Below the pieces are notes generated by a model. It worked only from the letters and a program-made list of their open reading frames with translations. It had not been told where the DNA came from and did no database searches. 64,000 nucleotides of DNA from Gammaproteobacteria bacterium (GTDB taxonomy: Bacteria; Pseudomonadota; Gammaproteobacteria; Poriferisulfidales; GCA-002705445), in contig JABGXU010000008.1 in assembly GCA_018675635.1 (NCBI GenBank), forward strand, positions 195,588 to 259,587, given 5' to 3'. How positions within the stretch are numbered: position 1 is the stretch's first letter; the number at the start of each line of letters is the position of its first letter. This document shows positions 1 to 64,000 of this stretch, one piece after another. Position numbers and translations under genes: made by a program.

Positions 1-2
1 AT

Positions 3-314
3 GTAAAAAAAAGAACAAATTTATTAAAAAAAATTTTTTCGCAGATTAATAAAAACGGGATTATTATTGTTACAGAAAAAATATCTCTAGAAAAAGCTTC
101 AGATGACATGTTTTTTAAAAATTTTCATGATTTTTTTAAAGAAAATAATGGATATACAAAGGAAGAAATTGATAGAAAAAAAATAGCGCTTGCTGATACT
201 ATGGAAATAGAAAGTGAGGTAATGCACGAAAAGAGATTTAATTTGATTGGCTGTAATAATTTTTATAAATGGTTTCAATGTTATAATTTTGTATCATGGG
301 TGTTAATCAAATAA
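3..314 (+). CDS. cmoA: carboxy-S-adenosyl-L-methionine synthase CmoA, C-terminal part (5' end outside window)
   Basis: Frame 3 is open from the window edge with no stop. The tail ...KWFQCYNFVSWVLIK resembles the CmoA C-terminus. It overlaps and precedes cmoB as in the cmoA-cmoB operon. Confidence 0.7.
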   Translation, partial: VKKRTNLLKKIFSQINKNGIIIVTEKISLEKASDDMFFKNFHDFFKENNGYTKEEIDRKKIALADTMEIESEVMHEKRFNLIGCNNFYKWFQCYNFVSWVLIK

Positions 315-1285
315 ATATACTATCTTTTATAAAGAATAAAAAAATTTATTCAGATAATACTTTAGAAAAATATAATTATTTATTTGATATTTTTATTTCT
401 TCAGAAGCATTTAATAACCATGGTAATTTACCTAAATGGCTTGATATATTAGATTCTCTCCCTGATTTAAATACAGATTTTTTAGATGTTACTTCTGATT
501 CAATAGAAATTGGAAGGACTGATGAAATTAGTAATTCACAAAGAACGATTTTAAAAAAGAAGCTTTTAAAATTAAACCCGTGGCGAAAAGGACCATTTCA
601 TTTATTTGGGTTACATATTGATTCTGAATGGCGTTCAGAAAAAAAATGGAATCGAATCAAAAATTATTTGCCTAATTTAATGGGAAAGAGTATCGGTGAT
701 TTAGGTTGTAGTAATGGATATTACTCCTATAGATTATTAAATTTTAATCCCAAAATAATTATTGGGTTAGATAAAACACCTTTATTTATTATGCAATTTC
801 TAGCAACTAAACTTTATGCTAGGAATTTGCAAAATATAATAATTTTACCTACTACTGCTGAAGATTTTGTATATAAAAAATTTAATTTTGATTTATTATT
901 ATCAATGGGTATTTTATATCATTCAAAAAATTCTGCTACCCATATTGAAGCATTGAATAGCTTGTTAAAAAAAAATGGTACTTTATTTCTAGAAACAATT
1001 ATATCTTTAACAAAAGATAATTTAAATATTACAAAAGGCCAAACATACGCAGGAATGAAAAATATAGGAACAATTTATACTATAGATAATTTAAGAAAAT
1101 TAATGATTGAAAATGGTTTTAAAAATATTGAATGTATTGATGAAAGTTTTACAAATTCTAGCGAACAAAGGTCTACAGAGTGGATGACAGGCAAAAGTTT
1201 TAAAGATTTTATATTGCCAAATGGAAAGACAATAGAAGGTTTTTTGCCAGTGTGTCGTGCTATATTTATAGCTCAAAAAAAATGA
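296..1285 (+). CDS. cmoB: tRNA U34 carboxymethyltransferase CmoB
   Basis: 329 aa; NPWRKGPF and WRSEKKWNR motifs typical of CmoB; sits immediately after cmoA. Confidence 0.85.
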   Translation: MGVNQINILSFIKNKKIYSDNTLEKYNYLFDIFISSEAFNNHGNLPKWLDILDSLPDLNTDFLDVTSDSIEIGRTDEISNSQRTILKKKLLKLNPWRKGPFHLFGLHIDSEWRSEKKWNRIKNYLPNLMGKSIGDLGCSNGYYSYRLLNFNPKIIIGLDKTPLFIMQFLATKLYARNLQNIIILPTTAEDFVYKKFNFDLLLSMGILYHSKNSATHIEALNSLLKKNGTLFLETIISLTKDNLNITKGQTYAGMKNIGTIYTIDNLRKLMIENGFKNIECIDESFTNSSEQRSTEWMTGKSFKDFILPNGKTIEGFLPVCRAIFIAQKK

Positions 1286-1325
1286 TTATGTTAGAATTTC
1301 ATAATTATTAAATACAGGATTAAAC

Positions 1326-2492
1326 ATGAATGGAAAAGTTTTTACTTCTGAGTCAGTTTCGGAGGGACACCCAGATAAGTTATGCGATCAGGTTTCTGAT
1401 GCAATATTGGATGCAGCTCTAAAAGAAGATAAGAAAGCAAGAGTTGCTTGTGAAACACTAGTTAAATCAGAGAAAGATTCTCTTGGTGTGGTTGTTCTTG
1501 GTGGTGAAATTACAACTTCCGCAAATATTAATTACGAAGAAATTGTAAGAAAAACAATAGATGAAATTGGTTATAATTCGAAAGAATTAGGTTTTGATTC
1601 TAAAACGGTTGAATTTATAAATAAAATTGGCTTGCAATCAACAGATATAGCGCAAGGTGTTGATAGAAACAATGATGAAGATCAAGGCGCAGGTGATCAA
1701 GGTTTAATGTTTGGATATGCTAACAATGAAACAGATGTTCTTATGCCTGCACCTATAACTTATTCACATAGATTAGTTCATAAACTAGCTACATTGAGAA
1801 AGAATAAAGATGTTAATTGGTTAAGACCAGACGCTAAAAGCCAAGTAACTTTTAAGTATGATTCTAATAAAATACATTCTATTGATACGATAGTTATTTC
1901 AACACAACATTCCCCAGAAGTTAATCAAAAAGATATTAAAGATTATGTATATGAGCAAGTTATAAAAAAAGTATTACCTTCAAAATATCTTAATAAAGAA
2001 ACAATAATTCATGTAAACCCAACAGGATCATTTGAAATTGGTGGGCCAGTAGGAGATTGTGGTCTTACTGGTAGGAAAATAATAGTTGATACATACGGGG
2101 GGATGGCTCGACATGGTGGCGGAGCTTTTTCAGGCAAAGATCCTTCAAAAGTTGATAGATCGGCAGCTTATGCTGCTAGATATGTAGCTAAGAATATTGT
2201 TGCGGCAGGATTAGCGGAAAAATGTGAAATCCAAGTGTCTTATGCGATTGGGGTTGCAAAACCTACTTCGATAAGTGTAGATACATTTGGTACTTCAAAA
2301 GTTGATGAATCTAAAATTGTACAAATTATTAATGAGGTTTTTGACTTGCGTCCATGGGGTATAATTAATATGCTAGATTTATTAAAACCTATCTATAGAG
2401 ATACTGCTTCATATGGGCATTTTGGTAGAAGTGATCTCGAACTTTCTTGGGAAAAGATTGATCAAGTAGAAAGAATAAAAAGTTTAATTTAA
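1326..2492 (+). CDS. metK: S-adenosylmethionine synthetase
   Basis: 388 aa; N-terminal [22 protein letters not shown] and [16 protein letters not shown] signatures. Confidence 0.95.
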
Positions 2493-2503
2493 TGGAGTAG
2501 AAA

Positions 2504-3814
2504 ATGAGCGAAGTAGTAGAAAAAATAGGACCAGATTATAAAGTAGCAGATATCTCTTTAGCTGATTGGGGTCATAAAGAAATGAGTATAGCTGAAACTG
2601 AAATGCCTGGTTTAATGGCTCTTAGAGAAAAACATGGTAAGGCTAAACCATTAAGTGGAGCAAAAATAGTAGGTTGTCTTCATATGACAATACAAACCGC
2701 AGTTCTTATAGAAACTTTAGTGGAACTTGGAGCAAGTGTTAGATGGTCATCATGCAATATATATTCAACACAAGATCATGCCGCCGCCGCAATTGCAGAA
2801 AAAGGAATACCTGTATTTGCATGGAAAGGAGAGACTGAGGAGGAGTATTTGTGGTGTATAGACCAAACAATTATAGGCAATCAATCATGGAAGCCTAATA
2901 TGATTTTAGATGACGGTGGTGATTTAACTTCAATAATGCATGAGAAATATCCTGAATTATTGTCCGAAGTTAAAGGCTTATCTGAAGAAACAACAACGGG
3001 TGTTCATCGCCTACATGAAATGGTAAAAAAAGATGCACTTAAAGTGCCGGCATTTAATGTAAATGACTCTGTTACAAAATCAAAATTTGATAATTTATAC
3101 GGATGCAGAGAATCTTTAGTTGACGGCATAAAAAGAGCTACTGATGTAATGATATCCGGGAAAACTGCATTAGTTTGTGGTTTTGGTGATGTTGGCAAAG
3201 GATCTGCTCAATCATTAAGAAATGCTGGAGCAATTGTATGGGTTACAGAAATTGATCCAATTTGTGCTCTTCAAGCTGCTATGGAAGGTTTTAAGGTTGT
3301 TACTATAGAATCTGTTGCATCAGAAGTTGACATTTTTGTAACAGCAACAGGAAATGCGTCTATTATTTCGTATACTCATATGAATAAAATGAAAGACCAG
3401 GCTATAGTTTGTAATATTGGCCATTTTGATAATGAAATAGATGTTGAATCAATAAAAGATTGTAAGTGGGATAATATAAAACCACAAGTTGATCATATTG
3501 AGTTTCCAGATGGCAAAAAGATTATATTGTTGGCAGAAGGAAGATTAATAAATTTAGGATGTGCAACTGGGCATCCAAGTTACGTTATGTCTGCTTCATT
3601 CACAAATCAAGTTTTAGCTCAAATAGAATTATGGGAAAACGCAAAAAAATATAAAAATGAAGTATATGTTTTACCTAAACTATTAGATGAAGAAGTTGCT
3701 AGATTACATCTTGATAAAGTTGGGGCAAAATTAACTAAACTTACAAAAGATCAAGCAGAATATATAAGTGTAGACCAAGATGGCCCTTATAAGAATGATA
3801 CATATAGATATTAA
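2504..3814 (+). CDS. ahcY: adenosylhomocysteinase
   Basis: 436 aa; [24 protein letters not shown]-terminus and NAD-binding [17 protein letters not shown]. Confidence 0.95.
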
Positions 3815-3821
3815 TTAAGTA

Positions 3822-4559
3822 GTGCGTTTAATAAGATTATATGTTGAAGAATCATTAAATGTTAATACTTCAGTTTTTTTAAAAAAAAATTCTTACCATT
3901 ATTTAGTTAAAGTACTTAGGATAAAAGAAAACCAAAAGATTGTTTTATTTGATAATTCTGGATATGAATATTTTGGTTATGTAAAAAATATTAACAATAA
4001 ATATTTTGAAATTTTTATAGAGAAAAAAAATTACATAGAGAGAAATTTTTCAAAGGTAGAAATCGCTTTTAGTATTTGTAAAAACCCGTGCTCTGATCTT
4101 ATTATACAGAAACTTACAGAGCTTGGAATTGATTCAATACAGCCAATAATTTCAAAAAATTCAATCTTTAATCAAAAAAAATTAGATGTAGAAAAAAAAA
4201 ATTCTCATTGGAAAAATATATCTATTAGTGCTTCTGAGCAATCTGAAAGATCATATTTACCTATTATAAAAAAAATAATTTCTTTCCAGGATTATTTAGA
4301 AAATAATTCGTCTGATCAAAAAATCATTTTAGATACTAGAGTAAACGCAATGTTATCAGAAGTATTTAATAGAAAATTTAAATCATGTTCTTTGTTGGTT
4401 GGGCCAGAAGGTGATTTCACTTCTGAAGAATATGAATATGCTAAAGAACTGAATTTTTCATCAGCAAGTTTAGGTGGTAATATCTTGAGAGTTGAAACAG
4501 CAGTTATTGCGGCCTTTTCATATATTAATATACTTACTAATAGTGATAAATATGAATAA
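3822..4559 (+). CDS. rsmE: 16S rRNA (uracil1498-N3)-methyltransferase RsmE
   Basis: 245 aa; C-terminal LLVGPEGDFTSEE motif of the RsmE family. Confidence 0.8.
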   Translation: MRLIRLYVEESLNVNTSVFLKKNSYHYLVKVLRIKENQKIVLFDNSGYEYFGYVKNINNKYFEIFIEKKNYIERNFSKVEIAFSICKNPCSDLIIQKLTELGIDSIQPIISKNSIFNQKKLDVEKKNSHWKNISISASEQSERSYLPIIKKIISFQDYLENNSSDQKIILDTRVNAMLSEVFNRKFKSCSLLVGPEGDFTSEEYEYAKELNFSSASLGGNILRVETAVIAAFSYINILTNSDKYE

Positions 4560-5487
4560 AAAAGTACTTGTTATAATGGATCCAATTGAATCTATAAATG
4601 TACAGAGAGATACAACTTATTTATTAATGCTAGCAGCGCAAGAGATAGGTTATGAATTATTTTATTTAATGCCAGGTTCTTTATCTGTAAATTTTCTAAA
4701 ACCTGTTGGTAGAATTGCAAAAATTAAAATATTTCATAATAAAGAACCTTTTTATGATATTTCTGAAATAAAAGATACAGAGTTAGGTTTTTTTGATTGT
4801 GTGTTGATGAGAACTGATCCACCTATAAATAGCACCTATATTTACATGACATATATTTTAGACATGTTAGATGAAAAAAATATTAAAGTGATAAATTCTG
4901 GCTCTTCATTAAGAAATTATAATGAGAAACTTATTACGCTTAATTTCCCTAAATATATACCAGATACAATATTAACTTCTGACAAGAGGCAAATTGAAAA
5001 TTTTAAAATAAAACATCAAAGAATTATTTTAAAACAATTAAATCTTATGGGTGGTAGATCAATATATTTTTTAGATAAAGATGATAAAAATTTAAATGTA
5101 ATATTTGAGGACATGACTGATTTTGGCAAAAATTATATTTTAGCTCAAGAATATATATCAGAAGCTAAAACTGGAGATAAAAGAATAATTATTGTAAATG
5201 GCGAAGTTATTAAAGAAGCCGTAATTCGTGTACCAAATGATAAAGATCATCGTGCTAGCGCAGCTGCTGGAGGATCTATAGAAAAGTATTATTTAAAAAA
5301 AGAAGAAATTGAAATATGCCAAGATGTTGCAGATTTTTTATATGAAAAAAATATTCTTTTTGCAGGAATCGATATGATAGGAAATAAAATTACTGAAATT
5401 AATATAACCTCTCCGACTTGTGTAGCAGAAATTAATCAATTTCATAATATTGATCTTGGTAAAAAGTTTTGGGAATGTATTAAATGA
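4552..5487 (+). CDS. gshB: glutathione synthetase
   Basis: Start taken at the internal ATG 4552 (MNKKVLVIMDPIESI...), which matches GshB N-termini. ATP-grasp C-terminal half. gshB-ruvX-pyrR synteny as in Pseudomonas. Confidence 0.85.
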   Translation: MNKKVLVIMDPIESINVQRDTTYLLMLAAQEIGYELFYLMPGSLSVNFLKPVGRIAKIKIFHNKEPFYDISEIKDTELGFFDCVLMRTDPPINSTYIYMTYILDMLDEKNIKVINSGSSLRNYNEKLITLNFPKYIPDTILTSDKRQIENFKIKHQRIILKQLNLMGGRSIYFLDKDDKNLNVIFEDMTDFGKNYILAQEYISEAKTGDKRIIIVNGEVIKEAVIRVPNDKDHRASAAAGGSIEKYYLKKEEIEICQDVADFLYEKNILFAGIDMIGNKITEINITSPTCVAEINQFHNIDLGKKFWECIK

Positions 5488-5942
5488 AAATAATTAAGGT
5501 TCTTGCAATTGACTATGGCGAAAAGAGAGTCGGGCTTGCTATAGGTGATTCAGAAAATAAGATTGCTATGCCATTAAAAACTATAAAAAATAATGGATAT
5601 GAAAATACTTGTAAAGAAATAGTTGATTTAGTAAAAGAGTGGGAAGTGAACAGAATTGTAATAGGACTGCCTGAAATTCACCCTGATCAAAAAATTAATA
5701 AGAAAATATCCCATTTTAGTAAAATTCTTAAAAAGAATGCGAATGTTAATATTATTTTTTATAATGAGGATTATTCTTCTAATTATGCTCAAACGGAGTT
5801 AACCAGCCAAATGAAAGTGGGTAGAAAAAAAAGTATTAATAAGGAAGAAATAGATAGAATTGCAGCCGCAATAATATTACAATCTTATTTTGAAAATGAA
5901 ATATTCAAAAACGCAGACACAAGATCTACTTCTAAAGATTGA
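5484..5942 (+). CDS. ruvX: Holliday junction resolvase-like YqgF/RuvX
   Basis: 152 aa; IKVLAIDYGEKRVGLAIGD N-terminal motif. Confidence 0.85.
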   Translation: MKIIKVLAIDYGEKRVGLAIGDSENKIAMPLKTIKNNGYENTCKEIVDLVKEWEVNRIVIGLPEIHPDQKINKKISHFSKILKKNANVNIIFYNEDYSSNYAQTELTSQMKVGRKKSINKEEIDRIAAAIILQSYFENEIFKNADTRSTSKD

Positions 5943-6405
5943 GAATTCTCTAAGGGATTATCTTTTAAATAACAATATCAAAAATCCAATTATAATAGGT
6001 GTGCATACTGGCGGCGCATGGATTGCTGATTGGTTGCAAAAATCTCTTGGTTTTGAAGGAAAAGCTGCTTCTTTAAATATAAGTTTTTATAGAGATGATT
6101 TTAGTAAAGTTGGAGTAAATCCAAGGGTTGATCCTACAGCAATGCCTGTTTCAGTAGATGATAAGCATGTTATTTTAGTTGATGATGTTCTATTTACTGG
6201 CAGAACAACAAGAGCAGCTATAAACGAAATATTTGATTTTGGAAGGCCGCTTTCAGTTACTTTAGTTGTGCTTGTAGAAAGGAATGGAAAAGAATTACCA
6301 ATTTCAGCAGATATTGTCGGTGAGAAATTAGAATTAGATAATAATAAAAATATTAAATTATTAGGTCCTGATCCAATGATTTTAGAAATTATTGATAAGG
6401 GATAA
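5890..6405 (+). CDS. pyrR: bifunctional pyrimidine operon regulator / uracil phosphoribosyltransferase PyrR
   Basis: IIIGVHTGGAW and PRPP-binding VILVDDVLFTGRTTRAA. The annotated start overlaps the ruvX 3' end by about 50 nt, and no in-frame start exists after the ruvX stop. Confidence 0.85.
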   Translation: MKMKYSKTQTQDLLLKIENSLRDYLLNNNIKNPIIIGVHTGGAWIADWLQKSLGFEGKAASLNISFYRDDFSKVGVNPRVDPTAMPVSVDDKHVILVDDVLFTGRTTRAAINEIFDFGRPLSVTLVVLVERNGKELPISADIVGEKLELDNNKNIKLLGPDPMILEIIDKG

Positions 6406-6422
6406 TATAAGAGGTAAATATT

Positions 6423-7409
6423 GTGAATGAAAAAGATGATATGGGCATAAAAAATAAAGAATTAAACCAACAAAATATCGTATCTCAGCAGCATCTCCGT
6501 CATTTTTTAGATATTGAGTATTTACCAAAATCATTGATTTTAGATATATTAGATTTAGCAGAATCATTTGCTGGAGTTTCTGGCCAACCAGTAAAAAAAG
6601 TTCCTCTATTGAGAGGAAAAACAATAGTTAACTTATTTTTTGAATCAAGCACAAGAACAAGAACAACTTTTGAATTAGCAGCAAAAAGACTTTCGGCAGA
6701 TATTTTAAATATAAATTTAGATTATAGTGCAACAAAAAAAGGTGAAACTTTATTAGATACCTTAAGAAATCTTCAAGCTATGCATTGTGATATGTTTATA
6801 GTTAGACACCCATCATCAGGGGCGGCAGAATTTATTTCAAAAAATGTATTACAAAATATTAGCGTTATAAATGCTGGAGATGGTAGACATGCTCATCCAA
6901 CGCAAGCAATGCTTGATATTTTTACAATCAGAAAGTATTTTTCAGATTTTACAAAAATTAAAGTTGCTATTGTAGGAGATATATTACACTCAAGAGTTGC
7001 TAGATCTTTAATGCATGCTTTAAGGATTCTTGAAGTGCCCGATGTAAGAGTTATTGCTCCCAAGACTTTATTACCAATTGGAATTGAAGATATGGGTGCA
7101 ACTTCTTATGTAAATATGGATGAAGGAATAAAAAATTGTAATGTAGTAATAATGCTGAGACTGCAAAATGAGAGGATGAATTCAAGCTTTATACCTAATG
7201 AGCACGAATATTATAATCTTTATGGGTTTACCCCAAGAAGATTAGATCTTTTGGCTAAAAATGGAATTGTAATGCATCCAGGACCTGTAAATAGGGGGGT
7301 AGAGATAAGTTCAGAAGTTGCAGATGGAGATAGATCTGTGATTCTACAACAGGTGTCAAATGGTATTGCAGTAAGAATGGCAATTTTATCTTTATCAATG
7401 CAGCCATAG
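6423..7409 (+). CDS. pyrB: aspartate carbamoyltransferase catalytic subunit
   Basis: GTG start; [15 protein letters not shown] and HPTQAMLD carbamoyl-phosphate/aspartate binding motifs. Confidence 0.95.
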
Positions 7410-7419
7410 CGGAGAAATA

Positions 7420-8697
7420 ATGAATGATATAATAATAAAATCAGGAATTCTTGTGAACCCAGGTGGAGAGATGTCTGGGGAACATGATATCTATATTAAA
7501 AATGGATATGTAGTTGGTATAGATGAAGATAATACTAAATTAAATTCTCCCATAATAATAGATGCTCAAGACTGTATCGTTTGCCCAGGTTTAATTGATC
7601 TTTCGGTTAGATTTAGAGAGCCAGGTTTAGAAAAAGAAGCTACAATAATTAGCGAATCTCATGCAGCTGTATCTTCAGGAGTTACAACAGTTTGCTATAT
7701 GCCAGATACTCAACCAGTTATAGATACACCTGCCCAAATTAAACTAGTGGAAGAAATTTTTAGTAGTGTTGGTTTATGTAATGTTAAGGTTTTAGCTGCA
7801 CTTACTAAAGGCCTTGATGGAGAAAGGCTTAGTCCTATGATGGAACTTAAAGAGGCTGGTGCTGTAGGATTAACTAACTGCCTTAACCCAATAAAGGATT
7901 CTTTAGTTTTGAGAAGAGCTATGGAATATGCGTCTGGTCAAGATATAACAGTATTTTATCAACCTCAAAACAATTATTTGGCTAACAATGGTTGTGTTCA
8001 TGAAGGTAAGATTGCAACAAAATTAGGATTGCCTGGAATTCCTTCTGCCGCTGAATCAGCTGCAGTCGCAGAAGCAATCTTATTAATGAAATTAACAGGA
8101 GTTAAGTTACATTTATGTAGAATATCTTGCCTTGAGTCTTTAATGATTATAAGGAATGCTCAAGCAGAAGGAATTCGTGTAACTGCAGATGTTGCGATAC
8201 ATCAATTATTTTTCGATGAAAATTCGATTAATAATTTTAATAGTGATTTTCATGTTATGCCGCCATTTAGAGCTAATGAAGATATGGTTGCTTTACAAAA
8301 ATCAATATCAGAAAATACGTTGACAGCAATTTGTTCTGATCATCAGCCCCATAATAAAGATGCCAAGCAGGCTCCGTTTTATAATACGCAGCCCGGAATT
8401 TCATCTATAGAATTATTACTTCCATTATTAATGGAACTAGTAAATTTAAATTTTCTAGATTTAAATACAGCAATTTCAAAAGTGACAATAAATCCTGCTA
8501 AAATTTTAGGTATAGAAGCTGGAATTATTCAAAAAGACTCTCAAGCTGATTTATGTATATTAAAAAAAGAAGAATGGCAATTAGAAGGAGATAAAATAAT
8601 AAGTTCTGGAAAAAATAACCCATATATTGGGAAAAAATTTAATATGGTTGTAGCTAAAACAATTTTTAAGGGGCAGATTGTTTATGAAAATAATTAA
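7420..8697 (+). CDS. pyrC': dihydroorotase-like protein PyrC' (probably non-catalytic ATCase structural partner)
   Basis: 425 aa amidohydrolase fold directly after pyrB. The metal-binding D-x-H-x-H is replaced by PGLIDLSVRFREPG (no His), as in pseudomonad PyrC'. Confidence 0.75.
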   Translation: MNDIIIKSGILVNPGGEMSGEHDIYIKNGYVVGIDEDNTKLNSPIIIDAQDCIVCPGLIDLSVRFREPGLEKEATIISESHAAVSSGVTTVCYMPDTQPVIDTPAQIKLVEEIFSSVGLCNVKVLAALTKGLDGERLSPMMELKEAGAVGLTNCLNPIKDSLVLRRAMEYASGQDITVFYQPQNNYLANNGCVHEGKIATKLGLPGIPSAAESAAVAEAILLMKLTGVKLHLCRISCLESLMIIRNAQAEGIRVTADVAIHQLFFDENSINNFNSDFHVMPPFRANEDMVALQKSISENTLTAICSDHQPHNKDAKQAPFYNTQPGISSIELLLPLLMELVNLNFLDLNTAISKVTINPAKILGIEAGIIQKDSQADLCILKKEEWQLEGDKIISSGKNNPYIGKKFNMVVAKTIFKGQIVYENN

Positions 8698-8727
8698 ACT
8701 TAACCAATTTTAATTAGGGAAGTAATT

Positions 8728-9594
8728 TTGAAAGATTCATCAATATATATAGAAAATGCTAAAGTTTTAAATCATCAGCATATGGAAGGTGGTCAGCATA
8801 TAATTAGGTTAGAAAGTGAAAAATGCTCACAGTATGCAAAACCCGGAATGTTTATTCATTTAAAATGTGATGAGAATACTTTAATGCGAAGACCTTTTTC
8901 AGTTATGAGAGCATCAAAAGAAGAAAAATGGATTGAAATTTTGTATAAAACTTTTGGGCATGGCACTAATTCACTTAAATTAGTTGAAGTTGGTGACACA
9001 TTGAATTATATGGGACCTATTGGCAATGGGTTTTCATTAAGTAAAAAAAAAACTATTCCACTTTTAATTGGTGGTGGTGTAGGAATACCTCCGTTAATAT
9101 TTCTTGCTAGCGAAATAAAAGAATTTTGTAATTTTAAACCAATAATATTTTTTGGGTCAGAAGTAACTTTTCCTTTTAAATATTTTCCATCAAAATATAT
9201 GATAAAAGATTTTTTGCCTGAGGTAACAGCTTCTCCAGATTTTATAGAGGCAATGGGATTTGTATCAAGATTAGCTTCGCAACAAGATTACCCTGGCTGT
9301 TATAAAGGCTTTATTCATGAGCTTGCTGAACATTGGATTAAAACTTTAAATACAGATCAATTAGATAAAGTTTGTATATATTCATGTGGACCAACTCCAA
9401 TGTTAGAGGCTGTATCATTAGTAGCTCGAAAATATAAAATTGATTGTCAAATATGTATAGAAGAGCATATGGCTTGTGCAGTTGGCGGTTGTGCAGGTTG
9501 CATTGTTAAAATTAAGGATAATAATAAGATTGTTTCAAAAAGAGTTTGCGTAGATGGCCCAGTATTTAAATCAAGTACAATTTATTATGAATGA
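8728..9594 (+). CDS. PyrK-family FAD/NAD(P)-binding oxidoreductase with C-terminal [2Fe-2S] motif (dihydroorotate dehydrogenase electron-transfer subunit homolog, orphan)
   Basis: RPFSV flavin motif, MGPIGNGF, IGGGVGIPPL, and C-terminal CAVGGCAGC...C...DGPVF, all matching PyrK. No pyrD-B partner in the window. Confidence 0.7.
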   Translation: MKDSSIYIENAKVLNHQHMEGGQHIIRLESEKCSQYAKPGMFIHLKCDENTLMRRPFSVMRASKEEKWIEILYKTFGHGTNSLKLVEVGDTLNYMGPIGNGFSLSKKKTIPLLIGGGVGIPPLIFLASEIKEFCNFKPIIFFGSEVTFPFKYFPSKYMIKDFLPEVTASPDFIEAMGFVSRLASQQDYPGCYKGFIHELAEHWIKTLNTDQLDKVCIYSCGPTPMLEAVSLVARKYKIDCQICIEEHMACAVGGCAGCIVKIKDNNKIVSKRVCVDGPVFKSSTIYYE

Positions 9595-10273
9595 GATTGA
9601 AAATAATATTTTAAATATTAAAAAAAATATTATTAAAGCTGAATTAAATTCAAGTAGAAAAGAAAATAGTGTTATTTTAATGGCTGTTAGTAAAACACAA
9701 TCCGTAGAAAAAATTAAGCATGCCTATAATGCTGGGCAAAAGGACTTTGGTGAAAATTATTTACAAGAAGCTGTAAAAAAAATTTTAGAATTAAAAAATT
9801 TTGATATTATTTGGCACTATATTGGTAAAATTCAGGGTAATAAAGCAAAATTAATTGCGGATAATTTTGATTGGGTTCATAGCGCTGACAAAATTTCAAC
9901 TCTTATAAAAATTGATAATTATAGAAATAAGTTAGAAAAAAATCTTAATGTTTGCATACAGGTAAATATTGATAATGAAGAATCTAAATCTGGCATTGAA
10001 ATTAAAAATATTGAAGAGTTTTTAGAATCTACACATAACCTTCAAAATATTAATATTAGGGGATTAATGGCTATACCTCAATATCAAGAAAGTTTTGAAG
10101 ATCAATTTAATACATTTAAAAGGCTTCAGGATTTATTTAATAACCTTGTAAAAAAAGGATATAAATTAGATACTCTATCAATTGGAATGAGTTCAGATTA
10201 TCATGCAGCTATAGAAGCAGGATCTACAATTATAAGAATTGGTACAGCAATATTTGGTGAAAGAATAAAATGA
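9587..10273 (+). CDS. yggS: PLP homeostasis protein YggS (alanine racemase-fold PLP-binding)
   Basis: Start taken at 9587 (MNEIENN). ILMAVSKTQ, FGENYLQE, HYIGKIQGNKAK motifs. Conserved yggS-proC-yggT order. Confidence 0.85.
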   Translation: MNEIENNILNIKKNIIKAELNSSRKENSVILMAVSKTQSVEKIKHAYNAGQKDFGENYLQEAVKKILELKNFDIIWHYIGKIQGNKAKLIADNFDWVHSADKISTLIKIDNYRNKLEKNLNVCIQVNIDNEESKSGIEIKNIEEFLESTHNLQNINIRGLMAIPQYQESFEDQFNTFKRLQDLFNNLVKKGYKLDTLSIGMSSDYHAAIEAGSTIIRIGTAIFGERIK

Positions 10274-11085
10274 AAATAGCATTTATTGGTTATGGAAATA
10301 TGTCAATTGCAATTATTGACGGAATACTGGAATCTAAAAATAATAATTTTTTAGATAATATATATATATTTCATAATAAAGAAAATTTACATTCTAAAAA
10401 AGAAGGTTGTAAATACTATTTGTCTGGAAATAATCAATCTAAAGAAAATTTCGATATTGTTTTTCTAGCGGTAAAGCCAAAAGATATAAATAATGCAATA
10501 AGAGAAAATATTAATATTTTTAAAGATGAGCAAATCATTATTTCTATAGTTGCTGGTATAAATGTAAAAACGATAAAAAGCATTATAAATAGAAATAATT
10601 CTATAATAAGGGCTATGCCAAATTTATGTGCAAAAATCAAAAAAAGCACTTCAATTATTTTTTATTATAATAATCTTAATAATAATTTAAAAAAATCAAT
10701 AGAAAGTTTATTTTCTTGTATTGGAAGCATTATAATAATTACAGATGAAGAGCAGCTTCATAGTTACACAGCTTTAACTGGAAGCGGGCCAGCATATGTG
10801 ATGTATTTTATAGAAGCCATGTATGAAGCTTGTGAAAATTTTAATATTGATGATAGTTTGAAGTTCAAAGTAATTTTGGATATGGCTATTGGTACTTTAG
10901 ATTTAATTGAAAAAAAATCTAAAGGAATTGAGGATATAAAAAAAATGCGTAATGAAGTTACTTCTAAAGGCGGTACAACAGAAGCAGCCATAAAAAGTTT
11001 ATCGGATAATTCATTTTCTAAAATTTTAAGGGATGCGGTCAATGAAGCAAAGATAAAATCTATAGATTTATCAATTAAGGATTAA
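10270..11085 (+). CDS. proC: pyrroline-5-carboxylate reductase
   Basis: 271 aa; MKIAFIGYGNMSIAII Rossmann N-terminus; C-terminal TSKGGTTEAAI motif. Confidence 0.9.
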   Translation: MKIAFIGYGNMSIAIIDGILESKNNNFLDNIYIFHNKENLHSKKEGCKYYLSGNNQSKENFDIVFLAVKPKDINNAIRENINIFKDEQIIISIVAGINVKTIKSIINRNNSIIRAMPNLCAKIKKSTSIIFYYNNLNNNLKKSIESLFSCIGSIIIITDEEQLHSYTALTGSGPAYVMYFIEAMYEACENFNIDDSLKFKVILDMAIGTLDLIEKKSKGIEDIKKMRNEVTSKGGTTEAAIKSLSDNSFSKILRDAVNEAKIKSIDLSIKD

Positions 11086-11087
11086 AT

Positions 11088-11648
11088 TTGATGTCAAATT
11101 CATTTCCACAATTAGGGTTAAATTTAATAGATATATTTTTTTCTTTTATTATATTTGTTTTTACGTTAAGACTATTAATGTCTTTTTTTAGTACGAGTGC
11201 ATATAATCCAATAACGCAGTCATTAATTAAAATATCAAGACCAATATTAGTGTTTTTTTTCTTTATTCCTAATCTAAATAAATTTGAGTTATCAAGTCTT
11301 TTCGTTATATTTTTATCGCATTTTTTAAATTTTTTTATACAAGGTTCTTTAATAGGAGCAGACATTTTTATTGAGTCTATAATAATATTTTCTATTAAGA
11401 GTTCTATATTTAGCATTCTTAATGTTTTATCAATTATTTTTATAATATTAGCTTTATCTAGTTGGTTTGTTCAATCTTCACAATCTAACAGAAATCCAGC
11501 ATTAGATATAATTTATCAGATATCAACCCCAATTTTATTTTTTATTAAGAGATTAGTGCCTACATCAATAGGTGTAATAGATTTTTCAGTAATAATTGTA
11601 CTTGTTCTTATTATATTTATTAAAAATATCGTTAATATTATTTTATAA
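11088..11648 (+). CDS. yggT: YggT family membrane protein
   Basis: 186-aa polytopic membrane protein in the canonical position after proC. Confidence 0.7.
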   Translation: MMSNSFPQLGLNLIDIFFSFIIFVFTLRLLMSFFSTSAYNPITQSLIKISRPILVFFFFIPNLNKFELSSLFVIFLSHFLNFFIQGSLIGADIFIESIIIFSIKSSIFSILNVLSIIFIILALSSWFVQSSQSNRNPALDIIYQISTPILFFIKRLVPTSIGVIDFSVIIVLVLIIFIKNIVNIIL

Positions 11649-11689
11649 GCTTATTTGTATATTTTTCTAAATTCGTATATATTGCATAA

Positions 11690-11745
11690 AACACCGATTT
11701 GAAGTCAGCTTGCGGGTGGGAAAATACAGCTAAAGCGAAAAATTT
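11690..11745 (+). ncRNA. candidate SAM-II-like (metX-type) leader element, speculative
   Basis: In the metX 5' UTR: CGAUUUGAAGUCAGCUUGCGGGUGGGAAAAUACAGCUAAAGCG. This can form a CACCG/CGG(G)UG hairpin whose loop AGCU can pair with the downstream AGCUAAAG tail (H-type pseudoknot). The GCUAAAG tail is reminiscent of SAM-II. Confidence 0.2.
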
Positions 11746-11799
11746 ATCAAGCATAGCCAAATTTCCTTTATATATAATAATGATTTCAAATATGAAATT

Positions 11800-12942
11800 A
11801 TGGATTTTATTATGCAAAATAAACTAGATAAAAATTCAGTTGGCATTGTTTCTCCTAGCTCTGTTGAGATAAAGCAGAGTCTGGAGCTTGATTGTGGGAA
11901 AACTATAGAAAATTTTTGTTTGGTATATGAAACGTATGGGAAATTAAATAAAGAAAAAAATAATGCAATTCTAATTTGTCATGCTTTATCTGGGGATCAT
12001 CATGCTGCTGGGTATCATGACATTAATGATAAGAAGCCAGGATGGTGGGACGTATGTATAGGCCCAAACAAACCTTTTGATACTAATAAATTTTTCATAG
12101 TCTCTCTTAACAATCTTGGTGGTTGTATGGGCTCAACTGGGCCAAACACATTAGATAAAAAAACTGGTAATGAATATGGTCCTGATTTTCCAATAGTTAC
12201 TGTAAATGATTGGGTTAATAGCCAAAAATTATTGGCTGATTATTTAGGAATTAATGCTTGGGCTTGTGTTATTGGAGGTAGTCTTGGAGGTATGCAAGCG
12301 TTGCAGTGGGCAATAAGTTACCCAGACAAAATAAGAAATTCAATAATAATTGCTGCTGCAGCAAAACTTTCTGCCCAAAATATTGCATTTAATGAAGTAG
12401 CAAGACAGTCGATAATTACCGACCCAGAATTTCATGACGGGCATTACAATAAATTTGGAGTTATTCCAAAAAGAGGACTTAGTATCGCAAGAATGTTAGG
12501 GCATATAACATATTTGTCTGATGATTCTATGAGGCAGAAATTTGGGAGAGATTTAAGAGAGGGAAAATTACATTTTGGATATGATGTAGATTTTCAAGTA
12601 GAAAGTTATTTGAGATATCAAGCACAAGCATTTGTGGAAAGATTTGATGCAAACACATATTTATTAATGACTAAGGCATTAGATTATTTTGACCCGGCAA
12701 AAGAACATGGAGGAGATTTATCAAAAGCATTAGAAAATACTAAGTCTAGGTTCCTTGTTTTGTCTTTTACTAGTGATTGGCGTTTTTCATCATCTAGATC
12801 ACATGAAATAGTGAAATCATTAGTTAGAGCAAGAAAAAGTGTTTCTTATTCTGAAATTGAAGCAAATCATGGACATGATGCATTCTTAATGCCAATACCT
12901 CAATATTTGGGTGTTCTTAAGAATTTTATGGAGAATGTCTAA
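11800..12942 (+). CDS. metX: homoserine O-acyltransferase MetX
   Basis: 380 aa alpha/beta hydrolase; [13 protein letters not shown] and [13 protein letters not shown] motifs; followed by metW. Confidence 0.9.
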
Positions 12943-13541
12943 TGATAAGAAAAGATTTTAAAATAATATCTGATTGGATAAAAAAAGATTCAACTGTTTT
13001 AGATTTAGGTTGTGGTGATTCAACCTTGCTTGAATATTTAAAAATAAATAAAAATATTTCTGGTTATGGATTTGAAAAAGATATTAATAAGGTTCAAGAG
13101 TCTATAAAAAAAAATATTAATGTAATACAAGCAGATTTTAATGTTGGTTTGGCAAAATATTTTAATAGTAACTTTTTTGATTACGCAGTTATGACTCAAG
13201 CACTTCAAGAAAACAAGAACCCAAATCATATAATTTTAGAAATGTTAAGGGTTGCAAGAGAAGGTATTGTAACTTTCCCCAATATGGGATTTTGGAAAAA
13301 CAGGTTTCAACTTGGTTTTCTTGGACGTATGCCAGTATCAAATTCATTGCCAAATAATTGGTTTGATACCCCAAATATTCATTTGTGTACTTTTAATGAT
13401 TTTGAAAAACTTTGTGGAGATTTAGAAATTATTATTTTAGATAAGAAAGTTTTAAATAATAATTATTCCACTAATTTTCTACTTAAAATATTTCCTAATT
13501 TTTTTGGGGAAATAGCTTTATATCGTTTTAAGAAAGATTAA
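12942..13541 (+). CDS. metW: methionine biosynthesis protein MetW
   Basis: 199 aa; VLDLGCGDSTLLEYL SAM-MTase-like N-terminus; ATGA overlap with metX. Confidence 0.9.
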   Translation: MIRKDFKIISDWIKKDSTVLDLGCGDSTLLEYLKINKNISGYGFEKDINKVQESIKKNINVIQADFNVGLAKYFNSNFFDYAVMTQALQENKNPNHIILEMLRVAREGIVTFPNMGFWKNRFQLGFLGRMPVSNSLPNNWFDTPNIHLCTFNDFEKLCGDLEIIILDKKVLNNNYSTNFLLKIFPNFFGEIALYRFKKD

Positions 13542-13973
13542 TTATTTTGTTTTAATTTTTGCCTTAATAAAATCAGTATGACTTAAATGCAGTAATTCTG
13601 ATATTTTTCTAATTCTGTGTTCTTCATGTTTATCAATAATATTATCAACTCTTGCTATTTTCCAAGCCATATTAAGTATTGTTTTTTTCTGTGTATTAGT
13701 AAATTTATCGTTAATTAATTTAATGTACTTTCTAAGACAATTAATGTTCTTATGTAATTCTTGTGCTTCAGCAGTTACCCATTTAGCTTTTTCTTTGTCT
13801 AAATTATATTCTTTTTCAATTAGATTGACTATAGATCTAATTTCAATTTCACTAATTTTAAAGTCAGCATAGCTAACTTCTATTAAAATTATTGCACAAG
13901 CGATGTTAATATCACTTATTGGATCAATATTCTCTGGTGCTTTTTTAAATATTTTTTTTATTAGATTTAGCAT
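13542..13973 (-). CDS. TerB-like (tellurite resistance TerB family / DjlA-N-like) protein
   Basis: 143-aa all-helical protein with acidic/aromatic repeats typical of the TerB fold. Weak, composition- and pattern-based. Confidence 0.4.
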   Translation of the reverse strand: MLNLIKKIFKKAPENIDPISDINIACAIILIEVSYADFKISEIEIRSIVNLIEKEYNLDKEKAKWVTAEAQELHKNINCLRKYIKLINDKFTNTQKKTILNMAWKIARVDNIIDKHEEHRIRKISELLHLSHTDFIKAKIKTK

Positions 13974-14082
13974 AATTTATGATATTTTATCATTAATAGA
14001 ATATATAATTTTAATTTTTTCAATATCATTGATAATTTCATTATTAAGATATAAAGTAACATAAAATAATTTTTGATAAATT

Positions 14083-14481
14083 ATGACTAATTATACGGAT
14101 AAAGAATTTATGTACATAACAGAAACTGTTATGAGGATTTTAGATACTTGGAACCTTACAACCCAGCAAATGGTTTTAGTTATAGGACTTCCAACTCAAA
14201 CTAAGAAAAGACAGCTAGATAAATTCAGATCTCTAAAAGCTTTTCCAAAGGATGATCTAATTATAAAAAGGCTAAGTCATATAGTAGGAATATCTGATGC
14301 ACTACGAACTTCATTTCCAAGAAATGAAAATATGTCAGAAAAATGGTTAAAAACACAACATAGGAGATTTGATAATGAGACCCCTTTGTCTGTTATATTG
14401 GAGCAAGGGGTGGATGGACTATGTAAAGTAAGATCTGAATTAGATTGCACTTTTGCATGGGATACATCTGTACAAATTTAA
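14083..14481 (+). CDS. Xre/MbcA/ParS-like antitoxin-domain (DUF2384-like) protein
   Basis: The C-terminus WLKTQHRRFDNETPLSVILEQGVDGLCKVRSEL fits the W..(n)..P..L(L/I)..G...V..L pattern of the DUF2384 toxin-binding domain. The N-terminal region LTTQQMVLVIGLPTQTKKRQLDKF is HTH-like. Confidence 0.5.
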   Translation: MTNYTDKEFMYITETVMRILDTWNLTTQQMVLVIGLPTQTKKRQLDKFRSLKAFPKDDLIIKRLSHIVGISDALRTSFPRNENMSEKWLKTQHRRFDNETPLSVILEQGVDGLCKVRSELDCTFAWDTSVQI

Positions 14482-14493
14482 TCAATTAATATT

Positions 14494-15006
14494 ATGAAAA
14501 AACTTTACACAATAAAAAATTCAAAATTACATGGAAAAGGGTTATTTGCTAATTGCAACATAAAAGCCGAAACAAATATTGTTGAGTACGTTGGTGAAAA
14601 AATAACAAAAGCACAATCAGAGAAAATATCTGATATACAACTAAAAAAATCTCAAAAAAATAAAGATGAAGGGCAAGTATATATTTTCACATTAAATAAT
14701 AAATATGATATTAACGGCAATGTAAATTATAACAAAGCTAGATTAATGAATCATTCATGTAATTCTAATTGTGATACCGATATAATTGATAATAAAATTT
14801 GGATAAGATCGTATAAAGATATTAAGAAAGGTGAAGAATTGACATATGATTATGGTTTTACTTTTGATAAAGATGATTTTAGAGATCACATTTGTAAATG
14901 TGGGTCAAGAAAATGTGTAGGATTTATTGTAACTGAAACAGACTGGAAAAAGCTAAGAAAGTTTCTGTTAAAGCTAGCTAAAAATTGTTTAAAAACTAAC
15001 GAATAA
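14494..15006 (+). CDS. SET-domain protein-lysine N-methyltransferase
   Basis: GKGLFA (GxG), RLMNHSCNSNC (NHSC), ELTYDYGF (catalytic Tyr) and post-SET CKCGSRKC. Lies 12 bp downstream of the preceding ORF. Confidence 0.85.
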   Translation: MKKLYTIKNSKLHGKGLFANCNIKAETNIVEYVGEKITKAQSEKISDIQLKKSQKNKDEGQVYIFTLNNKYDINGNVNYNKARLMNHSCNSNCDTDIIDNKIWIRSYKDIKKGEELTYDYGFTFDKDDFRDHICKCGSRKCVGFIVTETDWKKLRKFLLKLAKNCLKTNE

Positions 15007-15655
15007 ATTTTTTTGAAAAGCAAGAAACGTTATTTATTGAAGTATAATTTTCTACTATTTGTTTTTCTTTTTTTGAATCCGGATAATTTATCGAGATAAG
15101 ATTTTTAATACCATTTTTTTCAGCAAATTTTAAAACATTTTCATTATCATCAATAAAGAATGTTTTTTCTTTATTATAAATTATATTTTTATTTAATATA
15201 TTCCAAAAATTTTCCGTCTCTTTGGCATACCCATAATCATGAGATGAAATTATTTTATTAAAATACCCCCATAATTTAGACTGTGTAATTTTAATATTTA
15301 GCATTTCTCTTGGGCAATTAGTTATTAGAACTGTATTAATCTGATTTTTTTTTAGAGTTTTAAGGAATTCTATTGTGTTAGGAAGCACTGAAATTTTGTC
15401 TTTGGTATTTAATATTTCTGATTTTAAATTAATGTTCAAAATATTACTCCAGTAATTTATGCTGTACCATTCAATAGTACTTTTTTTCTCCATATACATG
15501 CCTTCAAGTATTATTTTTGCTTCTGCAAATGTTGTTTTTTCTATTTTAGAATATAAATTTGGAATATGCTCATGCCAAAAATAGTTGTCATATGCTAGAT
15601 CAAGTAATGTTCCATCCATATCTAAAAAAAACGTTTCTATTACGCCCCATTTCAT
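14996..15655 (-). CDS. HAD-superfamily hydrolase (YrfG-like nucleotidase family)
   Basis: FLDMDGTLLDL motif I (DxDGT) near the N-terminus; 219 aa. Confidence 0.7.
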   Translation of the reverse strand: MKWGVIETFFLDMDGTLLDLAYDNYFWHEHIPNLYSKIEKTTFAEAKIILEGMYMEKKSTIEWYSINYWSNILNINLKSEILNTKDKISVLPNTIEFLKTLKKNQINTVLITNCPREMLNIKITQSKLWGYFNKIISSHDYGYAKETENFWNILNKNIIYNKEKTFFIDDNENVLKFAEKNGIKNLISINYPDSKKEKQIVENYTSINNVSCFSKKFIR

Positions 15656-15692
15656 CTACTCTATTCCTACATTAGTTATTTATTTGATATAT

Positions 15693-16877
15693 ATGATAAC
15701 AGAAAAAAAATATACAGCTTTGGTAAACCTATTATTACAGGTACTGTTTGTTGGTATTTTGCTTGGGTTATTTAGAACTGCTATTCCAGCATTATCAGAA
15801 AGTGTTTTTTTAGTCCCTAAAAATTCATTTATATTTTTATCTACTTTTATTATTGCTTTTGGGATCATTAAGGGAATTGCTAATTATTATGCTGGTGTTT
15901 TTGCTGATAAATATAATAGAAAAACTGTTCTATTATTAGGTTGGTTAGTAGCATTTCCAGTTCCTTTTATAATTTATTTTGCTACAAATTGGTATTACAT
16001 AATTTTAGCCACATTTATTATTGGCATTAATCAAGGGCTAACCTGGTCAGTGACACAAATTTCAAGTGTAGATATTACAAAAAATGAGAATAGAGGATTT
16101 ATTGTTGGGTTAAATGAATTTTCTGGATATTTTGGTGTTGCTATTGGAGGTATTTTAGTTAGTTATATGACATCTTTACTTACAGTAAAAATAGCTTTAT
16201 TTCTTTTTAGTATAATATTTATTTTAATAGCTACTTTATATTGTATATTTTTGGTTAAAGAAACAAAAAGCTATGCAAACATAGCATTTGGTAAAAATCC
16301 AAAAAACGTTTTTTTATATGTAACATGGACAAATAAAAAATTATTTGCTTATTCTCAGGCAGGACACATTGAAAAATTTGTTGATACTTGTATATGGATC
16401 TTCTTCCCTGTTTATTTGTTTAATAACGGTGTAACTTTAATTGAAATTAGTTACATAGTTGGTACATATACTTTTACTTGGGGGATTTTTCAAATTTTCA
16501 CGGGTTTGTATTCTGATTATGTGGGAAGAAACTTATTAATTATATCAGGAATGTTAATTTGTTCTATTGTACTTCCATTATGTTTATTAAGTCTTGAATT
16601 TAGTTGGTGGATGACGTGTAGTTTTTTTCTTGGTTTGGGTATGGCTCTTTTATATCCGTCAATAAGCTCTGCTGTTAATGATAATTGTGATGATAGTTGG
16701 AGAGCTTCTGCAATTGGTATATATAGATTTTGGAGGGATACCGGTTATGCTACAGGAGCATTAGGATTAGGCATAGTAACAAGTTTAGTAAACATTGAGG
16801 CTGGCTTTATTTTTGTTTCTTTCAGCATGATATTGTCAACTTTAATTTTAATTTTTACTTTAAAAAAATATAGTTAG
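15693..16877 (+). CDS. MFS transporter
   Basis: About 12 TM segments. Start moved to ATG 15693 (MITEKK) to avoid a long overlap with the convergent HAD gene. Motif ADKYNRK between TM2 and TM3. Confidence 0.7.
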   Translation: MITEKKYTALVNLLLQVLFVGILLGLFRTAIPALSESVFLVPKNSFIFLSTFIIAFGIIKGIANYYAGVFADKYNRKTVLLLGWLVAFPVPFIIYFATNWYYIILATFIIGINQGLTWSVTQISSVDITKNENRGFIVGLNEFSGYFGVAIGGILVSYMTSLLTVKIALFLFSIIFILIATLYCIFLVKETKSYANIAFGKNPKNVFLYVTWTNKKLFAYSQAGHIEKFVDTCIWIFFPVYLFNNGVTLIEISYIVGTYTFTWGIFQIFTGLYSDYVGRNLLIISGMLICSIVLPLCLLSLEFSWWMTCSFFLGLGMALLYPSISSAVNDNCDDSWRASAIGIYRFWRDTGYATGALGLGIVTSLVNIEAGFIFVSFSMILSTLILIFTLKKYS

Positions 16878-16940
16878 TATATTAAATAAAAATGTTTTTG
16901 GTGAAACGATAGGAATTTGTAGTTAAGAATACTATGTATT

Positions 16941-18449
16941 CTATTTCACAAGTGGAGGAACCATACCATGGTGAAATATGTATGCTACACCGTAAGCTAT
17001 TGGAGCTATAACTACAAATAAACCAATAGCATATAGAAATGCAAGTTTACCCATGCCTTTTAATTTACTGAAATCAGTTATTACTCCGATGCTAACGAAA
17101 GTAAGCATAAACATCATTTTTCTCATAGGGCTTTGAACAACATTAGCTCCAACTGACGCAGCATCTTTTACATCTGGCGCTAAAATAATAATTAATAAAT
17201 AAAAAAACCAGGTTATAAAATAACCAATCACAAATTTTGGAAAGCGAAACCAAATTTCTGATAAAGGCACATTACTTCCAACCGACCTTTTTTCAACTTT
17301 GTACATCCATATTAAAGCCAATATAAACGCCCAAACACCAATAAAGACATCTATCCATATTTTAGTTAATACGGCAGCAGCAAGTATCCAATCCTCTTGC
17401 CATTGTTCTCCTGTTTCTTTTAGATGTTGGCTAACCATTATTTCATCTAATATTGCTCCTGCAGCCGCATCTGCGCCATCTGTTTTAACAGTCATGCCCA
17501 TAGCAGCACCATTTACTATTGGCTCATTAGGTGCAACAGCTGCATAAAAACCTGGCAATACCACTAATTCAAGCATTGCAAATATTACTATTAACATCGA
17601 AAGGGCTATAGGCAAAATGGGTTTTGCACGAATTGCGCCAGCTGTTGCAATTGCTGCAGAAACTCCACATATTGAAATACCAGATGACAGAACTGCTGCG
17701 GCGTCTCGACTAAGCTTAAATAATCTTCGCGATATAAAATATATAATTGGCCAAAATAAAAGATATGCTACAAAAACTGCGGCTGCACCAGTTAGAGCTA
17801 GATCTATTGCAAAACCTGTTGCTCTCATAGACATTAAGCCAAGCTTTATTCCAAGATAAACAATTGCTGTTTTAATAAACCATTCTGGTTTTGCTGATTC
17901 TCGTAAAAACTTTGCCAAATTTTTAAAAAAATTTCCTATTATTAATCCAATAGCTAAAGCTAGCATATAAGAAAAACCACCACCCAATTGTAACCCCCAT
18001 GTTAAATTATATTTTTCAAAATAATTTTTTCCTTTTACAATGGCATCAACAGATTTGAAGTGTGCTTCATGACCTACAATCCAGCATAGCCATGTAATAA
18101 AAAATATAATGGTGAACCCAAAAAAGAATTTTTTTACATCAAGTTTTTGAAAGTAAGCACCAATGCATGTAATAAATGTAAAAATAAAATAAGTGAAAAA
18201 TAATGAAACTAGAGGATGTAATTGCGCATAGTATTTTGTAGATGGTTTAAGCAACTTTGCCCATGAAAAATTAGACATAAGATCAGTCCATTCCCAAGTT
18301 TTTACTTTTGTCATCCATCCTACTAGGTCAATATCCCAGATAGTAAAAAGTCCTGCAAAAAACATTATTAAACCTAACCAGACTGCCCACCAGTCTTCTG
18401 TTCGCAGCATGCCATCTGACCATTTTCTATTAATATTTTCCATATTCAT
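16941..18449 (-). CDS. YeiH/UPF0324-family putative transporter with ~150-aa N-terminal membrane extension
   Basis: 502-aa polytopic membrane protein. LSSGISICGVSAAIATAGAI resembles the conserved GSSICGASA motif of the YeiH putative sulfate exporter family. Confidence 0.5.
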   Translation of the reverse strand: MNMENINRKWSDGMLRTEDWWAVWLGLIMFFAGLFTIWDIDLVGWMTKVKTWEWTDLMSNFSWAKLLKPSTKYYAQLHPLVSLFFTYFIFTFITCIGAYFQKLDVKKFFFGFTIIFFITWLCWIVGHEAHFKSVDAIVKGKNYFEKYNLTWGLQLGGGFSYMLALAIGLIIGNFFKNLAKFLRESAKPEWFIKTAIVYLGIKLGLMSMRATGFAIDLALTGAAAVFVAYLLFWPIIYFISRRLFKLSRDAAAVLSSGISICGVSAAIATAGAIRAKPILPIALSMLIVIFAMLELVVLPGFYAAVAPNEPIVNGAAMGMTVKTDGADAAAGAILDEIMVSQHLKETGEQWQEDWILAAAVLTKIWIDVFIGVWAFILALIWMYKVEKRSVGSNVPLSEIWFRFPKFVIGYFITWFFYLLIIILAPDVKDAASVGANVVQSPMRKMMFMLTFVSIGVITDFSKLKGMGKLAFLYAIGLFVVIAPIAYGVAYIFHHGMVPPLVK

Positions 18450-18712
18450 ATATCAAAAATTAATATTCTGTTGAAATAGTGTGAATGATATTGATGAAGC
18501 CACTTCGGGAATGTGGAAAAATCATAAACCATATTAACTTTTATTTTTTTTCCTTTTTCTTTTATTAGTAAATTAGTTAGCGTTATTTTAATTTTATCAT
18601 CTAGATCAGTAATCTCTTTTGCTTTCAATTTCAAGAAATTATTTTTCGCAAACCAATAATTATTATTATGGCTAATTTGTAATTCTGTATTTATTACTAG
18701 TATTGTCTTCAT
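18446..18712 (-). CDS. hypothetical 88-aa protein, translationally coupled (ATGA) on both sides
   Basis: ORF start overlaps the stop of the upstream 54-aa ORF. Its stop overlaps the ATG of the YeiH-like gene. Confidence 0.45.
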   Translation of the reverse strand: MKTILVINTELQISHNNNYWFAKNNFLKLKAKEITDLDDKIKITLTNLLIKEKGKKIKVNMVYDFSTFPKWLHQYHSHYFNRILIFDI

Positions 18713-18873
18713 AATACTAACAAGTTTATTAAAATACCGAGAATAATTAAACCAATAATGGCAATTAGGATACTATAGATTACTAGTTTTGATTCCCAGC
18801 TTTCCCATGGTTCTGGGTTACTTAGTAATTCTTGCGCAGACTCTAATTCAATAGATTTTACTTTATCTTTCAT
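18709..18873 (-). CDS. unannotated 54-aa single-TM peptide (MKDKVKSIELESAQELLSNPEPWESWESKLVIYSILIAIIGLIILGILINLLVL)
   Basis: Translated by hand from the - strand. GAGG lies 9 nt upstream of the ATG. The stop TGA overlaps the ATG of the 88-aa ORF. It is below the ORF-track length cutoff. Confidence 0.5.
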   Translation of the reverse strand: MKDKVKSIELESAQELLSNPEPWESWESKLVIYSILIAIIGLIILGILINLLVL

Positions 18874-19012
18874 TTTTAAAAACCTCATAAAGTACTTTAT
18901 ATAATATATGGAAAAATTTGCTAAATTAACAAATTTTTCTTATAGAGTAGTTTAATATGAATAGCATAAAAGTTAGATATGCTAAAGATTTTTTTTAATA
19001 GAATATTATAAA

Positions 19013-19088
19013 TGGTGGCTCGGGGCAGAATTGAACTGCCGACACGAGGATTTTCAGTCCACTGCTCTACCAACTGAGCTACCAAGCC
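19013..19088 (-). tRNA. tRNA-Phe (GAA)
   Basis: Reverse complement reads GGCTTGGTAGCTCAGTTGGTAGAGCAGTGGACTGAAAATCC...TTCAATTCTGCCCCGAGCCACCA. It has a 7-bp acceptor stem, a GAA anticodon in a CTGAAAA loop, a T-loop GTTCAATTC and an encoded CCA. Confidence 0.95.
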
Positions 19089-19276
19089 GTTATTCATTTA
19101 TAATTCATTATGAAAAAAGTGAGTATACACTAATGTATTAATAGATGAAGTTATGTTTTTAATGATAAATTTTTTTATATTTTTTCATCAATATGAAATA
19201 TATTAGATATTCATTATATTCGAATAATGGTATTTATTATAAATATTCAGTGAGTTTTTTTTATTTCTAAATTAAT

Positions 19277-19540
19277 TTATTTTGGTTTAAATTCCTTAGG
19301 GAGCTCTGAACCTCTGCCAAATAAAAATTTTTCCATTTCTTCTTCTAAAAAAGTTCTAGCTTTTGGTTCCATAGGTGTCAGTCTATTTTCATTAATAAGC
19401 ATGGTCATATGCTTCACCCAAAGAGCCCATGCTTCTTTCGAAATATTTTCAAAAATTTTTTTACCTAATTCTCCAGGATATGTAGGTCTATCTAAACCTC
19501 CCAACTCTTTATTAAGCATTAAACAATTTACAGTACGCAT
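19277..19540 (-). CDS. yggX: Fe(II)-trafficking / oxidative damage protection protein YggX
   Basis: 87 aa; [21 protein letters not shown]...MLINE matches the YggX family. Confidence 0.85.
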
Positions 19541-19743
19541 TAGGAAAGTTCCTCCGTCATTTTATTATAACCGATTTAACTGGTTTTGAAGATGCAATAT
19601 TATCATAAATATTTTTCCAGTAATATTTATCAATTGTTATATTATTTATTGATTTCGTTTTAATAACAGAAACATTCATTTTAATATGTGTTAAATTATG
19701 TCTGCCATTATTTTTATGACAGCTAATTAAGTTATAAGAAAAA

Positions 19744-20229
19744 TTATTTTTTTGATCTTTTCCATTCACCAGAGGCGCCACCTTTCTTAGATTCAAGCAT
19801 AATATCACCTATAATCATTCCTCTATCGATAGATTTACACATATCGTATATTGTTAACAGTCCTATTTGTACAGCGGTAAGAGCTTCCATCTCCACACCT
19901 GTTTGTCCAGTTGTTTCAACAATTGCTTCGCATGATACAAACTTTTTTGTAGAATTAATTTTAAAAATAACTTTAACTGAAGATAAGTTTATATTATGAC
20001 AAAGCGGTATTAGTTCAGATGTTTTTTTTGATGATGTAATTGCAGCAATTCGTGCGATTCCAAGCACGTCTCCTTTTTTATGTGTTCCATCTTTAATTTT
20101 GTTAATAGAAATTACGGACATGAAGATTTTGCCGCTAGCAACAGCTATTCTATTCGTGATATCCTTATCTTTAATATCAACCATTTGGGCATCTCCAGTT
20201 TTAGTAAAATGCGTAAGGTTTTTTTTCAT
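19744..20229 (-). CDS. moaC: cyclic pyranopterin monophosphate synthase MoaC
   Basis: Start taken at MKKNLTHFT. LTHFTKTGDAQMVDI and GVEMEALTAV motifs. Confidence 0.85.
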   Translation of the reverse strand: MKKNLTHFTKTGDAQMVDIKDKDITNRIAVASGKIFMSVISINKIKDGTHKKGDVLGIARIAAITSSKKTSELIPLCHNINLSSVKVIFKINSTKKFVSCEAIVETTGQTGVEMEALTAVQIGLLTIYDMCKSIDRGMIIGDIMLESKKGGASGEWKRSKK

Positions 20230-20266
20230 TTTAATAAATTTTATTTTTTTATAGTGTAACAAAAAT

Positions 20267-20500
20267 ATGAATATAAAAGTAATTTACTTAGCAAGATTAT
20301 CAGAAGACTTAGGTAAAAAAGAAGAGTATATAGAATTAACAGAAAACAAGTCTTCAATTAGAGATATTTTTTTAAAACTTAAGCTAGATAAATTTGATTA
20401 TCAGATTTATTCAGCTAAAAACTATGAGCATGCTAGCTTAGATTCTATTGTAGTAGAAAAAGATGAAATTGCTTTTTTCCCAACAATAACCGGCGGTTGA
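20267..20500 (+). CDS. moaD: MoaD/ThiS-family sulfur carrier protein (probable MoaD)
   Basis: 77 aa ending in -TGG (Gly-Gly C-terminus); divergent from moaC. Confidence 0.65.
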   Translation: MNIKVIYLARLSEDLGKKEEYIELTENKSSIRDIFLKLKLDKFDYQIYSAKNYEHASLDSIVVEKDEIAFFPTITGG

Positions 20501-20505
20501 AAATT

Positions 20506-21873
20506 TTAGTTTATTAAGAGAAAGGCAGTTCTATTTTTTCTTTGAACATGAAGTACTATTCCAGAATCGTTTTTCCCAGCAATAATTTCTAAATCTTTAA
20601 TTTTTTGAACAGGAATATTATTTATTGATAATATTATATCATTGACTCTAATGCCCACTGAGTATGCTGGGCTATCTTTTTTTATTTTAGTAACTTTTAT
20701 ACCACTAATTTTCCCATATTCTGGCATATTCTCTAAAATTTCACTAAAAACCATTCCTTGCAACCTAGGATTTATTTTAATGCCAGTTTTATCTGATATT
20801 TTTGGTTCAACTATTTTTACTTTAATTTTAAGTATTTTTCCTTTTCTATTTACTTCCATAAGAATATTGGTATTAATTTTCAGAAGGCCAATTTTATTTC
20901 TCATTGAAGCAGCATTTTCAATTTTTTTGTTATTTAATTTTGTTATTACATCACCAATTTGTATACCTGCTTTATCAGCAGGAGAATTTTTTTGTACTTG
21001 GGTAACTATTGCTCCTTTTTCTGTATTTATCCCAAATGCTTTTGATAAGTCTTTGGTTAGATCTTGTGCGGCGACGCCAAGATAACCTCTTTTTACTTTA
21101 CCGTATTTAATTAATTGATCGGTAATATCTAGAGCCATATTTATTGGTATAGCTAAACCTATCCCAACACTTCCTGAGCTTCCTCTAGATCCTATTATCG
21201 CAGTATTAATACCTACAATCTCTCCTTTTAAATTAACTAATGCTCCACCAGAGTTGCCAGGATTTATAGATGCATCTGTTTGTATGAAATTTTCATAAGC
21301 CTCAATTCCTAAACCAGACCTTCCTAAGGCGCTTATTATTCCAGAAGTTACTGTTTGGCCAATACCAAATGGATTCCCAATAGCTACGACAAAATCCCCA
21401 ACTCTAGATTTTTCAGAATTTGCAAATTTTAATGATTGAAGGTTATCTGGTGTAATTTTTATTATGGCAATATCAGATGCAGGGTCTGTCCCTACTAAAC
21501 TAGCTTTAAATTCTCTACCATCCTGCAGTTTAACTTTAATATCTTTAGCTTTTGCAATTACATGATTGTTAGTAATAATATAGCCTTTTTTACTGTCTAT
21601 GATAACGCCAGAGCCTAGCCCAGCTCTGTTTTTCTTTTTAGATTGTTGTTGACCTGGAATATTAAAAAATTTTCTAAGAAAAGGATCATCAATGTATTGG
21701 TTTTTTTCTTCAGCTTCTCTAATAGTATAAATATTTACAACTGCAGGCGTAACATTTTCTAACATTGGAGCTAAGGAAGGAACACCAGCACTGAATAAAT
21801 TAGATGTGTTTGCAAATAATGTTGTAGATGTAAGGATCAATACTATAAGTAATAATTTTTTTAGAATTTTCAT
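20506..21873 (-). CDS. degP: periplasmic serine endoprotease DegP/DegQ (HtrA family)
   Basis: Signal peptide, trypsin-like GNSGGALVNLKGEIVGINTAI, two PDZ-like C-terminal segments. Confidence 0.9.
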   Translation of the reverse strand: MKILKKLLLIVLILTSTTLFANTSNLFSAGVPSLAPMLENVTPAVVNIYTIREAEEKNQYIDDPFLRKFFNIPGQQQSKKKNRAGLGSGVIIDSKKGYIITNNHVIAKAKDIKVKLQDGREFKASLVGTDPASDIAIIKITPDNLQSLKFANSEKSRVGDFVVAIGNPFGIGQTVTSGIISALGRSGLGIEAYENFIQTDASINPGNSGGALVNLKGEIVGINTAIIGSRGSSGSVGIGLAIPINMALDITDQLIKYGKVKRGYLGVAAQDLTKDLSKAFGINTEKGAIVTQVQKNSPADKAGIQIGDVITKLNNKKIENAASMRNKIGLLKINTNILMEVNRKGKILKIKVKIVEPKISDKTGIKINPRLQGMVFSEILENMPEYGKISGIKVTKIKKDSPAYSVGIRVNDIILSINNIPVQKIKDLEIIAGKNDSGIVLHVQRKNRTAFLLIN

Positions 21874-21883
21874 TGTTTTTTAG

Positions 21884-22369
21884 TTACGTTTTATTTTCAA
21901 ATTTTCCTAAATCTATATTTTTTCTGACATTATCAGATCGAAATACTCTTCCACTCATTGCAATATAAACACCATTTTCTAAACTTACAGCAGCAGCATA
22001 TGCAAATCCAGAATTAAATATAGCATCTGTTTTTCTAAATCTTGCTGGTTGCATAGAGCCTGTAAGAACTATAGTTTTATTTTCAATGTTTTCTAAGCAC
22101 TTTGCTGTTTCTATCATCGTGTCAGTTCCATGAGTAATTATAATTTTATCTTCTTCGCAATTTTTTACAGCATTTTTTATTATTTCCCTTTCTTCTTGGG
22201 TTATATCTAAACTATCTTTTTTTAAAATTGATTGTACTCGGTAGTCAGAAGTAACGTTTCCTTCATCAAGTATAGATGATATACAAGGTTCGCCAATACT
22301 ATATTCACTATTGGCATCAAAATAAACTTTGTCAAATGTGCCCCCGGTCGTAAGGATTGCTACTTTCAT
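21884..22369 (-). CDS. asparaginase N-terminal-domain protein (short form)
   Basis: Start taken at MKVAILTTGGTF with GGAG 11 nt upstream. TGGT and THGTDTM threonine motifs. Only about 160 aa, with no C-terminal domain. Confidence 0.5.
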   Translation of the reverse strand: MKVAILTTGGTFDKVYFDANSEYSIGEPCISSILDEGNVTSDYRVQSILKKDSLDITQEEREIIKNAVKNCEEDKIIITHGTDTMIETAKCLENIENKTIVLTGSMQPARFRKTDAIFNSGFAYAAAVSLENGVYIAMSGRVFRSDNVRKNIDLGKFENKT

Positions 22370-22484
22370 ATTAATATACTCCAATACAATTAATGCTATG
22401 TTATTATGTCGAGATTGTAATTCTTCATAAAAATAGGAAATAAGCAAATTTATTTTATTTATTTAATAACTTGGAATATTTAAT

Positions 22485-23201
22485 ATGAGAAAAAATGGAA
22501 GAAAGCCTAACCAACTAAGGGATATAAGGATTACTAAGGATTATATTTCTCACCCAGAAGGATCGGTATTAGTCGAGTTTGGTAAAACAAAAGTTATTTG
22601 TAATGCCACAGTTGATAATAATGTTCCAAGATTTCTTAAGGGGCAAAGTACTGGTTGGGTTACAGCTGAATATGGAATGCTTCCAAGATCAACCAATGAA
22701 AGGATGAGAAGAGAGGCAAAAAATAGACAGAGTGGTAGAACCATGGAAATTCAAAGATTAATTGGGAGATCTTTAAGGTCTGCAGTAAATTTGGACAAAA
22801 TTGGCGAAAGAACAATAACAATTGATTGCGATGTAATTCAGGCTGATGGCGGAACCAGAACTGCGTCAATTACTGGGGGCTTTGTAGCGCTTTATTTAGC
22901 CGTCAGAAATTTAGATAGCGAAGATTTTAGTTCGGCTGATGCAATTAAGTCTTTTACTGGGTCTGTTTCGTTAGGTAAAGTTAATAATGAAATTGTTCTA
23001 GATCTTGATTACGAAGAAGATTCAAACGCTGAAACAGATATGAATTTTGTGATGAATGAAGATGGAAATTTTATTGAGATTCAGGGAACTGCTGAAGCTG
23101 GTTTTTTTTCGCAGGATGAATTAAATCAAATGATATCTTTGGCTACTGAAGGTATAAGATCTATTATTGAGATTCAAAAAAATGCTCTAAATAGTGTATG
23201 A
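22485..23201 (+). CDS. rph: ribonuclease PH
   Basis: 238 aa; [12 protein letters not shown]...[15 protein letters not shown] matches RNase PH. Confidence 0.95.
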
Positions 23202-23803
23202 ATAAAATTGTTATTGCCTCAAATAATCAGCATAAAATTAATGAATTTAATAAAATCTTAGGCCGCGAGGATGTGAAATTCATATCCCAGTCTGAGCTCA
23301 ATATTACTGAAGCAGCTGAGACTGGTTTAACATTTGTAGAAAATGCTATATTAAAAGCAAGAAATGCTTGTTTATTTTCAGGTATACCATCAATTGCAGA
23401 TGATTCAGGGATTGAAGTCGATGCTTTATCAGGAAGACCAGGTATTTATTCAGCTAGATATGCAGGTGATAATTGCGATGATTATGCAAACAATAAATTA
23501 TTACTAAAGGAACTTTCAAATGTTCCTTTTGAAAGAAGAAACGCAAGATATCATTGCGCAATAGTTTTTTTAAGTAAACATGATTGTTCAATGCCAAAAA
23601 TATTTAATGCAACATGGGAGGGTGTTATTGGAAGCAAGGAAATAGGTGATAATGGATTTGGTTACGATCCATTATTCTTTTTACCAACGCTAAATTGCAC
23701 CGCTGCTGAGCTCTCAGAAGATGAAAAAAATACAATTAGCCATCGTGGTAAAGCTTTGAATTTGTTTAAAAAAGAAATTAAGGAAATAATATTAAAATAC
23801 TAG
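23198..23803 (+). CDS. rdgB: dITP/XTP pyrophosphatase RdgB (Ham1 family)
   Basis: 201 aa; [14 protein letters not shown] and C-terminal SHRGKAL motifs; overlaps the rph stop. Confidence 0.9.
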
Positions 23804-23880
23804 CTATTTTTTATATAAATAATGTAAATTTTTATTGATTTTTTTAATTTTCTTCTAAATCTAGCATGGAATAAGGTTAT

Positions 23881-24243
23881 TTATTCACAGTTATTTTTTT
23901 GTCAACTTCTTTTATAAATTTATTAAAAATAAATTAGCGTTAAAAATTATTAATTTTTATTTAATAAAATCAATAAGTTATATTGTACAAAAAATGAACA
24001 ATTTAGTAATTATTAAAGAATGTTTGCCGTGTGATTAAAAAACTAAGTTTTTTGCACAGACTTATCCACAATTTTTGTGGATATAAAAAATATCCTTAAA
24101 AACAGTAATTTATATAGATATATTAAAATTTATTACCAAATAATAGGCTAACTATGGTAAAAATACCTACCAATTCATTATATTATTATTGTCTTATAGA
24201 CGATATTACTTGTAGGTATTTAGTTCTTTAGGTATTATTCACT
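23881..24243. promoter_or_regulatory. cluster of DnaA-box-like 9-mers in AT-rich intergenic region
   Basis: TTATTCACA at 23881-23889. TGTGATTAA (rc TTAATCACA) at 24030-24038. Perfect consensus TTATCCACA at 24062-24070. TGTGGATAT (rc ATATCCACA) at 24077-24085, forming an inverted repeat with the previous box. TTATTCACT at 24235-24243. Confidence 0.5.
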
Positions 24244-24267
24244 CTCTTAATTTACAATAAAGATATT

Positions 24268-24474
24268 ATGCAAAAAAATATTCATCCAAAATATAATGAA
24301 ATAGAGGTTGTTTGTAGTTGTGGTAACAAATTTATAACAAAATCTACATATAAAGACTCGGTTCTTTCTATAGACGTATGTTCTCAATGTCATCCTTTTT
24401 ATACTGGAAAGCAAAAGATATTAGATACCGCAGGTCAGGTAGATAAGTTTAAAAAGAGATATAGCAAAACATAA
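24268..24474 (+). CDS. rpmE: 50S ribosomal protein L31 (Zn-ribbon type)
   Basis: 68 aa; CSCGN...[10 protein letters not shown] zinc motif. Confidence 0.95.
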
Positions 24475-24526
24475 ATTTTATCTAATTCTGCTTTATATTC
24501 ATTGTTTTTTTCGGCAATATTAGCTT

Positions 24527-25993
24527 ATGGATAGACGCGGATTTTTAAAAGCTTCAACTTTATTTTCATTATCTGGAATATTGCCCTCCTGTGCAACTAA
24601 TCCAGTAACTGGTGAAACGGATCTAATGCTTTTATCTGAAGATGAGGAAGCAGAATTAGGAAGAACTTCTCATATCGAAGTGATGAAAGCTTATAGGCCT
24701 TACATAAACCCTGAATTGGTAAAATACGTAACTTCATTGGGTGAAAAATTAGCTTCGGTTAGCCATAGAAAGGAGTTAATTTATCATTTTACAGTTTTAG
24801 ATAGCCCGCACGTCAATGCTTTTGCTATACCTGGAGGCTATATTTATATAACTAGGGGTATGATGGCTTATTTAGGAAGTGAGGCAGAGTTATGTGGTGT
24901 TTTAGGCCATGAGCTTGGGCACATTACAGCGAGACATGGTGTAAAACAGTATTCTAAAAATCAAGTTACAAATATTTTTTCAACCGTATTTTCAATATTA
25001 ATTGGTAGTAGGCAACTAGCAAATATAAGTCAATTAGCTACAGCAGCCATATTAAGAGGATTTGGAAGAGAGGCTGAGTTAGAAGCCGATAGAGTAGGAG
25101 CTGAGTATTTAGGAAACCTTGGGTATGATCCTGACGCTTTAATAAATGTTATAGCTGTTCTTAAAAACCAAGAAGAGTTTGATAAAGTTCTAGCCAAAGA
25201 AGAGAATAGAGAACCTTATGCATATCATGGAGTATTTTCTACACATCCTAATAATGATAAAAGACTGCAGGAAGTTATAAAAGCTGTAAAAGATAATTTT
25301 AGTGAAAAAACTATAGATGAAAATAAAGAAAAATATTTAAGAATTATTGATGGAATGCCTTTTGGACCTGGTGACGGGCAAGGTTCAGCAAGAGGCTCAA
25401 GTTTTTATCATGCAGATCTAGATTTTACAGTTAAATTTCCAAAAGATTGGAAAATAGAAAATTTGCCAACTACTGTATTGTCAACTTCAAAGAATAGAGA
25501 AACATTAATAGAATTATCTATGAGAGATTTAAATAGAAAAATTTCTGCAGAAGAATTAGTAAAAAGACTTTATGGCAAACATGTAACTGGGGGTAAAAAT
25601 ATAATTACACCAGATTATAACGGGTATGCAGCAAATGTAGAGCTTGATACTTCTTTTGGAAAAAGTCATAAATGTAGAGTAGCTATATTATATAAAAATA
25701 AAAAAGAGGCGTTTCAATTTATTGCAACTACTAAATCAGAATCTGATTTTGAAAAATACATTGATGATTTTGATAAAACTATTAGAAGTATAAGAAAACT
25801 AAAAACAGAAGAGAAGGAGCTGGGGCAGTCAAAAAAGATAAAAATGTATAAAGTTAAAAAAGGAGATACCTTTAGAGGCCTGTCTGCAAAAAGTTCTTTC
25901 AGTACACATGCAGAAAATAGACTTAGAGTCCTTAATAATATGTACCCATCAGGAGAACCAATACCTGGTAATTATATAAAATTAGTATATTAA
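24527..25993 (+). CDS. M48-family zinc metalloprotease with C-terminal LysM-like domain
   Basis: HELGHITARH (HExxH). N-terminal RRGFLK twin-arginine-like signal followed by ..LPSC. C-terminal YKVKKGDTFRGLSAK...LNNM LysM-like segment. Confidence 0.75.
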   Translation: MDRRGFLKASTLFSLSGILPSCATNPVTGETDLMLLSEDEEAELGRTSHIEVMKAYRPYINPELVKYVTSLGEKLASVSHRKELIYHFTVLDSPHVNAFAIPGGYIYITRGMMAYLGSEAELCGVLGHELGHITARHGVKQYSKNQVTNIFSTVFSILIGSRQLANISQLATAAILRGFGREAELEADRVGAEYLGNLGYDPDALINVIAVLKNQEEFDKVLAKEENREPYAYHGVFSTHPNNDKRLQEVIKAVKDNFSEKTIDENKEKYLRIIDGMPFGPGDGQGSARGSSFYHADLDFTVKFPKDWKIENLPTTVLSTSKNRETLIELSMRDLNRKISAEELVKRLYGKHVTGGKNIITPDYNGYAANVELDTSFGKSHKCRVAILYKNKKEAFQFIATTKSESDFEKYIDDFDKTIRSIRKLKTEEKELGQSKKIKMYKVKKGDTFRGLSAKSSFSTHAENRLRVLNNMYPSGEPIPGNYIKLVY

Positions 25994-25994
25994 T

Positions 25995-27572
25995 ATGAAA
26001 CTAAAATATTTTTTTTTCAATTTTTTATTTTTTTTGGTTTTATGTCTAATATCTAACAACTCTTATTCAGATAACATTTTTAGTTCTATCAATAAAAATA
26101 CTAAAACTTTTTTAAAAATAGATGATGCGTTTAAAGTGTCTTTATTTCAAAAAAATAAAGAATTAATAATAATTAATTATAAAATTCATAATGGTTATTA
26201 TTTATACAAAGATAAGATAAAATTATTTATTAATGATAAAGAATTTTATGATTTTAGTACTCCAGCGTCAAAAACTAAAGAAGATGAATTTTTTGGCATA
26301 AGTGAAATATATGACTCAGATTTTATAATTTCTGTAAATTATCCAGGAAATATATATTCTCTAGTGGTTCATTACCAAGGTTGCGCAAATAAGGGATTAT
26401 GTTACCCCCCAATGAAAAAAGAATTAATTTCGTCTTACTTAAGTAAAAAAAAGGATTTTGTTAAAATTAAAGTATCTGAGCCTGATTATATTTTTGAAAA
26501 AATATTATCAAATAATATTTTTATAAATATTTTATTATTTATTGGTTTTGGATTATTGCTTTCTTTCACACCATGTATTCTTCCAATGATTCCTATATTA
26601 TCTGGTGTAATTTTGAAATCTAATGCAATAAACACTAAAAACTCTTTTTTATTATCTTTTTATTATGTTCTAGGCTTAACTTTTGTTTACTTATTAATGG
26701 GTTTATTTTTAGGTTATGCAGCAAGTATTTACAATATACAAAGCGTGTTTCAAAAACCTATTTATTTATTAATATTTATTTTTATTCTTATAGCGCTTTC
26801 TTTTTCTATGTTTGGGTTTTATGAAATTAGAATTCCTAGAAACATACAAGGATGGGCAATATCTTTTAGCGATAAAACGAACACTGGGAAATATAGTAGT
26901 TCTTTTGTGATGGGTTTTGTGTCTGCATTAATTGTTGGGCCATGTGTTGCGCCTCCATTAGCTGGAATTTTTTTATATGTTACTGCAGAAAATCCTGGTT
27001 CATTAGTAACAGGTATACTTTTCTTTAGCTTAGGGCTAGGAATGAGTATTCCATTATTAGTCTATGGAACATTTATTGGTAAATATGTGCCAAAAACAGG
27101 TAAATGGATGAAATATATTAATTATTTTATAGGAGTTTTGCTATTATTTGTTGCACTTACATTTATTGATAGATTAGTGCCAATTTTAAAATTCAGTAGC
27201 CAAGAATCTAATTTAATTTTTAAAAAAGTTGAAAATGTTAAAGATCTTAAGAGGTATTTAAGATTAGATAATGATAAGATAACTCTAGTTGACGTGTACG
27301 CAGACTGGTGTGTTGAATGCAAGTTGATGGAGCAAAAAACTTTTAGTAATACTGAGGTAGAAAGTTTACTAAAAGATTTAAATTTACTTAAAGTAGACGT
27401 TACAAATAATAAAAAAGAAGACGTTGAGATATTGAAATATTTAAAAGTTATAGGACCACCAGCGTACAAATTTTTTGATATTCATGGAGATGAAATTAAA
27501 GCATATGGAATTCAAGGATATATGGGGCCATTAGAATTCAAGTTACATTTGCAAGAATTAAAAAATCATTGA
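25995..27572 (+). CDS. dsbD: thiol:disulfide interchange protein DsbD
   Basis: Signal peptide, N-terminal beta domain, central membrane domain with CILPMIP and C..AP, and C-terminal thioredoxin WCVECK. Confidence 0.9.
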   Translation: MKLKYFFFNFLFFLVLCLISNNSYSDNIFSSINKNTKTFLKIDDAFKVSLFQKNKELIIINYKIHNGYYLYKDKIKLFINDKEFYDFSTPASKTKEDEFFGISEIYDSDFIISVNYPGNIYSLVVHYQGCANKGLCYPPMKKELISSYLSKKKDFVKIKVSEPDYIFEKILSNNIFINILLFIGFGLLLSFTPCILPMIPILSGVILKSNAINTKNSFLLSFYYVLGLTFVYLLMGLFLGYAASIYNIQSVFQKPIYLLIFIFILIALSFSMFGFYEIRIPRNIQGWAISFSDKTNTGKYSSSFVMGFVSALIVGPCVAPPLAGIFLYVTAENPGSLVTGILFFSLGLGMSIPLLVYGTFIGKYVPKTGKWMKYINYFIGVLLLFVALTFIDRLVPILKFSSQESNLIFKKVENVKDLKRYLRLDNDKITLVDVYADWCVECKLMEQKTFSNTEVESLLKDLNLLKVDVTNNKKEDVEILKYLKVIGPPAYKFFDIHGDEIKAYGIQGYMGPLEFKLHLQELKNH

Positions 27573-27636
27573 TTTAAAACAAATATCATGTTATTTTAAA
27601 GAAGATAACCGAAATTAGACGAATTTAGAAGAAATT

Positions 27637-28083
27637 ATGAGTACAATCCTTATTCTTAATGGGCCGAACCTTAACCTTTTGGGTGAGCGCGAGCCTGAAA
27701 TATATGGGCATGACTCTTTGAAAGATATTTCAGATAACCTAGATAAAGTAGCAAAAAAAATAGATGTGACTTTAAATCATCAGCAATTTAATTCTGAATC
27801 AGAATTAATTGATACTATACATATAGCGTCAAAAGAAAAAATAGATTTTATTATATTTAACCCTGGAGCTTTTACGCATACAAGTATTGCATTAAGAGAT
27901 GCATTATTAGGAGTTTCAATACCTTTTATTGAAATTCACATTTCTAATGTTTTTGCTAGAGAAGACTTTAGAAAGCAGTCTTATTTGTCTGATATAGCTA
28001 TCGGAGTAATTTCAGGACATGGAATTTACGGATATGAACTAGCCTTAATGTCAGCTTTAAATATTATTGATAAAGGAAAATAA
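27637..28083 (+). CDS. aroQ: 3-dehydroquinate dehydratase type II
   Basis: 148 aa; [22 protein letters not shown]-terminus. Confidence 0.95.
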
Positions 28084-28085
28084 TT

Positions 28086-28553
28086 GTGGATATAAGAAAA
28101 GTAAAAAAATTAATGGAGATGCTTGAGGAATCAGATTTAGAAGAAATGGAAATTATAGAGGGTGAAGAATCGATTCGCCTTAGCAAGACATCAAGTAATA
28201 TAGCTGTAAATACCACAAACCCAATACCAGATAATATAAATTCAAATAGCACTACACAGAGTCAAAACAAAGTTAGTAATCTAGACTCTGCAGGTTCGGA
28301 GGAAATTTTACGAGTATCTGGTCATGAAATAAAATCACCGATGGTTGGAACTTTTTACGAAGCAGCTGTACCTGGGTCCAAGCCATTTGTAAGCGTTGGA
28401 GATAATGTAAAGATCGGAGATACTCTTTGTATTATAGAGGCAATGAAAATGCTAAATCAAATTGAAGCTGATAAATCAGGCGTCATAAAATCTATTCTTG
28501 TAGAAAATGCTCAACCCGTAGAATTTAATCAAGTTTTATTCATAGTAGAGTAG
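28086..28553 (+). CDS. accB: acetyl-CoA carboxylase biotin carboxyl carrier protein
   Basis: GTG start; biotinylation motif [12 protein letters not shown]. Confidence 0.95.
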
Positions 28554-28556
28554 AAA

Positions 28557-29912
28557 ATGATTAAAAAGTTATTGATAGCAAATAGAGGCGAAATAGCATT
28601 ACGTATTTTAAGAGCATGCAAGGATCTGGGAATTAAAACTGTAGCAGTTCATTCAGAAGTGGATAGAAATTTAATGCATGTAAAATTAGCTGATGAGTCT
28701 GTATGCATAGGCCCAGCTGACTCTAAAGAAAGTTATTTATCGTCGTCATCTATTATTAGTGCAGCAGAAATTACAAATTCTGATGCTATTCATCCTGGGT
28801 TTGGTTTCTTATCAGAAAATGCTGATTTTGCAGAACAGGTTATAAAATCAGATTTTATATTTGTTGGTCCAAAATCTGAAACAATAAGATTAATGGGGGA
28901 TAAAATCTTAGCGAAAAAAGCTATGAATGATGTAGGTATTACAGGAATACCTGGCTCTAAAGGACCAGTATCTAAAGACAATAAAGAAAATAAAAAAATA
29001 GCTAAATCTGTAGGTTATCCCGTATTGATTAAAGCATCACATGGTGGTGGTGGTCGCGGAATGCGAGTAGTAGAGCACGAACAAAACCTCGAAGAAGCTA
29101 TAAAGCTAACAAAAAATGAAGCCAAATTAGCATTTGGCAATGATACAGTTTTTATAGAAAAATTTTTAGAAACTCCAAGACATATAGAATTTCAAGTTCT
29201 TTGTGATAATTTTGGTAATTCTATATGTTTAGGTGAAAGAGATTGTTCAATGCAAAGAAAGCACCAAAAAGTTATCGAGGAAGCACCTGCTATTGGTGTA
29301 TCGGCCGTGGTCAGAAAAAAAATGATGAAATTGGTTGTTAGCGCATGTAAGAAAATAAACTACATTGGCGCAGGAACATTTGAGTTTTTATATCAAAATG
29401 ATGAATTTTATTTTATTGAAATGAATACAAGAATTCAGGTAGAGCATCCAGTAACAGAAATGATTACAGGTATTGATATTGTTAGGCAGCAATTATTGAT
29501 AGCTTCAGGGGAAAAAATTGGTTATTCACAAGAGCAAGTAGAAATAAAAGGCCATGCAATAGAGTGTAGAATAAATGCTGAAAATTCAAAAACTTTTATT
29601 CCATGTCCTGGAAAAATAGAGCAATTTCATGCTCCAGGTGGACCTGGAGTAAGGATGGATACTCATATATATAATGGTTATACAGTTCCCCCAAATTATG
29701 ATTCAATGATAGGTAAGCTAATATCATATGGTAATAATAGGAATGCTGCCATCAGAAGAATGAGTAACGCTTTAAACGAAATTGTTATAGACGGAATTGA
29801 GACTAATATTGATCTTCAAAAAAAATTAATTGTGGATCCTGAATTTCAAAAAGGTGGTTTTAGTATAAATTATTTAGAAAATAAATTTAAAAAAGAAAAT
29901 GGATCAAGATAA
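28557..29912 (+). CDS. accC: acetyl-CoA carboxylase biotin carboxylase subunit
   Basis: 451 aa ATP-grasp; [14 protein letters not shown] and [14 protein letters not shown] motifs. Confidence 0.95.
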
Positions 29913-30144
29913 GTCAAATAAATTACTTAGAGAATTTGTAAGACAATCAATGAAAGAGTATTTTAAAAAAACTGATGGTTTTCCAATAAATAATATATAT
30001 GGTTTAGTAGTTGGAGAGGTCGAAAAGCCATTAATTGAAGAGACAATTAAATATTGCAAAGGCAATCAGTCTAAAGCTTCAGAGATACTTGGTTTAAGTA
30101 GAGGTACTTTAAGGAAAAAAATGAAGCAGTATAATATTACATAA
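29899..30144 (+). CDS. fis: Fis-family DNA-binding protein
   Basis: 81 aa; C-terminal [29 protein letters not shown]; fis-purH-purD order as in Pseudomonas. Confidence 0.8.
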
Positions 30145-30158
30145 ATAGGTACTAGATT

Positions 30159-31712
30159 TTGAGCACAAATAAAAAATTTGCACTTATAAGCGTTTCTGAT
30201 AAATCTAAGTTAGAAGAAATAGCAAAGTTTTTAATTAAAAATAATTTTGAAATTATTTCCACAGGTGGAACACATAAAAAATTAGAAGAATTAAATATAC
30301 CGGTAATATCAATTTCTGAAGTAACAAAATTTCCTGAGATTATGAATGGTAGAGTTAAAACACTACATCCTAATATTCATGCTGGTCTTTTGGCAAGAAA
30401 ATCTGATAATAAAATATTAAATGAACTAAATATACGAAGAATTGACGTTTTAATTGTAAATTTTTATCCATTTGAAAGTACAATTAATAAAGCTAATGTA
30501 AGTTTTGAAGAAGCAATAGAAAATATTGATATTGGCGGACCTGCAATGGTTCGTGCTGCTGCAAAAAACTATAAGAATTGCTGTGTTATCACAAATCCTG
30601 ATGATTATAAAAAATTTATTAAAATCTATGATAGTAATAAATTAATAAACAAGGATTTATATAAAGAAATGTCCTTAAAAGCTTTTCAATGTGTTGCTCA
30701 TTATGATATTTGTATTGCTAATTATTTAGGAGAAAAAATTAGCAATGAAAATTTTCCAAAATTCTATTCATTCAAAAAAATTAAAGATTTACGATATGGT
30801 GAAAACCCTCATCAGAAAGCTTCTTTGTACCAAGATTTTGGACAAAGACAAATAAGTATTGTAAATTCAAAAATATATCAGGGAAAAGAATTATCTTATA
30901 ATAATATTGTTGATGGTGATGCAGCATTGTCATGTGTATTAAACTACGAAAAACCATCATGCGTAATAGTTAAGCATGCAAATCCATGCGGTGTATCAAG
31001 TAATATTACTTTGAAGGAAGCGTATATTAATGCATATGAAACCGATCCGGTTTCTGCATTTGGTGGTGTAATAGCATTTAATAAAATTGTAGATGACGAA
31101 TTAATAAAAAATATTTTAGAAAGACAATTTGTTGAATTAATAATAGCGCCAGAGTTTTCAAAAAAGTCATTAGAGTATGCAAAAACAAAAAAGAATATTC
31201 GTATTATAGAATATAATAGTTATAAAAAATTGGAAAATAATGCATCAAGCCAAATAAAAAATATTAGTGATGGAGTATTGATACAAGAAGTTGACTCATC
31301 AATGGATGACAATCAAGAAAAATATAAAGTGGTTTCAAAAAAAATTCCTACAAAAAAAGAATTATCTGATTTATATTTTGCATGGGTTGTTGCTAAATAT
31401 GTTAAATCAAATGCTATCGTTTTTGCTAAGAATAATAAAACATTAGGTATAGGCGCTGGCCAAATGAGTAGAATTGATTCAACATATATTGCCTCTAAAA
31501 AAGCATATCAACAAAATTTGGAATTGATGGGAGCAGTTATGGCGTCTGATGCTTTTTTTCCATTTTCTGATAATGTTGAAAAAGCTGTTGAGTTAGGCAT
31601 ATCTGCGATTATACAACCAGGAGGCTCACAAAATGACCAGGAAGTAATAGACAAATCAGACGAGTTAAATGTAAGTTTAGTATTTACAGGTATAAGGCAT
31701 TTTAGGCATTAG
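30159..31712 (+). CDS. purH: bifunctional AICAR transformylase / IMP cyclohydrolase
   Basis: TTG start; 517 aa; ALISVSDKS MGS-like N-terminal domain and AICARFT C-terminal domain. Confidence 0.95.
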   Translation: MSTNKKFALISVSDKSKLEEIAKFLIKNNFEIISTGGTHKKLEELNIPVISISEVTKFPEIMNGRVKTLHPNIHAGLLARKSDNKILNELNIRRIDVLIVNFYPFESTINKANVSFEEAIENIDIGGPAMVRAAAKNYKNCCVITNPDDYKKFIKIYDSNKLINKDLYKEMSLKAFQCVAHYDICIANYLGEKISNENFPKFYSFKKIKDLRYGENPHQKASLYQDFGQRQISIVNSKIYQGKELSYNNIVDGDAALSCVLNYEKPSCVIVKHANPCGVSSNITLKEAYINAYETDPVSAFGGVIAFNKIVDDELIKNILERQFVELIIAPEFSKKSLEYAKTKKNIRIIEYNSYKKLENNASSQIKNISDGVLIQEVDSSMDDNQEKYKVVSKKIPTKKELSDLYFAWVVAKYVKSNAIVFAKNNKTLGIGAGQMSRIDSTYIASKKAYQQNLELMGAVMASDAFFPFSDNVEKAVELGISAIIQPGGSQNDQEVIDKSDELNVSLVFTGIRHFRH

Positions 31713-31714
31713 AT

Positions 31715-33004
31715 ATGAATTTATTAATTATTGGCGGCGGCGGTAGAGAACATGCAATAGTATGGAAGGTATCTCAATCTAATAAAGTAAGTAAAATTTT
31801 TGTTACTCCAGGTAATCCTGGCATAGCAAATGAAAATAAAGTAACTCTTGTTAGTATAGATAATCCAAATATCAAAGATTATGTTCAGTTAGCAATAGAG
31901 AAAAATATTGATCTTACAATTGTCGGTCCAGAAGATCCTTTGGTAGAAGGAATAGTTGATGAATTTAATAAAAATAATTTATTAATATTCGGGCCAAATA
32001 AATTAGCATCACAATTAGAAGGATCAAAAGACTTTTGCAAAAAAATATTAAATTCTGCAAATGTTCTTACTGCGAAACATGAGTCATTTAAAGACCCTAT
32101 ATCTGCAAATAATTATATAAAAAATCAAAACATGCCAATTGTAATAAAAGCTGATGGTCTTGCTGCAGGGAAAGGCGTTTTTATTATGAAAGATAAAAAT
32201 GAGGCATGTAAATTAATAAATGATTTATTTGATGCGAAGATAAATGGCATTAAAACATCTTTGGTAATAGTTGAAGAATTTTTAAAAGGCGAAGAAGCAA
32301 GCTTTATATGTTTAGTTTCTGGAGATACAGTTATACCAATAGCTTCATCAAAAGATCATAAGAAACTATGTGATGCAGACCTAGGGCCCAATACAGGGGG
32401 AATGGGAGCATATTCTCCTACTAAACTTATAAATACTGATATGTCAGAAAATGTTATCAATAAAATTATTTTACCTACAATAAAAGAGCTAAAAAAAATT
32501 AATATAAATTATCAGGGTTTTCTTTATGCGGGATTAATGATAGATAAAAATAAAAATGCATATGTTTTAGAATATAATTGCAGATTAGGTGACCCAGAAG
32601 CTCAAGCAATACTTATGAGGCTTGATAGTGATATTATCAATATGTTTTTATCTACAATAAATAATCAACTAGATAAATTGGAAATAAAATGGAAGAAAGA
32701 AAGCGCTTGTACAATTGTTCTTGCGTCTGAAGGATATCCTGGTAAATATGAAAAAAATAATAAAATTAATGGGTTAGATTATGAAGTAAATGATGTAAAA
32801 ATTTTCCATTCTGGAACTAAATTAAATGATGGCTCTGTTGTTACAAATGGAGGCAGGGTATTAGCCGTAACAGCATTAGGGATAAATCTTCAAATAGCAC
32901 AAGCTAAAGCATATGATAGATGTAGTCAAATATCTTGGGATGGAAAAATTAAAAGAAATGATATTGGAAACAAAGAAATAAATAATAAATTTATCTTTTC
33001 ATAG
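31715..33004 (+). CDS. purD: phosphoribosylamine--glycine ligase
   Basis: 429 aa ATP-grasp; [19 protein letters not shown]-terminus. Confidence 0.95.
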
Positions 33005-34247
33005 ATTCAAAGAATTCACTATTTGTTTTTGTTGTTTTTAATTTATCTAACAAAAACTCAACAGCTTCAATTTCATCCATGGAATGCATGAATTTTCTTA
33101 ATATCCACATTCTTTGAAGTTCTTCTGGTGACGTTAAAAGTTCTTCTCTTCTTGTTCCAGATTTATTAATACCAATCGCTGGGTATACTCTTTTCTCTGC
33201 TATTCTTCTGTCTAAGTGTATTTCACTATTACCGGTACCTTTAAATTCTTCAAATATTACTTCATCCATTTTAGATCCAGTGTCAACAAGTGCTGTTGCT
33301 AAAATTGTAAGTGATCCACCTTCTTCTATATTTCTGGCTGCCCCAAAGAATCTTTTTGGTCTATGTAGCGCATTAGCGTCAACACCACCAGATAAAACTT
33401 TTCCAGATGAAGGAGAGACAGTGTTATAAGCTCTTGCAAGTCTAGTGATAGAATCTAATAGAATAACCACATCCTTTTTGTGTTCAACAAGTCTCTTTGC
33501 TTTTTCAATCACCATTTCTGCTACTTGCACATGTCTCGTAGCTGGCTCATCAAATGTACTAGAAACAACTTCACCATCTACCATGCGAGCCATTTCTGTA
33601 ACCTCTTCAGGTCTTTCATCTATAAGTAATATAATTAGATGACACTCTGGATTATTAGTTGTAATGCTTTGTGCAATATTTTGAAGCATTATAGTTTTAC
33701 CAGCTTTTGGTGGAGAAACAACTAATCCCCTTTGACCTTTACCAATCGGTGCGATTATATCTATTATTCTAGCAGTAATATCTTCACTGCTTCCATTCCC
33801 TCTCTCTAATTTAATTCTTTTTTCAGCATGCAAAGGTGTTAAATTTTCAAATAATATTTTTCTTTTTGCATTTTCAGGAGATTCATAATTAATTTGATCT
33901 ACTTTAAGCATCGCAAAATATCTTTCTGTATCTTTAGGAGGTCTAATTTTTCCTGATACTGTATCTCCGGTGCGCAAACCAAATTTCCTAATTTGGCTTG
34001 GTGAAACATATATATCATCAGGACCTGCAAGATATGAACTATTTGAAGATCTTAGAAATCCAAATCCATCTTGAAGAATCTCTAACACACCATCTCCAAA
34101 TATATCTTCACCATTTTTTGCATGGGATTTTAATATAGAAAAAATTACTTCTTGTTTTCTTGCTCTAGCTATATTTTCTATACTCATATCTGCAGCCATA
34201 GTCATTAAATCTGCTGGGCTTTTTTTCTTTAACTCTGTTAAGTTCAT
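32991..34247 (-). CDS. rho: transcription termination factor Rho
   Basis: 418 aa; N-terminal RNA-binding domain, Walker [16 protein letters not shown], RecA-like core. Confidence 0.95.
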
Positions 34248-34400
34248 AATAATTTTTACCTAAGGAATTTTGTAGATTATATAAAGGATTAATGCGTTTT
34301 TTTATAATTTGACGCGTGAAATTTTTTCTTTGAAGTGCTAAATCTACTACTGAAATTGAAAGTTAACATTAATTATAACTTTCGTCTAGCTTTTTTTTAA

Positions 34401-34727
34401 CTAAATATTGTCCTCAATAAATTTTTTTAAATCATTTTTACTTAAAGCGCCTACTTTTGTTCCTACAGGTTCACCGTCTTTAAAAAGCATTAGCGTAGGT
34501 ATGCCACGTATTCCATATTTTGGAGGTGTTTGTGAGTTTTCATCAACATTTAGTTTGCCTACCAATACTCTGCCTTCCATCTCATCAGCAATTTCTTCTA
34601 GTATTGGAGTAATCATTTTGCAAGGCCCGCACCATTCAGCCCAGTAATCAACTAATATTGGTTTTTCTGATTTAATGACTAAATTTTCGAAATCTGTATC
34701 TGTTATTTTTAATATTGATTCTGACAT
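34401..34727 (-). CDS. trxA: thioredoxin
   Basis: 108 aa; [11 protein letters not shown] active site. Confidence 0.95.
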
Positions 34728-34806
34728 AAATTTTCCTTAAATAATTTTTTTGATTAGTTTTTTATTATACATATAATTACTTTAAATCAAGATATTTTCT
34801 TGATTA

Positions 34807-35973
34807 TTATGTATCTTCATAAATAATTCTCCATTTTCCGTCTTTTTCTTTCTTCCAGAATAATTTTTTATTTGTAGCAGTTTTAAAATTATTGCTTTCA
34901 TAAAATTGTCTAAAATCAGCATATATTAAATTTCTTTGCTCAGGATAAAAAAATAAGTTTAGATTTTTAATATTTATTTTAATGAAAGTTTTGTTCCCAA
35001 TTATTCTTAAAATATGCGCAACTCTTTTCTCAAAATCATGTGTTTTACTATTAAAATTAATTGAATGTTGTGCTATAAAAGAGTGTGGATCCAGACTTTC
35101 CCAGCTCTTTTCCCATTCTTTTATGAAATTATTTGCTTCTTCTTTATTTTGGTGCCACTTATTTCTTTTTATCCAATTTACGTTTTCTACTAATAGAACT
35201 GGTGTTTTGCCTATTTCAGTGTATTTTTTTAATTTCTGCAGGGTTCTGTTGCTCGTTACAACGCAACCTTCACTAGTAAGCGGAGGTCTACTATAAACAT
35301 CCCTAGGAACTCCGTGAATCCATATACCGTAACCAGTTTTATTATTTCTTATATCCCATGAGTTTGGATAATTTATAGGGTATGCTCCATTACCATATAG
35401 TTCCGGAAGATCTTCATCTATTAAATGTGAAGTAATCTTATAAACGCCGATAGGGGTTTTATTATCACCAGAGATTGATTTATTGTAACCACCTTTACCA
35501 ATAGAAACATAATAATCTGCAATAATTTCTGGAATCCCACTATTATTTTTTACTAAATATAATCTTGATTTAGATAGTTCAATTAAAAAAGCATATTTAA
35601 CATTATCAGATAATTGAACTATTGATTTAGGTAAAAGATCATTTTTTTTATATACAGAAGTAAAATTTATTCTAGCCTTTGCTTCACTCTTTAAATCATT
35701 TATTTTTTTGTCTTTAGATTTACTACTGAGTACTGGTTTTTTTTGTAGATGTGATGATAATAAATCAGCATAAATTACTTTTCCTAATTTAAAATTTGGG
35801 TAATTTTTACTTAATTTTTCAGCAATAAATAAAGCTTCTTCATTACTGCCATTTCTCATGTAGTCAATTATTTTTAAAAGTTCAATTTCTGCTTTTTCAT
35901 TTGGAGAAATTATTTCATCAGCATAAATATTATTAACAAATAATATAATTAATAAAAGATATAGAGTGCGCAT
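34807..35973 (-). CDS. L,D-transpeptidase (YkuD) family protein
   Basis: Signal peptide; catalytic IWIHGVP...SEGCVVTSN (His...Ser-x-Gly-Cys) motif; C-terminal about 110-aa domain shared with the next gene. Confidence 0.7.
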   Translation of the reverse strand: MRTLYLLLIILFVNNIYADEIISPNEKAEIELLKIIDYMRNGSNEEALFIAEKLSKNYPNFKLGKVIYADLLSSHLQKKPVLSSKSKDKKINDLKSEAKARINFTSVYKKNDLLPKSIVQLSDNVKYAFLIELSKSRLYLVKNNSGIPEIIADYYVSIGKGGYNKSISGDNKTPIGVYKITSHLIDEDLPELYGNGAYPINYPNSWDIRNNKTGYGIWIHGVPRDVYSRPPLTSEGCVVTSNRTLQKLKKYTEIGKTPVLLVENVNWIKRNKWHQNKEEANNFIKEWEKSWESLDPHSFIAQHSINFNSKTHDFEKRVAHILRIIGNKTFIKINIKNLNLFFYPEQRNLIYADFRQFYESNNFKTATNKKLFWKKEKDGKWRIIYEDT

Positions 35974-36788
35974 TATTTAAGAATGTATTCTCCAGTTATC
36001 TTAAAACTATTATTTATTATGACTAATGTGGCATGTTTATTAACAACATCTGAAAATGAGTCTGAATTATAATTTTGTGTAAATTGAAGTAATACATTTT
36101 TATTACCAAAATTTATAACTTTAAAATTTAAAATTTTAACTTTTATATTTTTTTTACTTAAAATTTTATTTTTCCTATCTGTTTCCCATAATATTCTAGA
36201 TTTATATTTCTTAGGAAAATAGCCTTTTTTATAGTAATTAAAATATTCTTGATAGTTTTTGTTTTCCCATGATCGAGCCCAATTGTTAATAAACTCTTGT
36301 GCTCTACCAGAATCAATTGACTGAATATTCTCAATATTAGTTTTTTTGGTTACTGTGTTATTTGTTATTTCATTTTTAATTGTCATTGTATCTAATGCTT
36401 TTGCTAATATTAATTTGATGCTATTTTTTTCTGAATCTTTAATTGAGAGTGCTTCCTCATATAAGATATTTGCCTGATAAGCATACAAACTTGTTAAATT
36501 TTTGTAGATAATTTCTATATTTTTATTATTGCTTATAGATTGTCTTAGTATTTTTACTGCAGTATCTATATTGCCTTGTTTTGCTTCTATATAAGCAATG
36601 TTATTTATAACTTGATCATTCTTTGGATGATTTTTTAATATATTTTTTAAAATATTTTTAGCTGCTGAAAAATTCTCTATAAGAATTAATTCATTTGCTG
36701 CATTAAATTTCTCAAAATTATCTACTGAAAATGCTGGGCAAATATTTGAAGCAATCAAGAAAAAAAAAATTACTGTTTTTTTACGCAT
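35973..36788 (-). CDS. secreted TPR-repeat protein with C-terminal domain paralogous to the adjacent L,D-transpeptidase tail
   Basis: Signal peptide, TPR-like NIAYIEAKQGN repeats. Its C-terminus FINNWARSWENKNYQEYFNYY parallels FIKEWEKSWESLDPHSF of the neighbour. Confidence 0.5.
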   Translation of the reverse strand: MRKKTVIFFFLIASNICPAFSVDNFEKFNAANELILIENFSAAKNILKNILKNHPKNDQVINNIAYIEAKQGNIDTAVKILRQSISNNKNIEIIYKNLTSLYAYQANILYEEALSIKDSEKNSIKLILAKALDTMTIKNEITNNTVTKKTNIENIQSIDSGRAQEFINNWARSWENKNYQEYFNYYKKGYFPKKYKSRILWETDRKNKILSKKNIKVKILNFKVINFGNKNVLLQFTQNYNSDSFSDVVNKHATLVIINNSFKITGEYILK

Positions 36789-36885
36789 TTAATATTATGT
36801 TAAGTTATTGTATTATTGTAATTATATTACATATCATTATATGTTAAAAAGTGGATAATACAATAATCTTAAAATTGGAAAAGCT

Positions 36886-37776
36886 ATGAATATAACTATA
36901 CTGGGTGGCACTGGTTTTGTGGGAATGAGTATAATTAATTGTCTCGCTAAAACTGAAAACAATGTAACTATTATAACTCGTGATCGTGAAAAAAATAAAA
37001 AAATATTAGTATATCCCCGTGTAAAATTAATTGAGGCAGATGTTCATAATTTAGAAGCTTTAGCTTCATATACTAAAAATACAGACGTTTTAGTTAATTT
37101 AATCGGAATATTGAATGAAAAAGGGCATTCAGGAAGAGGATTTAGAAAGGCACATAGTGATTTAGCAAGAAATATACTAAATGTCTGCAAGCTGAACAAC
37201 ATTAAACGAATATTACATATGAGCGCTTTAAATGCCGATCCTAAAGGCAATAGTCATTATTTAAGAACTAAAGGCGAGGCTGAAAGTTACTTGATGACAT
37301 ATGGGAAAAGATTTGCAAATGTAACTATATTTAAGCCCTCAGTAATTTTTGGGAAAAACGACAATTTTATTTTAAGATTTAGCAATTTATTAAATTTTAT
37401 GCCATTTATATTTCCTTTAGCATGCCATGAAGCTAAATTTGCCCCTGTTTATGTAGAAGAGTTGTCTGAGTTTATTGTAAATTCAATAAAAAATACAAAA
37501 AGCTTTAATAAGAAATATGATTTATCTGGGCCAAAAGACTATACTCTAAAAGAGATATTGGAATTAATTATCCAAACTAAAAAAAGGAAAATTAAAGTAA
37601 TACCCTTATCAAAAAAATTATCTAAATTACAAGCCATAATAATGGAGTTTATTCCAGGAAAACCTTTTTCAATAGATAATTTTAATTCATGTCAGATAGA
37701 TAGTATTTGCAGTTCAGATTATAATTTTTATTCTGACTTAGAAACTATAATACCTACTTATATTAACCCACAATAA
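36886..37776 (+). CDS. NAD(P)H-binding SDR/NmrA-like (NDUFA9-like) protein
   Basis: MNITILGGTGFVGMSII Rossmann N-terminus; 296 aa. Confidence 0.7.
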   Translation: MNITILGGTGFVGMSIINCLAKTENNVTIITRDREKNKKILVYPRVKLIEADVHNLEALASYTKNTDVLVNLIGILNEKGHSGRGFRKAHSDLARNILNVCKLNNIKRILHMSALNADPKGNSHYLRTKGEAESYLMTYGKRFANVTIFKPSVIFGKNDNFILRFSNLLNFMPFIFPLACHEAKFAPVYVEELSEFIVNSIKNTKSFNKKYDLSGPKDYTLKEILELIIQTKKRKIKVIPLSKKLSKLQAIIMEFIPGKPFSIDNFNSCQIDSICSSDYNFYSDLETIIPTYINPQ

Positions 37777-37783
37777 ATTAATA

Positions 37784-38872
37784 ATGAAAAAATATCTTGT
37801 CGGTGGTGCTGTAAGAGATAAATTATTAGGTTTAGAACCCAAAGAAAAAGATTGGGTAGTTGTAAATAGTAGCCCAGAAGAATTGATTTCTTTAGGTTAC
37901 AAACAGGTAGGTAAAAATTTTCCAGTTTTTTTGCATCCAAAAACTTTTGAAGAGTATGCATTGGCAAGGGTGGAAAAAAAAGTTAATACAGGGCACCAAG
38001 GTTTTGAATTTAATACGGAGAAAAGTGTAACTCTTGAGCAGGATTTATTAAGAAGAGATTTAACAATAAACGCGATTGCTGAAGATGGTGATAATAAATT
38101 AATAGATCCGTTTAATGGCTTAAAAGATATAGAAAATAGAGAACTTCGACATGTGTCAGATGCATTCTCAGAGGATCCACTAAGAGTATTTAGAGTAGCG
38201 CGATTTTACGCATCACTTAGTGAATATAATTTTAATATTCATGATTCAACATATATAGCAATGCAGAGTATTGTAGATTCTGGTGAAATAGAAAGTCTTT
38301 CTAGGGAAAGATTGTGGGGAGAATTTTCCAAAGCATTTAGTACGAAGGAGCCATACAAATTTTTTGAAGCATTAATTAATTCTGGTACTGCAAAAAAGTA
38401 TTTTCCTGAGGTTGTAGATAATGAAATACTTAAGAAAAAAATAATTTATTTCGCTAAACAGAATATAAGTAAAGATATATTTATATCATTAATTGGTTTT
38501 TCTGTAGATTTTCTAGAATTATTTGGATTTCCTAAAAAAATAGTAGATTTATATTTTATATTTAATGAATTTGGAGCTAAGTTTTTATCCTTAGAGTTAA
38601 AAAAAGAACTAGTTTTAAATTTTTTGAATGAATTAGATGCATTCAGGCGCCCTGATAGATTATACAATTTTTTGATACAAATTAATTGTTTTTTAGATTT
38701 TCATAACCAAGATGAAAATAGTAAAATTAATATTTTTGACGATATATTAAAAAATATTGAAAGTAAGATTAATTATGGGAATTTAAAAAATCTTAATGTT
38801 GCTCAAATTAAACAAAGTGTAGAAAATACTAATTTAAATATTATTAATAAGATTTTAAGTAAAAATACTTAA
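37784..38872 (+). CDS. cca: CCA tRNA nucleotidyltransferase
   Basis: MKKYLVGGAVRDKLLGLEPKEKDWVV head-domain N-terminus; 362 aa. Confidence 0.85.
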   Translation: MKKYLVGGAVRDKLLGLEPKEKDWVVVNSSPEELISLGYKQVGKNFPVFLHPKTFEEYALARVEKKVNTGHQGFEFNTEKSVTLEQDLLRRDLTINAIAEDGDNKLIDPFNGLKDIENRELRHVSDAFSEDPLRVFRVARFYASLSEYNFNIHDSTYIAMQSIVDSGEIESLSRERLWGEFSKAFSTKEPYKFFEALINSGTAKKYFPEVVDNEILKKKIIYFAKQNISKDIFISLIGFSVDFLELFGFPKKIVDLYFIFNEFGAKFLSLELKKELVLNFLNELDAFRRPDRLYNFLIQINCFLDFHNQDENSKINIFDDILKNIESKINYGNLKNLNVAQIKQSVENTNLNIINKILSKNT

Positions 38873-39634
38873 AAGAACTATTCCTAATATTAATCTGTAT
38901 ATCATAAAAGGGTAAAATCCAATTTTATTTACATATAGTATGAAATTCTTTATTACAACATATGCTACTAGAAAAGATATTATTATTGATATAAATGACG
39001 ATAAAATAATTTCAAAATTTATACTAGAAAAATTTAAGGAAAGCGTTTCATAGCACATGGCAATAAGAATTACTGGAAATGCTAGAATAATTGCAATAAT
39101 AATTGAGCTCTTTTTGTTATACCCAAGTAATAATGCCGACAATATAATTATTGCTGATCTAGATGTTCCTGGAATTAATGCTAGAGCTTGAAATAGACCA
39201 ATAATTACCATATCAATATTATTAATTTCACTAATATTTTTTGACTTTTTGCTAAATAACTCTGCTGCTAATAAAAAAAGTGCAACTGCAATAGTAGAAA
39301 TCGCAATAACTTCTAAATTTCTTAAATGATTAATAATATAATCATGAAAAAAATACCCAAAAATTAAGACTGGCAAAGAGCCAATTATAATTTTTTGAAT
39401 ATTTATATAATTTTTTGCATATTCTGTATTTATAAACTCTGTAGTATTTTTAGAATAATAATAAATAATGGCAAGTAAAGACCCAAAATGCATAGATACG
39501 TCAAGAAAAACTCCTTGGTCATTCCAACCTAAAATTTTTGGAATAAGAATTAAATGCGCAGAACTTGAAATAGGTAAAAATTCTGTAACACCTTGCACTA
39601 AAGATAATATTATTACATGAGTATAATCAATCAT
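38855..39634 (-). CDS. uppP: undecaprenyl-diphosphatase
   Basis: LVQGVTEFLPISSSAHL and PGTSRSA motifs; 8 TM. Confidence 0.9.
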   Translation of the reverse strand: MIDYTHVIILSLVQGVTEFLPISSSAHLILIPKILGWNDQGVFLDVSMHFGSLLAIIYYYSKNTTEFINTEYAKNYINIQKIIIGSLPVLIFGYFFHDYIINHLRNLEVIAISTIAVALFLLAAELFSKKSKNISEINNIDMVIIGLFQALALIPGTSRSAIIILSALLLGYNKKSSIIIAIILAFPVILIAMCYETLSLNFSSINFEIILSSFISIIISFLVAYVVIKNFILYVNKIGFYPFMIYRLILGIVLLSIFT

Positions 39635-40734
39635 AATTTGTGCCTATAATCTTTAAATGTTACTTGAAATTCTGAATTCATATTGTCACAGAATATCATC
39701 ATTTTAAAATTTTCTCCCATATCCGAAGGGAATAATAATGTCTTAAGAATATTTTGTTTTTCAATAGTATCTGCGATTTTTGTTGAATTATCTAATATAT
39801 TATTATGAATTAAAAATTCACTTTGAGTTGTATAAGCAATAAGTTTTAAATTATTAGCTTGAACAATCCTATTAATTCTAGAAAAGTCTACACTAACTGA
39901 TATATCAAAAGTTCCAGGGCTATTTAATGGGGATATTAATTTTTTATGATCTTTATAATATTGAATAGTCCCTTTATTTCTTTCTTGATGATAAAATTCA
40001 CTTTCACTATAACCGTAATCAATTATTACAAATATAAAATTACTAATATTTTTAAAAATATGTGATAGCCAATTATCATAAGTAATATTAATTTCTGAAC
40101 TATAATTATTAGAAAATGGGGCCCCAAGTCTATTTTCTATATTTTTAATTTTTGTAGATAAAAAATCATTACATGGTATTTTTGAGAAGTATAATTTATT
40201 ATTTTTTAAAGTAATTACTTTTTCAAAAAGTGCATCATCTTGTTTTTTAAATATCTTTGAAGGTATAGCGTCTAAAACCTCGTTAGCAATTAAAAAAACA
40301 TTTTCTATATTTTCTATTTTGTCAATCCATTTAACTATAGATCTTTTAATTTTTGGAAGTTTATTTATTTTTATTTGTTGTTGTTTTTTTAAATAATAAC
40401 TTTTTTCTAATATATAATATTTTTTTGGAAGCATATTATTATTTATGTTTTTAAGAATATTAAAAGCCATTTCTCCACTCCCAGCCCCAAATTCAATAAT
40501 ATTTTCAATATTTTTATTTTTTTTACATTTTATATAAAAATGTAATATTGATTCTGAATATAGAGAAGATATTTCCGGAGCAGTTACAAAGTCTGAGTTT
40601 TTTGGATTTAAGCTAATTTGATCGTTATTATAATAACCTTGATCTGGATAATATAAACAAATATCCATATAGTTATCAAAAGTTATATGTTTATCTTGTT
40701 CAACTTTTGCATGTATTCTTTTTATTAATTCCAC
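39631..40734 (-). CDS. MidA/NDUFAF7-family SAM-dependent methyltransferase (DUF185)
   Basis: ITFDNYMDICLYYPDQGYY...DFVTAPEISSLYSE signature; 367 aa. Confidence 0.75.
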   Translation of the reverse strand: MELIKRIHAKVEQDKHITFDNYMDICLYYPDQGYYNNDQISLNPKNSDFVTAPEISSLYSESILHFYIKCKKNKNIENIIEFGAGSGEMAFNILKNINNNMLPKKYYILEKSYYLKKQQQIKINKLPKIKRSIVKWIDKIENIENVFLIANEVLDAIPSKIFKKQDDALFEKVITLKNNKLYFSKIPCNDFLSTKIKNIENRLGAPFSNNYSSEINITYDNWLSHIFKNISNFIFVIIDYGYSESEFYHQERNKGTIQYYKDHKKLISPLNSPGTFDISVSVDFSRINRIVQANNLKLIAYTTQSEFLIHNNILDNSTKIADTIEKQNILKTLLFPSDMGENFKMMIFCDNMNSEFQVTFKDYRHKL

Positions 40735-40793
40735 GTAGTAGCCTATAATCTAATTGTTAGTAGGGCAGTATAATTATCTAGTATAATGTTTTT

Positions 40794-41546
40794 ATGAATC
40801 AAAATATTAAAAAAAATAGAAAAATTGTTTTAATTACTGGAGCTGCAAGGCGCTTGGGGAAAGCTATTGCATTAAAACTTCATTCTAGCGGCATGGATAT
40901 TATTATTCATTGTAATAAATCTGAAAAAGATGCGAAAAAATTGGTATCTGATATGAATTTATTGAGAGAAGATTCTGCAAAATATATTAGTTTGAATTTA
41001 AGAGATTTCAAAAAATATGAAAATTTTTTACCAAGTCTAGGAGATAGATGGGAAAATATTGATGTTCTTATTAATAATGCTTCTACTTTTTACCCCAATC
41101 AAATAGATAAATCTTCATTAGAGAACTGGAATGATTTACAAGATGTTAATTTAAAATCTACTTTTTTTCTTTCAAAGATATTTTATAATAGTTTAAAAAT
41201 TAATAAAGGCTGCATCATCAATATTATTGATATCCATGCAGATAAACCATTAGGGGGTTTTTCTATATATTCAATTGCAAAAGCAGGGTTAAAAATGTTA
41301 ACAAAGTCTTTAGCTGTAGAATTTGGGCCAGATATTAGAGTTAATGGTATTTCTCCAGGATCAATAATATGGCCTGAAATTAAGGAATATGAAAGCGAGC
41401 ATCAAGCAATAATTGATAAGACCTTACTAAAAAGACAAGGAAGTACGAATGATATAGCTAACGCTTGTATTTTTTTAATAAATTCTGCAGATTATATAAC
41501 TGGCCAAATAATAAATATTGATGGCGGAAGTAGCTTAAATAATTAG
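40794..41546 (+). CDS. SDR-family pteridine reductase (FolM-like)
   Basis: VLITGAARRLGKAIALKL cofactor motif, YSIAKAG catalytic Tyr-x3-Lys; divergent from folB. Confidence 0.7.
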   Translation: MNQNIKKNRKIVLITGAARRLGKAIALKLHSSGMDIIIHCNKSEKDAKKLVSDMNLLREDSAKYISLNLRDFKKYENFLPSLGDRWENIDVLINNASTFYPNQIDKSSLENWNDLQDVNLKSTFFLSKIFYNSLKINKGCIINIIDIHADKPLGGFSIYSIAKAGLKMLTKSLAVEFGPDIRVNGISPGSIIWPEIKEYESEHQAIIDKTLLKRQGSTNDIANACIFLINSADYITGQIINIDGGSSLNN

Positions 41547-41547
41547 A

Positions 41548-41898
41548 TTATGCTTTTCTTGTAATAGTAATGCCAACATCTTGAGATCCTCTAATTGCTC
41601 CAGGCTTACTAATCGATATTGTAACATATTCAACTTTAAATTCCTTTAACACCATGTTTGCAATGTTCTCAATTAAAGTTTCAACAAGGTTATGTTGGTT
41701 ATTTTCTACATAATCAATTATCATTTTTGATAATGTTTTGTAGTCTAAAGAGTATTGAATATCCTTAGTATCAGCAGCTTTTTTAATATCAGTACCTATT
41801 TCTACATCTATATTAATTGTTTGGTCAATTTGCTTTTCCCAAGCAAATATACCAATTCTAGTTTTTAATTTAAGATTTTTTAAGAATATTTTGTCCAT
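41548..41898 (-). CDS. folB: dihydroneopterin aldolase
   Basis: 116 aa; FLKNLKLKTRIGIFAWEK N-terminus typical of FolB. Confidence 0.85.
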   Translation of the reverse strand: MDKIFLKNLKLKTRIGIFAWEKQIDQTINIDVEIGTDIKKAADTKDIQYSLDYKTLSKMIIDYVENNQHNLVETLIENIANMVLKEFKVEYVTISISKPGAIRGSQDVGITITRKA

Positions 41899-41989
41899 AT
41901 GAGGCTGATTATAGTGTATTATAGAATTTATTGTTGTATAGATAGCAAATATTTGTTATCTTTTTTCTTTTTAAAGGTTTGAGATTATT

Positions 41990-42214
41990 ATGTCAAGAAT
42001 ATGTGAAGTTACTGGTAAAAAACCAATGTCTGGAAATAACGTTTCTCATGCAAAAAATAGAACAAGAAGACGTTTTCTGCCTAATTTACAAATGCACAGA
42101 TTTTGGGTGGAAGCTCAAAAAAAATGGATTTCTTTAAGAATTTCAAGAAAAGGATTAAGAATTATAGAAAAAAAAGGAATTGAAACTGTATTAAAGGAAA
42201 TAAATAAGATATGA
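41990..42214 (+). CDS. rpmB: 50S ribosomal protein L28
   Basis: [34 protein letters not shown]. Confidence 0.95.
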
Positions 42215-42366
42215 GAGAGAAAATTAAACTAGTATCTTCTGCAAAAACAGGGCATTACTACACTACAACTAAGAATAAGAAAAATACACCAGATAAGATG
42301 GAAATCAAAAAATTTGATCCAGTTGTTAGAAAGCATGTAATTTATAAGGAAGCAAAAATTAAATAG
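42211..42366 (+). CDS. rpmG: 50S ribosomal protein L33 (missing from ORF track, under 60 aa)
   Basis: Hand translation: [55 protein letters not shown]-coupled to rpmB. Confidence 0.9.
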
Positions 42367-42369
42367 TTA

Positions 42370-42681
42370 TTATTCCGGGCAAGGGCAAAAACATTGGCCT
42401 TTAGCATTCCAGCAACATCTTCCAGATTCACCTGTTTTACTTTTCCACATTGCGCAACCAATTCCTGTAGCTCTAGGTCCTAAAGGATCAGCAACCTTAA
42501 CAGCAATTTTATCCTTAATGTTGACAGTAACGTATTCGAATTGTGATTTACTTTTATTTGTAATCACAGTTTCTGTATCTTCTTCGCCATCATCAAAAGC
42601 CCAATCATAAACCTCATTTACTGTCGAACAACCAGAAATCATTAAAAAAGCAATAATTGGAAAAACAATTTTAAATTTCAT
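42370..42681 (-). CDS. small lipoprotein with Cys-rich C-terminus
   Basis: Lipobox LMISGCS; C-terminal ...GCAMWKSKTGESGRCCWNAKGQCFCPCPE (8 Cys in 30 aa). Confidence 0.5.
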   Translation of the reverse strand: MKFKIVFPIIAFLMISGCSTVNEVYDWAFDDGEEDTETVITNKSKSQFEYVTVNIKDKIAVKVADPLGPRATGIGCAMWKSKTGESGRCCWNAKGQCFCPCPE

Positions 42682-42838
42682 GTTAAAAAAACTCCCTAAT
42701 TTTAAGTTGAATTAATAGTTTTTTACTATTATATCTATATTTGATTTATAATGTACTCTATATTTTTTATATTTACAAAATATATTAGATAAATATACGG
42801 TTGCAATATATCCCATAAATTATGTAAAGAGATCATTT

Positions 42839-43774
42839 GTGTCAATAAACGTTTTTTTATCAAATAAACTACCACTAAAAAAGGATAATATTTTATCAAT
42901 AATATCTTTTGATAATAAAGTAGAACATAATTCCGATATATTGATAACAGGAGTTCCATCTTTAAACGGAAAAAAAATTTATGAGATATGGGAAGTCAAA
43001 GAAAATGTTAAGCAATTAAAATACAATAATATAAATATATCCCAAACAAAGGATTATTTATTTGGAATTTCTATAATTAAAAATTCTGGGACATACGAGG
43101 AGATAAAATTAGAGATACAAAAGGAATATACTAATTTTTTTGAGTTTTCAAAAAAAAATGAAATGAAATTAGTAAAAATTTGGCACTATATTCCTGATCT
43201 ATTAAAAGTTTACAAAAATAAGAAAACAAATTACTCATTACTATGCGAAGCTAGAGAAAATGCATACAAAGTGCATTATAAAAATTTTAATTATCCTGCG
43301 GCGACAGTAATCGGAACAAATAGTGACAAAATATTAATTTATTTTTTTTCAGCTCTTTGTAATAAATACAAAGCCATTGAAAATAGTAGGCAAATAAGCT
43401 CATATAATTATCCTCAAAATATTTTTTTAGAAAGGCCGATGTTTTCAAGGGCTGTAAGCTTCCAATTATTAAATGAACCCCAAAAACAAACAATGATATC
43501 TGGAACAGCTAGTATTAGAGGATATGAGTCTGTTTATAAAAAAAATGTTTTAAATCAATTAAATGAGGCAATTGAAAATTATAAAACATTTATGACTCTA
43601 GATAGTACAGTTACTAATGTCTGCAGAGTTTATATATCAAAATCGCAAAGTGCTAATTTAAAATTTATTACGGAAATGTTAGATAAGGTTATTGGCAGTG
43701 AAAATTATGTTCTTTTAAAAGGCGTCATATGTAGGGAAGAATTATTAGTAGAAATTGAAGGTATTATGAAGTGA
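42839..43774 (+). CDS. tandem RidA/YjgF-fold protein, possibly FkbO/Hyg5/XanB2-type chorismatase
   Basis: 311 aa; C-terminal ...VLLKGVICREELLVEIEGI is the RidA-type tail; the length and two-domain layout fit the chorismatase family. Tentative. Confidence 0.4.
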   Translation: MSINVFLSNKLPLKKDNILSIISFDNKVEHNSDILITGVPSLNGKKIYEIWEVKENVKQLKYNNINISQTKDYLFGISIIKNSGTYEEIKLEIQKEYTNFFEFSKKNEMKLVKIWHYIPDLLKVYKNKKTNYSLLCEARENAYKVHYKNFNYPAATVIGTNSDKILIYFFSALCNKYKAIENSRQISSYNYPQNIFLERPMFSRAVSFQLLNEPQKQTMISGTASIRGYESVYKKNVLNQLNEAIENYKTFMTLDSTVTNVCRVYISKSQSANLKFITEMLDKVIGSENYVLLKGVICREELLVEIEGIMK

Positions 43775-43954
43775 GCAATATAAAATATAGAATAAAACAG
43801 ATATATCAATTTTTGAAATAAAAAAAGAGTCTCTTGGTTGCTGTTAATGCAGTTATTCAAAAAACTGGTTACTTACTATGGGATAGCCAAATTGAATCTG
43901 TTGATACAAGCTTAGAAATTAAAAAATTGGGAAAAAATCCCTGTTTAATAGAAT

Positions 43955-44977
43955 TTAATATTTATTTTTCTCCATTTTTAGATCATATTTTCCTGAAGCT
44001 GCTAGGCTATTTAGATGTGCCCTATTGCTAATAATTTTTTGAGCTTCTAGAATATTATTATTATTTCCTTGCCATCTTTTCATGGCTTCTAATTGCAAAG
44101 CTCTACCATATGAAAATGTTAATTTCCAAGGATTATTATTAAATTTATTAATATAATTTAAATTATTACTTGCGTCTTGGTCAGTTTGTCCGCCAGATAA
44201 AAATGCTATTCCCGGAACTTCTTTAGGGACATTATTTTCAAGGCATTTTATGGTTAGTTTAGAAATTTCTTCTACACTTGATTTTGAGTTACATTTGTTC
44301 CCCGGGGTAATCATATTAGGCTTTAAAATTATTCCGGAAAAATTTACATCTAGCTTATCTAGAGCTTCGAAAACAATAGATTGAGTTTCGTTAGTAACTT
44401 CAAAACATTTATTTATGTCGTGAGCTCCATCCATTAGTACTTCAGGCTCGACAATGGGAACGATATCCATTTCTTGGCAAATGCTTGCATATCTTGCTAG
44501 AGCTTGAGCGTTAGCTATTATGCATGCTTTTGATGGAATATTTTCACCAATGGTAATAACCGCCCGCCATTTTGCAAATCTTGCTCCTAAAGCTTTGTAC
44601 TCTTCTACTCTTTTAGGAAGATTATCTAAGCCCTCAGTTATCTTTTCATTAGGATGACATGAAAAAGGTTTAGCGCCTGAATCTACTTTAATGCCAGGTA
44701 TTATACCTATGGTATTTAAATGATCTGGGAAAGGTACGTTTTTTTTAGTTTTTTGTTTAATAGTTTCATCAAACAGAATTGCACCAGATATATAATTAAA
44801 TAATGATTCTGCAGTAATTAACATTTCTCTATAAGATCTTCTGCTTTCTTCAGAAACATTGATATTAAGATCATCAAATCTTTTTTTGCATGTTGGATGG
44901 CTTTCATCCATCGCAAGAATACCTTTTGAATTGGCAACCAATGCTATTGCGGTTTTATTAAGTATTTTTATATTCAT
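43955..44977 (-). CDS. fba: fructose-bisphosphate aldolase class I
   Basis: 340 aa; GILAMDESHPTCKKRF and Schiff-base Lys region; last gene of the tkt-gap-pgk-pyk-fba cluster. Confidence 0.9.
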   Translation of the reverse strand: MNIKILNKTAIALVANSKGILAMDESHPTCKKRFDDLNINVSEESRRSYREMLITAESLFNYISGAILFDETIKQKTKKNVPFPDHLNTIGIIPGIKVDSGAKPFSCHPNEKITEGLDNLPKRVEEYKALGARFAKWRAVITIGENIPSKACIIANAQALARYASICQEMDIVPIVEPEVLMDGAHDINKCFEVTNETQSIVFEALDKLDVNFSGIILKPNMITPGNKCNSKSSVEEISKLTIKCLENNVPKEVPGIAFLSGGQTDQDASNNLNYINKFNNNPWKLTFSYGRALQLEAMKRWQGNNNNILEAQKIISNRAHLNSLAASGKYDLKMEKNKY

Positions 44978-44994
44978 AAAAATAATTCCTCGCT

Positions 44995-46455
44995 TTATCC
45001 GTCTGTTAAGTGTCCAACTGTAACAACTTTCATAGCATTAGTTCCACCTCGAATTCCAGCAAGATCGCCTTTTGTTATTATTACTAAATCATTTTCCTTT
45101 GCAACTCCAAGTTCAGTTAAAACATTTATTGCATCTTTATTAACAGTTGCATGATTTGTATCTATTGTTTTAATTCTAGCGGGATAGACGCCTCGGTATA
45201 GAGTTACTTTTCGTAAAGTCCCAATATGAGTTGTTAAGGCAAATATTGGTATACTATGGTTTGTTCTGGACATCCATAAAGCTGTTGAACCTGATTCAGT
45301 TAAAGCTGCAATCGCAATAGCGTTTAGATTATCAGCAGTAAGCATACATGCCATAGATATAGCTCTATCAACTTTTTTGCTTTCAATAGAATAATTTGAT
45401 CTTTTTTTAGTTACTGAATTTTCTTTTTCTGAGCCTTCGCAAATTCTACTCATAGCTTCTACTGCTTCGACCGGATGATCCCCCATAGCAGTTTCACTTG
45501 ATAACATTACAGCATCAGTACCATCAAGAACTGCGTTTGCAACATCAAAAACTTCAGCTCTAGTAGGTATTGAATTTGTAATCATAGATTCCATCATTTG
45601 TGTTGCAGTAATAACTGCTTTGTCTTTATCTCTCGCTTTTTGAATAAGTTCTTTTTGAACAGCTGGTAATTGCGCATCCCCAATTTCTACACCAAGATCT
45701 CCTCTTGCAATCATTATTGCATCTGATGCAACAATGATTTCATCTATATTTTCAATAGCTTCCGCTCTTTCAATTTTTGCAATTATTCCACCATTATTCC
45801 CAGATTCTTTTAATAGTTTTCTCGCAAGATTTATATCTGATGCTTCTCTTGCAAATGATACAGCAAGGTAATCTACACCAATCTCAGCAGCCAACTTAAT
45901 GTCATTTATATCTTTCTCGCTTATAGCTGAGGCAGACAGTCCACCACCTTTTCTATTAAGCCCTTTTGAATCGTACAAAAGACCACCGTGAATTACTTTA
46001 GTTATAATCTTTGAACCAGAAATTTTTTCAACACTCAACTCTATTCTTCCATCATCTAAAAGAAGTATGTCTTCAATATTAAGTTCATTAGCAAGACCTT
46101 TATATGTTGTCCCAACGATCTCTTCTGTGCCTTTATCAAACGCATGTTGATCATCTATAGTAAATTTTGCATTATTTAATAATTTAATTTTTGAATTTAT
46201 AAATCTTGTTATTCTTATTTTTGGGCCTTGTAAATCACCCACAATACCGACATGATAACGTTTTTCTTCTGTAATTTTTCTAACTAATTTAGCTCTTTCT
46301 ATATGAGTTTCTTTGTCACCATGAGAAAAATTAAATCTTACTAAATCTACTCCTGCATCTATTAAACCTTCAATTGATTCTCTTGAGGATGTGGAAGGGC
46401 CTAGTGTGGCAATAATTTTAGTTTGCCTATATATGTGATCATTAATTGCTGTCAT
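44995..46455 (-). CDS. pyk: pyruvate kinase
   Basis: 486 aa; TKIIATLGPS, MIARGDLGVE motifs. Confidence 0.95.
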   Translation of the reverse strand: MTAINDHIYRQTKIIATLGPSTSSRESIEGLIDAGVDLVRFNFSHGDKETHIERAKLVRKITEEKRYHVGIVGDLQGPKIRITRFINSKIKLLNNAKFTIDDQHAFDKGTEEIVGTTYKGLANELNIEDILLLDDGRIELSVEKISGSKIITKVIHGGLLYDSKGLNRKGGGLSASAISEKDINDIKLAAEIGVDYLAVSFAREASDINLARKLLKESGNNGGIIAKIERAEAIENIDEIIVASDAIMIARGDLGVEIGDAQLPAVQKELIQKARDKDKAVITATQMMESMITNSIPTRAEVFDVANAVLDGTDAVMLSSETAMGDHPVEAVEAMSRICEGSEKENSVTKKRSNYSIESKKVDRAISMACMLTADNLNAIAIAALTESGSTALWMSRTNHSIPIFALTTHIGTLRKVTLYRGVYPARIKTIDTNHATVNKDAINVLTELGVAKENDLVIITKGDLAGIRGGTNAMKVVTVGHLTDG

Positions 46456-47615
46456 AATTTTTTAATTATTTCTATTCCAGGTAATTTATTTCCTTCTAAA
46501 AATTCTAAGAAGGCCCCACCGCCAGTTGAAATATAGTCTATATCATCAATATTTATAAATTTTTCAATAGCAGAAATTGTATCTCCTCCTCCTGCGATTG
46601 TTGAGCCTTTAGCTTTTCCTATGGATTTAGCTATTTCTTTTGTGCCATTTTCAAATAGAGTTTCTTCAAAAACACCAACTGGGCCATTCCATAATATTGT
46701 ACCAGCTTCTTCAATAAATTTTTTATAAATTGTAATGGTTTTTGAACCAATGTCTTTTATTACTTCTGAAGTATTTATATCATTTATTTCTTTTAAAGTT
46801 ATTTCTGTGTTTTGTTCACATATAACATCAATTGGCAAAGGAAAATTCACTTTGTATTTTTTTGTTAAATCAATAATTTCCTGCGCATCTTCTACCATGT
46901 CTTTTTCAACGAGAGAATTACCAACTGAAAAATTTTCGTTAAGTAAAAATGTATTAGCAATACATCCCCCAACAATAAGTGAGTCAACTTTTTTTATTAA
47001 GGATTTTAAAATATTTAATTTTGTTGATACTTTAGATCCTCCAATTATAGCTAAAACAGGTTTTTTTGGATTATCAAATATTTTATTTATATTTACAATT
47101 TCTTTGATTAAAAGAAGACCTCCGCAAGTCACAGGGATGTATTTTGCTAAAGTGTATGTAGAGCAGTGTCTTCTATGTGATGCACCAAAAGCATCCATTA
47201 CAAAAACATCGCAATTCGTAGCAATGTTTTTTGCAAGCTCATCACTGCCTGCTTTTTCACCAACTAAAAACCTTGTATTTTCATAAAGAGTAATATCATT
47301 TTCGTATGTTGGAGGCTTAATATTTAAAGGCTCTTTTTCAAAGTAGACTTTTAAACCTAAAAGCTCAGATAATCTTAAAGCAATTGGTTCTAAGCTATAA
47401 TCTTTATTATATTTTCCTTCTTTCGGCCTTCCTAAATGAGACAATATGGCTATTTTTGAGCCTTGGGATAAAGCATATTCAATAGTTGGAAGAGCGGCTT
47501 TAATTCTTTTGTCATTTGTTATTTGGTTATTAGTAATAGGCACATTAAGATCTTCTCGAAGCAATATGTGCTTATTTTTTATATCAATATTAACAAGTTC
47601 GTTAAATTCAGACAT
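46452..47615 (-). CDS. pgk: phosphoglycerate kinase
   Basis: 387 aa; ILSHLGRPKEG and GGGA...GG motifs. Confidence 0.95.
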   Translation of the reverse strand: MSEFNELVNIDIKNKHILLREDLNVPITNNQITNDKRIKAALPTIEYALSQGSKIAILSHLGRPKEGKYNKDYSLEPIALRLSELLGLKVYFEKEPLNIKPPTYENDITLYENTRFLVGEKAGSDELAKNIATNCDVFVMDAFGASHRRHCSTYTLAKYIPVTCGGLLLIKEIVNINKIFDNPKKPVLAIIGGSKVSTKLNILKSLIKKVDSLIVGGCIANTFLLNENFSVGNSLVEKDMVEDAQEIIDLTKKYKVNFPLPIDVICEQNTEITLKEINDINTSEVIKDIGSKTITIYKKFIEEAGTILWNGPVGVFEETLFENGTKEIAKSIGKAKGSTIAGGGDTISAIEKFINIDDIDYISTGGGAFLEFLEGNKLPGIEIIKKL

Positions 47616-48625
47616 TATTTTGCATTCATTAAAGCTAATGTGGCATCTAGCATCCTATTTGAGAACCCCCACTCATTGTCATACCAGACATAAACTTTTA
47701 CTAATTTTTTTTCCATTACTTTAGTTAGGTTCGAGTCATATATTGACGAAGCTGGGTTATGATTAAAATCTGTAGAAACTAAGGGTATGTCATTAAATTC
47801 AATTATTCCTTTCATTTCATTTTTTGAAGCATTTAAAATTATTTCGTTTATTTCACTTATTGAGGTTTCTTTTTTTGTTCTAATTACTAAGTCAACAACG
47901 GACACATTTACTGTTGGAATACGAACTGCATGCCCATCAAGTTTTCCTTGTAATTCTGGTATAACCAAGCCTACGTTTTTTGCTGCCCCTGTTTTAGTAG
48001 GTATCATGGACTGAGTTGCAGCTCTAGCTCTTCTTATATCTTTATGGTTTGCATCAGTTAATCTTTGGTCATTAGTAAATGAATGAATTGTTGTTATAAG
48101 TCCATGTTCAATGCCTATATTATTATTTAAAACTTTTATAACTGGAGCAATACAATTAGTAGTGCAAGAGGCATTTGAGATAATTTGATGTTCTTTGGAA
48201 AGAATATTTTCATTGACTCCATAAACAATAGTCGCATCAACATTTTCCCCTGGAGCTGAAATTATTACTTTTTTTGCGCCATTTTTAATATGAATCAGCG
48301 TTTCTTCTTTTGAATTGAATTTTCCAGTACATTCAAAAACTACATCAACATTATATTTCCCCCAATTTATTTTACTTGGGTCTCTTTCAGACGTAATGTT
48401 AATTTTATCTCCATCAACATACATAAAATTACCTTCAGCAGTTACCTCTTTATTAAATTTCCCATGCGCAGAGTCATATTTTGTTAAATGCGCACTTACA
48501 GCATTATCTCCTACATCATTGATTGCAACTATCTGAAGATTCTTATGTTGGTTTGATTCATATAAAGCTCTGAGAATATTTCTACCAATCCTTCCGTAGC
48601 CATTTATTCCTATATTAATTGTCAT
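47615..48625 (-). CDS. gap: glyceraldehyde-3-phosphate dehydrogenase (type I)
   Basis: 336 aa; [10 protein letters not shown] and ASCTTNC active-site motifs. Confidence 0.95.
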
Positions 48626-48640
48626 GATAATTTCCTATAT

Positions 48641-50653
48641 CTATTTTTTAAGCATTAATTTAACTCGGTCTATTATATTCTTTTGTGTGAAACCAAAATA
48701 TTTTAATAACTCACCGCCAGGTGCTGATTCTCCAAAAGAATCAATACCGATAGTATCCCCATTTAATCCAACATATTTGTACCAAAATGAAGTAGACCCA
48801 GCTTCTATTGAGATCCTGTTTTTTATTTTTGCAGGCAAAACCTCTTCTTTATAATCATCATTCTGCTTCTCAAAAATTTCAGTTGATAGCATTGAAACAA
48901 CCCTAGTATTAATTCCTTCTCTCTCTAATTCTTTAGCAGCATTCATTGTTATCCCAACTTCACTTCCTGTTGCTATTAGAATTACATCTAAATTTTTTGC
49001 ATCTTTTAATACGTAAGCGCCTTTGTTAGATAAAGCTATTTGTTCGTTAGTTCTTTCTTGAAATTCACAATTTTGTCTAGACAGTATCAAACATGTTGGC
49101 CCATAATTATTCTCGATTGCATATTTCCACGCTATTGCTGCTTCTATGGTATCACATGGTCTAATTACGGTTGTATTTGGAATATCTCTTAAGCTATTTA
49201 TATGCTCTATAGCCTGATGTGTTGGACCGTCTTCACCTAAACCAATAGAATCATGCGTAAAAACAAAAATATTTTTTAAACTCATAATTGCTGACATCCG
49301 AATTGCATTTTTTGCATAGTCAGAGAATGTTAAAAAAGTTCCACCGTAAGGAATAAATCCTTTGTAAGAACTGATCCCATTCATGATTGCTGACATACCA
49401 AATTCCCTAACACCATAATTAATATAATTACCATCAAAGAACTCTTTAATATCCTTAGACCCAGACCACATTGTTAAGTTTGATGCCGCAAGATCAGCAG
49501 AACCCCCAATCATTTCTGGTAAAATTTTTGCGTATGCTTCAATAGCATTTTGTGAAGCTTTTCTAGTGGCAATATTTTCTTTCTTTTCATTGCAAGCTTT
49601 TATGTATTCTTGTGATTTTAATATCCAGTTGTCTTTTAATTCTGAAGATATTCTTCTTTCAAATTCATATGCATCTTTTGGATATCTTTCTTTATATATT
49701 TTGAAATTATTATTCCATTCATCCTCTAAATTAGAGCCTTTTTCTTTTTTGTCCCAAGATTCATAAACATCTTTAGGTATTTCAAAAGAACCATAATCCC
49801 AACCAATCTCTTTTTTTGTTAATTTTGTTTCTTTATCTCCAAGAGGAGCACCATGTGAACTTTCTTTACCTTCTTTATTTGGTGAGCCAAATCCAATTTT
49901 TGTTTTACAGCATATTAATGTTGGTTTATTTTTTGATTGAAGTGCTTTTTCTAAACTTTTTATTAATTCTTCAGAAGAGTGACCATCAACATTATTTATT
50001 ACATTCCAATTATATGACTCAAATCTTTTAGCTGTATCATCAGTAAACCAGCCGTCTACTTTTCCATCTATCGAAATTCCATTATCATCATAAAAAACAA
50101 TCAGTTTATTTAATTTTAATGTTCCCGCTAAGGAACAAACTTCATGTGAGATGCCTTCCATAAGGCAACCATCCCCAGTAAATACATATGTATGATGATT
50201 TATAATTTCTATATCTTTTTTATTAAATTGAGCTGCAAGTGTTTTTTCTGCTATTGCCATACCAACTCCATTTGATAAGCCTTGTCCTAATGGCCCTGTA
50301 GTTGTTTCAACTCCTTTAGTTACGTGAGATTCAGGATGTCCTGGAGTTTTTGAATGAAGCTGCCTAAAATTTTTGATCTCATCTAGACTTAAATCATATC
50401 CTGTAAGATGAAGAAGACTGTATAGCAACATTGACCCATGCCCATTAGATAATACAAATCTGTCTCTATTGGCCCAGTTTGGGTTGTTTGGGTTATATTT
50501 TAAATAATCGTTCCATAGCACCTCTGCTATGTCAGCCATGCCTAAAGGCATACCAGGGTGCCCAGAATTAGCTTTATCAACAGCGTCCATAGAAAGTGCT
50601 CTTATAGCATTTGCTAAATGTTTTCTAGAATTATTGTTAATTTTTGTTGCCAA
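48641..50653 (-). CDS. tkt: transketolase
   Basis: 670 aa; [13 protein letters not shown] ThDP-binding motif. Confidence 0.95.
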
Positions 50654-51242
50654 TCTTTGTTTCTTTGTTATTTAAAAGGTTGTGAATATTTGTTTTATGC
50701 TTATATATTACTACAACTGTTAAAATTAAATATACTAGCGTTATTAATAAAATTTCATAACTTAACCAAGTATATATCGGTAAAAAAGTAAATGAGACTA
50801 TAGCAGATAAAGCAGAGTACCTAAATAGGAATGCTGTTATTAACCATGTAATCATACAGATTAAGCCTAAGATTATGTCAAATCCTAGAATTGCTCCAAA
50901 AGCTGTTGCAACACCTTTACCACCTTTAAATTTGTAAAAAATAGGATATATATGCCCAAGAACTGCAATGACGCCAGCAACTTGGACATATAATTTATCT
51001 TCTATAATGTAATAAGCTATTAATACTGGTAAAAATCCTTTTAATATGTCTAATAGTAATATAAGAAGAGATAAAATTTTATTGCCAGAACGTAATATAT
51101 TTGTTGCACCAGGATTTTTTGAGCCATAATCTCTAGGATCAGGCAACTTATATATTCTTGAGAGAATTATTGAGCTATTAACAGACCCAATGATATAGCA
51201 GATGGGGAATAGTAGAATAAAAGCAATGAGAATTGTGTTCAA
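50637..51242 (-). CDS. plsY: glycerol-3-phosphate acyltransferase PlsY
   Basis: 201 aa; [12 protein letters not shown] and GGKGVAT motifs; the 3' end overlaps the tkt start by 17 nt. Confidence 0.9.
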
Positions 51243-51280
51243 ATGTTACCTTCTGTTATTTAAAATAATCATTATTTAAT

Positions 51281-52024
51281 ATGTTAGATTATAAAGATAA
51301 AATTAGAGAAAAATATAAAAAAATACTTTTTATTCATGGTTGGGGAGTAACAGATAAGATTTGGATAAATTTTGCTAAAAAATTTTTTTATCTCGATACT
51401 TGCCACTTTCTTAATTTATATAGTTATATTGAGGGTTCCAATGGTGATCTCAAAATTGCCGCAAAAAAGGTTCTAAATGATTACGAGGATGTAGATTTAA
51501 TAGTTTCATGGTCTTTAGGTTGTTTTCTTGCAAAGGAAATAGAGAAAATAAGTAAATCTAGCACTAAAGCAATAATTTATATTTCTTATGCACCAACATT
51601 TATGAAAAGCAAAGAATGGGATTTTGGTTTTGAAAAAAATACCATTATAAAATTGAAGAAAGAATTAAAAAACAACAAAGAAAAGGCTTTAAAAAATTTT
51701 TATTTATTAATAATTGGGCAAGTAGTTAACAAAAAAAATGTATATAAGGAAATAATATCTAATATTAATGAAATGAATTATGTAAGCTTGAAAACTTTAA
51801 ACCTTGGGTTAGATATTATACAAAATTCTAATTACAAAGATTTTGCCACAAATAAAAAAATAAAAAATCTATATATATATGGTGATGACGATAATATAAC
51901 ACCTAAAAATAATATAAAATTATTAGAGCCTTTGTCTACTGTAAAGGTTTTACCTTGTTCTTCGCATATTCCTTTTCTAAGTAATAGTGACGAATTTTTT
52001 AAAATTATAAATGAGTTTATGTAA
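51281..52024 (+). CDS. bioH: pimeloyl-ACP methyl ester esterase BioH (alpha/beta hydrolase)
   Basis: ILFIHGWG and SWSLG nucleophile elbow; followed by bioC. Confidence 0.7.
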   Translation: MLDYKDKIREKYKKILFIHGWGVTDKIWINFAKKFFYLDTCHFLNLYSYIEGSNGDLKIAAKKVLNDYEDVDLIVSWSLGCFLAKEIEKISKSSTKAIIYISYAPTFMKSKEWDFGFEKNTIIKLKKELKNNKEKALKNFYLLIIGQVVNKKNVYKEIISNINEMNYVSLKTLNLGLDIIQNSNYKDFATNKKIKNLYIYGDDDNITPKNNIKLLEPLSTVKVLPCSSHIPFLSNSDEFFKIINEFM

Positions 52025-52812
52025 TGAAAAACGAAAAAAAAATTATTTCTTCTAATTATTTGGAATCTGCAATTGTTCAAAAAGAGGTAATAAGTAGATT
52101 AATGCAAAGACTCTCTCTTATTAATATATCTCCTAGAAAGATTATAGATTTAGGAGCAGGAGTAGGACTAAGCACTGAATATTTATTAAATCAGTATAGT
52201 AAATCAGAGCTTTATATGTTGGATAATTCTTTAGCAGCCCTAAAAAATAAAATTTTTAGTAAAGGTAATGTGTTTTCAATTTGTGGTGATTTTAAAAGTA
52301 TTCCATTAGAAAGTAATACGTTTGATTTTGTTTTTTCATCTTCTGCATTACATTGGGAATTAGATATAAATTTATCTTTTAAAGAAATATATCGTATTCT
52401 AAAACCCGGAGGACTATTTTTGTTTTCAACATATGGTCCAGATACATTGATAGAACTTAGGTCGTCATGGGCACAAATTGACAACAAGAAGCACGTTAAT
52501 GATTTTTATGATATGCATGATATAGGTGATTTAATGTTAAATTTAAACTTTTTGGATACAGTTGTCGATGCTGAAAAAATAGTAATTCAATACAATAACG
52601 TAATTCAACTCCAGAAAGATCTAAAAAATATTGGTTCGAAAGTTGTGCATGATGATAATAAAAATCAAAAGTTATATGGTAATAATCGCATGTTAGCTAT
52701 GTATCAAGAATATGAAAAATTTAGAGCAAAAAATGGCAATTTACCAGCAACTTACGAAGTAATTTATGGTTCTGCCTGGAAAAAATTTGATGTTATGAAA
52801 TTAGTTGATTAA
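52024..52812 (+). CDS. bioC: malonyl-ACP O-methyltransferase BioC
   Basis: 262 aa SAM-MTase; IIDLGAGVGLST motif I; ATG overlaps the bioH stop. Confidence 0.75.
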   Translation: MKNEKKIISSNYLESAIVQKEVISRLMQRLSLINISPRKIIDLGAGVGLSTEYLLNQYSKSELYMLDNSLAALKNKIFSKGNVFSICGDFKSIPLESNTFDFVFSSSALHWELDINLSFKEIYRILKPGGLFLFSTYGPDTLIELRSSWAQIDNKKHVNDFYDMHDIGDLMLNLNFLDTVVDAEKIVIQYNNVIQLQKDLKNIGSKVVHDDNKNQKLYGNNRMLAMYQEYEKFRAKNGNLPATYEVIYGSAWKKFDVMKLVD

Positions 52813-53540
52813 ATATTAGCAATTTCGTAAAGTTTTTTTTTGTTAAGTATAGATATTAAATTATTTTTAATCGATATAACATCTTGTTCGTAAAATTTTT
52901 TTATAAGCCTACTTATAGTTTCTTTACTTACACCTAAATAATTACCTATATCAGTTTTTGTCATTATAAGTTTATATTGGTCAGGTGCAATCCCTCTATC
53001 TATATATCTTTTAGTTAAACTAATAATAAATCGAGCAAATTTTTGTTGAGAATCACACTTTGCCATCATTAATAGCATGTCATGATCACTAGATATAACA
53101 TTGCTAATAAGATTCAGAAGTTGTTTTTGTAAATCCGGCATTTTTACGCACAAAATATTAAGATCTGTGATTGGTAATTCACAGATAGATGTTGGTTCAA
53201 GAGTAGATGCTGAACAACTATGAATCATATTATCTAGCCCATCTAAACCAAGTAGCTCGCCTGGCAAATGAAAACCAAGAATTTGTTCGTCACCATTTTT
53301 TGCTGTCGTAAAAGTTTTTATTGAACCTGATTTTACCGCAAAGATGCTACCTGAGGATTCACCTTGTTTAAAAATTGCTCTATTTTTTGATTTAATTTTT
53401 TCTGTTTTTACAATTCTATCAAGTTTTTCAAGACCTTCAATATCTAAGCATCTTGGAAGACATAAATTTTTTAAAGAACAATTTTCACAACGAACTTTAA
53501 GATCGCGAAATTTAATTTTTGTAGATGTAACATTATTCAT
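52809..53540 (-). CDS. fnr: FNR (oxygen-sensing Crp/Fnr-family regulator)
   Basis: N-terminal C-x2-C-x5-C (RCENCSLKNLCLPRC) plus an internal Cys; the E-SR HTH motif (ETISRLIKKF) aligns along its length with E. coli FNR. Confidence 0.9.
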   Translation of the reverse strand: MNNVTSTKIKFRDLKVRCENCSLKNLCLPRCLDIEGLEKLDRIVKTEKIKSKNRAIFKQGESSGSIFAVKSGSIKTFTTAKNGDEQILGFHLPGELLGLDGLDNMIHSCSASTLEPTSICELPITDLNILCVKMPDLQKQLLNLISNVISSDHDMLLMMAKCDSQQKFARFIISLTKRYIDRGIAPDQYKLIMTKTDIGNYLGVSKETISRLIKKFYEQDVISIKNNLISILNKKKLYEIANI

Positions 53541-53595
53541 ATCATGAATTATATAATAGTTTTAAAAATATTATATCAAAACTTTTCTTTTTAAA

Positions 53596-53609
53596 TTGAT
53601 TTATATCAA
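53596..53609. promoter_or_regulatory. perfect FNR box TTGAT-TTAT-ATCAA
   Basis: Exact TTGAT-N4-ATCAA palindrome in the fnr / GST-operon divergent intergenic region. Centred about 67 nt upstream of the GST ATG and about 62 nt upstream of the fnr ATG. Confidence 0.6.
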
Positions 53610-53669
53610 TAAAACCAATATGAATTTAAGTTATATTTCAAAAAATATATAAATTGAGGAAATAAGGGA

Positions 53670-54269
53670 ATGTTTTTTAAAAAGAAAAAAGAAAAAGATA
53701 AAATAAAACTATATTGTGCAGCCGAGAATCCAGGCTCTTATTCTGCCATTTTTTTATCTTCATATAGACAAATAGATATAGATGTTGAGTGGGTAGATCC
53801 AGCCGAGGGCTCAGAATATAGCGCTTTAATTGGTACGAATACCTTGCCTTCATTAATAGATGGTAAATTTGCAATATGTCGAATATTCCCTGTTTTAACA
53901 TATTTAAATATTATTGGGTCTAAACCAAAAATAGAACCAAGAAAAGCACGTATCTTGGCAAAAGAGAAATACTATATATCTTTAATAGAAAAAGTTTTAT
54001 GGGTAATTAATATTGATAGTGAAAAAGAAAAACTATTATTTTTATTAGATCAGCAGTTGGAAAAGTACAAATTTATCGCTGGTGATGAATTAACTCTAGC
54101 AGATATATATTTATTTGGATTTACTATGATTTCAAATAATGATTTAGTTAAATATAAAAATATTGGTGTTTGGTTAAAAAAAATGTTTTCACTTGTGCCT
54201 AATCAAAATACAGAGTCAATGATTGATGGTGAATTTTATAAACTTCTTAAAGAAAGGAAAATAGCATGA
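53670..54269 (+). CDS. glutathione S-transferase family protein
   Basis: N-terminal thioredoxin-like KIKLYC...TLPSLIDGKFAICRIFPVLTYL and C-terminal GDELTLADIYLF GST_C segment. Confidence 0.65.
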   Translation: MFFKKKKEKDKIKLYCAAENPGSYSAIFLSSYRQIDIDVEWVDPAEGSEYSALIGTNTLPSLIDGKFAICRIFPVLTYLNIIGSKPKIEPRKARILAKEKYYISLIEKVLWVINIDSEKEKLLFLLDQQLEKYKFIAGDELTLADIYLFGFTMISNNDLVKYKNIGVWLKKMFSLVPNQNTESMIDGEFYKLLKERKIA

Positions 54270-55009
54270 AAGAATTATTTGATGATATTGCTATATCAGT
54301 TGATGCGTATGGAGCTGATGGAGATATGAAAAAAACGCAATATGTTCTAGATTTGATTGGTTCAGTATCAAATCCGGAAACTTACAAATGTATTTTAGCA
54401 GCTAGCGAGCAGGGAATGGAAATGAACTGTTACGCTTTAGAAAATTTAAATGACTCACAATTTGATGAAATGAAGGGCGAAACATTAGCTCTAAGAGAAT
54501 CAGATTTTATAATTAGTGGATCAGAAGCAATTGTGGCTTTTATAGATGCAAGAGGGCTAGGATATTCATTGGAGCTTAAAAACGCTCAACTTGCTGCGAT
54601 ACAAAATTATTGGGTAGATATTGCAAATGTTGCTTTCTCCGATTCTGTTTGCAAACTTATATATGGCAATGTTGGTAAACGAAAAGACAAACATACTTTA
54701 ACAAAAGATTCATTAGAAAAAATAAATTTATATTTAGATGCTCTGGATAAGCAACTTAAAAATAATAAATATATAGTTTGTAACAAATATACTTTCGCTG
54801 ATCTTCATTGGACTGCCTATATTCATTTTATATTAATTAGTGATTATGAGGATTTGATAGATAATAAAAAGAATATTCAGGATTGGCTCCAAAGAATTAA
54901 ATCAAGAAAAAGTCAATGTGGTCAAGAAATCGTTGCTTATGATAATTTGCCCAACAAAACTGATATAGAAAACAAAAAATTATCTTCTGTAAGAATAGGT
55001 GATTTTTAG
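54266..55009 (+). CDS. glutathione S-transferase-like protein (second, divergent)
   Basis: GETLALRESDFIISGSEAIVAFID and YIVCNKYTFADLHW GST-like segments; ATGA overlap with the previous GST. Confidence 0.55.
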   Translation: MKELFDDIAISVDAYGADGDMKKTQYVLDLIGSVSNPETYKCILAASEQGMEMNCYALENLNDSQFDEMKGETLALRESDFIISGSEAIVAFIDARGLGYSLELKNAQLAAIQNYWVDIANVAFSDSVCKLIYGNVGKRKDKHTLTKDSLEKINLYLDALDKQLKNNKYIVCNKYTFADLHWTAYIHFILISDYEDLIDNKKNIQDWLQRIKSRKSQCGQEIVAYDNLPNKTDIENKKLSSVRIGDF

Positions 55010-55052
55010 AAACAAGCATTAATTATTGCTAATAAAAGAGAGAAATAAATAA

Positions 55053-56240
55053 ATGAAAAAGTTTTTGATTAATATTAGATATTTTTTAACACCATTGTTA
55101 ATATTTTTAACGGCTATAAGTATAATTATTGGAGGAACATATTGTTGGCTTGGATTATCATTATTAGTTTCATCAATTCTTATTGATTGGGTATCAAGCA
55201 AATTAAGTTTTTGTAATGCACAAGCAGCTGGTACTGATGAAAATGGTGAAAACTATGGCATAGAAAGTTTGTTAAAAACTATGATGTGGTTTCAGTATCC
55301 TGTGTTTGTAGTCATACAATTAGCATTAGCATATAGAGTTTATAGCTATATAAATCATATTGATTTTGAGGTTATAAGTCTTTATGGGTTACCAATACAA
55401 ATGGGTACAACTGGAGCAGAATTAGTAGGTGCAGCTATTTCTTCTGGTATTATTCTTGGTCTTGGAATTATGTTTGGCCATGAGCTTGCTCATACAAAAG
55501 GCCCTACATTCATATTATCAAGATGGATGATGGCGCTAACTGGAATAGCGCATTTTTGTTATGCGCATGTTTATAACCACCATCTAGAACTTGGGTGTGA
55601 AGATGATCCTGCGACTGCACCTAGGGGAAGAACTATTTATTCTCATTGGTTACTTTCTCATTTTGGACAGTCAAGATTCCTTTACGTAATGGAGCAACAT
55701 CGTCTCCAGAGATTAGGAAAACCATTTTTGTCTTTTAGCAATAGATGGCTAAGAGGATATGCAATGAGTTTGCCTACTATATTTTTATTTTGGTTTATTG
55801 GAGGGTGGGTAGGATTACTTATAATGTTGATAACATGGATTATTTCTTCATTTGAATTAGAGGTTTTAAATTATTTAGAGCACTATGGATTAATTAGAGA
55901 GACAGGTTCTCCAATTGACTATAGGCATTCTTGGGATGTTCACAGCTCTCCTTGGACTCAATGGGGTTTTATAGAAATTGGTTTACAGGCCGATCATCAT
56001 GATAGAGGTGAAACTCACTTCTGGGAATTAAATAAATGTGATGCACCTGATACTGGTCTAGGTTATTACGCCATGTTATCAATGATAATAGTGCCGCCAG
56101 TTTGGGAATCTTTTATAAAACCACATCTAGCAAAATGGGACGAAGAAAGAGCTTCTGAGGGCGAGAAAATTATTGCAGGAAAGATGAATTACAAAGCAGG
56201 TTGGACAGACATGCCGTTATGCGAAGGGAGTGAAAAATGA
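55053..56240 (+). CDS. AlkB/XylM-like integral-membrane di-iron hydroxylase (fatty acid desaturase superfamily)
   Basis: His boxes HELAHTK, HVYNHH, NYLEHYGL and LQADHHD arranged as in alkane-1-monooxygenases. The third box is divergent. Confidence 0.65.
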   Translation: MKKFLINIRYFLTPLLIFLTAISIIIGGTYCWLGLSLLVSSILIDWVSSKLSFCNAQAAGTDENGENYGIESLLKTMMWFQYPVFVVIQLALAYRVYSYINHIDFEVISLYGLPIQMGTTGAELVGAAISSGIILGLGIMFGHELAHTKGPTFILSRWMMALTGIAHFCYAHVYNHHLELGCEDDPATAPRGRTIYSHWLLSHFGQSRFLYVMEQHRLQRLGKPFLSFSNRWLRGYAMSLPTIFLFWFIGGWVGLLIMLITWIISSFELEVLNYLEHYGLIRETGSPIDYRHSWDVHSSPWTQWGFIEIGLQADHHDRGETHFWELNKCDAPDTGLGYYAMLSMIIVPPVWESFIKPHLAKWDEERASEGEKIIAGKMNYKAGWTDMPLCEGSEK

Positions 56241-56443
56241 GAGTAAAAATTGCTTTATTTGTAATATTAATATTTACATATTCAATATATTATTTGTTAG
56301 AAAGTATAGGAGTGAATGAGCATCATGATGACCTTGTTTGGGCTTTTTTAACTTCGGTTACCTTTTTATTAACACTATTAATTGATGTTTATTTGTTTTT
56401 TGCTATAGCAAAAGAAGATGCATATAAATGGGGTATTGACTGA
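56237..56443 (+). CDS. hypothetical 68-aa two-TM membrane protein coupled (ATGA) to the hydroxylase
   Basis: Two hydrophobic helices; the start overlaps the hydroxylase stop. Confidence 0.45.
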   Translation: MRVKIALFVILIFTYSIYYLLESIGVNEHHDDLVWAFLTSVTFLLTLLIDVYLFFAIAKEDAYKWGID

Positions 56444-56606
56444 GTTTTTTTAAATTAGTTACTATAATATGCCAGATACATTATCCTCGAGTGATTACAT
56501 AGATATAGTAACTTTTAAAATTATTCGATTCATGTAAATTTGATATAATCTTTGTATAATTTTGTTATAGATTAATATTAAGGTTTTTTCTAATATAGTT
56601 AATAAT

Positions 56607-57083
56607 ATGATTGCAAAGAAAATCGATGGTTGTGAAGAATATATAATTAGTGGCAATAACTCATTATCTTTTCGAGACAGCGTTATATTTATATCTTTAA
56701 TAAGCTTTATTTCTTTATCTATTGCAATAGGATTCTCGTATAAAGGTTATTGGGTAATACTCCCATTTGCTGGAGTGGAGATGATTTTATTAGCAGTTAT
56801 GCTATTATATTGCTGCCATAATAATTCAATGTGCGAGAAGATTCAGATTTTTGGGGATAAAGTCAATATATCTTCAAAATATAGGAAAAATAAAGGATTT
56901 TTTGAGGTAAATAAATATTGGTCATCTATAGTTTTGAGTAAACCGAAGCTTAGAGGTCATCCTCATAGGTTGTTTATAAGATATAAAGGAAGGGAAATGG
57001 AAATCGGAGTTATGTTGGAAGACAAAGAAAGATTAAAGCTTGCAGCTATGCTAAACACTTCACTTAAAAAAAGGAATAAATAA
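56607..57083 (+). CDS. DUF2244-like membrane protein associated with cytochrome oxidase clusters
   Basis: 158 aa with two TM helices followed by a basic soluble tail, immediately upstream of coxB. Confidence 0.5.
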   Translation: MIAKKIDGCEEYIISGNNSLSFRDSVIFISLISFISLSIAIGFSYKGYWVILPFAGVEMILLAVMLLYCCHNNSMCEKIQIFGDKVNISSKYRKNKGFFEVNKYWSSIVLSKPKLRGHPHRLFIRYKGREMEIGVMLEDKERLKLAAMLNTSLKKRNK

Positions 57084-57883
57084 TGCGCTATTTAAACAAA
57101 TTTTTAATTTTTGTGATGATTAATATTTCGGTATTACCTGCTCAAGCTGGCTGGCTGGATCTAAATATGCCTAAGGGCGTTACTGATATTAGTAATGAAG
57201 TTTTTGGTCTACATATGTTAATACTTTGGATTTGCGTTGTTATCGGAGTTATTGTTTTTGGAGCAATGTTTTGGTCTATATTAATGCATCGAAAATCAAA
57301 AGGAGTGACACCAGCAACTTGGCATGAAAGTACAAAATTAGAATTTATATGGACTATTGTTCCTTTTATAATTTTAATTGGAATGGCTGTTCCTGCTACC
57401 AAAACATTAATAAAGATGTACGATCATAGTGATTCTGAAATACATATTAAAATTACTGGTTATCAATGGTTGTGGCAATACGAATATTTAAATACAGGCA
57501 TTTCTTATTATAGTAAATTATCTACTCCATATAGCGAAATTTATAATAAGAAAAGCAAGAACGTTAATTATTTACAACAAGTGGACAATGAACTTGTTGT
57601 TCCAATTAATAAAAAAATAAGATTTTTGTTAACTTCTAATGATGTTTTGCATGCATGGTGGGTTCCAGACTTAGCATTAAAGAGGGATGCAATGCCAGGG
57701 TACATAAATGAGATGTCTACAATAATAAATAAACCAGGAATCTATAGAGGTAGTTGTGCTGAATTATGCGGAAGACATCATGGTTTTATGCCAATAGTTA
57801 TTAAAGCTGTTACAGAGGATGAATATGAAAAATGGTTAACTGCTAGAAAGGTTAAGACATCTGGGGTTGCCAAAATTAAATAA
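57083..57883 (+). CDS. coxB: cytochrome c oxidase subunit II
   Basis: CuA site HAWWVPDL...CAELCGRHHGFM. Confidence 0.95.
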   Translation: MRYLNKFLIFVMINISVLPAQAGWLDLNMPKGVTDISNEVFGLHMLILWICVVIGVIVFGAMFWSILMHRKSKGVTPATWHESTKLEFIWTIVPFIILIGMAVPATKTLIKMYDHSDSEIHIKITGYQWLWQYEYLNTGISYYSKLSTPYSEIYNKKSKNVNYLQQVDNELVVPINKKIRFLLTSNDVLHAWWVPDLALKRDAMPGYINEMSTIINKPGIYRGSCAELCGRHHGFMPIVIKAVTEDEYEKWLTARKVKTSGVAKIK

Positions 57884-57897
57884 AAAGGAGAAATATT

Positions 57898-59469
57898 ATG
57901 AGTTCGGTTGTAAAAGATACGCATCATGATGATCATCCATCAGGTATTATGAGATGGATAAGAACTACAAACCATAAGGATATTGGAACATTATATTTAT
58001 GGTTTGCTATGATAATGTTTTTTATAGGCGGCTTCATGGCATTAATTATCCGTTCAGAACTTTTTCAACCTGGACTTCAATTTGTTGACCCTCAGTTCTT
58101 TAATTCTATGACGACAATGCACGCGCTTGTTATGCTTTTTGGAGTTGTTATGCCTGCATTTACAGGATTAGCTAACTGGTTAATTCCTATGATGGTTGGT
58201 GGCCCAGATATGGCTTTACCTAGAATGAATAATTGGAGCTTCTGGATTTTACCATTTGCATTTTCAATGCTTCTTTCAACATTATGGATGGATGGTGGTG
58301 CACCTGCTGGAGGATGGACTTTATATCCTCCATTAAGCTTACAAACAGGTGATGCGTTTCCATTTTTAATTTTTTCAATTCATTTTATGGGGCTTTCATC
58401 AATCATGGGCGCTATAAATGTTATAGCTACTATTTTAAATATGAGAGCACCAGGCATGACATTAATGAAAATGCCACTTTTTGTTTGGACTTGGTTAATT
58501 ACTGCATTCTTACTTATAGCTGTAATGCCTGTATTAGCTGGTGGAGTAACAATGCTTCTCACAGATAAGTTTTTTGGAACTAGTTTTTTTAATGCGGCTG
58601 GTGGTGGAGATCCTGTTATGTTCCAGCATATTTTTTGGTTTTTTGGCCATCCTGAAGTTTATATTTTAATTCTTCCTTCTTTCGGAGTAGTTTCCAGCAT
58701 TATTCCAACTTTTGCTCGAAAACCTTTGTTTGGATATAGCTCAATGGTCTATGCGACAGCATCTATAGCTTTCTTGTCATTTATTGTCTGGGCTCATCAT
58801 ATGTTCACAGTTGGGATTCCTCTTGCAGGGGAATTATTTTTTATGTTCGCAACCATGTTAATTGCTGTTCCTACAGGAGTTAAAGTATTTAATTGGGTGA
58901 CGACTATGTGGAAAGGAGCGATGACATTTGAAACACCAATGTTATTTGCAATAGCGTTTATAGTGATGTTTACTATCGGGGGATTTTCAGGATTAATGTT
59001 GGCTATAACTCCTGCAGACTTTCAATATCATGACACGTATTTTGTAGTTGCTCATTTTCACTATGTATTAGTTCCAGGATCTATATTTGCAATTATGGCA
59101 GCATGTTATTATTGGCTCCCTAAATGGACTGGGAATATGTACCCTGAAACTTTAGGAAAAATACATTTTTGGCTTTCAACTTTTTTTGTAAATTTAACTT
59201 TTTTCCCAATGCATTTTGTAGGACTTGCAGGAATGCCAAGAAGGATTCCGGACTATTCACTTCAATTTGCAGATTATAATATGATTGCTAGCATTGGTGC
59301 TTTTGGTTTTGGTATTGCACAAATATTATTTTTATATATTGTAATTAAGACAATTAAGGGTGGTAAAAAAGCTACAGACCAAGTTTGGGATGGCGCTGAC
59401 GGTTTGGAGTGGACATTACCTTCTCCACCTCCTTATCACTCTTTTAATACGCCGCCTGTAGTAAAATAA
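57898..59469 (+). CDS. coxA: cytochrome c oxidase subunit I
   Basis: 523 aa; 12 TM; WFFGHPEVYILILP heme-copper motif. Confidence 0.95.
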   Translation: MSSVVKDTHHDDHPSGIMRWIRTTNHKDIGTLYLWFAMIMFFIGGFMALIIRSELFQPGLQFVDPQFFNSMTTMHALVMLFGVVMPAFTGLANWLIPMMVGGPDMALPRMNNWSFWILPFAFSMLLSTLWMDGGAPAGGWTLYPPLSLQTGDAFPFLIFSIHFMGLSSIMGAINVIATILNMRAPGMTLMKMPLFVWTWLITAFLLIAVMPVLAGGVTMLLTDKFFGTSFFNAAGGGDPVMFQHIFWFFGHPEVYILILPSFGVVSSIIPTFARKPLFGYSSMVYATASIAFLSFIVWAHHMFTVGIPLAGELFFMFATMLIAVPTGVKVFNWVTTMWKGAMTFETPMLFAIAFIVMFTIGGFSGLMLAITPADFQYHDTYFVVAHFHYVLVPGSIFAIMAACYYWLPKWTGNMYPETLGKIHFWLSTFFVNLTFFPMHFVGLAGMPRRIPDYSLQFADYNMIASIGAFGFGIAQILFLYIVIKTIKGGKKATDQVWDGADGLEWTLPSPPPYHSFNTPPVVK

Positions 59470-59477
59470 TGCTAAAT

Positions 59478-59594
59478 ATGGGTCAGGAGAATTTTTTGGA
59501 AATAAAAAAGAAAATAAAAATAACAACAATAATTTTAGCTATAGTAGCTTTAACTATATATGTAAGTTTTTATTTCATTGTATCTAATAGGTAA
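59478..59594 (+). CDS. possible 38-aa single-TM peptide between coxA and ctaG (MGQENFLEIKKKIKITTIILAIVALTIYVSFYFIVSNR)
   Basis: Hand-translated intergenic ORF ending 7 nt before ctaG; weak RBS. Confidence 0.3.
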   Translation: MGQENFLEIKKKIKITTIILAIVALTIYVSFYFIVSNR

Positions 59595-59600
59595 ATAAAA

Positions 59601-60143
59601 ATGAAAGACATGAAGATGAACGTAAAAACAGCAAAGAAACTAATTATTGTATGTTTTGGTATGTTTTTATTTTCTTTTGCTTTAGTGCCATTATATAACG
59701 TTATATGTGATGTAACAGGTTTAAACGGAAACACCTCTAATTTAAGAGAAAAAACTGAACAACATTCAGAAAAGATTAGTAATGAAAAATTAAATATACA
59801 GTTTATTTCTAACGAAATAAATAAAGACAAAATAGATTTTAAGCCATCGGAATTTGAAATGACAATTTCTCCTGGCAAAGTATATAGCACTTATTTTTTA
59901 GTTAGGAATAAATCTAGTTCAATTATAGAAGGTCAGGCAATACCAAGCGTTTCTCCTAATGAGGCATCAATATATTTAAATAAGATTAAGTGTTTCTGTT
60001 TTGAAAAACAGATTATCGAACCAGGAGAAGTTGTTAAACTGCCATTATATTTTTCTGTAAGCGAGAAATTACCTGTAAGAATAAAAACATTAACTTTATC
60101 ATATACATTTTTTGATTTAGTTAAAGTTTCTAAAAAAGATTAA
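59601..60143 (+). CDS. ctaG: cytochrome c oxidase assembly protein CtaG/Cox11
   Basis: N-terminal TM plus KIKCFCFEKQ copper-binding CFCF motif. Confidence 0.9.
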   Translation: MKDMKMNVKTAKKLIIVCFGMFLFSFALVPLYNVICDVTGLNGNTSNLREKTEQHSEKISNEKLNIQFISNEINKDKIDFKPSEFEMTISPGKVYSTYFLVRNKSSSIIEGQAIPSVSPNEASIYLNKIKCFCFEKQIIEPGEVVKLPLYFSVSEKLPVRIKTLTLSYTFFDLVKVSKKD

Positions 60144-60167
60144 TTAGAATAAAGGGGATAAATAAAA

Positions 60168-61037
60168 ATGTCAGAGTCAGGAAGTTATTACATACCTCAT
60201 GGAAGTAATTGGCCAATCATAGCATCAATAGGTGTTTGCACTACAATGGTTGGAGGTTCAATTTTATTGAATGGAAGCGATATAGGTAAATATATTTTAT
60301 TTATTGGACTAGCTATTGTTATTTATATGATCGTCGGATGGTTTAGTACAGTAGTATCTGAAAGTGAAAGGGGAATTTACGATTCACAAGTTGATTCATC
60401 TTTTAGATGGGGAATGGTTTGGTTTATTTTCTCAGAAGTAATGTTTTTTGCTGTTTTTTTTGGCGCACTTTTTTATGTTAGATCATATTCTTTGCCTTGG
60501 CTTGGTGGTGAGGGAACAGGCTTAGCAACAAACACTTTTTTATGGCCTAATTATGAAGCTGTTTGGCCTCAGACAGCCAATGGTCCAGGCGAAATTGGTG
60601 GTAAATTTGAACATATGAGTGCATGGGGACTTCCAGCACTTAATACGGCTATATTATTAACTAGTGGTTTAACATTAACATGGGCTCATCATGCTTTAAA
60701 AGAAATGAAAAGAGGTCAATTAATTGCTGGTTTATTCTTAACTGTAGCTCTTGGTTCGGTTTTTATGATTTTTCAGGCGATTGAATATGGGCATGCTTTT
60801 ACTGAGTTAAACTTAAATTTAGGTAGCGGCATATATGGGTCAACTTTTTTTATGTTAACTGGATTTCATGGTTTTCATGTAACTATCGGAACAATTATGT
60901 TGTGTGTAATTTTAGGAAGGTCAATTCGTGGTCATTTTAATCCAAAAAATCATTTTGCATTTGAAGCGGTTGCTTGGTACTGGCATTTTGTTGATGTAGT
61001 TTGGTTAGGGCTTTTTATATTTGTATATTGGATTTAG
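60168..61037 (+). CDS. coxC: cytochrome c oxidase subunit III
   Basis: 289 aa; 7 TM; GFHGFHVTIGT motif. Confidence 0.95.
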   Translation: MSESGSYYIPHGSNWPIIASIGVCTTMVGGSILLNGSDIGKYILFIGLAIVIYMIVGWFSTVVSESERGIYDSQVDSSFRWGMVWFIFSEVMFFAVFFGALFYVRSYSLPWLGGEGTGLATNTFLWPNYEAVWPQTANGPGEIGGKFEHMSAWGLPALNTAILLTSGLTLTWAHHALKEMKRGQLIAGLFLTVALGSVFMIFQAIEYGHAFTELNLNLGSGIYGSTFFMLTGFHGFHVTIGTIMLCVILGRSIRGHFNPKNHFAFEAVAWYWHFVDVVWLGLFIFVYWI

Positions 61038-61244
61038 TTAGTTCTTTATGCCGTGCGGCTGGATATAACCATACTTATACATAATTATTAATATAATAAA
61101 TAATAGGATAGATAACCCTATTCTTATTTTTAGTGCATTTACAACTCTATTTTTGTTACCCTTATCTTTTATTAAGAAAAATAATGAACCAAATAAACTT
61201 ATTATGATTAATAGAAACAAGAATATAAATATAATTTTAAACAT
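61038..61244 (-). CDS. DUF2909-like twin-TM small protein (typical between coxC and surf1)
   Basis: 68 aa, two hydrophobic helices, in the conserved slot but on the opposite strand. Confidence 0.45.
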   Translation of the reverse strand: MFKIIFIFLFLLIIISLFGSLFFLIKDKGNKNRVVNALKIRIGLSILLFIILIIMYKYGYIQPHGIKN

Positions 61245-61259
61245 TAATAATAAATTTTT

Positions 61260-61994
61260 TTGTTTATGAAACTTAAATTACTTTCTAGCATTATTTTTCT
61301 ATCATGTATATCCTTATTTATTAGTTTAGGATTTTGGCAAATAGATAGAGCAAATCAAAAAGATAGTATAGTTGAATTATATAAAGATAGGCAGTTATCT
61401 CCAGTAAAGTCATTACAGACATTTAAAAATAGAGATATAAAAAAGCTACATTTTATAAATTGTAAAATAAAAGGACGATACTTAAATAAAATATTTCTTA
61501 TAGACAATAAGATCAAGAATAATCAACTAGGATTTAATGTAGTAACACCATTTCAGCTTGAGAAAGGGGGTGAAATAATAATTGTAGACAGAGGCTGGCT
61601 GCCAATTAAAGGTGCGCGGTCTGAAATAATTAATAATTTTAATTATTTAAATAATCAAAAAATTGATAAAAATGCACAGGAAATTAATGGGTATATTTAC
61701 CCAAAAGATGAGAGTTATACTATTGGAGAGATATCAACAAATAAAGAATGGCCAAGATTATTGCAAGCAATTGATTTTCAAGAAATTAATAATGATATTT
61801 CAGAAAAAGATTTATTGCTGAGTGGAGTAATATTTAGACTTGGTAAAAATAATGAATTTGGTTTTAATAGGGAGTGGGAAATAGTTTATATGGATAGCAA
61901 TAAGCATCTAGGATATGCATTTCAATGGTTTAGTTTAGCACTTGTATTTCTAGTTATGACAATAATATTTTTTTTAAGAAATAAAGATGGATAA
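61260..61994 (+). CDS. surf1: SURF1 family cytochrome oxidase biogenesis protein
   Basis: Two flanking TM helices; VVTPFQLEKGGEIIIVDRGWLP motif. Confidence 0.85.
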   Translation: MFMKLKLLSSIIFLSCISLFISLGFWQIDRANQKDSIVELYKDRQLSPVKSLQTFKNRDIKKLHFINCKIKGRYLNKIFLIDNKIKNNQLGFNVVTPFQLEKGGEIIIVDRGWLPIKGARSEIINNFNYLNNQKIDKNAQEINGYIYPKDESYTIGEISTNKEWPRLLQAIDFQEINNDISEKDLLLSGVIFRLGKNNEFGFNREWEIVYMDSNKHLGYAFQWFSLALVFLVMTIIFFLRNKDG

Positions 61995-62559
61995 AAAAAC
62001 AGATTATTATCTTCAAGTAAAAACAAAATTATATTTGTTACTAATTATACTGTCATTTATAGGCCCACTTATACTTGCAACAATAATGTATAAATATAGT
62101 GATGCTCTTCCTGTTGCCCCACCAAAATCATATGGAAGTCTTATTAATCCTGTAATAACAATTAGTAAAAAAGATGAATTTAATAACATATTATCTATAA
62201 AGAAATGGACGTTAATGTATGTATATGGGAGTAATTTATGTGATCTTTCATGTGAAGCTACTTTATATATGATGCATCAGGTTAGGGAATCATTAGGTAA
62301 AGACATGCAAAGAGTATCTAATATTATTGTTACAAATACTGATTTTAATAATAATGATAATAAAAGGATTATTAAAAAATATAAAAATTTAAAACAATTA
62401 GATTTAATAAATAAAAATTTATTTAAAGTATTAAAGCATAATCATCTTTATATGGTTGATCCTTTAGGTAACATATTTATGTATTACGATAAAAATTTTA
62501 AAGCTAAAGGCTTAAAAAAAGATATTAAAAAAATATTAAAAATATCAAGAATTGGTTGA
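61987..62559 (+). CDS. membrane-anchored hypothetical protein with CxxxC motif (Sco-like?) in cox cluster
   Basis: N-terminal TM. KKWTLMYVYGSNLCDLSCEATLYMMHQVRESL resembles the Sco/SenC W.LVYFG..CP..CP...L pattern. Confidence 0.4.
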   Translation: MDKKTDYYLQVKTKLYLLLIILSFIGPLILATIMYKYSDALPVAPPKSYGSLINPVITISKKDEFNNILSIKKWTLMYVYGSNLCDLSCEATLYMMHQVRESLGKDMQRVSNIIVTNTDFNNNDNKRIIKKYKNLKQLDLINKNLFKVLKHNHLYMVDPLGNIFMYYDKNFKAKGLKKDIKKILKISRIG

Positions 62560-62568
62560 TAAAATTTT

Positions 62569-63594
62569 ATGATAAAAATTAATTATTATTTGTTGTTTGT
62601 TATATTTACTGCATTTGCTGTTATTACATTAGGAGCATATGTTAGATTATCTGACGCTGGTTTAGGTTGTCCAGATTGGCCAGGCTGCTATGGCCATTTA
62701 ATTGGGATACCAAATAATACTTCTGAGATTGTTGCGGCTGAAAATAATTTTTTTGGAACAACTTTTGATGTTATTAAAGCATGGAAAGAAATGATTCATA
62801 GATATCTTGCTGGTTTTTTAGGTATTTTAATATTCATTATATCGCTTATATTTTATAAAAATAATGTTCATAATATTTTTAAATTGTCTGCAATAATATC
62901 TGTTTTGGTAATAATGCAAGCTATTCTTGGAATGCTTACAGTCACTTTTCAACTTCAGCCATTAATTGTAATGTTTCATTTATTAGGCGGTTTAACAATA
63001 ATAACTTTATTATGGTTAATTTTTTTAAGGTTCAATAAAAACAGTTATTTTAGTGAAAGTGAGTTTGTTGTTAATGCCATGAATTACCAAATTAATATGC
63101 TATTAATGTTTGGATATGCAACTCTTATTGTTTTAGTAATTCAAATAATGCTTGGTGGGTGGACTAGTACAAATTATGCTGCATTAGCATGCCCTGATTT
63201 TCCAAAATGTAATACATTTTGGTGGCCTGATATGAATTTTAGTGATGCTTTTATGGTTCAATTTACCACAGGATTAAATTATGAATTTGGCAGACTAGAT
63301 AGCCCTGCACGAGTTGCAATACATTTTAGTCATAGAATTTGGGCAATTTTAGTAACTTTTATGATTTTAGCATTATCAGTAATTTCCTATAATATAATTA
63401 AAGTTTCGTACCAAAAAATTATTTCATATTTATTAGTATTTTTTTTATTAATTCAAGTTTTACTTGGAATACTCAATGTAAAGATGAGTTTGCCAATATA
63501 TATAGCAGTTGCTCATAATGGAAATGCTGCTCTTTTATTGATGTGCTTAGTAACGCAATTATATTTCATAAGAAATGTAAAAAATAATTTATAA
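62569..63594 (+). CDS. ctaA: heme A synthase (CtaA/Cox15)
   Basis: 341 aa; 8 TM; conserved His pairs (HRYLAG..., HNGNAALLL). Confidence 0.9.
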   Translation: MIKINYYLLFVIFTAFAVITLGAYVRLSDAGLGCPDWPGCYGHLIGIPNNTSEIVAAENNFFGTTFDVIKAWKEMIHRYLAGFLGILIFIISLIFYKNNVHNIFKLSAIISVLVIMQAILGMLTVTFQLQPLIVMFHLLGGLTIITLLWLIFLRFNKNSYFSESEFVVNAMNYQINMLLMFGYATLIVLVIQIMLGGWTSTNYAALACPDFPKCNTFWWPDMNFSDAFMVQFTTGLNYEFGRLDSPARVAIHFSHRIWAILVTFMILALSVISYNIIKVSYQKIISYLLVFFLLIQVLLGILNVKMSLPIYIAVAHNGNAALLLMCLVTQLYFIRNVKNNL

Positions 63595-63602
63595 AATTTA
63601 AA

Positions 63603-64000
63603 ATGGTTAATTCTAAAATTATTAAAGCATACATTGAATCTTCAAAACCTAGAGTTGTTTTACTAATGATATTTACTTCTTTTATTGGAATGCTTTTAGC
63701 AAACCCATTATCTATTAATTTAAAAGTTTTAATTTTAGGAAATCTTGGAATAGCTATGATGTCATTATCAGCTGGCTCTATTAACCAATTACTAGATCAA
63801 AGAATTGATAGAATTATGTCTAGAACTAAAGGCAGGCCTTTACCTGCAGGAATATTAACTACAAAAAATGTAGTTATTTATTCTTTATTAATGTCAGTTA
63901 TTGGATTTTTTATATTATTTTATTATATAAATATTCTTACAGCTTGGCTAACTTTCGGCTCTTTAATTGGATACGCTTTTATATATACACTTTATTTAAA
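63603..64000 (+). CDS. ctaB: protoheme IX farnesyltransferase (heme O synthase) CtaB/CyoE, N-terminal part (runs off window)
   Basis: Hand-translated MVNSKIIKAYIESSKPRVVLLMIFTSFIGMLLA...DQRIDRIMSRTKGRPLPAG UbiA-family motif. Confidence 0.85.
   Translation, partial: MVNSKIIKAYIESSKPRVVLLMIFTSFIGMLLANPLSINLKVLILGNLGIAMMSLSAGSINQLLDQRIDRIMSRTKGRPLPAGILTTKNVVIYSLLMSVIGFFILFYYINILTAWLTFGSLIGYAFIYTLYL

Follow-up and report, generated by a model that had tools for sequence, protein, structure and literature searches.

What is the function of a gene for a PyrK-like electron-transfer protein that has no dihydroorotate dehydrogenase (DHODH) gene next to it? The question is raised by the 64,000-nucleotide stretch of gammaproteobacterial DNA analysed here (hereinafter the window; 29 % GC), in which such a gene belongs to a same-strand array consisting of rsmE, gshB, ruvX, pyrR, pyrB, pyrC', pyrK, yggS, proC, yggT, metX and metW. 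An earlier note had regarded the gene as an orphan reductase inserted between pyrC' and yggS.

The gene and its predicted product

The open reading frame is genuine. It starts with TTG, ends with a TGA stop codon (9592-9594) and encodes a protein of 288 amino acids (Table 1). The NCBI gene call on contig JABGZH010000024.1 (assembly GCA_018674775.1; positions 18433-19299 of our locus L218) has an identical 288-aa product, and in the alignment the N-terminus lines up with the N-termini of the homologues. A scan of the window detected no terminator between the genes, a search for promoters told us little in DNA so rich in AT (59 promoter-like sites vs 56 expected), and an Rfam scan of the window yielded one tRNA as the only match.

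Table 1 Features of the pyrR-yggS region of the window and of the pyrK product
Feature	Position	Strand	Basis and remarks
pyrR	5890..6405	+	Pfam, NCBIfam
pyrB, aspartate carbamoyltransferase catalytic chain	6423..7409	+	Pfam, NCBIfam
pyrC', dihydroorotase-like pseudoenzyme	7420..8697	+	Pfam, NCBIfam, alignment; HxH metal ligands replaced by S-V-R
pyrC'-pyrK spacer	8698..8727	+	Read from sequence; 30 nt
Shine-Dalgarno-like AGGGAAG	8716..8722	+	Read from sequence; 5 nt before the pyrK TTG
pyrK (insertion-clade PyrK), predicted FAD/NADH/[2Fe-2S] electron-transfer subunit of class 1B DHODH	8728..9594	+	Pfam, NCBIfam, PDB sequence and fold matches
RRPFSV, residues 54-59, FNR-type FAD-binding R-x-x-S motif	8887..8904	+	R55, P56 and S58 invariant in 57 family members
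GPIGNGF (96-102) to GGGVGIPP (115-122), start of NAD-binding domain	9013..9093	+	Alignment, including that to 1ep1_B
Clade-specific segment, residues 146-179, 'PFPF..PS...'	9163..9264	+	34 residues vs ~17 in canonical PyrK
C-terminal [2Fe-2S] domain, PF10418	9445..9591	+	Pfam, alignment
[2Fe-2S] ligand cysteines C250, C255, C258, C274	9475-9477, 9490-9492, 9499-9501, 9547-9549	+	
yggS	9587..10273	+	Likely ATG at 9587; 8-nt overlap with the pyrK stop (ATGAATGA)

The C-terminal part of the protein matches the Pfam family DHODB_Fe-S_bind (PF10418; E 7e-15, 54.9 bits vs a cut-off of 23.9), and the best NCBIfam matches are PyrK models, with three PyrK equivalogs (131-140 bits) among the top four. 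The scores of the PyrK equivalogs NF000796-NF000799 (140, 131.5, 130.7 and 86.8 bits) lie under the respective cut-offs (314, 219, 270 and 224), and the match is split into two stretches because of a clade-specific insertion. The NfnA/SudB-type 'sulfide/dihydroorotate dehydrogenase-like' model NF004862 scores 103 bits, below its cut-off of 220. The top PDB sequence match is PyrK of L. lactis (1ep1_B, E 1.8e-25, again in two stretches). An AF2 model of the window protein (57 homologues; pLDDT 88.9, pTM 0.84) has PyrK as its closest PDB fold (5ksw_B, E 4.6e-21, TMt 0.78), with the small subunits of NfnI, Xfn and sulfhydrogenase coming next; the predicted structure combines a three-domain FNR-like fold with the C-terminal DHODB Fe-S domain, as expected of a PyrK.

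The FAD (RxxS) and NAD (GGGxGxPP) motifs are both present and invariant across 57 relatives, as is the C250-x4-C255-x2-C258...C274 cluster, which is aligned with the ligand cysteines of the L. lactis protein. The GGGVGIPP segment is followed by an invariant G143-S144-E145, and the acidic residue that ends strand 2 suggests a preference for NADH. The earlier note had assigned the protein to the PyrK family by RPFSV, MGPIGNGF and C-x4-C-x2-C...C, and this assignment stands: RRPFS (54-58), GPIGNGF (96-102) and the cysteine motif are all present and family-invariant. Judged by its sequence, the window protein is an intact PyrK-family flavoprotein with FAD, NAD and four-cysteine [2Fe-2S] motifs that is predicted to be cofactor-competent.

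PyrK of L. lactis (chain B of PDB entries 1EP1, 1EP3 and 5KSW) has the same FAD barrel, NAD-binding and C-terminal [2Fe-2S] domains and shares RxxS, GPxGxGF, GGGxGxPP, the acidic residue after strand 2 and C-x4-C-x2-C...C with the window protein, although the two are only 26-27 % identical and the window protein is ~17 residues longer in the NAD-binding domain. In the window family, the segment 'SRLAS..PGC' replaces 'ATDDGS.G' of canonical PyrK. Unlike its L. lactis counterpart, the window gene follows pyrB-pyrC' instead of preceding pyrD, and its product falls under the NCBIfam PyrK cut-offs.

When 1.84 billion cluster representatives were searched with a profile, three groups could be told apart: full-length family members at >280 bits, canonical PyrKs at ~190-200 bits over two stretches, and a group intermediate between them; in the alignment, the canonical proteins are devoid of the family's 17 extra residues. 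In a neighbor-joining tree, the window family and the insertion-bearing intermediates form a clade apart from canonical PyrKs (91/100 bootstrap). We class the window protein as a PyrK from this insertion-bearing, proteobacterial sub-clade. A deeper member of this clade, P0202, is encoded in a classical pyrC-pyrK-pyrD operon, and its neighbour is a class 1B PyrD (NF005574, 348 bits vs a cut-off of 269). Two more clade members, P0214 and P0200, are encoded after pyrR-pyrB-pyrC without an adjoining pyrD. At the locus of P0214 (L085, 353-6921), DUF1538, P-II and 133-aa genes are located between pyrC and pyrK, and at that of P0200 (L091, 3978-10026), an EF-G-like gene overlaps the pyrK stop.

The same comparisons bear on the idea that the protein is a reductase for an unrelated enzyme, namely the FA_desaturase/AlkB-like protein encoded at 55053-56240 or a GltD/NfnB-like partner, both of which the earlier note had named. 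NfnA-type relatives pair with GltD-like subunits, and a membrane desaturase-family gene is indeed present in the window; furthermore, the fold is shared with NfnA, SudB and the sulfhydrogenase gamma subunit (PDB 5JCA_S, 4YLF_A and 9NEZ_C), with comparable Foldseek scores. However, these proteins score lower in sequence searches (64 and 59 bits vs 93 for PyrK against PDB; 103 vs 140 against NCBIfam), and the tree groups the window protein with a pyrD-linked PyrK. The desaturase gene lies at a distance of 46 kb, with no conserved link in annotated related loci, and neither a GltD-like nor a hydrogenase partner was seen near any family member with annotated neighbours. We thus regard a reductase role for either enzyme as highly improbable.

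Linkage to pyrB and pyrC'

More than 8000 homologues are present in the protein database; the best 120 are ~290 aa long and 45-56 % identical to the window protein, a range exceeded only by two nearly identical entries with 99 % and 89 %. Where named, the homologues are annotated as 'dihydroorotate dehydrogenase electron transfer subunit' and come from Gammaproteobacteria/Pseudomonadota, and existing public annotation pipelines name the protein correctly. One family member is carried by Cycloclasticus metagenome-assembled genomes (MAGs). A scan of one genome per species yielded at least 600 matching stretches, at least 592 of them encoding a relative. The best 80 loci are mostly gammaproteobacterial (Sedimenticolaceae, Steroidobacteraceae, Thiodiazotropha, Thiohalomonas, Thiogranum, Thiotrichales and a Legionellales MAG) and include that of an isolate, Sedimenticola selenatireducens DSM 17993.

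Among the 83 loci with usable sequence, 55 have pyrK immediately behind pyrC' and 24 have it immediately behind pyrB, 79 altogether; frequently the gap is short or the stop and start codons overlap. No pyrD was found within 10 kb at any of the 83. An adjoining pyrD, which is typical of pyrK without strictly defining it, was seen only for the deeper clade member P0202. The 24 pyrB-pyrK loci, from Steroidobacteraceae and others (e.g., L021, L026, L036, L043 and L078), contain neither pyrC' nor pyrR, so that the most constant neighbour of pyrK is pyrB rather than pyrC'. The remaining four loci comprise one at a contig edge and three in which the gene is near ruvX, pilT/pilU or hemH. At L066 (3871-5408), ruvX immediately precedes the PyrK gene, and pyrB and pyrC' are missing from the site; P0175 (442 aa) is a single ORF that fuses RuvX to a PyrK-like protein, possibly through a gene-calling or frameshift artefact.

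The earlier note had taken pilT/pilU to be the alternative occupants of this site in pseudomonads. They are not, since in other genomes the PyrK gene has pilT/pilU as its neighbours, often just downstream on the other strand. What is peculiar to this streamlined genome is the adjacency of pyrK and yggS; elsewhere pilT/pilU or other genes intervene. With the order pyrB-(pyrC')-pyrK conserved at 79 of the 83 loci, from hundreds of species, the descriptions 'orphan' and 'inserted' do not fit: the gene is neither an orphan nor an insertion peculiar to this genome but part of an arrangement common to hundreds of Gammaproteobacteria. The genes from gshB to yggT form a conserved block that shows synteny throughout the class. 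In the literature searched, no paper discusses a gammaproteobacterial PyrK that is pyrB-linked or an orphan.

The gene upstream of pyrK encodes a 425-aa protein that the alignment identifies as the pseudo-dihydroorotase PyrC', the HxH motif being missing in all 56 homologues compared. A second amidohydrolase/DHOase-like gene (L221, 20435-21026; 444 aa, cut by the locus end) lies ~9.4 kb past the right end of the window and may encode an active dihydroorotase complementing the inactive PyrC'.

The Bacillus-type pyr operon has the order pyrR-pyrP-pyrB-pyrC-carAB-pyrK-pyrD-pyrF-pyrE. The window shares with it the relative order of pyrR, pyrB, a type I pyrC-like gene and pyrK, and the P0202 locus retains pyrC-pyrK-pyrD. 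In contrast to the Bacillus-type operon, the pyrC' of the window is inactive, carAB is absent, and pyrD-B has apparently moved off as a solitary gene, which in several lineages is found beside a SpoU methylase gene.

Several other genes of the window deserve mention. A cytochrome c oxidase operon is present, and the organism is aerobic. The genes at 14083-15006 encode a protein of 132 aa, the C-terminal domain of which is of the Xre/MbcA/ParS antitoxin type, and after it a 170-aa SET-domain protein, with no obvious toxin gene; a similar, weakly matching Xre_MbcA_ParS_C gene occurs downstream of yggT at locus L002. A 247-aa ORF at 51281-52024, adjoining a methyltransferase gene, has no Pfam match at E <= 1e-5. 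Unusual for a streamlined genome is a protein of 311 aa (42839-43774) whose N-terminal domain is of the FkbO/Hyg5-like chorismatase type.

The proposed dihydroorotate dehydrogenase partner

Neither Pfam scans of ~45 genes nor tblastn searches with class 2 and class 1B PyrD detected a DHO_dh gene in the window, in agreement with the earlier note that no pyrD-B adjoins the gene. The note had also considered a pyrD-B immediately outside the window; no pyrD of any class was seen in the 10 kb beyond either end or, with the window included, in the 84 kb examined altogether. The class 2 query, an approximate E. coli sequence, matched nothing in the window or among the ORFs of the family loci.

Genes for class 1B PyrD are nevertheless present in Gammaproteobacteria that carry the PyrK family, where the statement in the note that this class of bacteria normally uses the class 2 enzyme is inapplicable. 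The best 120 matches to the PyrD encoded next to P0202 are nearly all 60-68 % identical to it and ~321 aa long, with no low-GC sequence among them. Those that are named are mostly gammaproteobacterial (Thiohalomonas denitrificans, Sulfuriflexus mobilis, Thioalbus denitrificans, Ectothiorhodospiraceae bacterium BW-2, Granulosicoccaceae and Gammaproteobacteria MAGs), and four of these relatives score 374-377 bits with NF005574, above the cut-off of 269. In the Thiohalomonas denitrificans isolate and in another gammaproteobacterial MAG, pyrD-B is solitary, with pyrK absent within 7 kb. A MAG assigned to T. denitrificans encodes a pyrC'-linked PyrK (L022); this co-occurrence holds at the level of one named species, PyrD-B coming from the isolate assembly and PyrK from the MAG. 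Metagenome contigs scanned with an AT-biased DNA pattern yielded 120 pyrD-B loci, some of them at 31-36 % GC and the low-GC ones mostly marine, none of which was attributable to this organism; on three low-GC contigs, pyrD-B adjoins a SpoU methylase gene.

The gammaproteobacterial class 1B pyrD is repeatedly located divergently to a SpoU-family methylase gene (L093, 6421-7966; L095, 6244-7966; L131, L145 and L198). In T. denitrificans, the arrangement is secB-gpsA-SpoU, followed by pyrD on the opposite strand.

Within the same lineages, the 'orphan' PyrK and the 'orphan' PyrD-B thus complement each other. A class 1B DHODH with split genes is the simplest reading, and we consider it probable that the window gene encodes PyrK of an NAD-linked enzyme of this class, with the catalytic pyrD-B gene elsewhere in the genome. 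PyrD-B, carrying FMN and encoded at a separate locus, would oxidise dihydroorotate to orotate, and the electrons would pass from its FMN to the [2Fe-2S] cluster of PyrK (C250/C255/C258/C274), then to the FAD of PyrK and finally to NAD+. Under this scenario, the ancestral pyrC-pyrK-pyrD block would have been split in this gammaproteobacterial lineage, such that pyrK remained with pyrR-pyrB-pyrC', with which it would be co-expressed, and pyrD-B turned into a solitary gene. For this genome, we infer the presence of pyrD-B, the formation of a PyrK-PyrD-B heterotetramer and the use of NAD+ as the acceptor. A partner DHODH encoded elsewhere, one of the suggestions of the earlier note, is thus the best supported of these through the solitary class 1B pyrD of Gammaproteobacteria with the family, although none was found in the 84 kb of this genome.

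Counting against the split-gene class 1B enzyme, no pyrD-B was seen within the 84 kb, and the organism may have a class 2 PyrD or no PyrD-B; the PyrK equivalog scores (87-140 bits) are under the cut-offs (219-314); 79 of the 83 loci tie the gene to pyrB or pyrC' and none to pyrD; and cofactor-less or motif-decayed relatives persist after pyrC', so that the family may have another role.

The first of these points could mean that PyrK works without a class 1B PyrD, either as an NAD(P)H-dependent reductase for a class 2 (quinone) DHODH or as a stand-alone NADH:acceptor oxidoreductase. The absence of pyrD of any class from the 84 kb would be compatible with this, and class 1B DHODH has been reported mainly in anaerobes (PMC12846827) whereas the organism, with its cytochrome c oxidase operon, is aerobic, so that a class 2 enzyme is conceivable here. 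However, the characterised fold relatives that were found (PyrK, the NfnI small subunit, Xfn and sulfhydrogenase gamma) are all subunits of complexes, the clade includes the pyrK-pyrD operon of P0202, and PyrD-B of the gamma type is itself found as an orphan in need of a PyrK. We also know of no precedent for a class 2 DHODH that uses PyrK. Taken together, these considerations make a PyrK without PyrD-B very unlikely.

Truncated and decayed relatives

Some family representatives, 232-255 aa in length, end exactly where the Fe-S domain should start (P0192 and P0215; also P0189, P0206, P0222, P0234, P0250, P0280, P0290, P0291, P0324 and P0327). In these proteins the whole [2Fe-2S] domain is absent and the RxxS and GGGxGxxP motifs are decayed; the best-conserved parts are the clade-specific insertion and the 'SRLAS..PGC' segment that follows it. 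At both loci examined (L087, 7001-7741; L088, 7001-7753), the truncated gene is located directly after pyrC', its product has no Pfam match, and the next gene leaves no space for the lost Fe-S domain. A profile of the truncated variants mostly retrieved full-length members.

Decay is also seen in a sister lineage of the window genome, represented by a marine metagenome contig (L086, 30 % GC), whose PyrC' and YggS are 77.5 % and 62 % identical to those of the window. Its PyrK-like ORF (1357-2205; P0212) is intact, with 282 codons, but only 47 % identical to the window PyrK: the reading frame is open, and the FAD (RRPFS), NAD (GGGVGIPP) and Fe-S (Cys-cluster) motifs are decayed. The persistence of such motif-decayed and truncated copies implies that the redox role is dispensable in some lineages; they could reflect slow decay after replacement of DHODH-B.

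One may ask whether the window gene is itself a decaying relic, a pseudogene in the making without function, as the earlier note had allowed. The decayed motifs of the sister lineage and of several truncated relatives could be taken to favour this. Nevertheless, the 288-codon ORF is intact in DNA of 29 % GC, all motifs are invariant and kept in relatives of 89 % and 56 % identity, and the genome is streamlined and tightly packed. Among full-length lineages, PyrK is 46-48 % identical to that of the window as against 42-43 % for PyrC'. That the gene is a relic is extremely improbable.

The linkage data allow another interpretation, in which the main role of PyrK would be non-catalytic or regulatory, as a third partner in the class A aspartate carbamoyltransferase complex (ATCase; PyrB/PyrC') or in a pyrimidine metabolon, its cofactors being vestigial or serving as a redox/NADH sensor. 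The gene is found directly behind pyrC' (55) or pyrB (24) at 79 of the 83 loci, with short gaps or overlaps; truncated relatives without the Fe-S domain and the FAD and NAD motifs stay coupled to pyrC', with the insertion best conserved; and the sister lineage keeps an intact ORF despite its decayed cofactor motifs. Such a fate would parallel that of PyrC', a dead dihydroorotase retained as a structural subunit. On the other hand, the window protein and most of its relatives keep every cofactor ligand invariant, as would be expected if selection acts on the redox chemistry, and a solitary PyrD-B occurs in complementary fashion in the same lineages. Moreover, with the gshB-yggT block syntenic class-wide, the adjacency may partly reflect ancestry, and to our knowledge no ATCase has a PyrK-like subunit. 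We therefore consider this interpretation unlikely.

PyrC' of the Pseudomonas-type ATCase is a pseudoenzyme that was retained as a structural subunit. By analogy, a similar course might apply to the truncated and decayed PyrK relatives only, which have lost cofactor residues and kept their place in the pyrB operon; unlike PyrC', the window PyrK retains all cofactor motifs. It is conceivable, although rather doubtful, that PyrKs of the pyrB-pyrC'-linked clade have acquired a further function that is not redox in nature and resides in the insertion, for example, docking to the ATCase/PyrC' complex or, as a scaffold, to PyrD. Such a function, if real, would outlast the Fe-S domain and the FAD and NAD motifs and would explain the retention of cofactor-less 232-255-aa copies and of the decayed full-length copy of the sister lineage after pyrC', and PyrK would be turning into a pseudoenzyme in a repeat of the history of PyrC'. 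In any case, the decayed and truncated copies amount to a natural experiment on the loss or repurposing of a redox subunit.

With respect to the locus itself, the split-gene reading corrects a tempting misreading: the gene would be one half of a class 1B DHODH with separated genes, not a stray reductase. For genome annotation, it follows that pyrK and pyrD-B should be sought genome-wide and not as neighbours, and that the PyrK equivalog models miss this clade. Class 1B DHODH is commonly presented as belonging to Firmicutes, Archaea and anaerobes. The distribution described here points to an NAD-linked class 1B DHODH that is widespread in Gammaproteobacteria and, if the reading holds for this genome, would extend the enzyme to an aerobic, streamlined marine lineage.

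What the first reader, a model, noticed from the sequence alone, without database searches (positions are those of the whole stretch)
14083..15006. DUF2384 (Xre/ParS/MbcA antitoxin-like) ORF paired with a SET-domain lysine methyltransferase
The 132-aa ORF ends with a segment (WLKTQHRRFDNETPLSVILEQGVDGLCKVRSEL) that follows the conserved pattern of the DUF2384 toxin-binding domain of Xre-type antitoxins. Twelve bp downstream and co-oriented is a 170-aa ORF with a textbook SET domain (GxG, NHSC, ELxxDY, post-SET CxCx4C). DUF2384 partners are normally RES or MbcT NAD+-targeting toxins. A SET methyltransferase in the toxin slot is not an arrangement I recognise. This is a candidate toxin-antitoxin-like or tightly regulated methyltransferase module. 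It is flanked by a TerB-like gene and lies in the tRNA-Phe-proximal accessory stretch.
Basis: partly seen in the sequence, partly recalled or inferred. Interest (0 to 1): 0.75.

Follow-up and report, generated by a model that had tools for sequence, protein, structure and literature searches.

The report
Toxin-less antitoxin-like gene beside SET methyltransferase
A gene shaped like a toxin-antitoxin "antitoxin" does sit 12 bases upstream of a genuine SET-domain protein lysine methyltransferase, but comparison with about 180 related loci suggests a neighbourhood formed once in one group of small-genome marine bacteria, not a toxin-antitoxin module.

Summary
ORF1 (14083-14481) passes the Pfam threshold for the Xre/MbcA/ParS C-terminal domain. 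Its AlphaFold model matches only RES-family antitoxins in the PDB, with NatR the best match. ORF2 (14494-15006) is a complete SET plus post-SET methyltransferase.

The toxin-antitoxin reading is not supported.
- ORF1 belongs to a vertically inherited, RES-less branch of the antitoxin family. This branch is found in more than 170 loci of Thiotrichales/Chromatiales-like Gammaproteobacteria.
- Its neighbours vary between lineages: a 95-aa helical-hairpin protein, a 108-aa protein, a Cys-rich 150-aa protein, a CxxCxxCC protein and a FliB-like lysine methylase.
- SET follows ORF1 in only one monophyletic clade (16 loci). There it occupies the slot that holds a CxxCxxCC gene in sister lineages, inside a conserved metX-metW-TerB...HAD housekeeping block.
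- SET homologues outside the clade, in SAR11 and on Burkholderiaceae, Xanthomonas and Variovorax plasmids, have no DUF2384 neighbour.
- Both genes are under purifying selection, share one conserved promoter-like site and have host-like composition.

Most likely this is a co-transcribed, clade-specific pair of a solo NatR-like regulator and an endogenous protein methyltransferase. One lead remains: this DUF2384 branch lies next to two unrelated lysine-methylase families (SET and FliB-like).

The parts
14029..14057 (+). Promoter-like site TTGATA-17 nt-TAAAGT upstream of ORF1. The conserved core is ATTGATAAT ... ATATAAAGTAA.
   Evidence: Found by the consensus scan, although the scan as a whole does not exceed chance. 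The same two blocks are the best-conserved columns in an alignment of the 140 nt upstream of ORF1 in 12 clade members. Function is inferred.
14083..14481 (+). ORF1, 132 aa: a solo NatR/Xre-like protein. It has an N-terminal HTH-like region (about residues 14-50, nt 14122-14232) and a C-terminal DUF2384 domain (residues 78-121, nt 14314-14445).
   Evidence: PF09722 at 27.9 bits, above the gathering score of 24.5. AF2 model at pLDDT 88. Foldseek PDB: NatR 8qnl_B with TM 0.74/0.85, then MbcA, VPA0769 and Xre-RES. 24-27 invariant columns across the family. dN/dS 0.04-0.2.
14482..14493 (.). 12-nt spacer between ORF1 and SET. No terminator-like site.
   Evidence: Sequence. The terminator scan found 0 sites in 13400-15800. 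For the eight clade members whose SET start the script identified, the ORF1-SET distance is -4 to +9 nt, against +12 in the window. It was not determined for L015, L019, L020, L022 and L025.
14494..15006 (+). SET-domain protein lysine methyltransferase, 170 aa. SET domain residues 14-121 (nt 14533-14856). GxG at 14530-14547, NHSC at 14749-14760, EELTYDY at 14833-14853 and post-SET CxCx4C at 14893-14916. Lys-rich C-terminal tail.
   Evidence: PF00856 at 82.9 bits. Residue-by-residue alignment to KMT2D 4z4p and MLL1 7w67 including post-SET. dN/dS 0.02-0.2 in the clade. GC 25%, GC3 17%, like the host.
13542..13973 (-). TerB-family gene, divergent from ORF1. It marks the upstream border of the conserved slot.
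   Evidence: PF05099 at 4.6e-24. Same position in all clade members and in sister lineages.
14996..15655 (-). HAD-family GMP/IMP nucleotidase-like gene, convergent with SET and overlapping its 3' end by 11 nt. It marks the downstream border of the slot.
   Evidence: NF011564 at 171.6 bits, just under its cutoff of 189; HAD_2 and Hydrolase Pfam hits. Same position after SET in the clade and after the CxxCxxCC gene in sister lineages.

Best explanation
ORF1 and the SET gene form a two-gene transcription unit specific to one clade. It is not a toxin-antitoxin system.

ORF1 is the orthologue of a 'solo' branch of the Xre/NatR/MbcA antitoxin fold (HTH plus DUF2384 domain). This branch has lost the RES toxin. 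It is inherited vertically as a single-copy chromosomal gene across Thiotrichales/Chromatiales-like Gammaproteobacteria.

In the sister lineages of the window's clade the same slot, between TerB(-YccV) and the HAD nucleotidase near metXW, reads [95-aa helical-hairpin protein][DUF2384 protein][CxxCxxCC protein]. In the ancestor of the window's clade (AT-rich marine bacteria with roughly 1.1-Mb genomes) the small upstream gene was lost from this position. A SET-domain gene took the place of the CxxCxxCC gene.

The SET protein is a catalytically complete lysine methyltransferase, closest to the stand-alone SET proteins of SAR11. It presumably methylates one or more endogenous proteins.

Shown: domain and fold identities, catalytic motifs, synteny, single origin of the adjacency, purifying selection, and the lack of any RES, toxin or defence signature.

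Inferred: (1) ORF1 acts as a DNA-binding regulator from the conserved promoter upstream of it; (2) SET is therefore expressed under ORF1's promoter by read-through across the 12-nt spacer; (3) the SET substrate is a cellular protein, for example a nucleoid-associated or translation protein.
For: (1) Family and fold of ORF1.

(2) SET is complete.

(3) Census of 80 GTDB species carrying the ORF1 family. SET is downstream in only 11, all with metX-metW-TerB|ORF1-SET|HAD-MFS. 48 have the 95-aa gene directly upstream, often with a 4-nt overlap. 24 have CxxCxxCC downstream followed by the same HAD gene. 8 have an unrelated 108-aa gene upstream.

(4) Census of 80 metagenome loci from the deeper branch. 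No SET is found. A Cys-rich ~150-aa protein (C27) is the steady neighbour, and a FliB-like gene is present in 22.

(5) In an NJ tree the SET clade is monophyletic and nested inside the s95>DUF>CxxC branch, which points to one replacement event.

(6) The nearest SET homologues outside the clade (55-58% identity, Pelagibacterales-type context Wzy_C-SET-rhodanese) have no DUF2384 neighbour. Four plasmid SETs at 26-34% identity also have none.

(7) Canonical pairing is detectable with the same method. A distant relative, P0350 (profile E 4e-15), has a PF08808 RES gene 24 nt downstream. Closer relatives P0259 and P0260 (E ~1e-25) are again solo.

(8) The residues of the DUF2384 domain stay invariant whatever the neighbour. 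This suggests that the conserved surface serves something common to all lineages, not SET.

(9) Host-like GC and GC3, dN/dS at most 0.2 for both genes, no PADLOC hit.

(10) Conserved promoter-like blocks upstream of ORF1, no terminator, and a spacer of -4 to +12 nt where the SET start could be placed (window plus eight clade loci).
Against: The order (antitoxin-fold gene first, enzyme second) and the very short, sometimes overlapping spacer are what a TA operon looks like. This layout has been kept through synonymous-site saturation. However, the whole block has been kept too, and intergenic spacers are short throughout this streamlined genome.

In another branch the same DUF2384 subfamily lies next to a second, unrelated lysine methylase: FliB family, NF038110, 191.7 bits, in 6 GTDB and 22 metagenome loci. 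In the sister branch it lies next to a PF03692 CxxCxxCC protein, the Pfam domain that FliB also carries. Two or three independent links to lysine-methylase-type genes are unlikely by chance, so a functional tie cannot be excluded.

No experiment or complex prediction was possible. DNA binding by ORF1 is inferred from the fold only, and no conserved operator palindrome was identified. Only 64 kb of the genome is available, so a RES, s95 or C27 gene elsewhere in the genome cannot be excluded.
Confidence: 0.6

Rival explanations
1. Functional methyltransferase-control module. The DUF2384 protein binds the SET enzyme through the surface that its relatives use for RES toxins. It then acts as inhibitor, specificity factor, substrate or SET-responsive repressor. 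More generally, this solo DUF2384 branch would work with protein lysine methylases (SET here, FliB-like and perhaps CxxCxxCC proteins elsewhere).
For: Antitoxin fold over the full length. The pair is kept with a -4 to +12 nt spacer, where the SET start could be placed, and is present in all 16 clade loci seen, with no decoupled case. A FliB-family lysine-N-methylase lies directly upstream of the orthologous gene in 28 loci of another branch. A PF03692 protein sits in the SET slot in 24 sister loci. My rough post hoc estimate: if lysine methylases are about 0.1-0.2% of genes and about a dozen distinct neighbour families were seen, two hits have p of about 1e-3 to 1e-4.
Against: Each association is one evolutionary event confined to one branch. 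FliB is facultative within its own synteny: L106, L108 and L122-L145 lack it. It lies 86-470 nt away. The short CxxCxxCC protein shows no profile similarity to FliB beyond the Cys motif (hhalign probability 1%) and is not a known methylase. SET homologues in SAR11 and on plasmids manage without a partner. More than 150 loci of the DUF2384 branch have no methylase nearby. The domain's invariant residues do not change with the neighbour.
Confidence: 0.22
2. Type II toxin-antitoxin or defence module in which SET is a toxin, neutralised by ORF1. The toxic activity would be methylation of an essential protein such as EF-Tu, a ribosomal protein or HU.
For: Gene order, spacing and the antitoxin fold. 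Distant relatives of ORF1 are true RES antitoxins.
Against: The pair is inherited vertically and is syntenic, in a housekeeping block, in every clade member. There is no patchiness or mobility, and composition is host-like. The nearest SET homologues are solitary in the very small SAR11-type genomes. The ORF1 branch is already toxin-less in its relatives. No PADLOC model matches. To my knowledge no SET-domain toxin has been described, and a literature search found none paired with DUF2384.
Confidence: 0.05
3. Pure juxtaposition with no shared regulation. SET has its own promoter inside the 3' end of ORF1, and the two products have nothing to do with each other.
For: The genome is streamlined and most neighbours are packed this tightly: metX/metW overlap, metW/TerB abut, and SET/HAD overlap by 11 nt. 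Promoter-like sites occur inside ORF1 (for example 14347-14376), at chance frequency in this AT-rich DNA.
Against: The only promoter-like blocks conserved across the clade lie upstream of ORF1. There is no terminator-like site. One species has a 4-nt ATGA overlap and another a 1-nt spacer.
Confidence: 0.1

Closest known systems
NatR-NatT, Xre-RES, MbcA-MbcT and ParS-ParT (type II TA systems with an Xre-HTH/DUF2384 antitoxin and a RES-family NAD+-targeting toxin)
   Same: ORF1 has the same two-part fold, with best PDB match NatR 8qnl_B at TM 0.74/0.85. It passes the Pfam PF09722 threshold. It is the upstream gene of a tightly spaced pair. Distant sequence relatives of the ORF1 profile are bona fide RES partners.
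   Different: There is no RES gene; the downstream gene is a SET methyltransferase. ORF1 scores 25 bits against a 90-bit cutoff for NCBIfam Xre_ParS_antitoxin. The subfamily is chromosomal, syntenic and vertically inherited, with changing non-toxin neighbours. No sequence-level match to any solved antitoxin.
Stand-alone bacterial and archaeal SET-domain lysine methyltransferases (Chlamydia cpnSET/NUE, Burkholderia BtSET, Bacillus BaSET, Methanosarcina Go1-SET; reviewed in PMC3980110) and the eukaryotic KMT2/MLL-Set1 SET plus post-SET module
   Same: Same size class (about 160-170 aa, SET plus post-SET only). All catalytic and SAM-binding motifs and the post-SET Zn cysteines are present. The best solved matches are the KMT2D and MLL1 SET domains. 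Go1-SET methylates a chromatin protein of its own cell (PMC3980110), which is the kind of endogenous role proposed here.
   Different: No substrate is known. The host is a free-living, streamlined marine gammaproteobacterium, not a pathogen. It is only 26-34% identical to the annotated Burkholderiaceae and Xanthomonas SET proteins. The upstream DUF2384 gene is peculiar to this clade.
FliB flagellin lysine-N-methylase (NCBIfam NF038110) and YkgJ-type CxxCxxCC proteins (PF03692)
   Same: These occupy positions next to the orthologous DUF2384 gene in other lineages. FliB is, like SET, a protein lysine methylase.
   Different: They are unrelated in sequence and fold class to SET. Neither is present in the window. 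The short CxxCxxCC protein has no demonstrated methylase activity and no profile similarity to FliB beyond the Cys motif.

Membership tests
Xre/MbcA/ParS/NatR-type antitoxins (Pfam PF09722 + PF20432) | C-terminal DUF2384 (Xre_MbcA_ParS_C) domain above the Pfam gathering score | tested here: met
   27.9 bits against a gathering score of 24.5, E 2.3e-6, residues 78-121.
Xre/MbcA/ParS/NatR-type antitoxins (Pfam PF09722 + PF20432) | N-terminal Xre-like HTH and the overall two-domain fold | tested here: met
   Weak by sequence: PF20432 at 13.4 bits against a gathering score of 25.8. The AF2 model (pLDDT 88) aligns over 120 columns to NatR with TM 0.74/0.85. The top 11 PDB hits are all RES-family antitoxins.
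Xre/MbcA/ParS/NatR-type antitoxins (Pfam PF09722 + PF20432) | Curated NCBIfam subfamily model NF049845 (type II RES/Xre antitoxin) or TIGR02293 | tested here: not met
   25.3 bits against a cutoff of 90; TIGR02293 at 12.8 against 57.
Type II RES-Xre toxin-antitoxin system | Cognate RES/MbcT/ParT/NatT toxin gene adjacent (normally directly downstream) | tested here: not met
   The downstream gene is SET. None of the recurrent neighbours scanned against Pfam or NCBIfam in about 180 family loci is RES. The two aminotransferase-like clusters were read by eye only. A positive control, distant relative P0350, does have PF08808 RES downstream. The rest of the genome could not be searched.
Type II RES-Xre toxin-antitoxin system | Patchy, mobile or strain-variable distribution typical of TA loci | tested here: not met
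   Same syntenic slot in all clade members and sister lineages. Host-like GC and GC3. The gene tree follows the neighbourhood types.
Type II RES-Xre toxin-antitoxin system | Toxicity of the downstream product, neutralised by direct binding of the upstream product | not testable with these tools
   Needs expression and interaction experiments or a complex prediction. The structure tool returns monomers only.
SET-domain protein lysine methyltransferases (PF00856) | SET domain above the Pfam threshold | tested here: met
   82.9 bits against a gathering score of 22.4, covering profile positions 1-105 of 105.
SET-domain protein lysine methyltransferases (PF00856) | SAM-binding GxG, the NHSC motif and the catalytic Tyr in ELxYDY | tested here: met
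   HGKGLF 13-18, NHSC 86-89 and EELTYDY 114-120, aligned column by column with KMT2D and MLL1.
SET-domain protein lysine methyltransferases (PF00856) | Post-SET Zn-binding cysteines (CxCx4C plus the Cys of NHSC) | tested here: met
   CKCGSRKC 134-141 aligns with CHCGAWNC of KMT2D and CNCGAKKC of MLL1.
SET-domain protein lysine methyltransferases (PF00856) | Lysine methyltransferase activity on a defined substrate | not testable with these tools
   Needs a biochemical assay.
Known anti-phage defence systems (PADLOC-DB 2.0) | Match of either protein to a defence-system model | tested here: not met
   No hit at E <= 0.1 for ORF1, SET or TerB.

The most novel reading that the evidence does not exclude
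The RES-less, vertically inherited branch of the DUF2384 antitoxin fold has been re-used as a partner of protein lysine methyltransferases, acting as inhibitor, adaptor, substrate or methylation-sensing repressor. The ORF1-SET pair, the FliB-like-DUF2384 pair and perhaps the DUF2384-CxxCxxCC pair would then be interchangeable versions of one methylation-control module. This would be an antitoxin scaffold domesticated to gate a post-translational modification enzyme in abundant marine bacteria.
Probability: 0.18. Interest if true: 0.7.

Novelty: new variant of a known kind. Interest (0 to 1): 0.35.

Why it matters
If the ordinary reading holds, the value is mainly corrective in three ways.
- A DUF2384/Xre-type gene followed closely by an enzyme gene should not automatically be annotated as a toxin-antitoxin pair.
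- There is a sizeable 'solo' branch of this antitoxin fold that behaves like a core-genome regulator: 25 cluster representatives at E <= 1e-30 and 257 at E <= 1e-10.
- SET-domain lysine methyltransferases of unknown substrate are conserved, selected genes in very abundant streamlined marine bacteria, both this gammaproteobacterial clade and SAR11. This makes endogenous bacterial lysine methylation there worth studying.

If the minority reading holds, it would be a first case of an antitoxin scaffold re-used to control protein methyltransferases.

Tried and rejected
- **Solved antitoxins by sequence.** A profile search of the ORF1 family against PDB sequences found no antitoxin; the best hit was a spurious uronate isomerase at E 0.017. 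Only the fold comparison recovered the relationship.
- **A common ancestral partner.** I tested whether the alternative small partners (s95, alt108, C27) are homologous to one another, which would have implied one. hhalign probabilities were <= 0.3%, so this was rejected.
- **CxxCxxCC as a truncated FliB.** hhalign probability 1%, with only the Cys motif shared. The 'three methylase links' argument therefore rests on two.
- **Partner genes elsewhere in the window.** I searched the 64-kb window for s95, alt108, CxxC, C27, C32, C33 and FliB-like genes. There were no hits better than E 0.05. Whether they exist elsewhere in the genome could not be tested.
- **The 95-aa partner.** I used the last homologue search on it hoping to see whether the window's clade keeps a copy elsewhere. 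The family has 2729 clusters and only the top 120 are listed, so the question stays open. Its AF2 model is a two-helix hairpin with a disordered tail, too simple for a meaningful fold search, so I did not run one.
- **Operator search.** I looked for an operator palindrome upstream of ORF1. Many AT-rich imperfect inverted repeats turned up, but none is conserved across the clade.
- **RNA families.** Rfam found only tRNA-Phe in the window.
- **Complex prediction.** An ORF1:SET complex could not be predicted. The structure tool takes single chains of window or database proteins and returns no inter-chain confidence.
- **Recent horizontal transfer of SET.** Considered and rejected. Composition is host-like and the gene is fixed throughout the clade. 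An older transfer involving SAR11-type SET genes (55-58% identity) remains possible but was not tested phylogenetically.
Full report
**1. The observation**

ORF1 is 14083-14481 (+), 132 aa. ORF2 is 14494-15006 (+), 170 aa. A 12-nt spacer separates them.

ORF1 matches Pfam PF09722 (Xre/MbcA/ParS C-terminal toxin-binding domain) at 27.9 bits, above the gathering score of 24.5, over residues 78-121. The N-terminal Xre-like HTH model gives only a weak hit. NCBIfam's curated RES/Xre antitoxin model is far from met, at 25 bits against 90.

ORF2 matches the whole SET profile at 82.9 bits. Against solved structures it aligns best with the KMT2D and MLL1 SET plus post-SET modules. The GxG, NHSC and ELTYDY motifs and the CxCx4C post-SET cysteines are all in register.

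The flanks are a TerB-family gene (divergent) and a HAD nucleotidase-like gene (convergent, overlapping SET by 11 nt). metX-metW lies upstream and an MFS transporter downstream. tRNA-Phe is 4 kb away.

**2. ORF1 has an antitoxin fold**

An AlphaFold2 model built on 32 homologues is confident (pLDDT 88, pTM 0.83). In a Foldseek search of the PDB, the top eleven hits are all antitoxins of RES-family toxins:
- NatR (TM 0.74 normalised by the query, 0.85 by the target)
- MbcA
- VPA0769
- P. putida Xre

Nothing else is convincing. A profile search of PDB sequences had found none of these, so the relationship is remote.

An exhaustive profile search shows a compact core: 25 representatives at E <= 1e-30 and 257 at <= 1e-10. 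This core grades into the wider family, with 857 at <= 1e-3. One distant member, P0350 (E 4e-15), has a PF08808 RES gene 24 nt downstream. The family link to true TA antitoxins is therefore real, and the neighbourhood method does detect RES when it is there. Two closer members, P0259 and P0260 (E ~1e-25), are again solitary among housekeeping genes.

**3. What the relatives show**

Close homologues of ORF1 (68-99% identity) come from marine metagenomes and MAGs/SAGs with assemblies of about 1.1 Mb. All show metX-metW-TerB | ORF1-SET | HAD-MFS.

A scan of one genome per GTDB species with an ORF1-family alignment found 140 relatives, of which the best 80 were fetched. They are Thiotrichales/Chromatiales-like Gammaproteobacteria: marine 'Thiothrix sp.' MAGs, Porisulfidus, Cocleimonas, Leucothrix, Thiolinea and Thiohalophilus.

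The neighbour census of those 80 loci gave the following:

| Neighbour | Position | Loci |
|---|---|---|
| SET | downstream | 11 (only the window's clade) |
| ~95-aa protein without Pfam/NCBIfam match ('s95') | directly upstream, often with a 4-nt overlap | 48 |
| PF03692 CxxCxxCC protein, followed by the same HAD gene | downstream | 24 |
| unrelated 108-aa protein, plus a downstream HTH protein | upstream | 8 |
| FliB-family lysine-N-methylase (NF038110, 191.7 bits against 85) | upstream | 6 |

A second scan targeted the deeper branch in metagenomes (80 loci). It found no SET. A Cys-rich ~150-aa protein (C27) was the steadiest neighbour, convergent in most loci and co-oriented directly downstream in a subset. 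The FliB-like gene was upstream in 22 loci of one synteny type, but relatives with the same synteny lack it.

s95, the 108-aa protein and C27 are not detectably homologous to one another. s95 is predicted to be a two-helix hairpin with a disordered tail, not an enzyme. Some NCBI records call it 'segregation and condensation protein A'.

**4. Origin of the adjacency**

In an NJ tree of the DUF2384 proteins, the SET-linked sequences form one clade. It is nested within the branch whose loci read s95-DUF2384-CxxCxxCC. Several of those sister loci share the metXW...TerB-YccV...HAD frame.

The simplest history is a single event in the ancestor of the window's clade. The s95 and YccV genes were lost from the slot, and the CxxCxxCC gene was replaced by SET. 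No s95, CxxCxxCC, C27 or FliB-like gene is present anywhere in the 64-kb window.

On the SET side, the nearest homologues outside the clade are 55-58% identical. They sit in a Pelagibacterales-type context (Wzy_C-SET-rhodanese/PfkB) without any DUF2384 gene. SET homologues at 62-66% identity still show the window's arrangement. Four annotated plasmid-borne SET genes (Burkholderia, Xanthomonas, Variovorax, Caballeronia; 26-34% identity) also lack it.

So each gene family exists widely without the other.

**5. State of the pair in the clade**

Both genes are under purifying selection. dN is 0.08-0.21, dS is saturated, and dN/dS is at most about 0.2. Both have host-like composition: SET has GC 25% and GC3 17%, ORF1 32% and 21%, and the window 29%.

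Where the SET start could be placed, the ORF1-SET distance is -4 to +12 nt (the window plus eight clade loci; it was not determined for five others). No terminator-like site lies between the genes. The only blocks conserved in the upstream region across 12 clade members form a TTGATA-17-TATAAAGT promoter-like site at 14029-14057. Co-transcription is therefore likely, though it is inferred.

Neither protein matches a PADLOC defence model. The pair is not in a variable region. Relative to its relatives, the window diverges only from about 16.9 kb. There a 25-aa DUF2237 remnant is followed by a PF03601 gene and tRNA-Phe, instead of DUF2237 plus proteorhodopsin.

**6. Interpretation**

The TA reading requires a toxin that needs neutralising and, usually, a mobile and patchy locus. 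Five findings argue against it:
- The ORF1 branch is toxin-less wherever it was examined.
- The locus is vertically inherited in a housekeeping block.
- SET is solitary in SAR11-type genomes.
- The conserved residues of the DUF2384 domain do not change with the neighbour.
- No paper in the library holds both 'DUF2384' and 'SET domain', and to my knowledge no SET-domain toxin has been described. The papers I read describe DUF2384 as the antitoxin of RES and as an HTH fused to LK-nucleases (PMC3482391, PMC2848206).

My best explanation (0.6) is a clade-specific, co-transcribed pair. It consists of a solo NatR-like regulator and an endogenous lysine methyltransferase, created by gene replacement in a conserved slot.

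The main rival (0.22) is a real functional tie between this DUF2384 branch and lysine methylases. It is motivated by the unexpected second association with FliB-like methylases and by the PF03692 gene in the SET slot. That pattern was noticed post hoc. Each association is a single event, FliB is facultative, and the short CxxCxxCC protein shows no profile similarity to FliB.

A true TA or defence module gets 0.05. Unrelated genes with separate promoters get 0.1.

**7. Comparison with known systems and novelty**

ORF1 works like, and is folded like, NatR/Xre/MbcA. It is not a member of a RES TA system, because the defining toxin partner and the curated subfamily threshold are not met. ORF2 meets every testable criterion of a SET plus post-SET lysine methyltransferase.

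I did not find the arrangement DUF2384-SET described in the literature. The evidence makes it a lineage-specific variant, not a new kind of system.

Interest is moderate to low (0.35). The finding corrects an attractive but unsupported TA annotation. It defines a solo branch of an antitoxin fold. It also leaves one testable lead, the methylase association, together with the open question of what SET enzymes methylate in abundant streamlined marine bacteria.

Noticed in passing
L004 3653-3940 and 4001-4393; L033 4693-5004 and 5001-5402; 48 of 80 GTDB loci (L026-L094): A conserved two-gene unit. A ~95-aa protein (consensus KEQRILvvMRK.La.IvkDvTP...PLs..Ti.DIr.CFgLIsaRErE...RPry.DEP) lies immediately upstream of the DUF2384 gene, often with a 4-nt ATGA overlap. 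It has no Pfam or NCBIfam hit. The family has 2729 clusters, and some NCBI records name it 'segregation and condensation protein A', which looks like a misnomer. AF2 predicts a two-helix hairpin plus a disordered tail. It is absent from the window.
   Followed up: partly
L082 5590-6048 (-); L127 5430-5840 (+); about 60 of 80 loci L099-L178: An uncharacterised ~135-153-aa protein with four conserved Cys and a PLPH.KE.KVQ.GGLLGLQ motif (cluster C27). It is the steadiest neighbour of the DUF2384 gene in the deeper branch. It is convergent in most loci but co-oriented about 19 nt downstream (an antitoxin-then-toxin-like layout) in a subclade. No Pfam or NCBIfam hit, and the fold was not predicted.
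   Followed up: partly
L082 3485-4768; L099 3580-4914; 6 GTDB and 22 metagenome loci: A FliB-family flagellin lysine-N-methylase homologue (NF038110, 191.7 bits) sits directly upstream of the DUF2384 gene in a non-flagellar synteny (C42-C36-FliB-DUF2384). Its substrate there is unknown.
   Followed up: partly
window 16882-19100: Right after the MFS gene only a 25-aa remnant of the DUF2237 gene remains (16882-16956). Relatives carry DUF2237 followed by proteorhodopsin at this point. The window instead has a 502-aa PF03601 membrane protein (16941-18449, -), two small ORFs and tRNA-Phe (19013-19088, -). This looks like a strain-variable, tRNA-proximal replacement.
   Followed up: partly
L011 3001-3492; L013 1421-1912 and 2660-3148; L097 3001-3489: SAR11-type (Pelagibacterales) genomes carry a conserved ~163-aa SET gene just downstream of a Wzy_C (O-antigen ligase-like) gene. 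One contig (L013) has two SET copies about 750 nt apart.
   Followed up: no
L179 716-1036 and 2498-2935; L182 1873-2151 and 2486-2950: On Burkholderia savannae and Caballeronia zhejiangensis plasmids the SET gene lies next to a nucleoid-protein gene: H-NS about 1.5 kb upstream, and HU 335 nt upstream, respectively. This is an anecdotal hint that nucleoid-associated proteins may be bacterial SET substrates.
   Followed up: no
window 15585-16877: The longest MFS ORF starts at a TTG that overlaps the HAD gene by 71 nt and gives 430 aa. Orthologues are 394-398 aa, so the real start is probably about 100 nt further downstream.
   Followed up: no
L030 3241-3648; L043 3244-3651; L051 3250-3648: Some Porisulfidus-type genomes carry a second DUF2384-family paralogue about 1.4 kb upstream of the s95-DUF2384-CxxCxxCC unit.
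   Followed up: no
L012 2632-3125; L015 5411-5920: In two long-read-derived contigs the DUF2384 gene (L012) or the SET gene (L015) appears frameshifted. This is most likely an assembly error and not gene decay, because neighbouring genes in the same contigs are also split.
   Followed up: partly

Follow-up and report, generated by a model that had tools for sequence, protein, structure and literature searches.

On the minus strand of the window, i.e. the whole stretch of 64,000 nucleotides analysed here, three consecutive genes encode, in 5' to 3' order, a 54-aa peptide, an 88-aa DUF5395 protein and a 502-aa PF03601 membrane protein (Table 1). The cassette lies 139 nt downstream of a tRNA-Phe(GAA) gene on the same strand, in agreement with a preliminary description of this DNA, and the GAGG ribosome binding site noted there is indeed located 9 nt before ATG 18873. 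No comparable Shine-Dalgarno-like element was seen at the DUF5395 or transporter gene, both of which start within ATGA stop/start overlaps ('...TTA GTA TTA TGA AGA...' at the peptide/DUF5395 junction and '...GAT ATA TGA ATA TGG...' at the DUF5395/transporter junction). A Shine-Dalgarno element at the first gene only, combined with the ATGA starts of the next two, suggests joint production of the three proteins from a single mRNA. The ATGA coupling described earlier thus stands at both junctions in this genome, but the exact overlap is not kept in all related loci, where junctions are mostly overlaps or gaps of up to 20 nt and in some cases reach about 150 nt.

Table 1. Positions in the window of the cassette genes, their signature regions and upstream elements.
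Feature	Positions	Strand	Basis and remarks
tRNA-Phe(GAA)	19013-19088	-	
Sigma-70-like promoter match TTGTTA-18-TATATT	18903-18932	-	consensus scan, 9/12 matches; 5' of peptide gene; weak evidence
GAGG Shine-Dalgarno-like element	18883-18886	-	read from sequence
Gene for single-TM peptide, 54 aa, predicted to be C-terminally anchored	18709-18873	-	ORF and hydropathy; 59 aa (18709-18888) from the alternative, first ATG at 18888
Motif EPWESWESKLV (consensus EPWExWExxLV)	18781-18813	-	directly before peptide TM helix
Gene for 88-aa soluble protein, DUF5395 (PF17373)	18446-18712	-	ORF and Pfam match
DUF5395 C-terminal signature D64...P69-x-W71-x-x-Q74-Y75-x-x-H78-Y79-F80-N81	18470-18523	-	alignment
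Gene for 502-aa polytopic membrane protein, divergent PSE/YeiH (PF03601) subfamily, CPA/AT superfamily	16941-18449	-	ORF and Pfam
N-terminal extension, residues 1-153	17991-18449	-	precedes hhalign match to YeiH
Region matching PF03601 profile, residues 161-471	17037-17969	-	profile positions 29-301 of 304
First signature motif SSGISICGVSAAIATAG, residues 255-271	17637-17687	-	GAGSSICGAAAVLAT in E. coli YeiH; alignments
Second signature motif GMTVKTDGADAAAGA, residues 318-332	17454-17498	-	GSTVHEVAQVVAAG in YeiH; BLASTP and hhalign register

Sites like the sigma-70-like match upstream of the peptide gene are no commoner in the region than in shuffled sequence, so this match is weak by itself. 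An Rfam search of window positions 16000-20000 gave tRNA only, and nothing relevant to riboswitches or cis-acting RNAs was retrieved from 13 related loci. Local base composition, a possible sign of recent transfer beside the tRNA-Phe gene, gives no island signal; the raised GC content of the transporter gene probably reflects, in our interpretation, its Ala/Gly-rich protein sequence. The cassette neighbours in the window are housekeeping genes (MFS, HAD, YggX-type Fe trafficking, MoaC, DegP-like, RNase PH, RdgB, MetW and DsbD). Across related loci, clustering identified no conserved neighbours beyond the trio, and a Pfam census of 129 flanking ORFs returned 148 families with a highest count of 6, again with no conserved neighbour. 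No hint of the cargo was found in a riboswitch, a regulator or a metabolic neighbour.

The 502-aa membrane protein

The large ORF had been described as YeiH-like, and it matches PF03601 (Cons_hypoth698) with 72.9 bits and an E-value of 2.9e-20 (gathering cut-off 24.5). The family motif described earlier is also present, with SSGISICGVSAAIA at residues 255-268. NCBIfam TIGR00698, the subfamily model 'YeiH family putative sulfate export transporter', gives 25.1 bits against a curated cut-off of 232.6, about 200 bits short, and its match is limited to residues 161-337. Identity with E. coli YeiH is about 25% (BLASTP, hhalign), the hhalign profile alignment pairing residues 154-480 with YeiH 39-332. 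Compared with YeiH, the protein is extended by about 115 residues at the N-terminus, carries an insertion near 335-360 (about 35 residues) and is longer at the C-terminus; a G-x-S-I-C-G-x-x-A and a G-x-T-V motif are common to both. Judged by the low TIGR00698 score and identity, the 502-aa transporter is not a YeiH orthologue.

The N-terminal membrane extension of about 150 aa reported in the preliminary description was recovered, with the YeiH alignment starting at residue 154. It consists of two extra TM helices (about 18-38 and 79-100) separated by a loop (about 40 residues) that contains a small β-hairpin, followed by helix 105-126, which is topologically equivalent to YeiH TM1, and a GHEAH loop. 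The AF2 pLDDT is 84-94 over residues 21-130, and E18, D19, W20, W24, G44, W45, W52, G126, E128 and H130 are invariant. Plasmid PF03601 genes match the protein only from about residue 160 on. A PF03601 form with an extended N-terminus and two additional helices (11-helix), named 'PSE_2', was described computationally earlier (PMC8396727), and therefore the extension alone is not new. The 502-aa protein shares this topology, with AF2 helices 18-38 and 79-100 before 105-126 and the YeiH alignment beginning after YeiH helix 1, the assignment being set by topology and not by homology to the PSE_2 representative of PMC8396727. K/R residues are abundant at the N-terminus and in the loops that follow TM2 and TM4, which fits an N-in topology, and in 550-aa transporter variants a Cys-containing insertion sits in a loop placed outside.

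The AF2 model has a CPA/AT-type fold, i.e. the core and scaffold fold common to Na+/H+ antiporters, ASBT, PIN, CitS and SbtA. Its mean pLDDT is 69, with values below 50 at residues 269-318, the putative substrate site. Foldseek against the PDB yielded nothing significant for this model, and sequence searches of the PDB found no relative of solved structure with the single sequence and chance-level matches only with the profile. In the first signature motif, S256, I258, S259, C261, G262, V263, A265, I267, A268, T269 and G271 are invariant, and in the second G318, T320-A326, A329, G331 and A332. According to bioRxiv 10.64898/2026.04.22.720190, the predicted ligand residues of the YeiH family include Glu-Val-Ala. 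In the 502-aa protein the ...TVHEVA... site is replaced, E-V-A by T323-D324-G325 and H by K322 (HEVA to KTDG), with the E. coli numbering mapped by inference.

These results bear on the simplest alternative, a YeiH orthologue that exports sulfite or sulfate against sulfite stress, with the small proteins as minor lineage-specific add-ons. PF03601 membership and the common SICG-type motif agree with it, as does the sulfite resistance given by YeiH-family proteins, relief of sulfite stress having been shown genetically for Salmonella YeiH and Bordetella BP2808 (PMC12880088; bioRxiv 10.64898/2026.04.22.720190). Many carriers also bear the names of sulfur-oxidising or sulfate-reducing vent and sediment lineages, their lifestyles being assumed from these names, but others are ammonia or nitrite oxidisers and many are Flavobacteriales. 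In E. coli the divergently transcribed LysR regulator gene yeiE adjoins yeiH, whereas no YeiE-type LysR regulator was found beside the cassette at any locus (clustering; 129 flanking ORFs). With the distant TIGR00698 score, the replaced ligand residues and partner genes that are near-universal in the subfamily instead of occasional, we regard this explanation as improbable.

The two small proteins

As proposed earlier from the sequence, the 54-aa ORF encodes a single-TM peptide, with one strongly hydrophobic segment (Kyte-Doolittle 19-residue maximum 3.18), and the 88-aa protein is soluble, without a hydrophobic segment (maximum 0.11). The peptide has no family match in Pfam or NCBIfam. An ORF of 54 aa could arise by chance in DNA of about 28% GC, and conservation is therefore the decisive evidence for this gene. 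Public metagenome gene calls include it as a 54-aa product on three near-identical contigs. Among 77 aligned homologues, the E, P, W, W, E, L and V of EPWExWExxLV are each kept in at least 90% of the sequences. An exhaustive search collected 55 cluster representatives of 38-99 aa, in which the match is always at the C-terminus and no fusion to another protein occurs; apparent long 'fusions' (e.g. L020, 449 aa) are read-through artefacts of choosing the longest ORF.

The 88-aa protein matches PF17373 with 76.2 bits and an E-value of 2.9e-21 over residues 10-87 (profile 3-80 of 81; gathering threshold 25 bits). W20, D64, P69, W71, Q74, H78, Y79 and N81 are invariant among 44 sequences with a mean column identity of 36%, and the same columns are invariant in a second set of 52, save D64 (about 90%). 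Members are 79-151 aa long throughout the family, without any fusion to other proteins. The structural model is a HicB/TTHA1013-like α/β fold, shared with TTHA1013 (UPF0150) and HicB proteins, and its best structural neighbours are HicB-type antitoxin-fold proteins. However, HicB antitoxins combine this N-terminal fold with a C-terminal DNA-binding domain and have a HicA toxin gene beside them, whereas DUF5395 lacks a DNA-binding domain and no HicA partner was seen. Pfam and NCBIfam gave no match to a nucleotide- or ligand-binding family, and the literature searched holds no paper on DUF5395.

Conservation of the trio

In 80 loci seeded with the transporter, relatives of the peptide are present upstream in 76 and relatives of DUF5395 in 78, the loci without a partner gene being cut off by contig ends. 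Seeding independently with DUF5395 retrieved the transporter in 72/73 loci and the peptide in 65/71, which confirms the conservation in other genomes that the preliminary description had put forward as a check. No peptide gene is seen upstream in the other 6/71, so some lineages may do without it or encode it at another place. Divergent DUF5395 members are again found within the same trio. Adjacency is kept in rearranged loci, where the transporter lies upstream of DUF5395 (L143 and L157) or the genes are convergent (L138, L139 and L151). The association is a property of the 502-aa subfamily in comparison with other PF03601 loci: five PF03601 genes outside the subfamily, distant genes from plasmids which served as negative controls, carry no copy of either partner within 2 kb. 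Peptide, DUF5395 and transporter form a conserved and self-contained cassette.

The carriers are distantly related, mostly marine bacteria. By label, the transporter-seeded loci belong to at least six phyla, although most are metagenome bins, for which taxonomic labels can be wrong. The labels comprise Gammaproteobacteria, Betaproteobacteria (Nitrosospira), Alphaproteobacteria, Bacteroidota, Bacillota (Desulforadius, Desulfotomaculum), Nitrospinota, Chlorobiota and Gemmatimonadota, with Nitrosococcus, Nitrosospira multiformis and Desulforadius tongensis as cultured carriers. Both small proteins have a mean pairwise identity of 35-46%, their motifs remaining sharp while other positions drift. 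The pN/pS ratio is 0.14-0.37 in the closest pairs, the only informative ones since saturation of synonymous sites affects most of the pairs. Among the three proteins, pairwise divergence correlates with r of about 0.63.

This linkage also bears on a reading in which peptide and DUF5395 form an independent module hitch-hiking beside the transporter, e.g. one resembling a toxin-antitoxin system, with a hydrophobic peptide beside an antitoxin of the HicB fold. Small, hydrophobic peptides with a single TM segment are frequent among toxins, and the structural neighbours of DUF5395 point in the same direction. On the other hand, besides the differences from HicB given above, both proteins occur almost only beside the transporter subfamily, also after rearrangement, and are missing from other PF03601 loci. 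The pair stands without the transporter in 1/73 loci only (L154), and plasmids yielded distant PF03601 genes but no member of the subfamily. The toxin-antitoxin reading was rejected on the basis of this strict linkage, and any hitch-hiking module is highly improbable.

A proposed three-part transporter

Our preferred reading, to which we assign a probability of about 60%, is that the trio forms one machine, an ion-coupled secondary transporter of the CPA/AT type with two dedicated small subunits. A transporter with two small accessory subunits had been suggested in the preliminary description; this is the best reading because both small ORFs are conserved beside the transporter across phyla, even after rearrangement. 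The PF03601 match agrees with that suggestion, but the large protein is not the YeiH orthologue. We infer the physical association and stoichiometry of the trio from genomic linkage, namely co-occurrence, the rearranged loci and the PF03601 controls; a natural fusion of any pair within the trio was not found.

The catalytic subunit would be a divergent PSE/YeiH protein of the 'PSE_2' type, with an N-terminal extension and 11 TM helices, presumably working as an elevator, in which SSGISICGVSAAIATAG and GMTVKTDGADAAAGA may meet mid-membrane to form a putative substrate site as modelled for the family. The peptide, anchored by its C-terminal helix, could belong to the scaffold, packed on the two additional N-terminal helices and with the EPWExWE segment at the membrane interface. 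A cytoplasmic DUF5395 protein might dock on the cytoplasmic face of the transporter via its invariant P-x-W-x-x-Q-Y-x-x-H-Y-F-N tail, where it would help assembly or stability or serve as a gate. We expect the cargo to be a small ion, most probably an anion like that of sulfite-linked YeiH. Given the replacements at the predicted ligand site of YeiH, the substrate is probably not that of YeiH.

Among known systems, LrgAB/CidAB and LysO have the same 'reentrant-helix-reentrant' fold class as PSE (PMC8396727). In this class the transporter can be divided into a small (LrgA) and a larger (LrgB) membrane protein with adjacent genes. However, LrgA has three helices (3H in the table of PMC8396727) compared to one in the 54-aa peptide, and no similarity between them was seen by Pfam. 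LrgAB/CidAB and LysO are also without a soluble third component, whereas the cassette has DUF5395.

Such a component is present in SbtA-SbtB of cyanobacteria, where a PII-like regulator, small and soluble, accompanies a Na+/bicarbonate transporter. By analogy, the large protein might transport alone, DUF5395 being a metabolite-sensing regulator that opens or closes it and the peptide only a tether or stabiliser. The small proteins would then have regulatory instead of structural roles. This reading seems unlikely to us, as DUF5395 has a HicB/TTHA1013-like instead of a PII-like fold and matches no nucleotide- or ligand-binding family. In layout, the cassette differs from SbtA-SbtB in having this gene upstream of the transporter gene instead of downstream, and it adds a single-TM peptide.

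Another possibility might be that the transporter fold serves a different job, either as a membrane sensor or 'transceptor', or as an anchor that translocates ions and holds a soluble enzyme whose gene lies at another place. A precedent is OadB-OadG, the membrane sector of the oxaloacetate decarboxylase Na+ pump, which anchors the α subunit. At the cassette, however, there is no carboxyltransferase or biotin-carrier gene, Pfam gave no sign that the peptide resembles OadG, and no further partner or enzyme gene is conserved nearby. All characterised PF03601 relatives behave as transporters (PMC12880088; bioRxiv 10.64898/2026.04.22.720190) and the transport-site signature motifs are invariant, making this alternative very unlikely.

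A three-part transporter of this make-up is not described in the literature searched. The PSE/YeiH family is large, and its first physiological role, sulfite tolerance, was reported only recently. The three-part reading gives DUF5395 a concrete context as the partner of a transporter, while the peptide adds a conserved micro-protein family to those with Pfam or NCBIfam entries, although the gain is limited until the substrate is found. More tentatively, the trio might represent a previously unrecognised class of obligate three-subunit secondary transporters, in which a core of the PSE type is joined by a tail-anchored peptide and, on the cytoplasmic side, by the HicB-fold protein DUF5395 as a ligand-sensing gate. 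Such a class could have been passed on horizontally as a unit among chemolithoautotrophs of marine and sediment habitats, Flavobacteriales and sulfate reducers. Its substrate would be one of general importance in biogeochemistry and not handled by any known PSE member; if so, the extreme conservation would reflect transport of that substrate. The cassette is a compact, portable system for studying the part that small subunits play in the assembly or regulation of elevator-type transporters, and its cultured carriers make it testable.

Layout of the operon

The three-gene minus-strand operon described earlier downstream of tRNA-Phe can be read directly in the window sequence, with an ATGA stop/start overlap at both junctions. 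For the peptide, the preliminary description had chosen the second ATG (18873), which has a GAGG 9 nt 5' of it. A weak sigma-70-like match (18932-18903) lies directly 5' of the ORF, too close for the transcript to have a leader were the first ATG used, and the 54-aa form also occurs in the gene calls of three near-identical public contigs. Therefore, the 54-aa start was accepted. Between tRNA-Phe and the peptide gene, an inverted repeat (TAGCATA-N9-TATGCTA, ~18953-18975, minus strand) could be a tRNA terminator or an operator.

Coordinates of the operon features and of the insertion in longer transporters
Feature	Position	Strand	Description
tRNA-Phe(GAA)	19013-19088		upstream of the three head-to-tail ORFs
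Peptide ORF	18888/18873-18709	-	59 aa from first ATG, 54 aa from second
DUF5395 ORF	18712-18446	-	88 aa
Transporter ORF	18449-16941	-	502 aa
Cys insertion	columns ~157-215 of the transporter alignment (A2)		equivalent to window residue ~135

The trio region is very AT-rich (GC 24-36%) and does not form a compositional island. The stretch from 10000 to 26000 has a GC content of 0.24-0.36 and carries housekeeping genes, namely for MetW, a SET-domain protein, YggX-like Fe trafficking, MoaC, a DegP-like protease, RNase PH, Ham1/RdgB, an M48 peptidase and DsbD. This low GC and gene content fit a streamlined marine gammaproteobacterium. For an MFS transporter gene, the longest ORF (15585-16877, plus strand; 430 aa when read from a TTG) shares 71 nt with the beginning of a divergent HAD-hydrolase gene (14996-15655, minus strand); since public gene calls give 396 aa, the true start of the MFS gene is probably further downstream.

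Conservation and linkage of the three genes

Using one genome per species, 517 stretches were found to encode transporter relatives, the best 80 of which (59-80% identical to the window protein) were used. They are labelled as Gammaproteobacteria (including Thiotrichaceae, Thiohalomonadales and Acidiferrobacterales), Betaproteobacteria (Nitrosospira multiformis), Alphaproteobacteria (Hyphomicrobiales), many Flavobacteriales, Saprospiraceae, Bacillota (Desulforadius, Desulfotomaculum), Nitrospinota, Chlorobiota and Gemmatimonadota, although individual phylum labels may be wrong as the loci are mostly metagenome bins. Nitrosococcus proteins are 68% identical to the window transporter. When all ORFs of these 80 loci were searched with the window proteins, a peptide relative was found just upstream of the transporter in 76 and a DUF5395 relative in 78, confirming the conservation of the trio; the loci lacking either are cut by contig ends.

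An independent test was made with metagenome contigs seeded by DUF5395. Among loci with sufficient flanking DNA, the transporter was present in 72/73 and the peptide in 65/71, and a module formed by the two small genes independently of the transporter is hardly credible. Two divergent DUF5395 proteins, checked individually, both belong to trios of a 55-aa ORF, DUF5395 and a ~500-aa PF03601 gene. For comparison, five PF03601 members that do not belong to the subfamily were taken, E. coli yeiH plus four from plasmids; neither partner occurs within 2 kb of any of them. Across loci, the junctions are mostly overlaps or gaps of at most 20 nt, so the operon is general while the exact ATGA coupling is not. 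Mean pairwise identity is 67% for the transporter (at least 54% across all loci), against 46% and 35% for the peptide and DUF5395, respectively. The three conserved proteins thus co-occur strictly and specifically in one operon, and the obligate association of the transporter with DUF5395 and a peptide family matching no Pfam or NCBIfam model appears undescribed; no mention of DUF5395 was found in the literature searched.

Gene order varies in five DUF5395-seeded loci. In L143 and L157, the transporter gene precedes that of DUF5395, whereas in L138, L139 and L151 the two are convergent, the genes still being adjacent. That the linkage survives rearrangement argues for function and against inherited synteny. 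Upstream of DUF5395, L151 has a Pfam-confirmed radical-SAM/SPASM protein gene, L138 an ORF whose tail is near-identical to that protein, and L139 a gene for a FeoA-domain protein. A relative of the peptide was looked for in these loci and not found.

Further observations concern single loci. L154 (2844-3288) is the sole clear case of peptide and DUF5395 genes with no PF03601 gene after them, a 650-aa opposite-strand ORF filling the downstream space. In L134 (2917-5732), short broken ORFs fill ~1 kb after the DUF5395 gene; beyond them come a single-TM ORF of 58 aa (4249-4425) and a PF03601 gene of canonical type (430 aa; 182 bits on Pfam), so other PF03601 branches may also have small TM partners. 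In L071 (6703-9295, Desulforadius tongensis), the cassette is followed immediately by a CRISPR array with at least 24 repeats (Rfam CRISPR-DR2). In L081 and L083, of a divergent clade, a divergent homocysteine S-methyltransferase-domain gene precedes the cassette, glycerol kinase and MIP-channel genes follow it and PQQ dehydrogenases are nearby, which is probably lineage synteny.

The transporter and its relation to YeiH

As predicted, the 502-aa protein matches PF03601 (Cons_hypoth698, PSE/YeiH family; residues 161-471, 72.9 bits). In a CPA/AT topology analysis, this family was assigned a 'reentrant-helix-reentrant' fold and two forms, PSE_1 with nine helices and PSE_2, which adds two helices at the N-terminus (PMC8396727). 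The large subunit is a PF03601 member with a CPA/AT fold, and a non-transport role is very unlikely. The N-terminal extension noted earlier as unusual is present, but extended topologies are already described in that work. Helix positions of the model, the YeiH register and the K/R distribution (rich at the N-terminus and in the loops after TM2 and TM4) fit the PSE_2 type. From the N-terminus, which would be inside, the chain would run through TM1 to an outside loop (~40 residues, including a β-hairpin) and back through TM2 into a YeiH-like core. About 170 invariant columns are common to 58 homologues, including the extension (TEDWW, GHEAH), and the conserved blocks comprise AKPEWFIKT, SSGISICGVSAAIATAG, GMTVKTDGADAAAGA, TKIWID, RFPKF and RKMMFMLTF...ITDFSKLKGMG. 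Variants of 550-570 aa (P0034, P0038, P0067, P0086 and similar) carry a ~55-residue Cys-containing insertion right after GHEAHFKA, in the loop placed in the periplasm, consistent with disulfide formation there.

Canonical YeiH mediates sulfite tolerance in Salmonella (PMC12880088), as does the family in Bordetella (bioRxiv 10.64898/2026.04.22.720190), and residues 154-480 of the window protein pair with E. coli YeiH 39-332 at ~25% identity in a profile alignment. A plain YeiH-type sulfite exporter is nevertheless unlikely. The NCBIfam YeiH model TIGR00698 scores only 25 bits against a cut-off of 232.6, neighbour clustering and a Pfam census of flanking ORFs revealed no YeiE-type regulator beside the cassette, and carriers include nitrifiers and Flavobacteriales, all arguing against a YeiH orthologue. 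The predicted ligand residues of the family include Glu-Val-Ala in the second motif (bioRxiv 10.64898/2026.04.22.720190); mapped by us onto E. coli YeiH, they differ here, as G-S-T-V-H-E-V-A aligns with G-M-T-V-K-T-D-G. The family placement stands, but the protein represents a distinct PF03601 subfamily and not YeiH itself. Its cargo would be a small ion, probably an anion, other than the YeiH substrate. No riboswitch was found at the window region or related loci, nor a conserved metabolic neighbour in the Pfam census. On Sphingobium yanoikuyae plasmid pKN1 (L168, 653-2996), a 463-aa PF03601 gene outside the subfamily directly follows the serine O-acetyltransferase gene epsC, a sulfur/cysteine context absent around the studied cassette.

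The small proteins and the proposed complex

The partners are a tail-anchored helix and a soluble α/β fold. By hydropathy, the peptide has one very hydrophobic segment, at the C-terminus, and the 88-aa protein, a clear DUF5395 member (76.2 bits), has none. Throughout the peptide family, EPWExWExxLV is retained just before a TM helix that reaches the protein end, the N-terminal 20-30 residues being free to vary. In DUF5395, W20, D64, P69, W71, Q74, H78, Y79 and N81 are invariant at a mean column identity of only 36%; D64 is invariant in a set of 44 sequences and ~90% conserved in a second set of 52.

The earlier proposal of a transporter with two small accessory subunits is supported by the co-occurrence across loci. 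In the complex that the three would form, the peptide would extend the scaffold beside the extra N-terminal helices and DUF5395 would bind the cytoplasmic face, with ion-coupled, elevator-like transport by analogy with other CPA/AT members. DUF5395 may be a cytoplasmic subunit or a regulator docking via its invariant tail; its fold is a generic small α/β one, and SbtB-like regulation in particular is improbable. A substrate or a structure of the complex would sharply raise the value of the cassette. DUF5395 was also considered as an antitoxin and not filed as such because both a DNA-binding domain and a HicA partner are absent.

When 1.84 billion representatives were searched exhaustively with the peptide by HMMER, 55 proteins (38-99 aa) were obtained, all matching at the C-terminus; 166 DUF5395 proteins (79-151 aa) were found, and neither set contains fusions to other proteins. 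For the closest pairs of small-protein genes, pN/pS is 0.14-0.37, most pairs being saturated at synonymous sites; by these ratios and the conserved motifs, both small proteins are under protein-level constraint.

Follow-up and report, generated by a model that had tools for sequence, protein, structure and literature searches.

A probable DARS-type module upstream of rpmE in a genome-streamlined marine gammaproteobacterium

To our knowledge, E. coli is the only organism in which DnaA-reactivating sequences (DARS) have been the subject of experiments; there, DARS1 lies between bioD and uvrB and DARS2 between rppH/ygdT and mutH. The published DARS core comprises DnaA boxes I and II in opposite orientations across a 5-bp space, together with a box III that is essential (PMC6868365; PMC11724364). 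The E. coli DARS1 core reads TTATCCACT-ATTCC-TGTGGATAA-CCA-TGTGTATTA and the DARS2 core reads TTATTCACC-TTTTC-TGTGGATAG-AGT-TGTGAAGAA. In the accessible literature, reports of DARS conservation are confined to E. coli-related species and to the sites beside uvrB and mutH that the elements occupy in E. coli, alongside a general remark that DARS-similar sequences exist in many proteobacteria.

The window analysed here, by which we mean the whole 64-kb stretch of DNA, has a median intergenic distance of ~10 bp, and its longest gene-free stretch is a 464-bp gap between rdgB and rpmE, the gene for ribosomal protein L31. Within this gap, which has a GC content of 19%, a conserved non-coding module of ~205 bp (23881-24084) is flanked by rdgB on one side and rpmE on the other (Table 1). 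Three DnaA boxes make up its core. The CACA ends of boxes I and II face each other head-to-head, as they do in both E. coli DARS1 and DARS2, and the reverse complement of 24050-24084 reads ATATCCACA-AAAAT-TGTGGATAA-GTC-TGTGCAAAA. An 8-3-8 palindrome is also present inside the core. A detector for the succession box I, 5 bp, box II, 3 bp, box III, allowing up to two mismatches in each box, finds exactly one site in the 64-kb window; applied to E. coli, it recovers exactly the DARS1 and DARS2 cores in their gaps and gives no match in oriC, datA or the priA-rpmE gap. The latter gap lacks a DARS-like core. The composite pattern CACA-N3-TTATNCACA-N5-TGTGGATA likewise occurs once in the window and in none of 100 shuffles, even with two mismatches allowed.

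Table 1. Sequence features in and around the module of the rdgB-rpmE gap, in window coordinates; negative offsets are counted from box III.
Feature	Sequence	Position	Strand	Remarks
Far DnaA box	TTATTCACA	23881-23889	+	exact TTATNCACA match; 169 bp upstream of box III
IHF-consensus site	AATCAATAAGTTA	23968-23980	+	consensus WATCAANNNNTTR; -82 to -70 from box III; sequence match only
Fis-consensus palindrome	GTACAAAAAATGAAC	23985-23999	no strand	consensus GNNNAWWWWWTNNNC / GnnYA-N5-TRnnC; -65 from box III
Box III	TTTTGCACA	24050-24058	+	one mismatch; same orientation as box II, 3-bp spacer GAC
Box II (middle)	TTATCCACA	24062-24070	+	perfect consensus
Box I	ATATCCACA (TGTGGATAT on + strand)	24076-24084	-	inverted relative to box II, 5-bp spacer ATTTT
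Clade-conserved block	TAAAAACAGTAATTTATAT	24097-24115	no strand	AAAACAG..ATTTAT invariant in relatives
Probable rpmE promoter		24210-24238	+	-35 TTGTAG (24210-24215), 17-nt spacer, -10 TATTAT (24233-24238)

It is the arrangement of the boxes, not their number, that stands out. A preliminary description of this DNA had listed five boxes, and all five 9-mers exist; the far box, box II, TGTGATTAA at 24030-24038 (reverse complement TTAATCACA) and TTATTCACT at 24235-24243 on the + strand lie where it placed them. The reverse-strand ATATCCACA had been put at 24077-24085 and belongs at the position given in Table 1, and the palindrome reported as ATCCACA-N6-TGTGGAT has a spacer of 5 nt. A sixth box, box III, had been overlooked 3 bp upstream of the perfect box. 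Three of the five listed boxes are conserved and two are not real DnaA sites: the 24030 box is not conserved in relatives and is a chance match, and the 24235 site is assigned to the promoter because it shares bases with the probable rpmE -10 hexamer and relatives have TTATTCATT or TCATTCTTT in its place. The four boxes that begin at 23881, 24050, 24062 and 24076 are either invariant among relatives or vary only at the degenerate fifth position. The preliminary estimate that such a cluster is far above chance, with well under 0.1 expected, was too optimistic, as ~1 site with at most one mismatch is expected at the gap's own composition; with that composition, the probability of five or more such sites is 0.003. 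Window-wide, boxes are as frequent as chance predicts: exact boxes number 4 where 4.6 are expected, and one-mismatch sites 26 where the expectation is 23. Because 6% of simulated 64-kb sequences hold a 363-bp window with at least six sites of up to one mismatch, the box counts alone are only marginal.

The core is under strong purifying selection, beyond that acting on the neighbouring genes. We gathered close relatives by way of homologous proteins and then the contigs that encode them. Loci with an identical L31 (L001-L009) are 100% identical across the gap and are therefore uninformative. In relatives whose RdgB identity is 61-82%, identity over positions 24060-24089 is 99%, compared with 91% in the best coding 30-mer, and no other 30-mer within 2.6 kb is as conserved as the core. 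Relatives show no variation in boxes I and II, box III reads TTTT[G/A]CACA, varying at its degenerate position only, and the far box reads TTAT[T/G]CACA in members of the clade. Substitutions are confined to the N position of the boxes and, in the IHF- and Fis-consensus sites, to N and W positions.

Neither the far box nor the Fis consensus was part of the core search pattern, yet both recur at fixed offsets. An exact TTATNCACA in the same orientation is found at -168 to -180 in 33 of 35 rpmE-context loci, whose upstream GC content ranges from 14 to 62%, and the flanks of the far box are not conserved among them. An exact Fis consensus lies at -64 to -66 in 22 of these 35 loci, including GC-rich ones, in which it takes the form GGTCA-N5-TGACC. 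With 26 matches to the Fis consensus in 64 kb, one alone is not significant; all eight clade members match it exactly, and the differences among them comprise N positions and one A-to-T swap in the W run. Similarly, a single IHF-consensus match could be due to chance, since nine occur in 64 kb. The IHF consensus is kept at -82/-83 in seven of eight clade members, its four N positions differing among them, and is found at -86 in locus L074; other taxa have a reverse-orientation near-consensus IHF site at -98. A second Fis consensus abuts the far box (-160) in six of the seven other clade members (L090 being the exception) and is broken in the window by a 1-nt deletion. Fis itself is encoded in the window by an 81-aa open reading frame (29899-30144), whose score against the Fis equivalog NCBIfam NF001659 is 101.1 bits at a cut-off of 99. 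No DnaA or IHF gene is present in the 64 kb. Downstream of the core, the clade-conserved block is an 84% direct repeat (D1) of the IHF-site block at 23965-23983, at a spacing of 132 bp; it does not show up as a general feature beyond the clade.

The module extends well beyond close relatives. For a distant set, contigs were scanned with an RdgB query and matches listed at up to 57% identity, six of these loci carrying rpmE. Among the matches listed, the core is present in four of the six distant gammaproteobacterial genomes with rpmE near rdgB (two with 1-2 mismatches), and in those four it lies 75-190 bp upstream of rpmE and co-oriented with it. In two of the six (L046 and L056), boxes III and II only are found and box I has decayed, so the head-to-head pair is not universally kept. 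The module recurs at the same offsets upstream of rpmE in distant Gammaproteobacteria with a GC content of 29-70%. Of 120 metagenome contigs with a generic core, 29 have rdgB/hemW upstream and/or a co-oriented rpmE downstream; the generic core precedes exbB-exbD in 16 and priA in 12, and these two contexts share a Fis-like site at -66 and an IHF-like site at -97 to -100. The module is found upstream of genes for both type A and type B L31, and the L31 cluster names of its carriers include Woeseiaceae, Steroidobacteraceae, Nevskiaceae, Chromatiales and Acidiferrobacterales, in addition to the AT-rich marine clade of the window.

Because its geometry matches that of DARS1 and DARS2, selection on it is strong, its conservation is deep and its accessory sites occupy fixed offsets, we infer by analogy that the rdgB-rpmE gap probably carries a DARS-type module, that is, one resembling a DnaA-reactivating sequence. 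The preliminary description had named such a locus among its options, and the identical box geometry and the deep conservation across taxa bear this option out. The module shares with DARS1 the order box I, 5 bp, inverted box II, 3 bp, box III and the perfect middle box TTATCCACA, and both elements are non-coding and lie upstream of a promoter, that of uvrB in the case of DARS1. The likeness is claimed for the boxes only. The neighbourhoods differ (rdgB-rpmE as opposed to bioD-uvrB), and whereas DARS1 has no need for IHF or Fis (PMC11724364), the IHF- and Fis-consensus sites of the module are conserved and, like its far box, stand at fixed offsets.

With DARS2 the module shares the core geometry, IHF-type sites 60-100 bp beyond box III (IBS1-2 at -87 and -71 in DARS2; -82 in the module and -98 in other taxa) and a further high-affinity box ~170-185 bp from the core (box V at -185; far box at -169). 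A Fis-consensus site and an encoded Fis are likewise found both in the E. coli DARS2 setting and in the genome of the module. The accessory order differs: the Fis-like palindrome of the module lies between the core and the IHF-like site, whereas the essential FBS2-3 of DARS2 lie beyond IBS1-2, next to box V, where they overlap low-affinity boxes. Moreover, the far box points the same way as boxes II and III whereas box V of DARS2 points the opposite way, box II is perfect in the module and imperfect in DARS2, and the genomic positions are not homologous, the module not being next to mutH. The module thus displays the defining arrangement of a DARS core, with boxes I and II opposed across 5 bp and box III 3 bp away at a non-coding site distinct from oriC within the 64-kb scope. 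Compared with DARS2 at the level of sequence, it has the IHF site ~60-90 bp away and the encoded Fis, but neither the FBS2-3 placement nor the mutH position. The unlike accessory order, the loss of box I in L046 and L056 and a promoter that is always downstream and co-oriented weigh against the DARS reading. As judged from the features described, the module is most likely a replication-timing control site rather than a chromosome origin, and on our best reading its position upstream of rpmE would be new for DARS-type sites in the accessible literature.

By analogy with the E. coli elements, DnaA, mostly ADP-bound after initiation, would bind the perfect middle box II (24062-24070). It would then recruit two further DnaA molecules, one at the inverted box I, across the 5-bp spacer, making a head-to-head AAA+ contact, and one at box III, across the 3-bp spacer, in a head-to-tail arrangement. 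In E. coli DnaA, Gln208 is the residue of the head-to-head interface that is needed for DARS function. The head-to-head pair would loosen the nucleotide pocket and let ADP leave, upon which apo-DnaA would dissociate and rebind ATP, supplying more ATP-DnaA to fire oriC elsewhere. Proteins at the IHF-like (-82) and Fis-like (-65) sites would bend the DNA and tie this activity to growth phase. They could also return the far box (-169), with DnaA bound to it, to the vicinity of the core, where it would act in stimulation or in ATP-DnaA feedback of the kind seen at box V of E. coli DARS2.

Among the alternatives, the one that survives best, although we regard it as unlikely, is that the primary role of the module is transcriptional, its DnaA boxes and IHF- and Fis-like sites coupling rpmE (L31) expression to DnaA status or growth phase. 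In ~29 metagenome loci and in every clade member, the module always precedes rpmE and shares its orientation, E. coli DARS1 is also located upstream of a promoter (that of uvrB), and Fis and IHF are classical factors acting upstream of promoters. The rpmE promoter itself is probable from conservation and position; it falls below the threshold of a consensus scan, and a promoter and terminator scan of the gap returned nothing significant. Relatives share the conserved block CTTGT.G...TTTAGGTAT.ATTC, and GC-rich relatives have analogous CTTGCG-17-TATATC promoters 10-110 nt after box I, in some of which the -35 begins only ~10 nt past box I. The distance from box I to the inferred -35, 125 nt in the window, varies overall from ~10 to 125 nt, whereas the internal spacings of the module (5 bp, 3 bp, -65 and -169) are rigid, which points to a self-contained nucleoprotein machine rather than to an operator positioned for RNA polymerase. 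In addition, the same core with Fis- and IHF-like sites precedes the unrelated exbB-exbD and priA, and the module upstream of rpmE is retained with either type of L31. The module may nevertheless affect the rpmE promoter, a transcriptional role and a DARS function not being mutually exclusive.

A datA-like or titration locus, in which DnaA boxes and IHF would sequester DnaA or promote hydrolysis of DnaA-bound ATP and thus act negatively on initiation, has in our estimation only a small chance of being correct. The module and datA are both non-coding DnaA-box clusters with an IHF site; several conserved boxes and an IHF-consensus site supply the ingredients of datA, which acts on DnaA away from oriC (PMC11724364), and high-affinity boxes titrate DnaA regardless of any other role. 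Four conserved boxes, however, offer little titration capacity. In datA the arrangement is box 7 / box 2, IHF site, box 3. E. coli datA has neither an inverted pair at a 5-bp spacer, in which boxes would meet head-to-head, nor the I-5-II-3-III triplet, and it acts on DnaA in the opposite way, through hydrolysis instead of nucleotide exchange; the module has both the pair and the triplet, and its geometry matches the ADP-release elements exactly.

That the gap is the chromosomal replication origin, another option of the preliminary description, is very improbable and is contradicted by several lines of evidence. Like oriC of the E. coli type, the module is intergenic and joins DnaA boxes to IHF- and Fis-consensus sites; the surrounding gap is rich in AT (19% GC), and the far box is preceded by a T-rich block of moderate conservation, TTGATTTTTTTAATTTT (23832-23848). 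An origin at the gap would predict a change in the sign of skew across it. A per-gene regression of skew on gene strand and on side of the gap finds, independently of gene strand, a G excess on the + strand to either side (+0.035 +/- 0.009, and +0.138 +/- 0.020 at third codon positions); most genes are on the + strand to the left and to the right of the gap. The left-versus-right term is zero within the 64 kb, both for GC skew (0.001 +/- 0.009) and for GC3 (-0.018 +/- 0.019). None of the motifs of DnaA, MnmG, GyrB, ParB, MnmE, RnpA or YidC occurs in the 64-kb window, and no rpmH motif is found nearby; among the 120 core-bearing loci, a DnaA motif is nearby in one. We reject the origin reading because the gap brings no switch in the strand-corrected skew and the window contains neither a dnaA nor an mnmG motif. 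Furthermore, the features of oriC, which are an unwinding element rich in AT, low-affinity boxes in co-oriented arrays and a location at the skew switch, are not seen at the rpmE-upstream module: a repeat search of the gap found no family of AT-rich repeats of the kind that marks an unwinding element, and in place of an array of co-oriented boxes there are only four conserved boxes, two of them inverted. E. coli oriC, for its part, lacks the I-5-II-3-III geometry, and homologous modules in other taxa lie in DNA of 45-62% GC with no AT-rich element. The module upstream of rpmE is a caution that origins should not be called from DnaA-box clusters in AT-rich metagenome-assembled genomes.

Other candidate contents of the gap were also considered. 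An Rfam scan found no family in the gap, at gathering thresholds or at E-values up to 10, and a weak miRNA match in that scan is noise. Structured RNA is rejected because covariation is absent (covariation term -0.12 kcal/mol, the pairs being invariant), and small open reading frames of 22-25 aa are unsupported, the conservation pattern not being codon-like. The least credible reading, that the module is a chance cluster, a structured small RNA or, as the preliminary description had allowed, an operator for an unrelated dimeric regulator, could draw on box counts marginally above chance in the window-wide scan and on the 8-3-8 palindrome, but stands against a composite core absent from all 100 shuffles, conservation well above that of coding DNA, the lack in the gap of an Rfam match, covariation or a terminator-like site, and a non-palindromic box III and far box that also fit the DnaA consensus TTATNCACA and vary only at N, which makes the unrelated regulator unlikely.

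More tentatively, and with appreciably less confidence than we place in the DARS-type module itself, we propose that the rdgB/hemW-rpmE module could be an ancient, self-contained DARS with a wide distribution among basal Gammaproteobacteria and a rigid architecture (far box at -169 to -178, IHF-like site, Fis-like palindrome at -65/-66, core spacers of 3 and 5 bp). It would differ from DARS1 and DARS2 and might be their ancestor, the copies at priA and exbB being paralogues with a division of labour like that between DARS1 and DARS2. Its natural variation shows which positions and spacings are constrained, and module fragments of ~205 bp are compact enough for the established ADP-release assay. 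Here, a DARS-type core with identical spacings is found in a genome-streamlined marine bacterium, under a constraint stronger than that on the neighbouring genes. Because the core is strongly constrained in the lineage of the window and the module recurs across basal Gammaproteobacteria, these sequence comparisons suggest that replication control has long included DnaA nucleotide recycling on DNA and that this layer is of selective importance.

The intergenic gap between rdgB and rpmE spans 464 bp (23804-24267) with 19% GC, in a window of about 29% GC. It is the longest gene-free stretch of the window; elsewhere genes lie close together, about 10 bp apart at the median. The five 9-mers that a preliminary description had listed here as DnaA boxes are all present. 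However, the reverse-strand box lies at 24076-24084, not 24077-24085, and the spacer separating it from the perfect box is therefore 5 nt (ATTTT) instead of 6 nt. A sixth box, TTTTGCACA, absent from that list, precedes the perfect box by 3 bp. The description had held the cluster to be far above chance, which by counts alone is only marginally so. DnaA boxes occur at chance rate across the window (exact, 4 versus 4.6 expected; one-mismatch, 26 versus 23 expected). A sequence of the gap's composition should hold about one site with no more than one mismatch (P = 0.003 for five or more; P = 0.0003 for two exact), and a 363-bp stretch with six or more such sites was present somewhere in 6% of simulated 64-kb sequences. 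The composite CACA-N3-TTATNCACA-N5-TGTGGATA is found a single time in the window and in 0 of 100 shuffles, even with two mismatches permitted. The box arrangement, not the box count, decisively sets the cluster apart from chance.

DnaA-reactivating sequences (DARS) are defined by boxes I and II in opposite orientation across a 5-bp space, on which a head-to-head DnaA pair releases ADP, and their box III is needed for oligomer formation (PMC6868365; PMC11724364). We inspected the sequences of the Escherichia coli K-12 DARS1 and DARS2 loci directly. The DARS1 core reads TTATCCACT-ATTCC-TGTGGATAA-CCA-TGTGTATTA and the DARS2 core TTATTCACC-TTTTC-TGTGGATAG-AGT-TGTGAAGAA; the reverse complement of 24050-24084 reads ATATCCACA-AAAAT-TGTGGATAA-GTC-TGTGCAAAA. 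The same plan underlies all three, with box I and an inverted box II 5 bp apart and box III 3 bp beyond box II, and the perfect box is the middle one in the window element, as in DARS1. This shared box order and spacing bears out the suggestion that the locus is DARS-like. Scanned with a detector for the geometry, allowing up to two mismatches per box, the window gave a single site; the E. coli gaps that house DARS1 and DARS2 gave those two cores and nothing else, and oriC, datA and the priA-rpmE gap of E. coli gave none.

Features of the rdgB-rpmE gap and flanking genes (offsets counted from the start of box III)
Feature	Position	Strand	Offset	Sequence or remark
rdgB	23198-23803	+		
Far DnaA box	23881-23889		-169	
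IHF-consensus match	23968-23980		-82	AATCAATAAGTTA
Fis-consensus palindrome	23985-23999		-65	GTACAAAAAATGAAC
Box III	24050-24058		0	
Box II	24062-24070			perfect box
Box I	24076-24084	-		
Probable rpmE promoter	24210-24215 (-35), 24233-24238 (-10)			TTGTAG, 17 nt, TATTAT; -10 region conserved in relatives
rpmE	24268-24474	+		

Upstream of the core, ingredients and distances resemble those of E. coli DARS2, but their order differs. In DARS2, viewed in the same orientation, a reverse IHF site lies at -87, a forward one at -71 and an oppositely oriented box V at -185, with the essential Fis sites farther out than the IHF sites and adjoining box V. In the window, reading outward from the core, the Fis-like palindrome precedes the IHF-like site, and the far box shares the orientation of boxes II and III. 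The IHF and Fis consensus patterns are loose, with 9 and 26 matches in the 64 kb, so that single matches are not significant in such AT-rich DNA. Within the clade formed by the window and its relatives, the IHF consensus position is kept in seven of the eight members, its four N positions varying, and the Fis consensus is exact in all eight, with differences only at N apart from one A-to-T swap within the W run. A second Fis consensus, at -160, adjoins the far box in six of the seven other members (the exception is L090) and is broken in the window by a 1-nt deletion. The window encodes a Fis homologue (29899-30144, 81 aa; 101.1 bits against a 99-bit cut-off); an IHF/HU-type protein motif was not found among its products. 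The fis gene sits between accC and purH, in the order fis-purH-purD.

Nine contigs with an identical L31 protein had a 100% identical gap, hence were uninformative, and diverged relatives for alignment were found through RdgB homologues (61-82% identity). All of these keep the synteny rph-rdgB-gap (456-500 bp)-rpmE-M48 peptidase-dsbD, and their gaps align as variable AT-rich DNA interspersed with sharply conserved blocks. Identity across the 2.6-kb alignment peaks at 99% in the 30-mer at 24060-24089, against 91% for the best coding stretch. Relatives read TTAT[T/G]CACA at the far box and TTTT[G/A]CACA at box III, and none varies at boxes II and I. Two of the boxes originally listed fall away: that at 24030 is unconserved and represents a chance match, and that at 24235 overlaps the conserved -10 region of the putative rpmE promoter and is promoter sequence, because relatives read TTATTCATT or TCATTCTTT there.

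Upstream of the far box is a T-rich block, TTGATTTTTTTAATTTT (23832-23848), with moderate conservation in the clade and two GATTTTTTT units in some relatives; its likeness to the E. coli 13-mers is superficial, and it lies away from any skew switch. A 19-nt direct repeat (23965-23983 and 24097-24115, 84% identical, 132 bp apart) flanks the core. Its left copy holds the IHF consensus, and its right copy, TAAAAACAGTAATTTATAT, is clade-conserved and might be a second, weaker IHF-type site. The syntenic rpmE encodes Zn-ribbon type A L31 (CxC...CxxC) in the window and in L090, L097 and L098; L093 (4071-4316) and L095 score as zinc-independent type B (NF002462, 134-136 bits), and L091, L092, L094 and L096 are type B as read from the alignment. 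The module and promoter are retained with both types, and the L31 paralogue therefore seems to have been replaced in place. No Rfam family or covariation supported a structured RNA at the gap, and neither a terminator nor a credible small ORF was found in it. The sole Rfam match at gathering threshold in the window is a tRNA gene (19016-19088, minus strand, 66 bits).

Beyond the clade, six of the distant gammaproteobacterial genomes listed by the RdgB scan have rpmE close to rdgB. Each has boxes III and II at 100-250 bp upstream of its rpmE, and in four the inverted box I follows after 5 bp, as in L074 (CAATTCACA-GAG-TTATCCACA-GATTT-TGTGGATAA). The elements at L046 (7400-7440) and L056 (8340-8375) have lost box I and may be decayed or functionally different derivatives. 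A metagenome scan for the generic core returned at least 120 contigs. Among the 120 listed (L101-L220), 29 have rdgB/hemW upstream and/or a co-oriented rpmE downstream, mostly 75-190 bp after the core; 16 place the core between xseA (-) and exbB-exbD (+) (for example, L104, L120 and L172), 12 place it 84-530 bp upstream of priA (for example, L105, L107 and L137), and about 62 have an unclassified context. Of 35 loci in the rpmE group (upstream GC 14%-62%), 33 have an exact TTATNCACA at -168 to -180 and 22 an exact match to the Fis consensus, typically GGTCA-N5-TGACC, at -64 to -66; a reverse-oriented IHF near-consensus falls near -98. The search pattern included none of these sites, and their offsets are fixed. 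Several priA and exbB contexts also have a Fis-like palindrome at -66 and an IHF-like site at -97 to -100. L31 protein clusters from core-bearing contigs bear names that include Woeseiaceae, Steroidobacteraceae, Nevskiaceae, Chromatiales and Acidiferrobacterales, Gammaproteobacteria not close to E. coli.

A purely transcriptional function upstream of rpmE is less likely than a DARS-type one. The module invariably precedes rpmE in the same orientation, and the -35 element of some taxa starts about 10 nt after box I; yet the module-promoter distance ranges from 10 to 125 nt while internal spacings are rigid, and the module likewise precedes unrelated genes. Less probable still is a datA-like or titration locus, as E. 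coli datA is without a head-to-head pair. That the gap is the chromosomal replication origin, another early suggestion, is very improbable: within the 64 kb examined, skew does not switch at the gap, and there are no motifs for DnaA, MnmG, GyrB, ParB, MnmE, RnpA or YidC and no unwinding-element-like repeat family. A regression of per-gene skew, with gene strand and side of the gap as predictors, gave the plus strand a strand-independent G excess to the left as well as to the right (+0.035 +/- 0.009 for all positions; +0.138 +/- 0.020 for third codon positions) and a left-versus-right term of zero (0.001 +/- 0.009 and -0.018 +/- 0.019, respectively), whereas for an origin at 24 kb the expectation is a sign change as large as the constant term. 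Genes lie mainly on the plus strand on either side, and cumulative-skew dips match minus-strand gene blocks. The homologous module of other taxa sits in GC-rich DNA. A DnaA motif lies near the core in only 1 of the 120 listed contigs.

In the accessible literature, DARS-like sequences are reported at E. coli positions and only from species related to E. coli, Vibrio, Shewanella and Aeromonas among them; one review remarks in general on similar sequences in 'many proteobacterial species', and nothing relevant was found there on a DnaA box together with rpmE or on 'DARS-like'. Because only E. coli positions are reported, we file the gap element, from its sequence, as a putative DARS-type element that differs in locus, has its accessory region rearranged and belongs to a lineage distant from E. 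coli. By analogy with the E. coli DARS, we infer DnaA binding and nucleotide exchange at this element. DnaA would bind the perfect box II and then recruit one partner head-to-head at box I and another head-to-tail at box III. ADP would be released by the head-to-head pair, and apo-DnaA would depart and bind ATP, with bending by IHF and Fis modulating activity and possibly bringing DnaA at the far box to the core.
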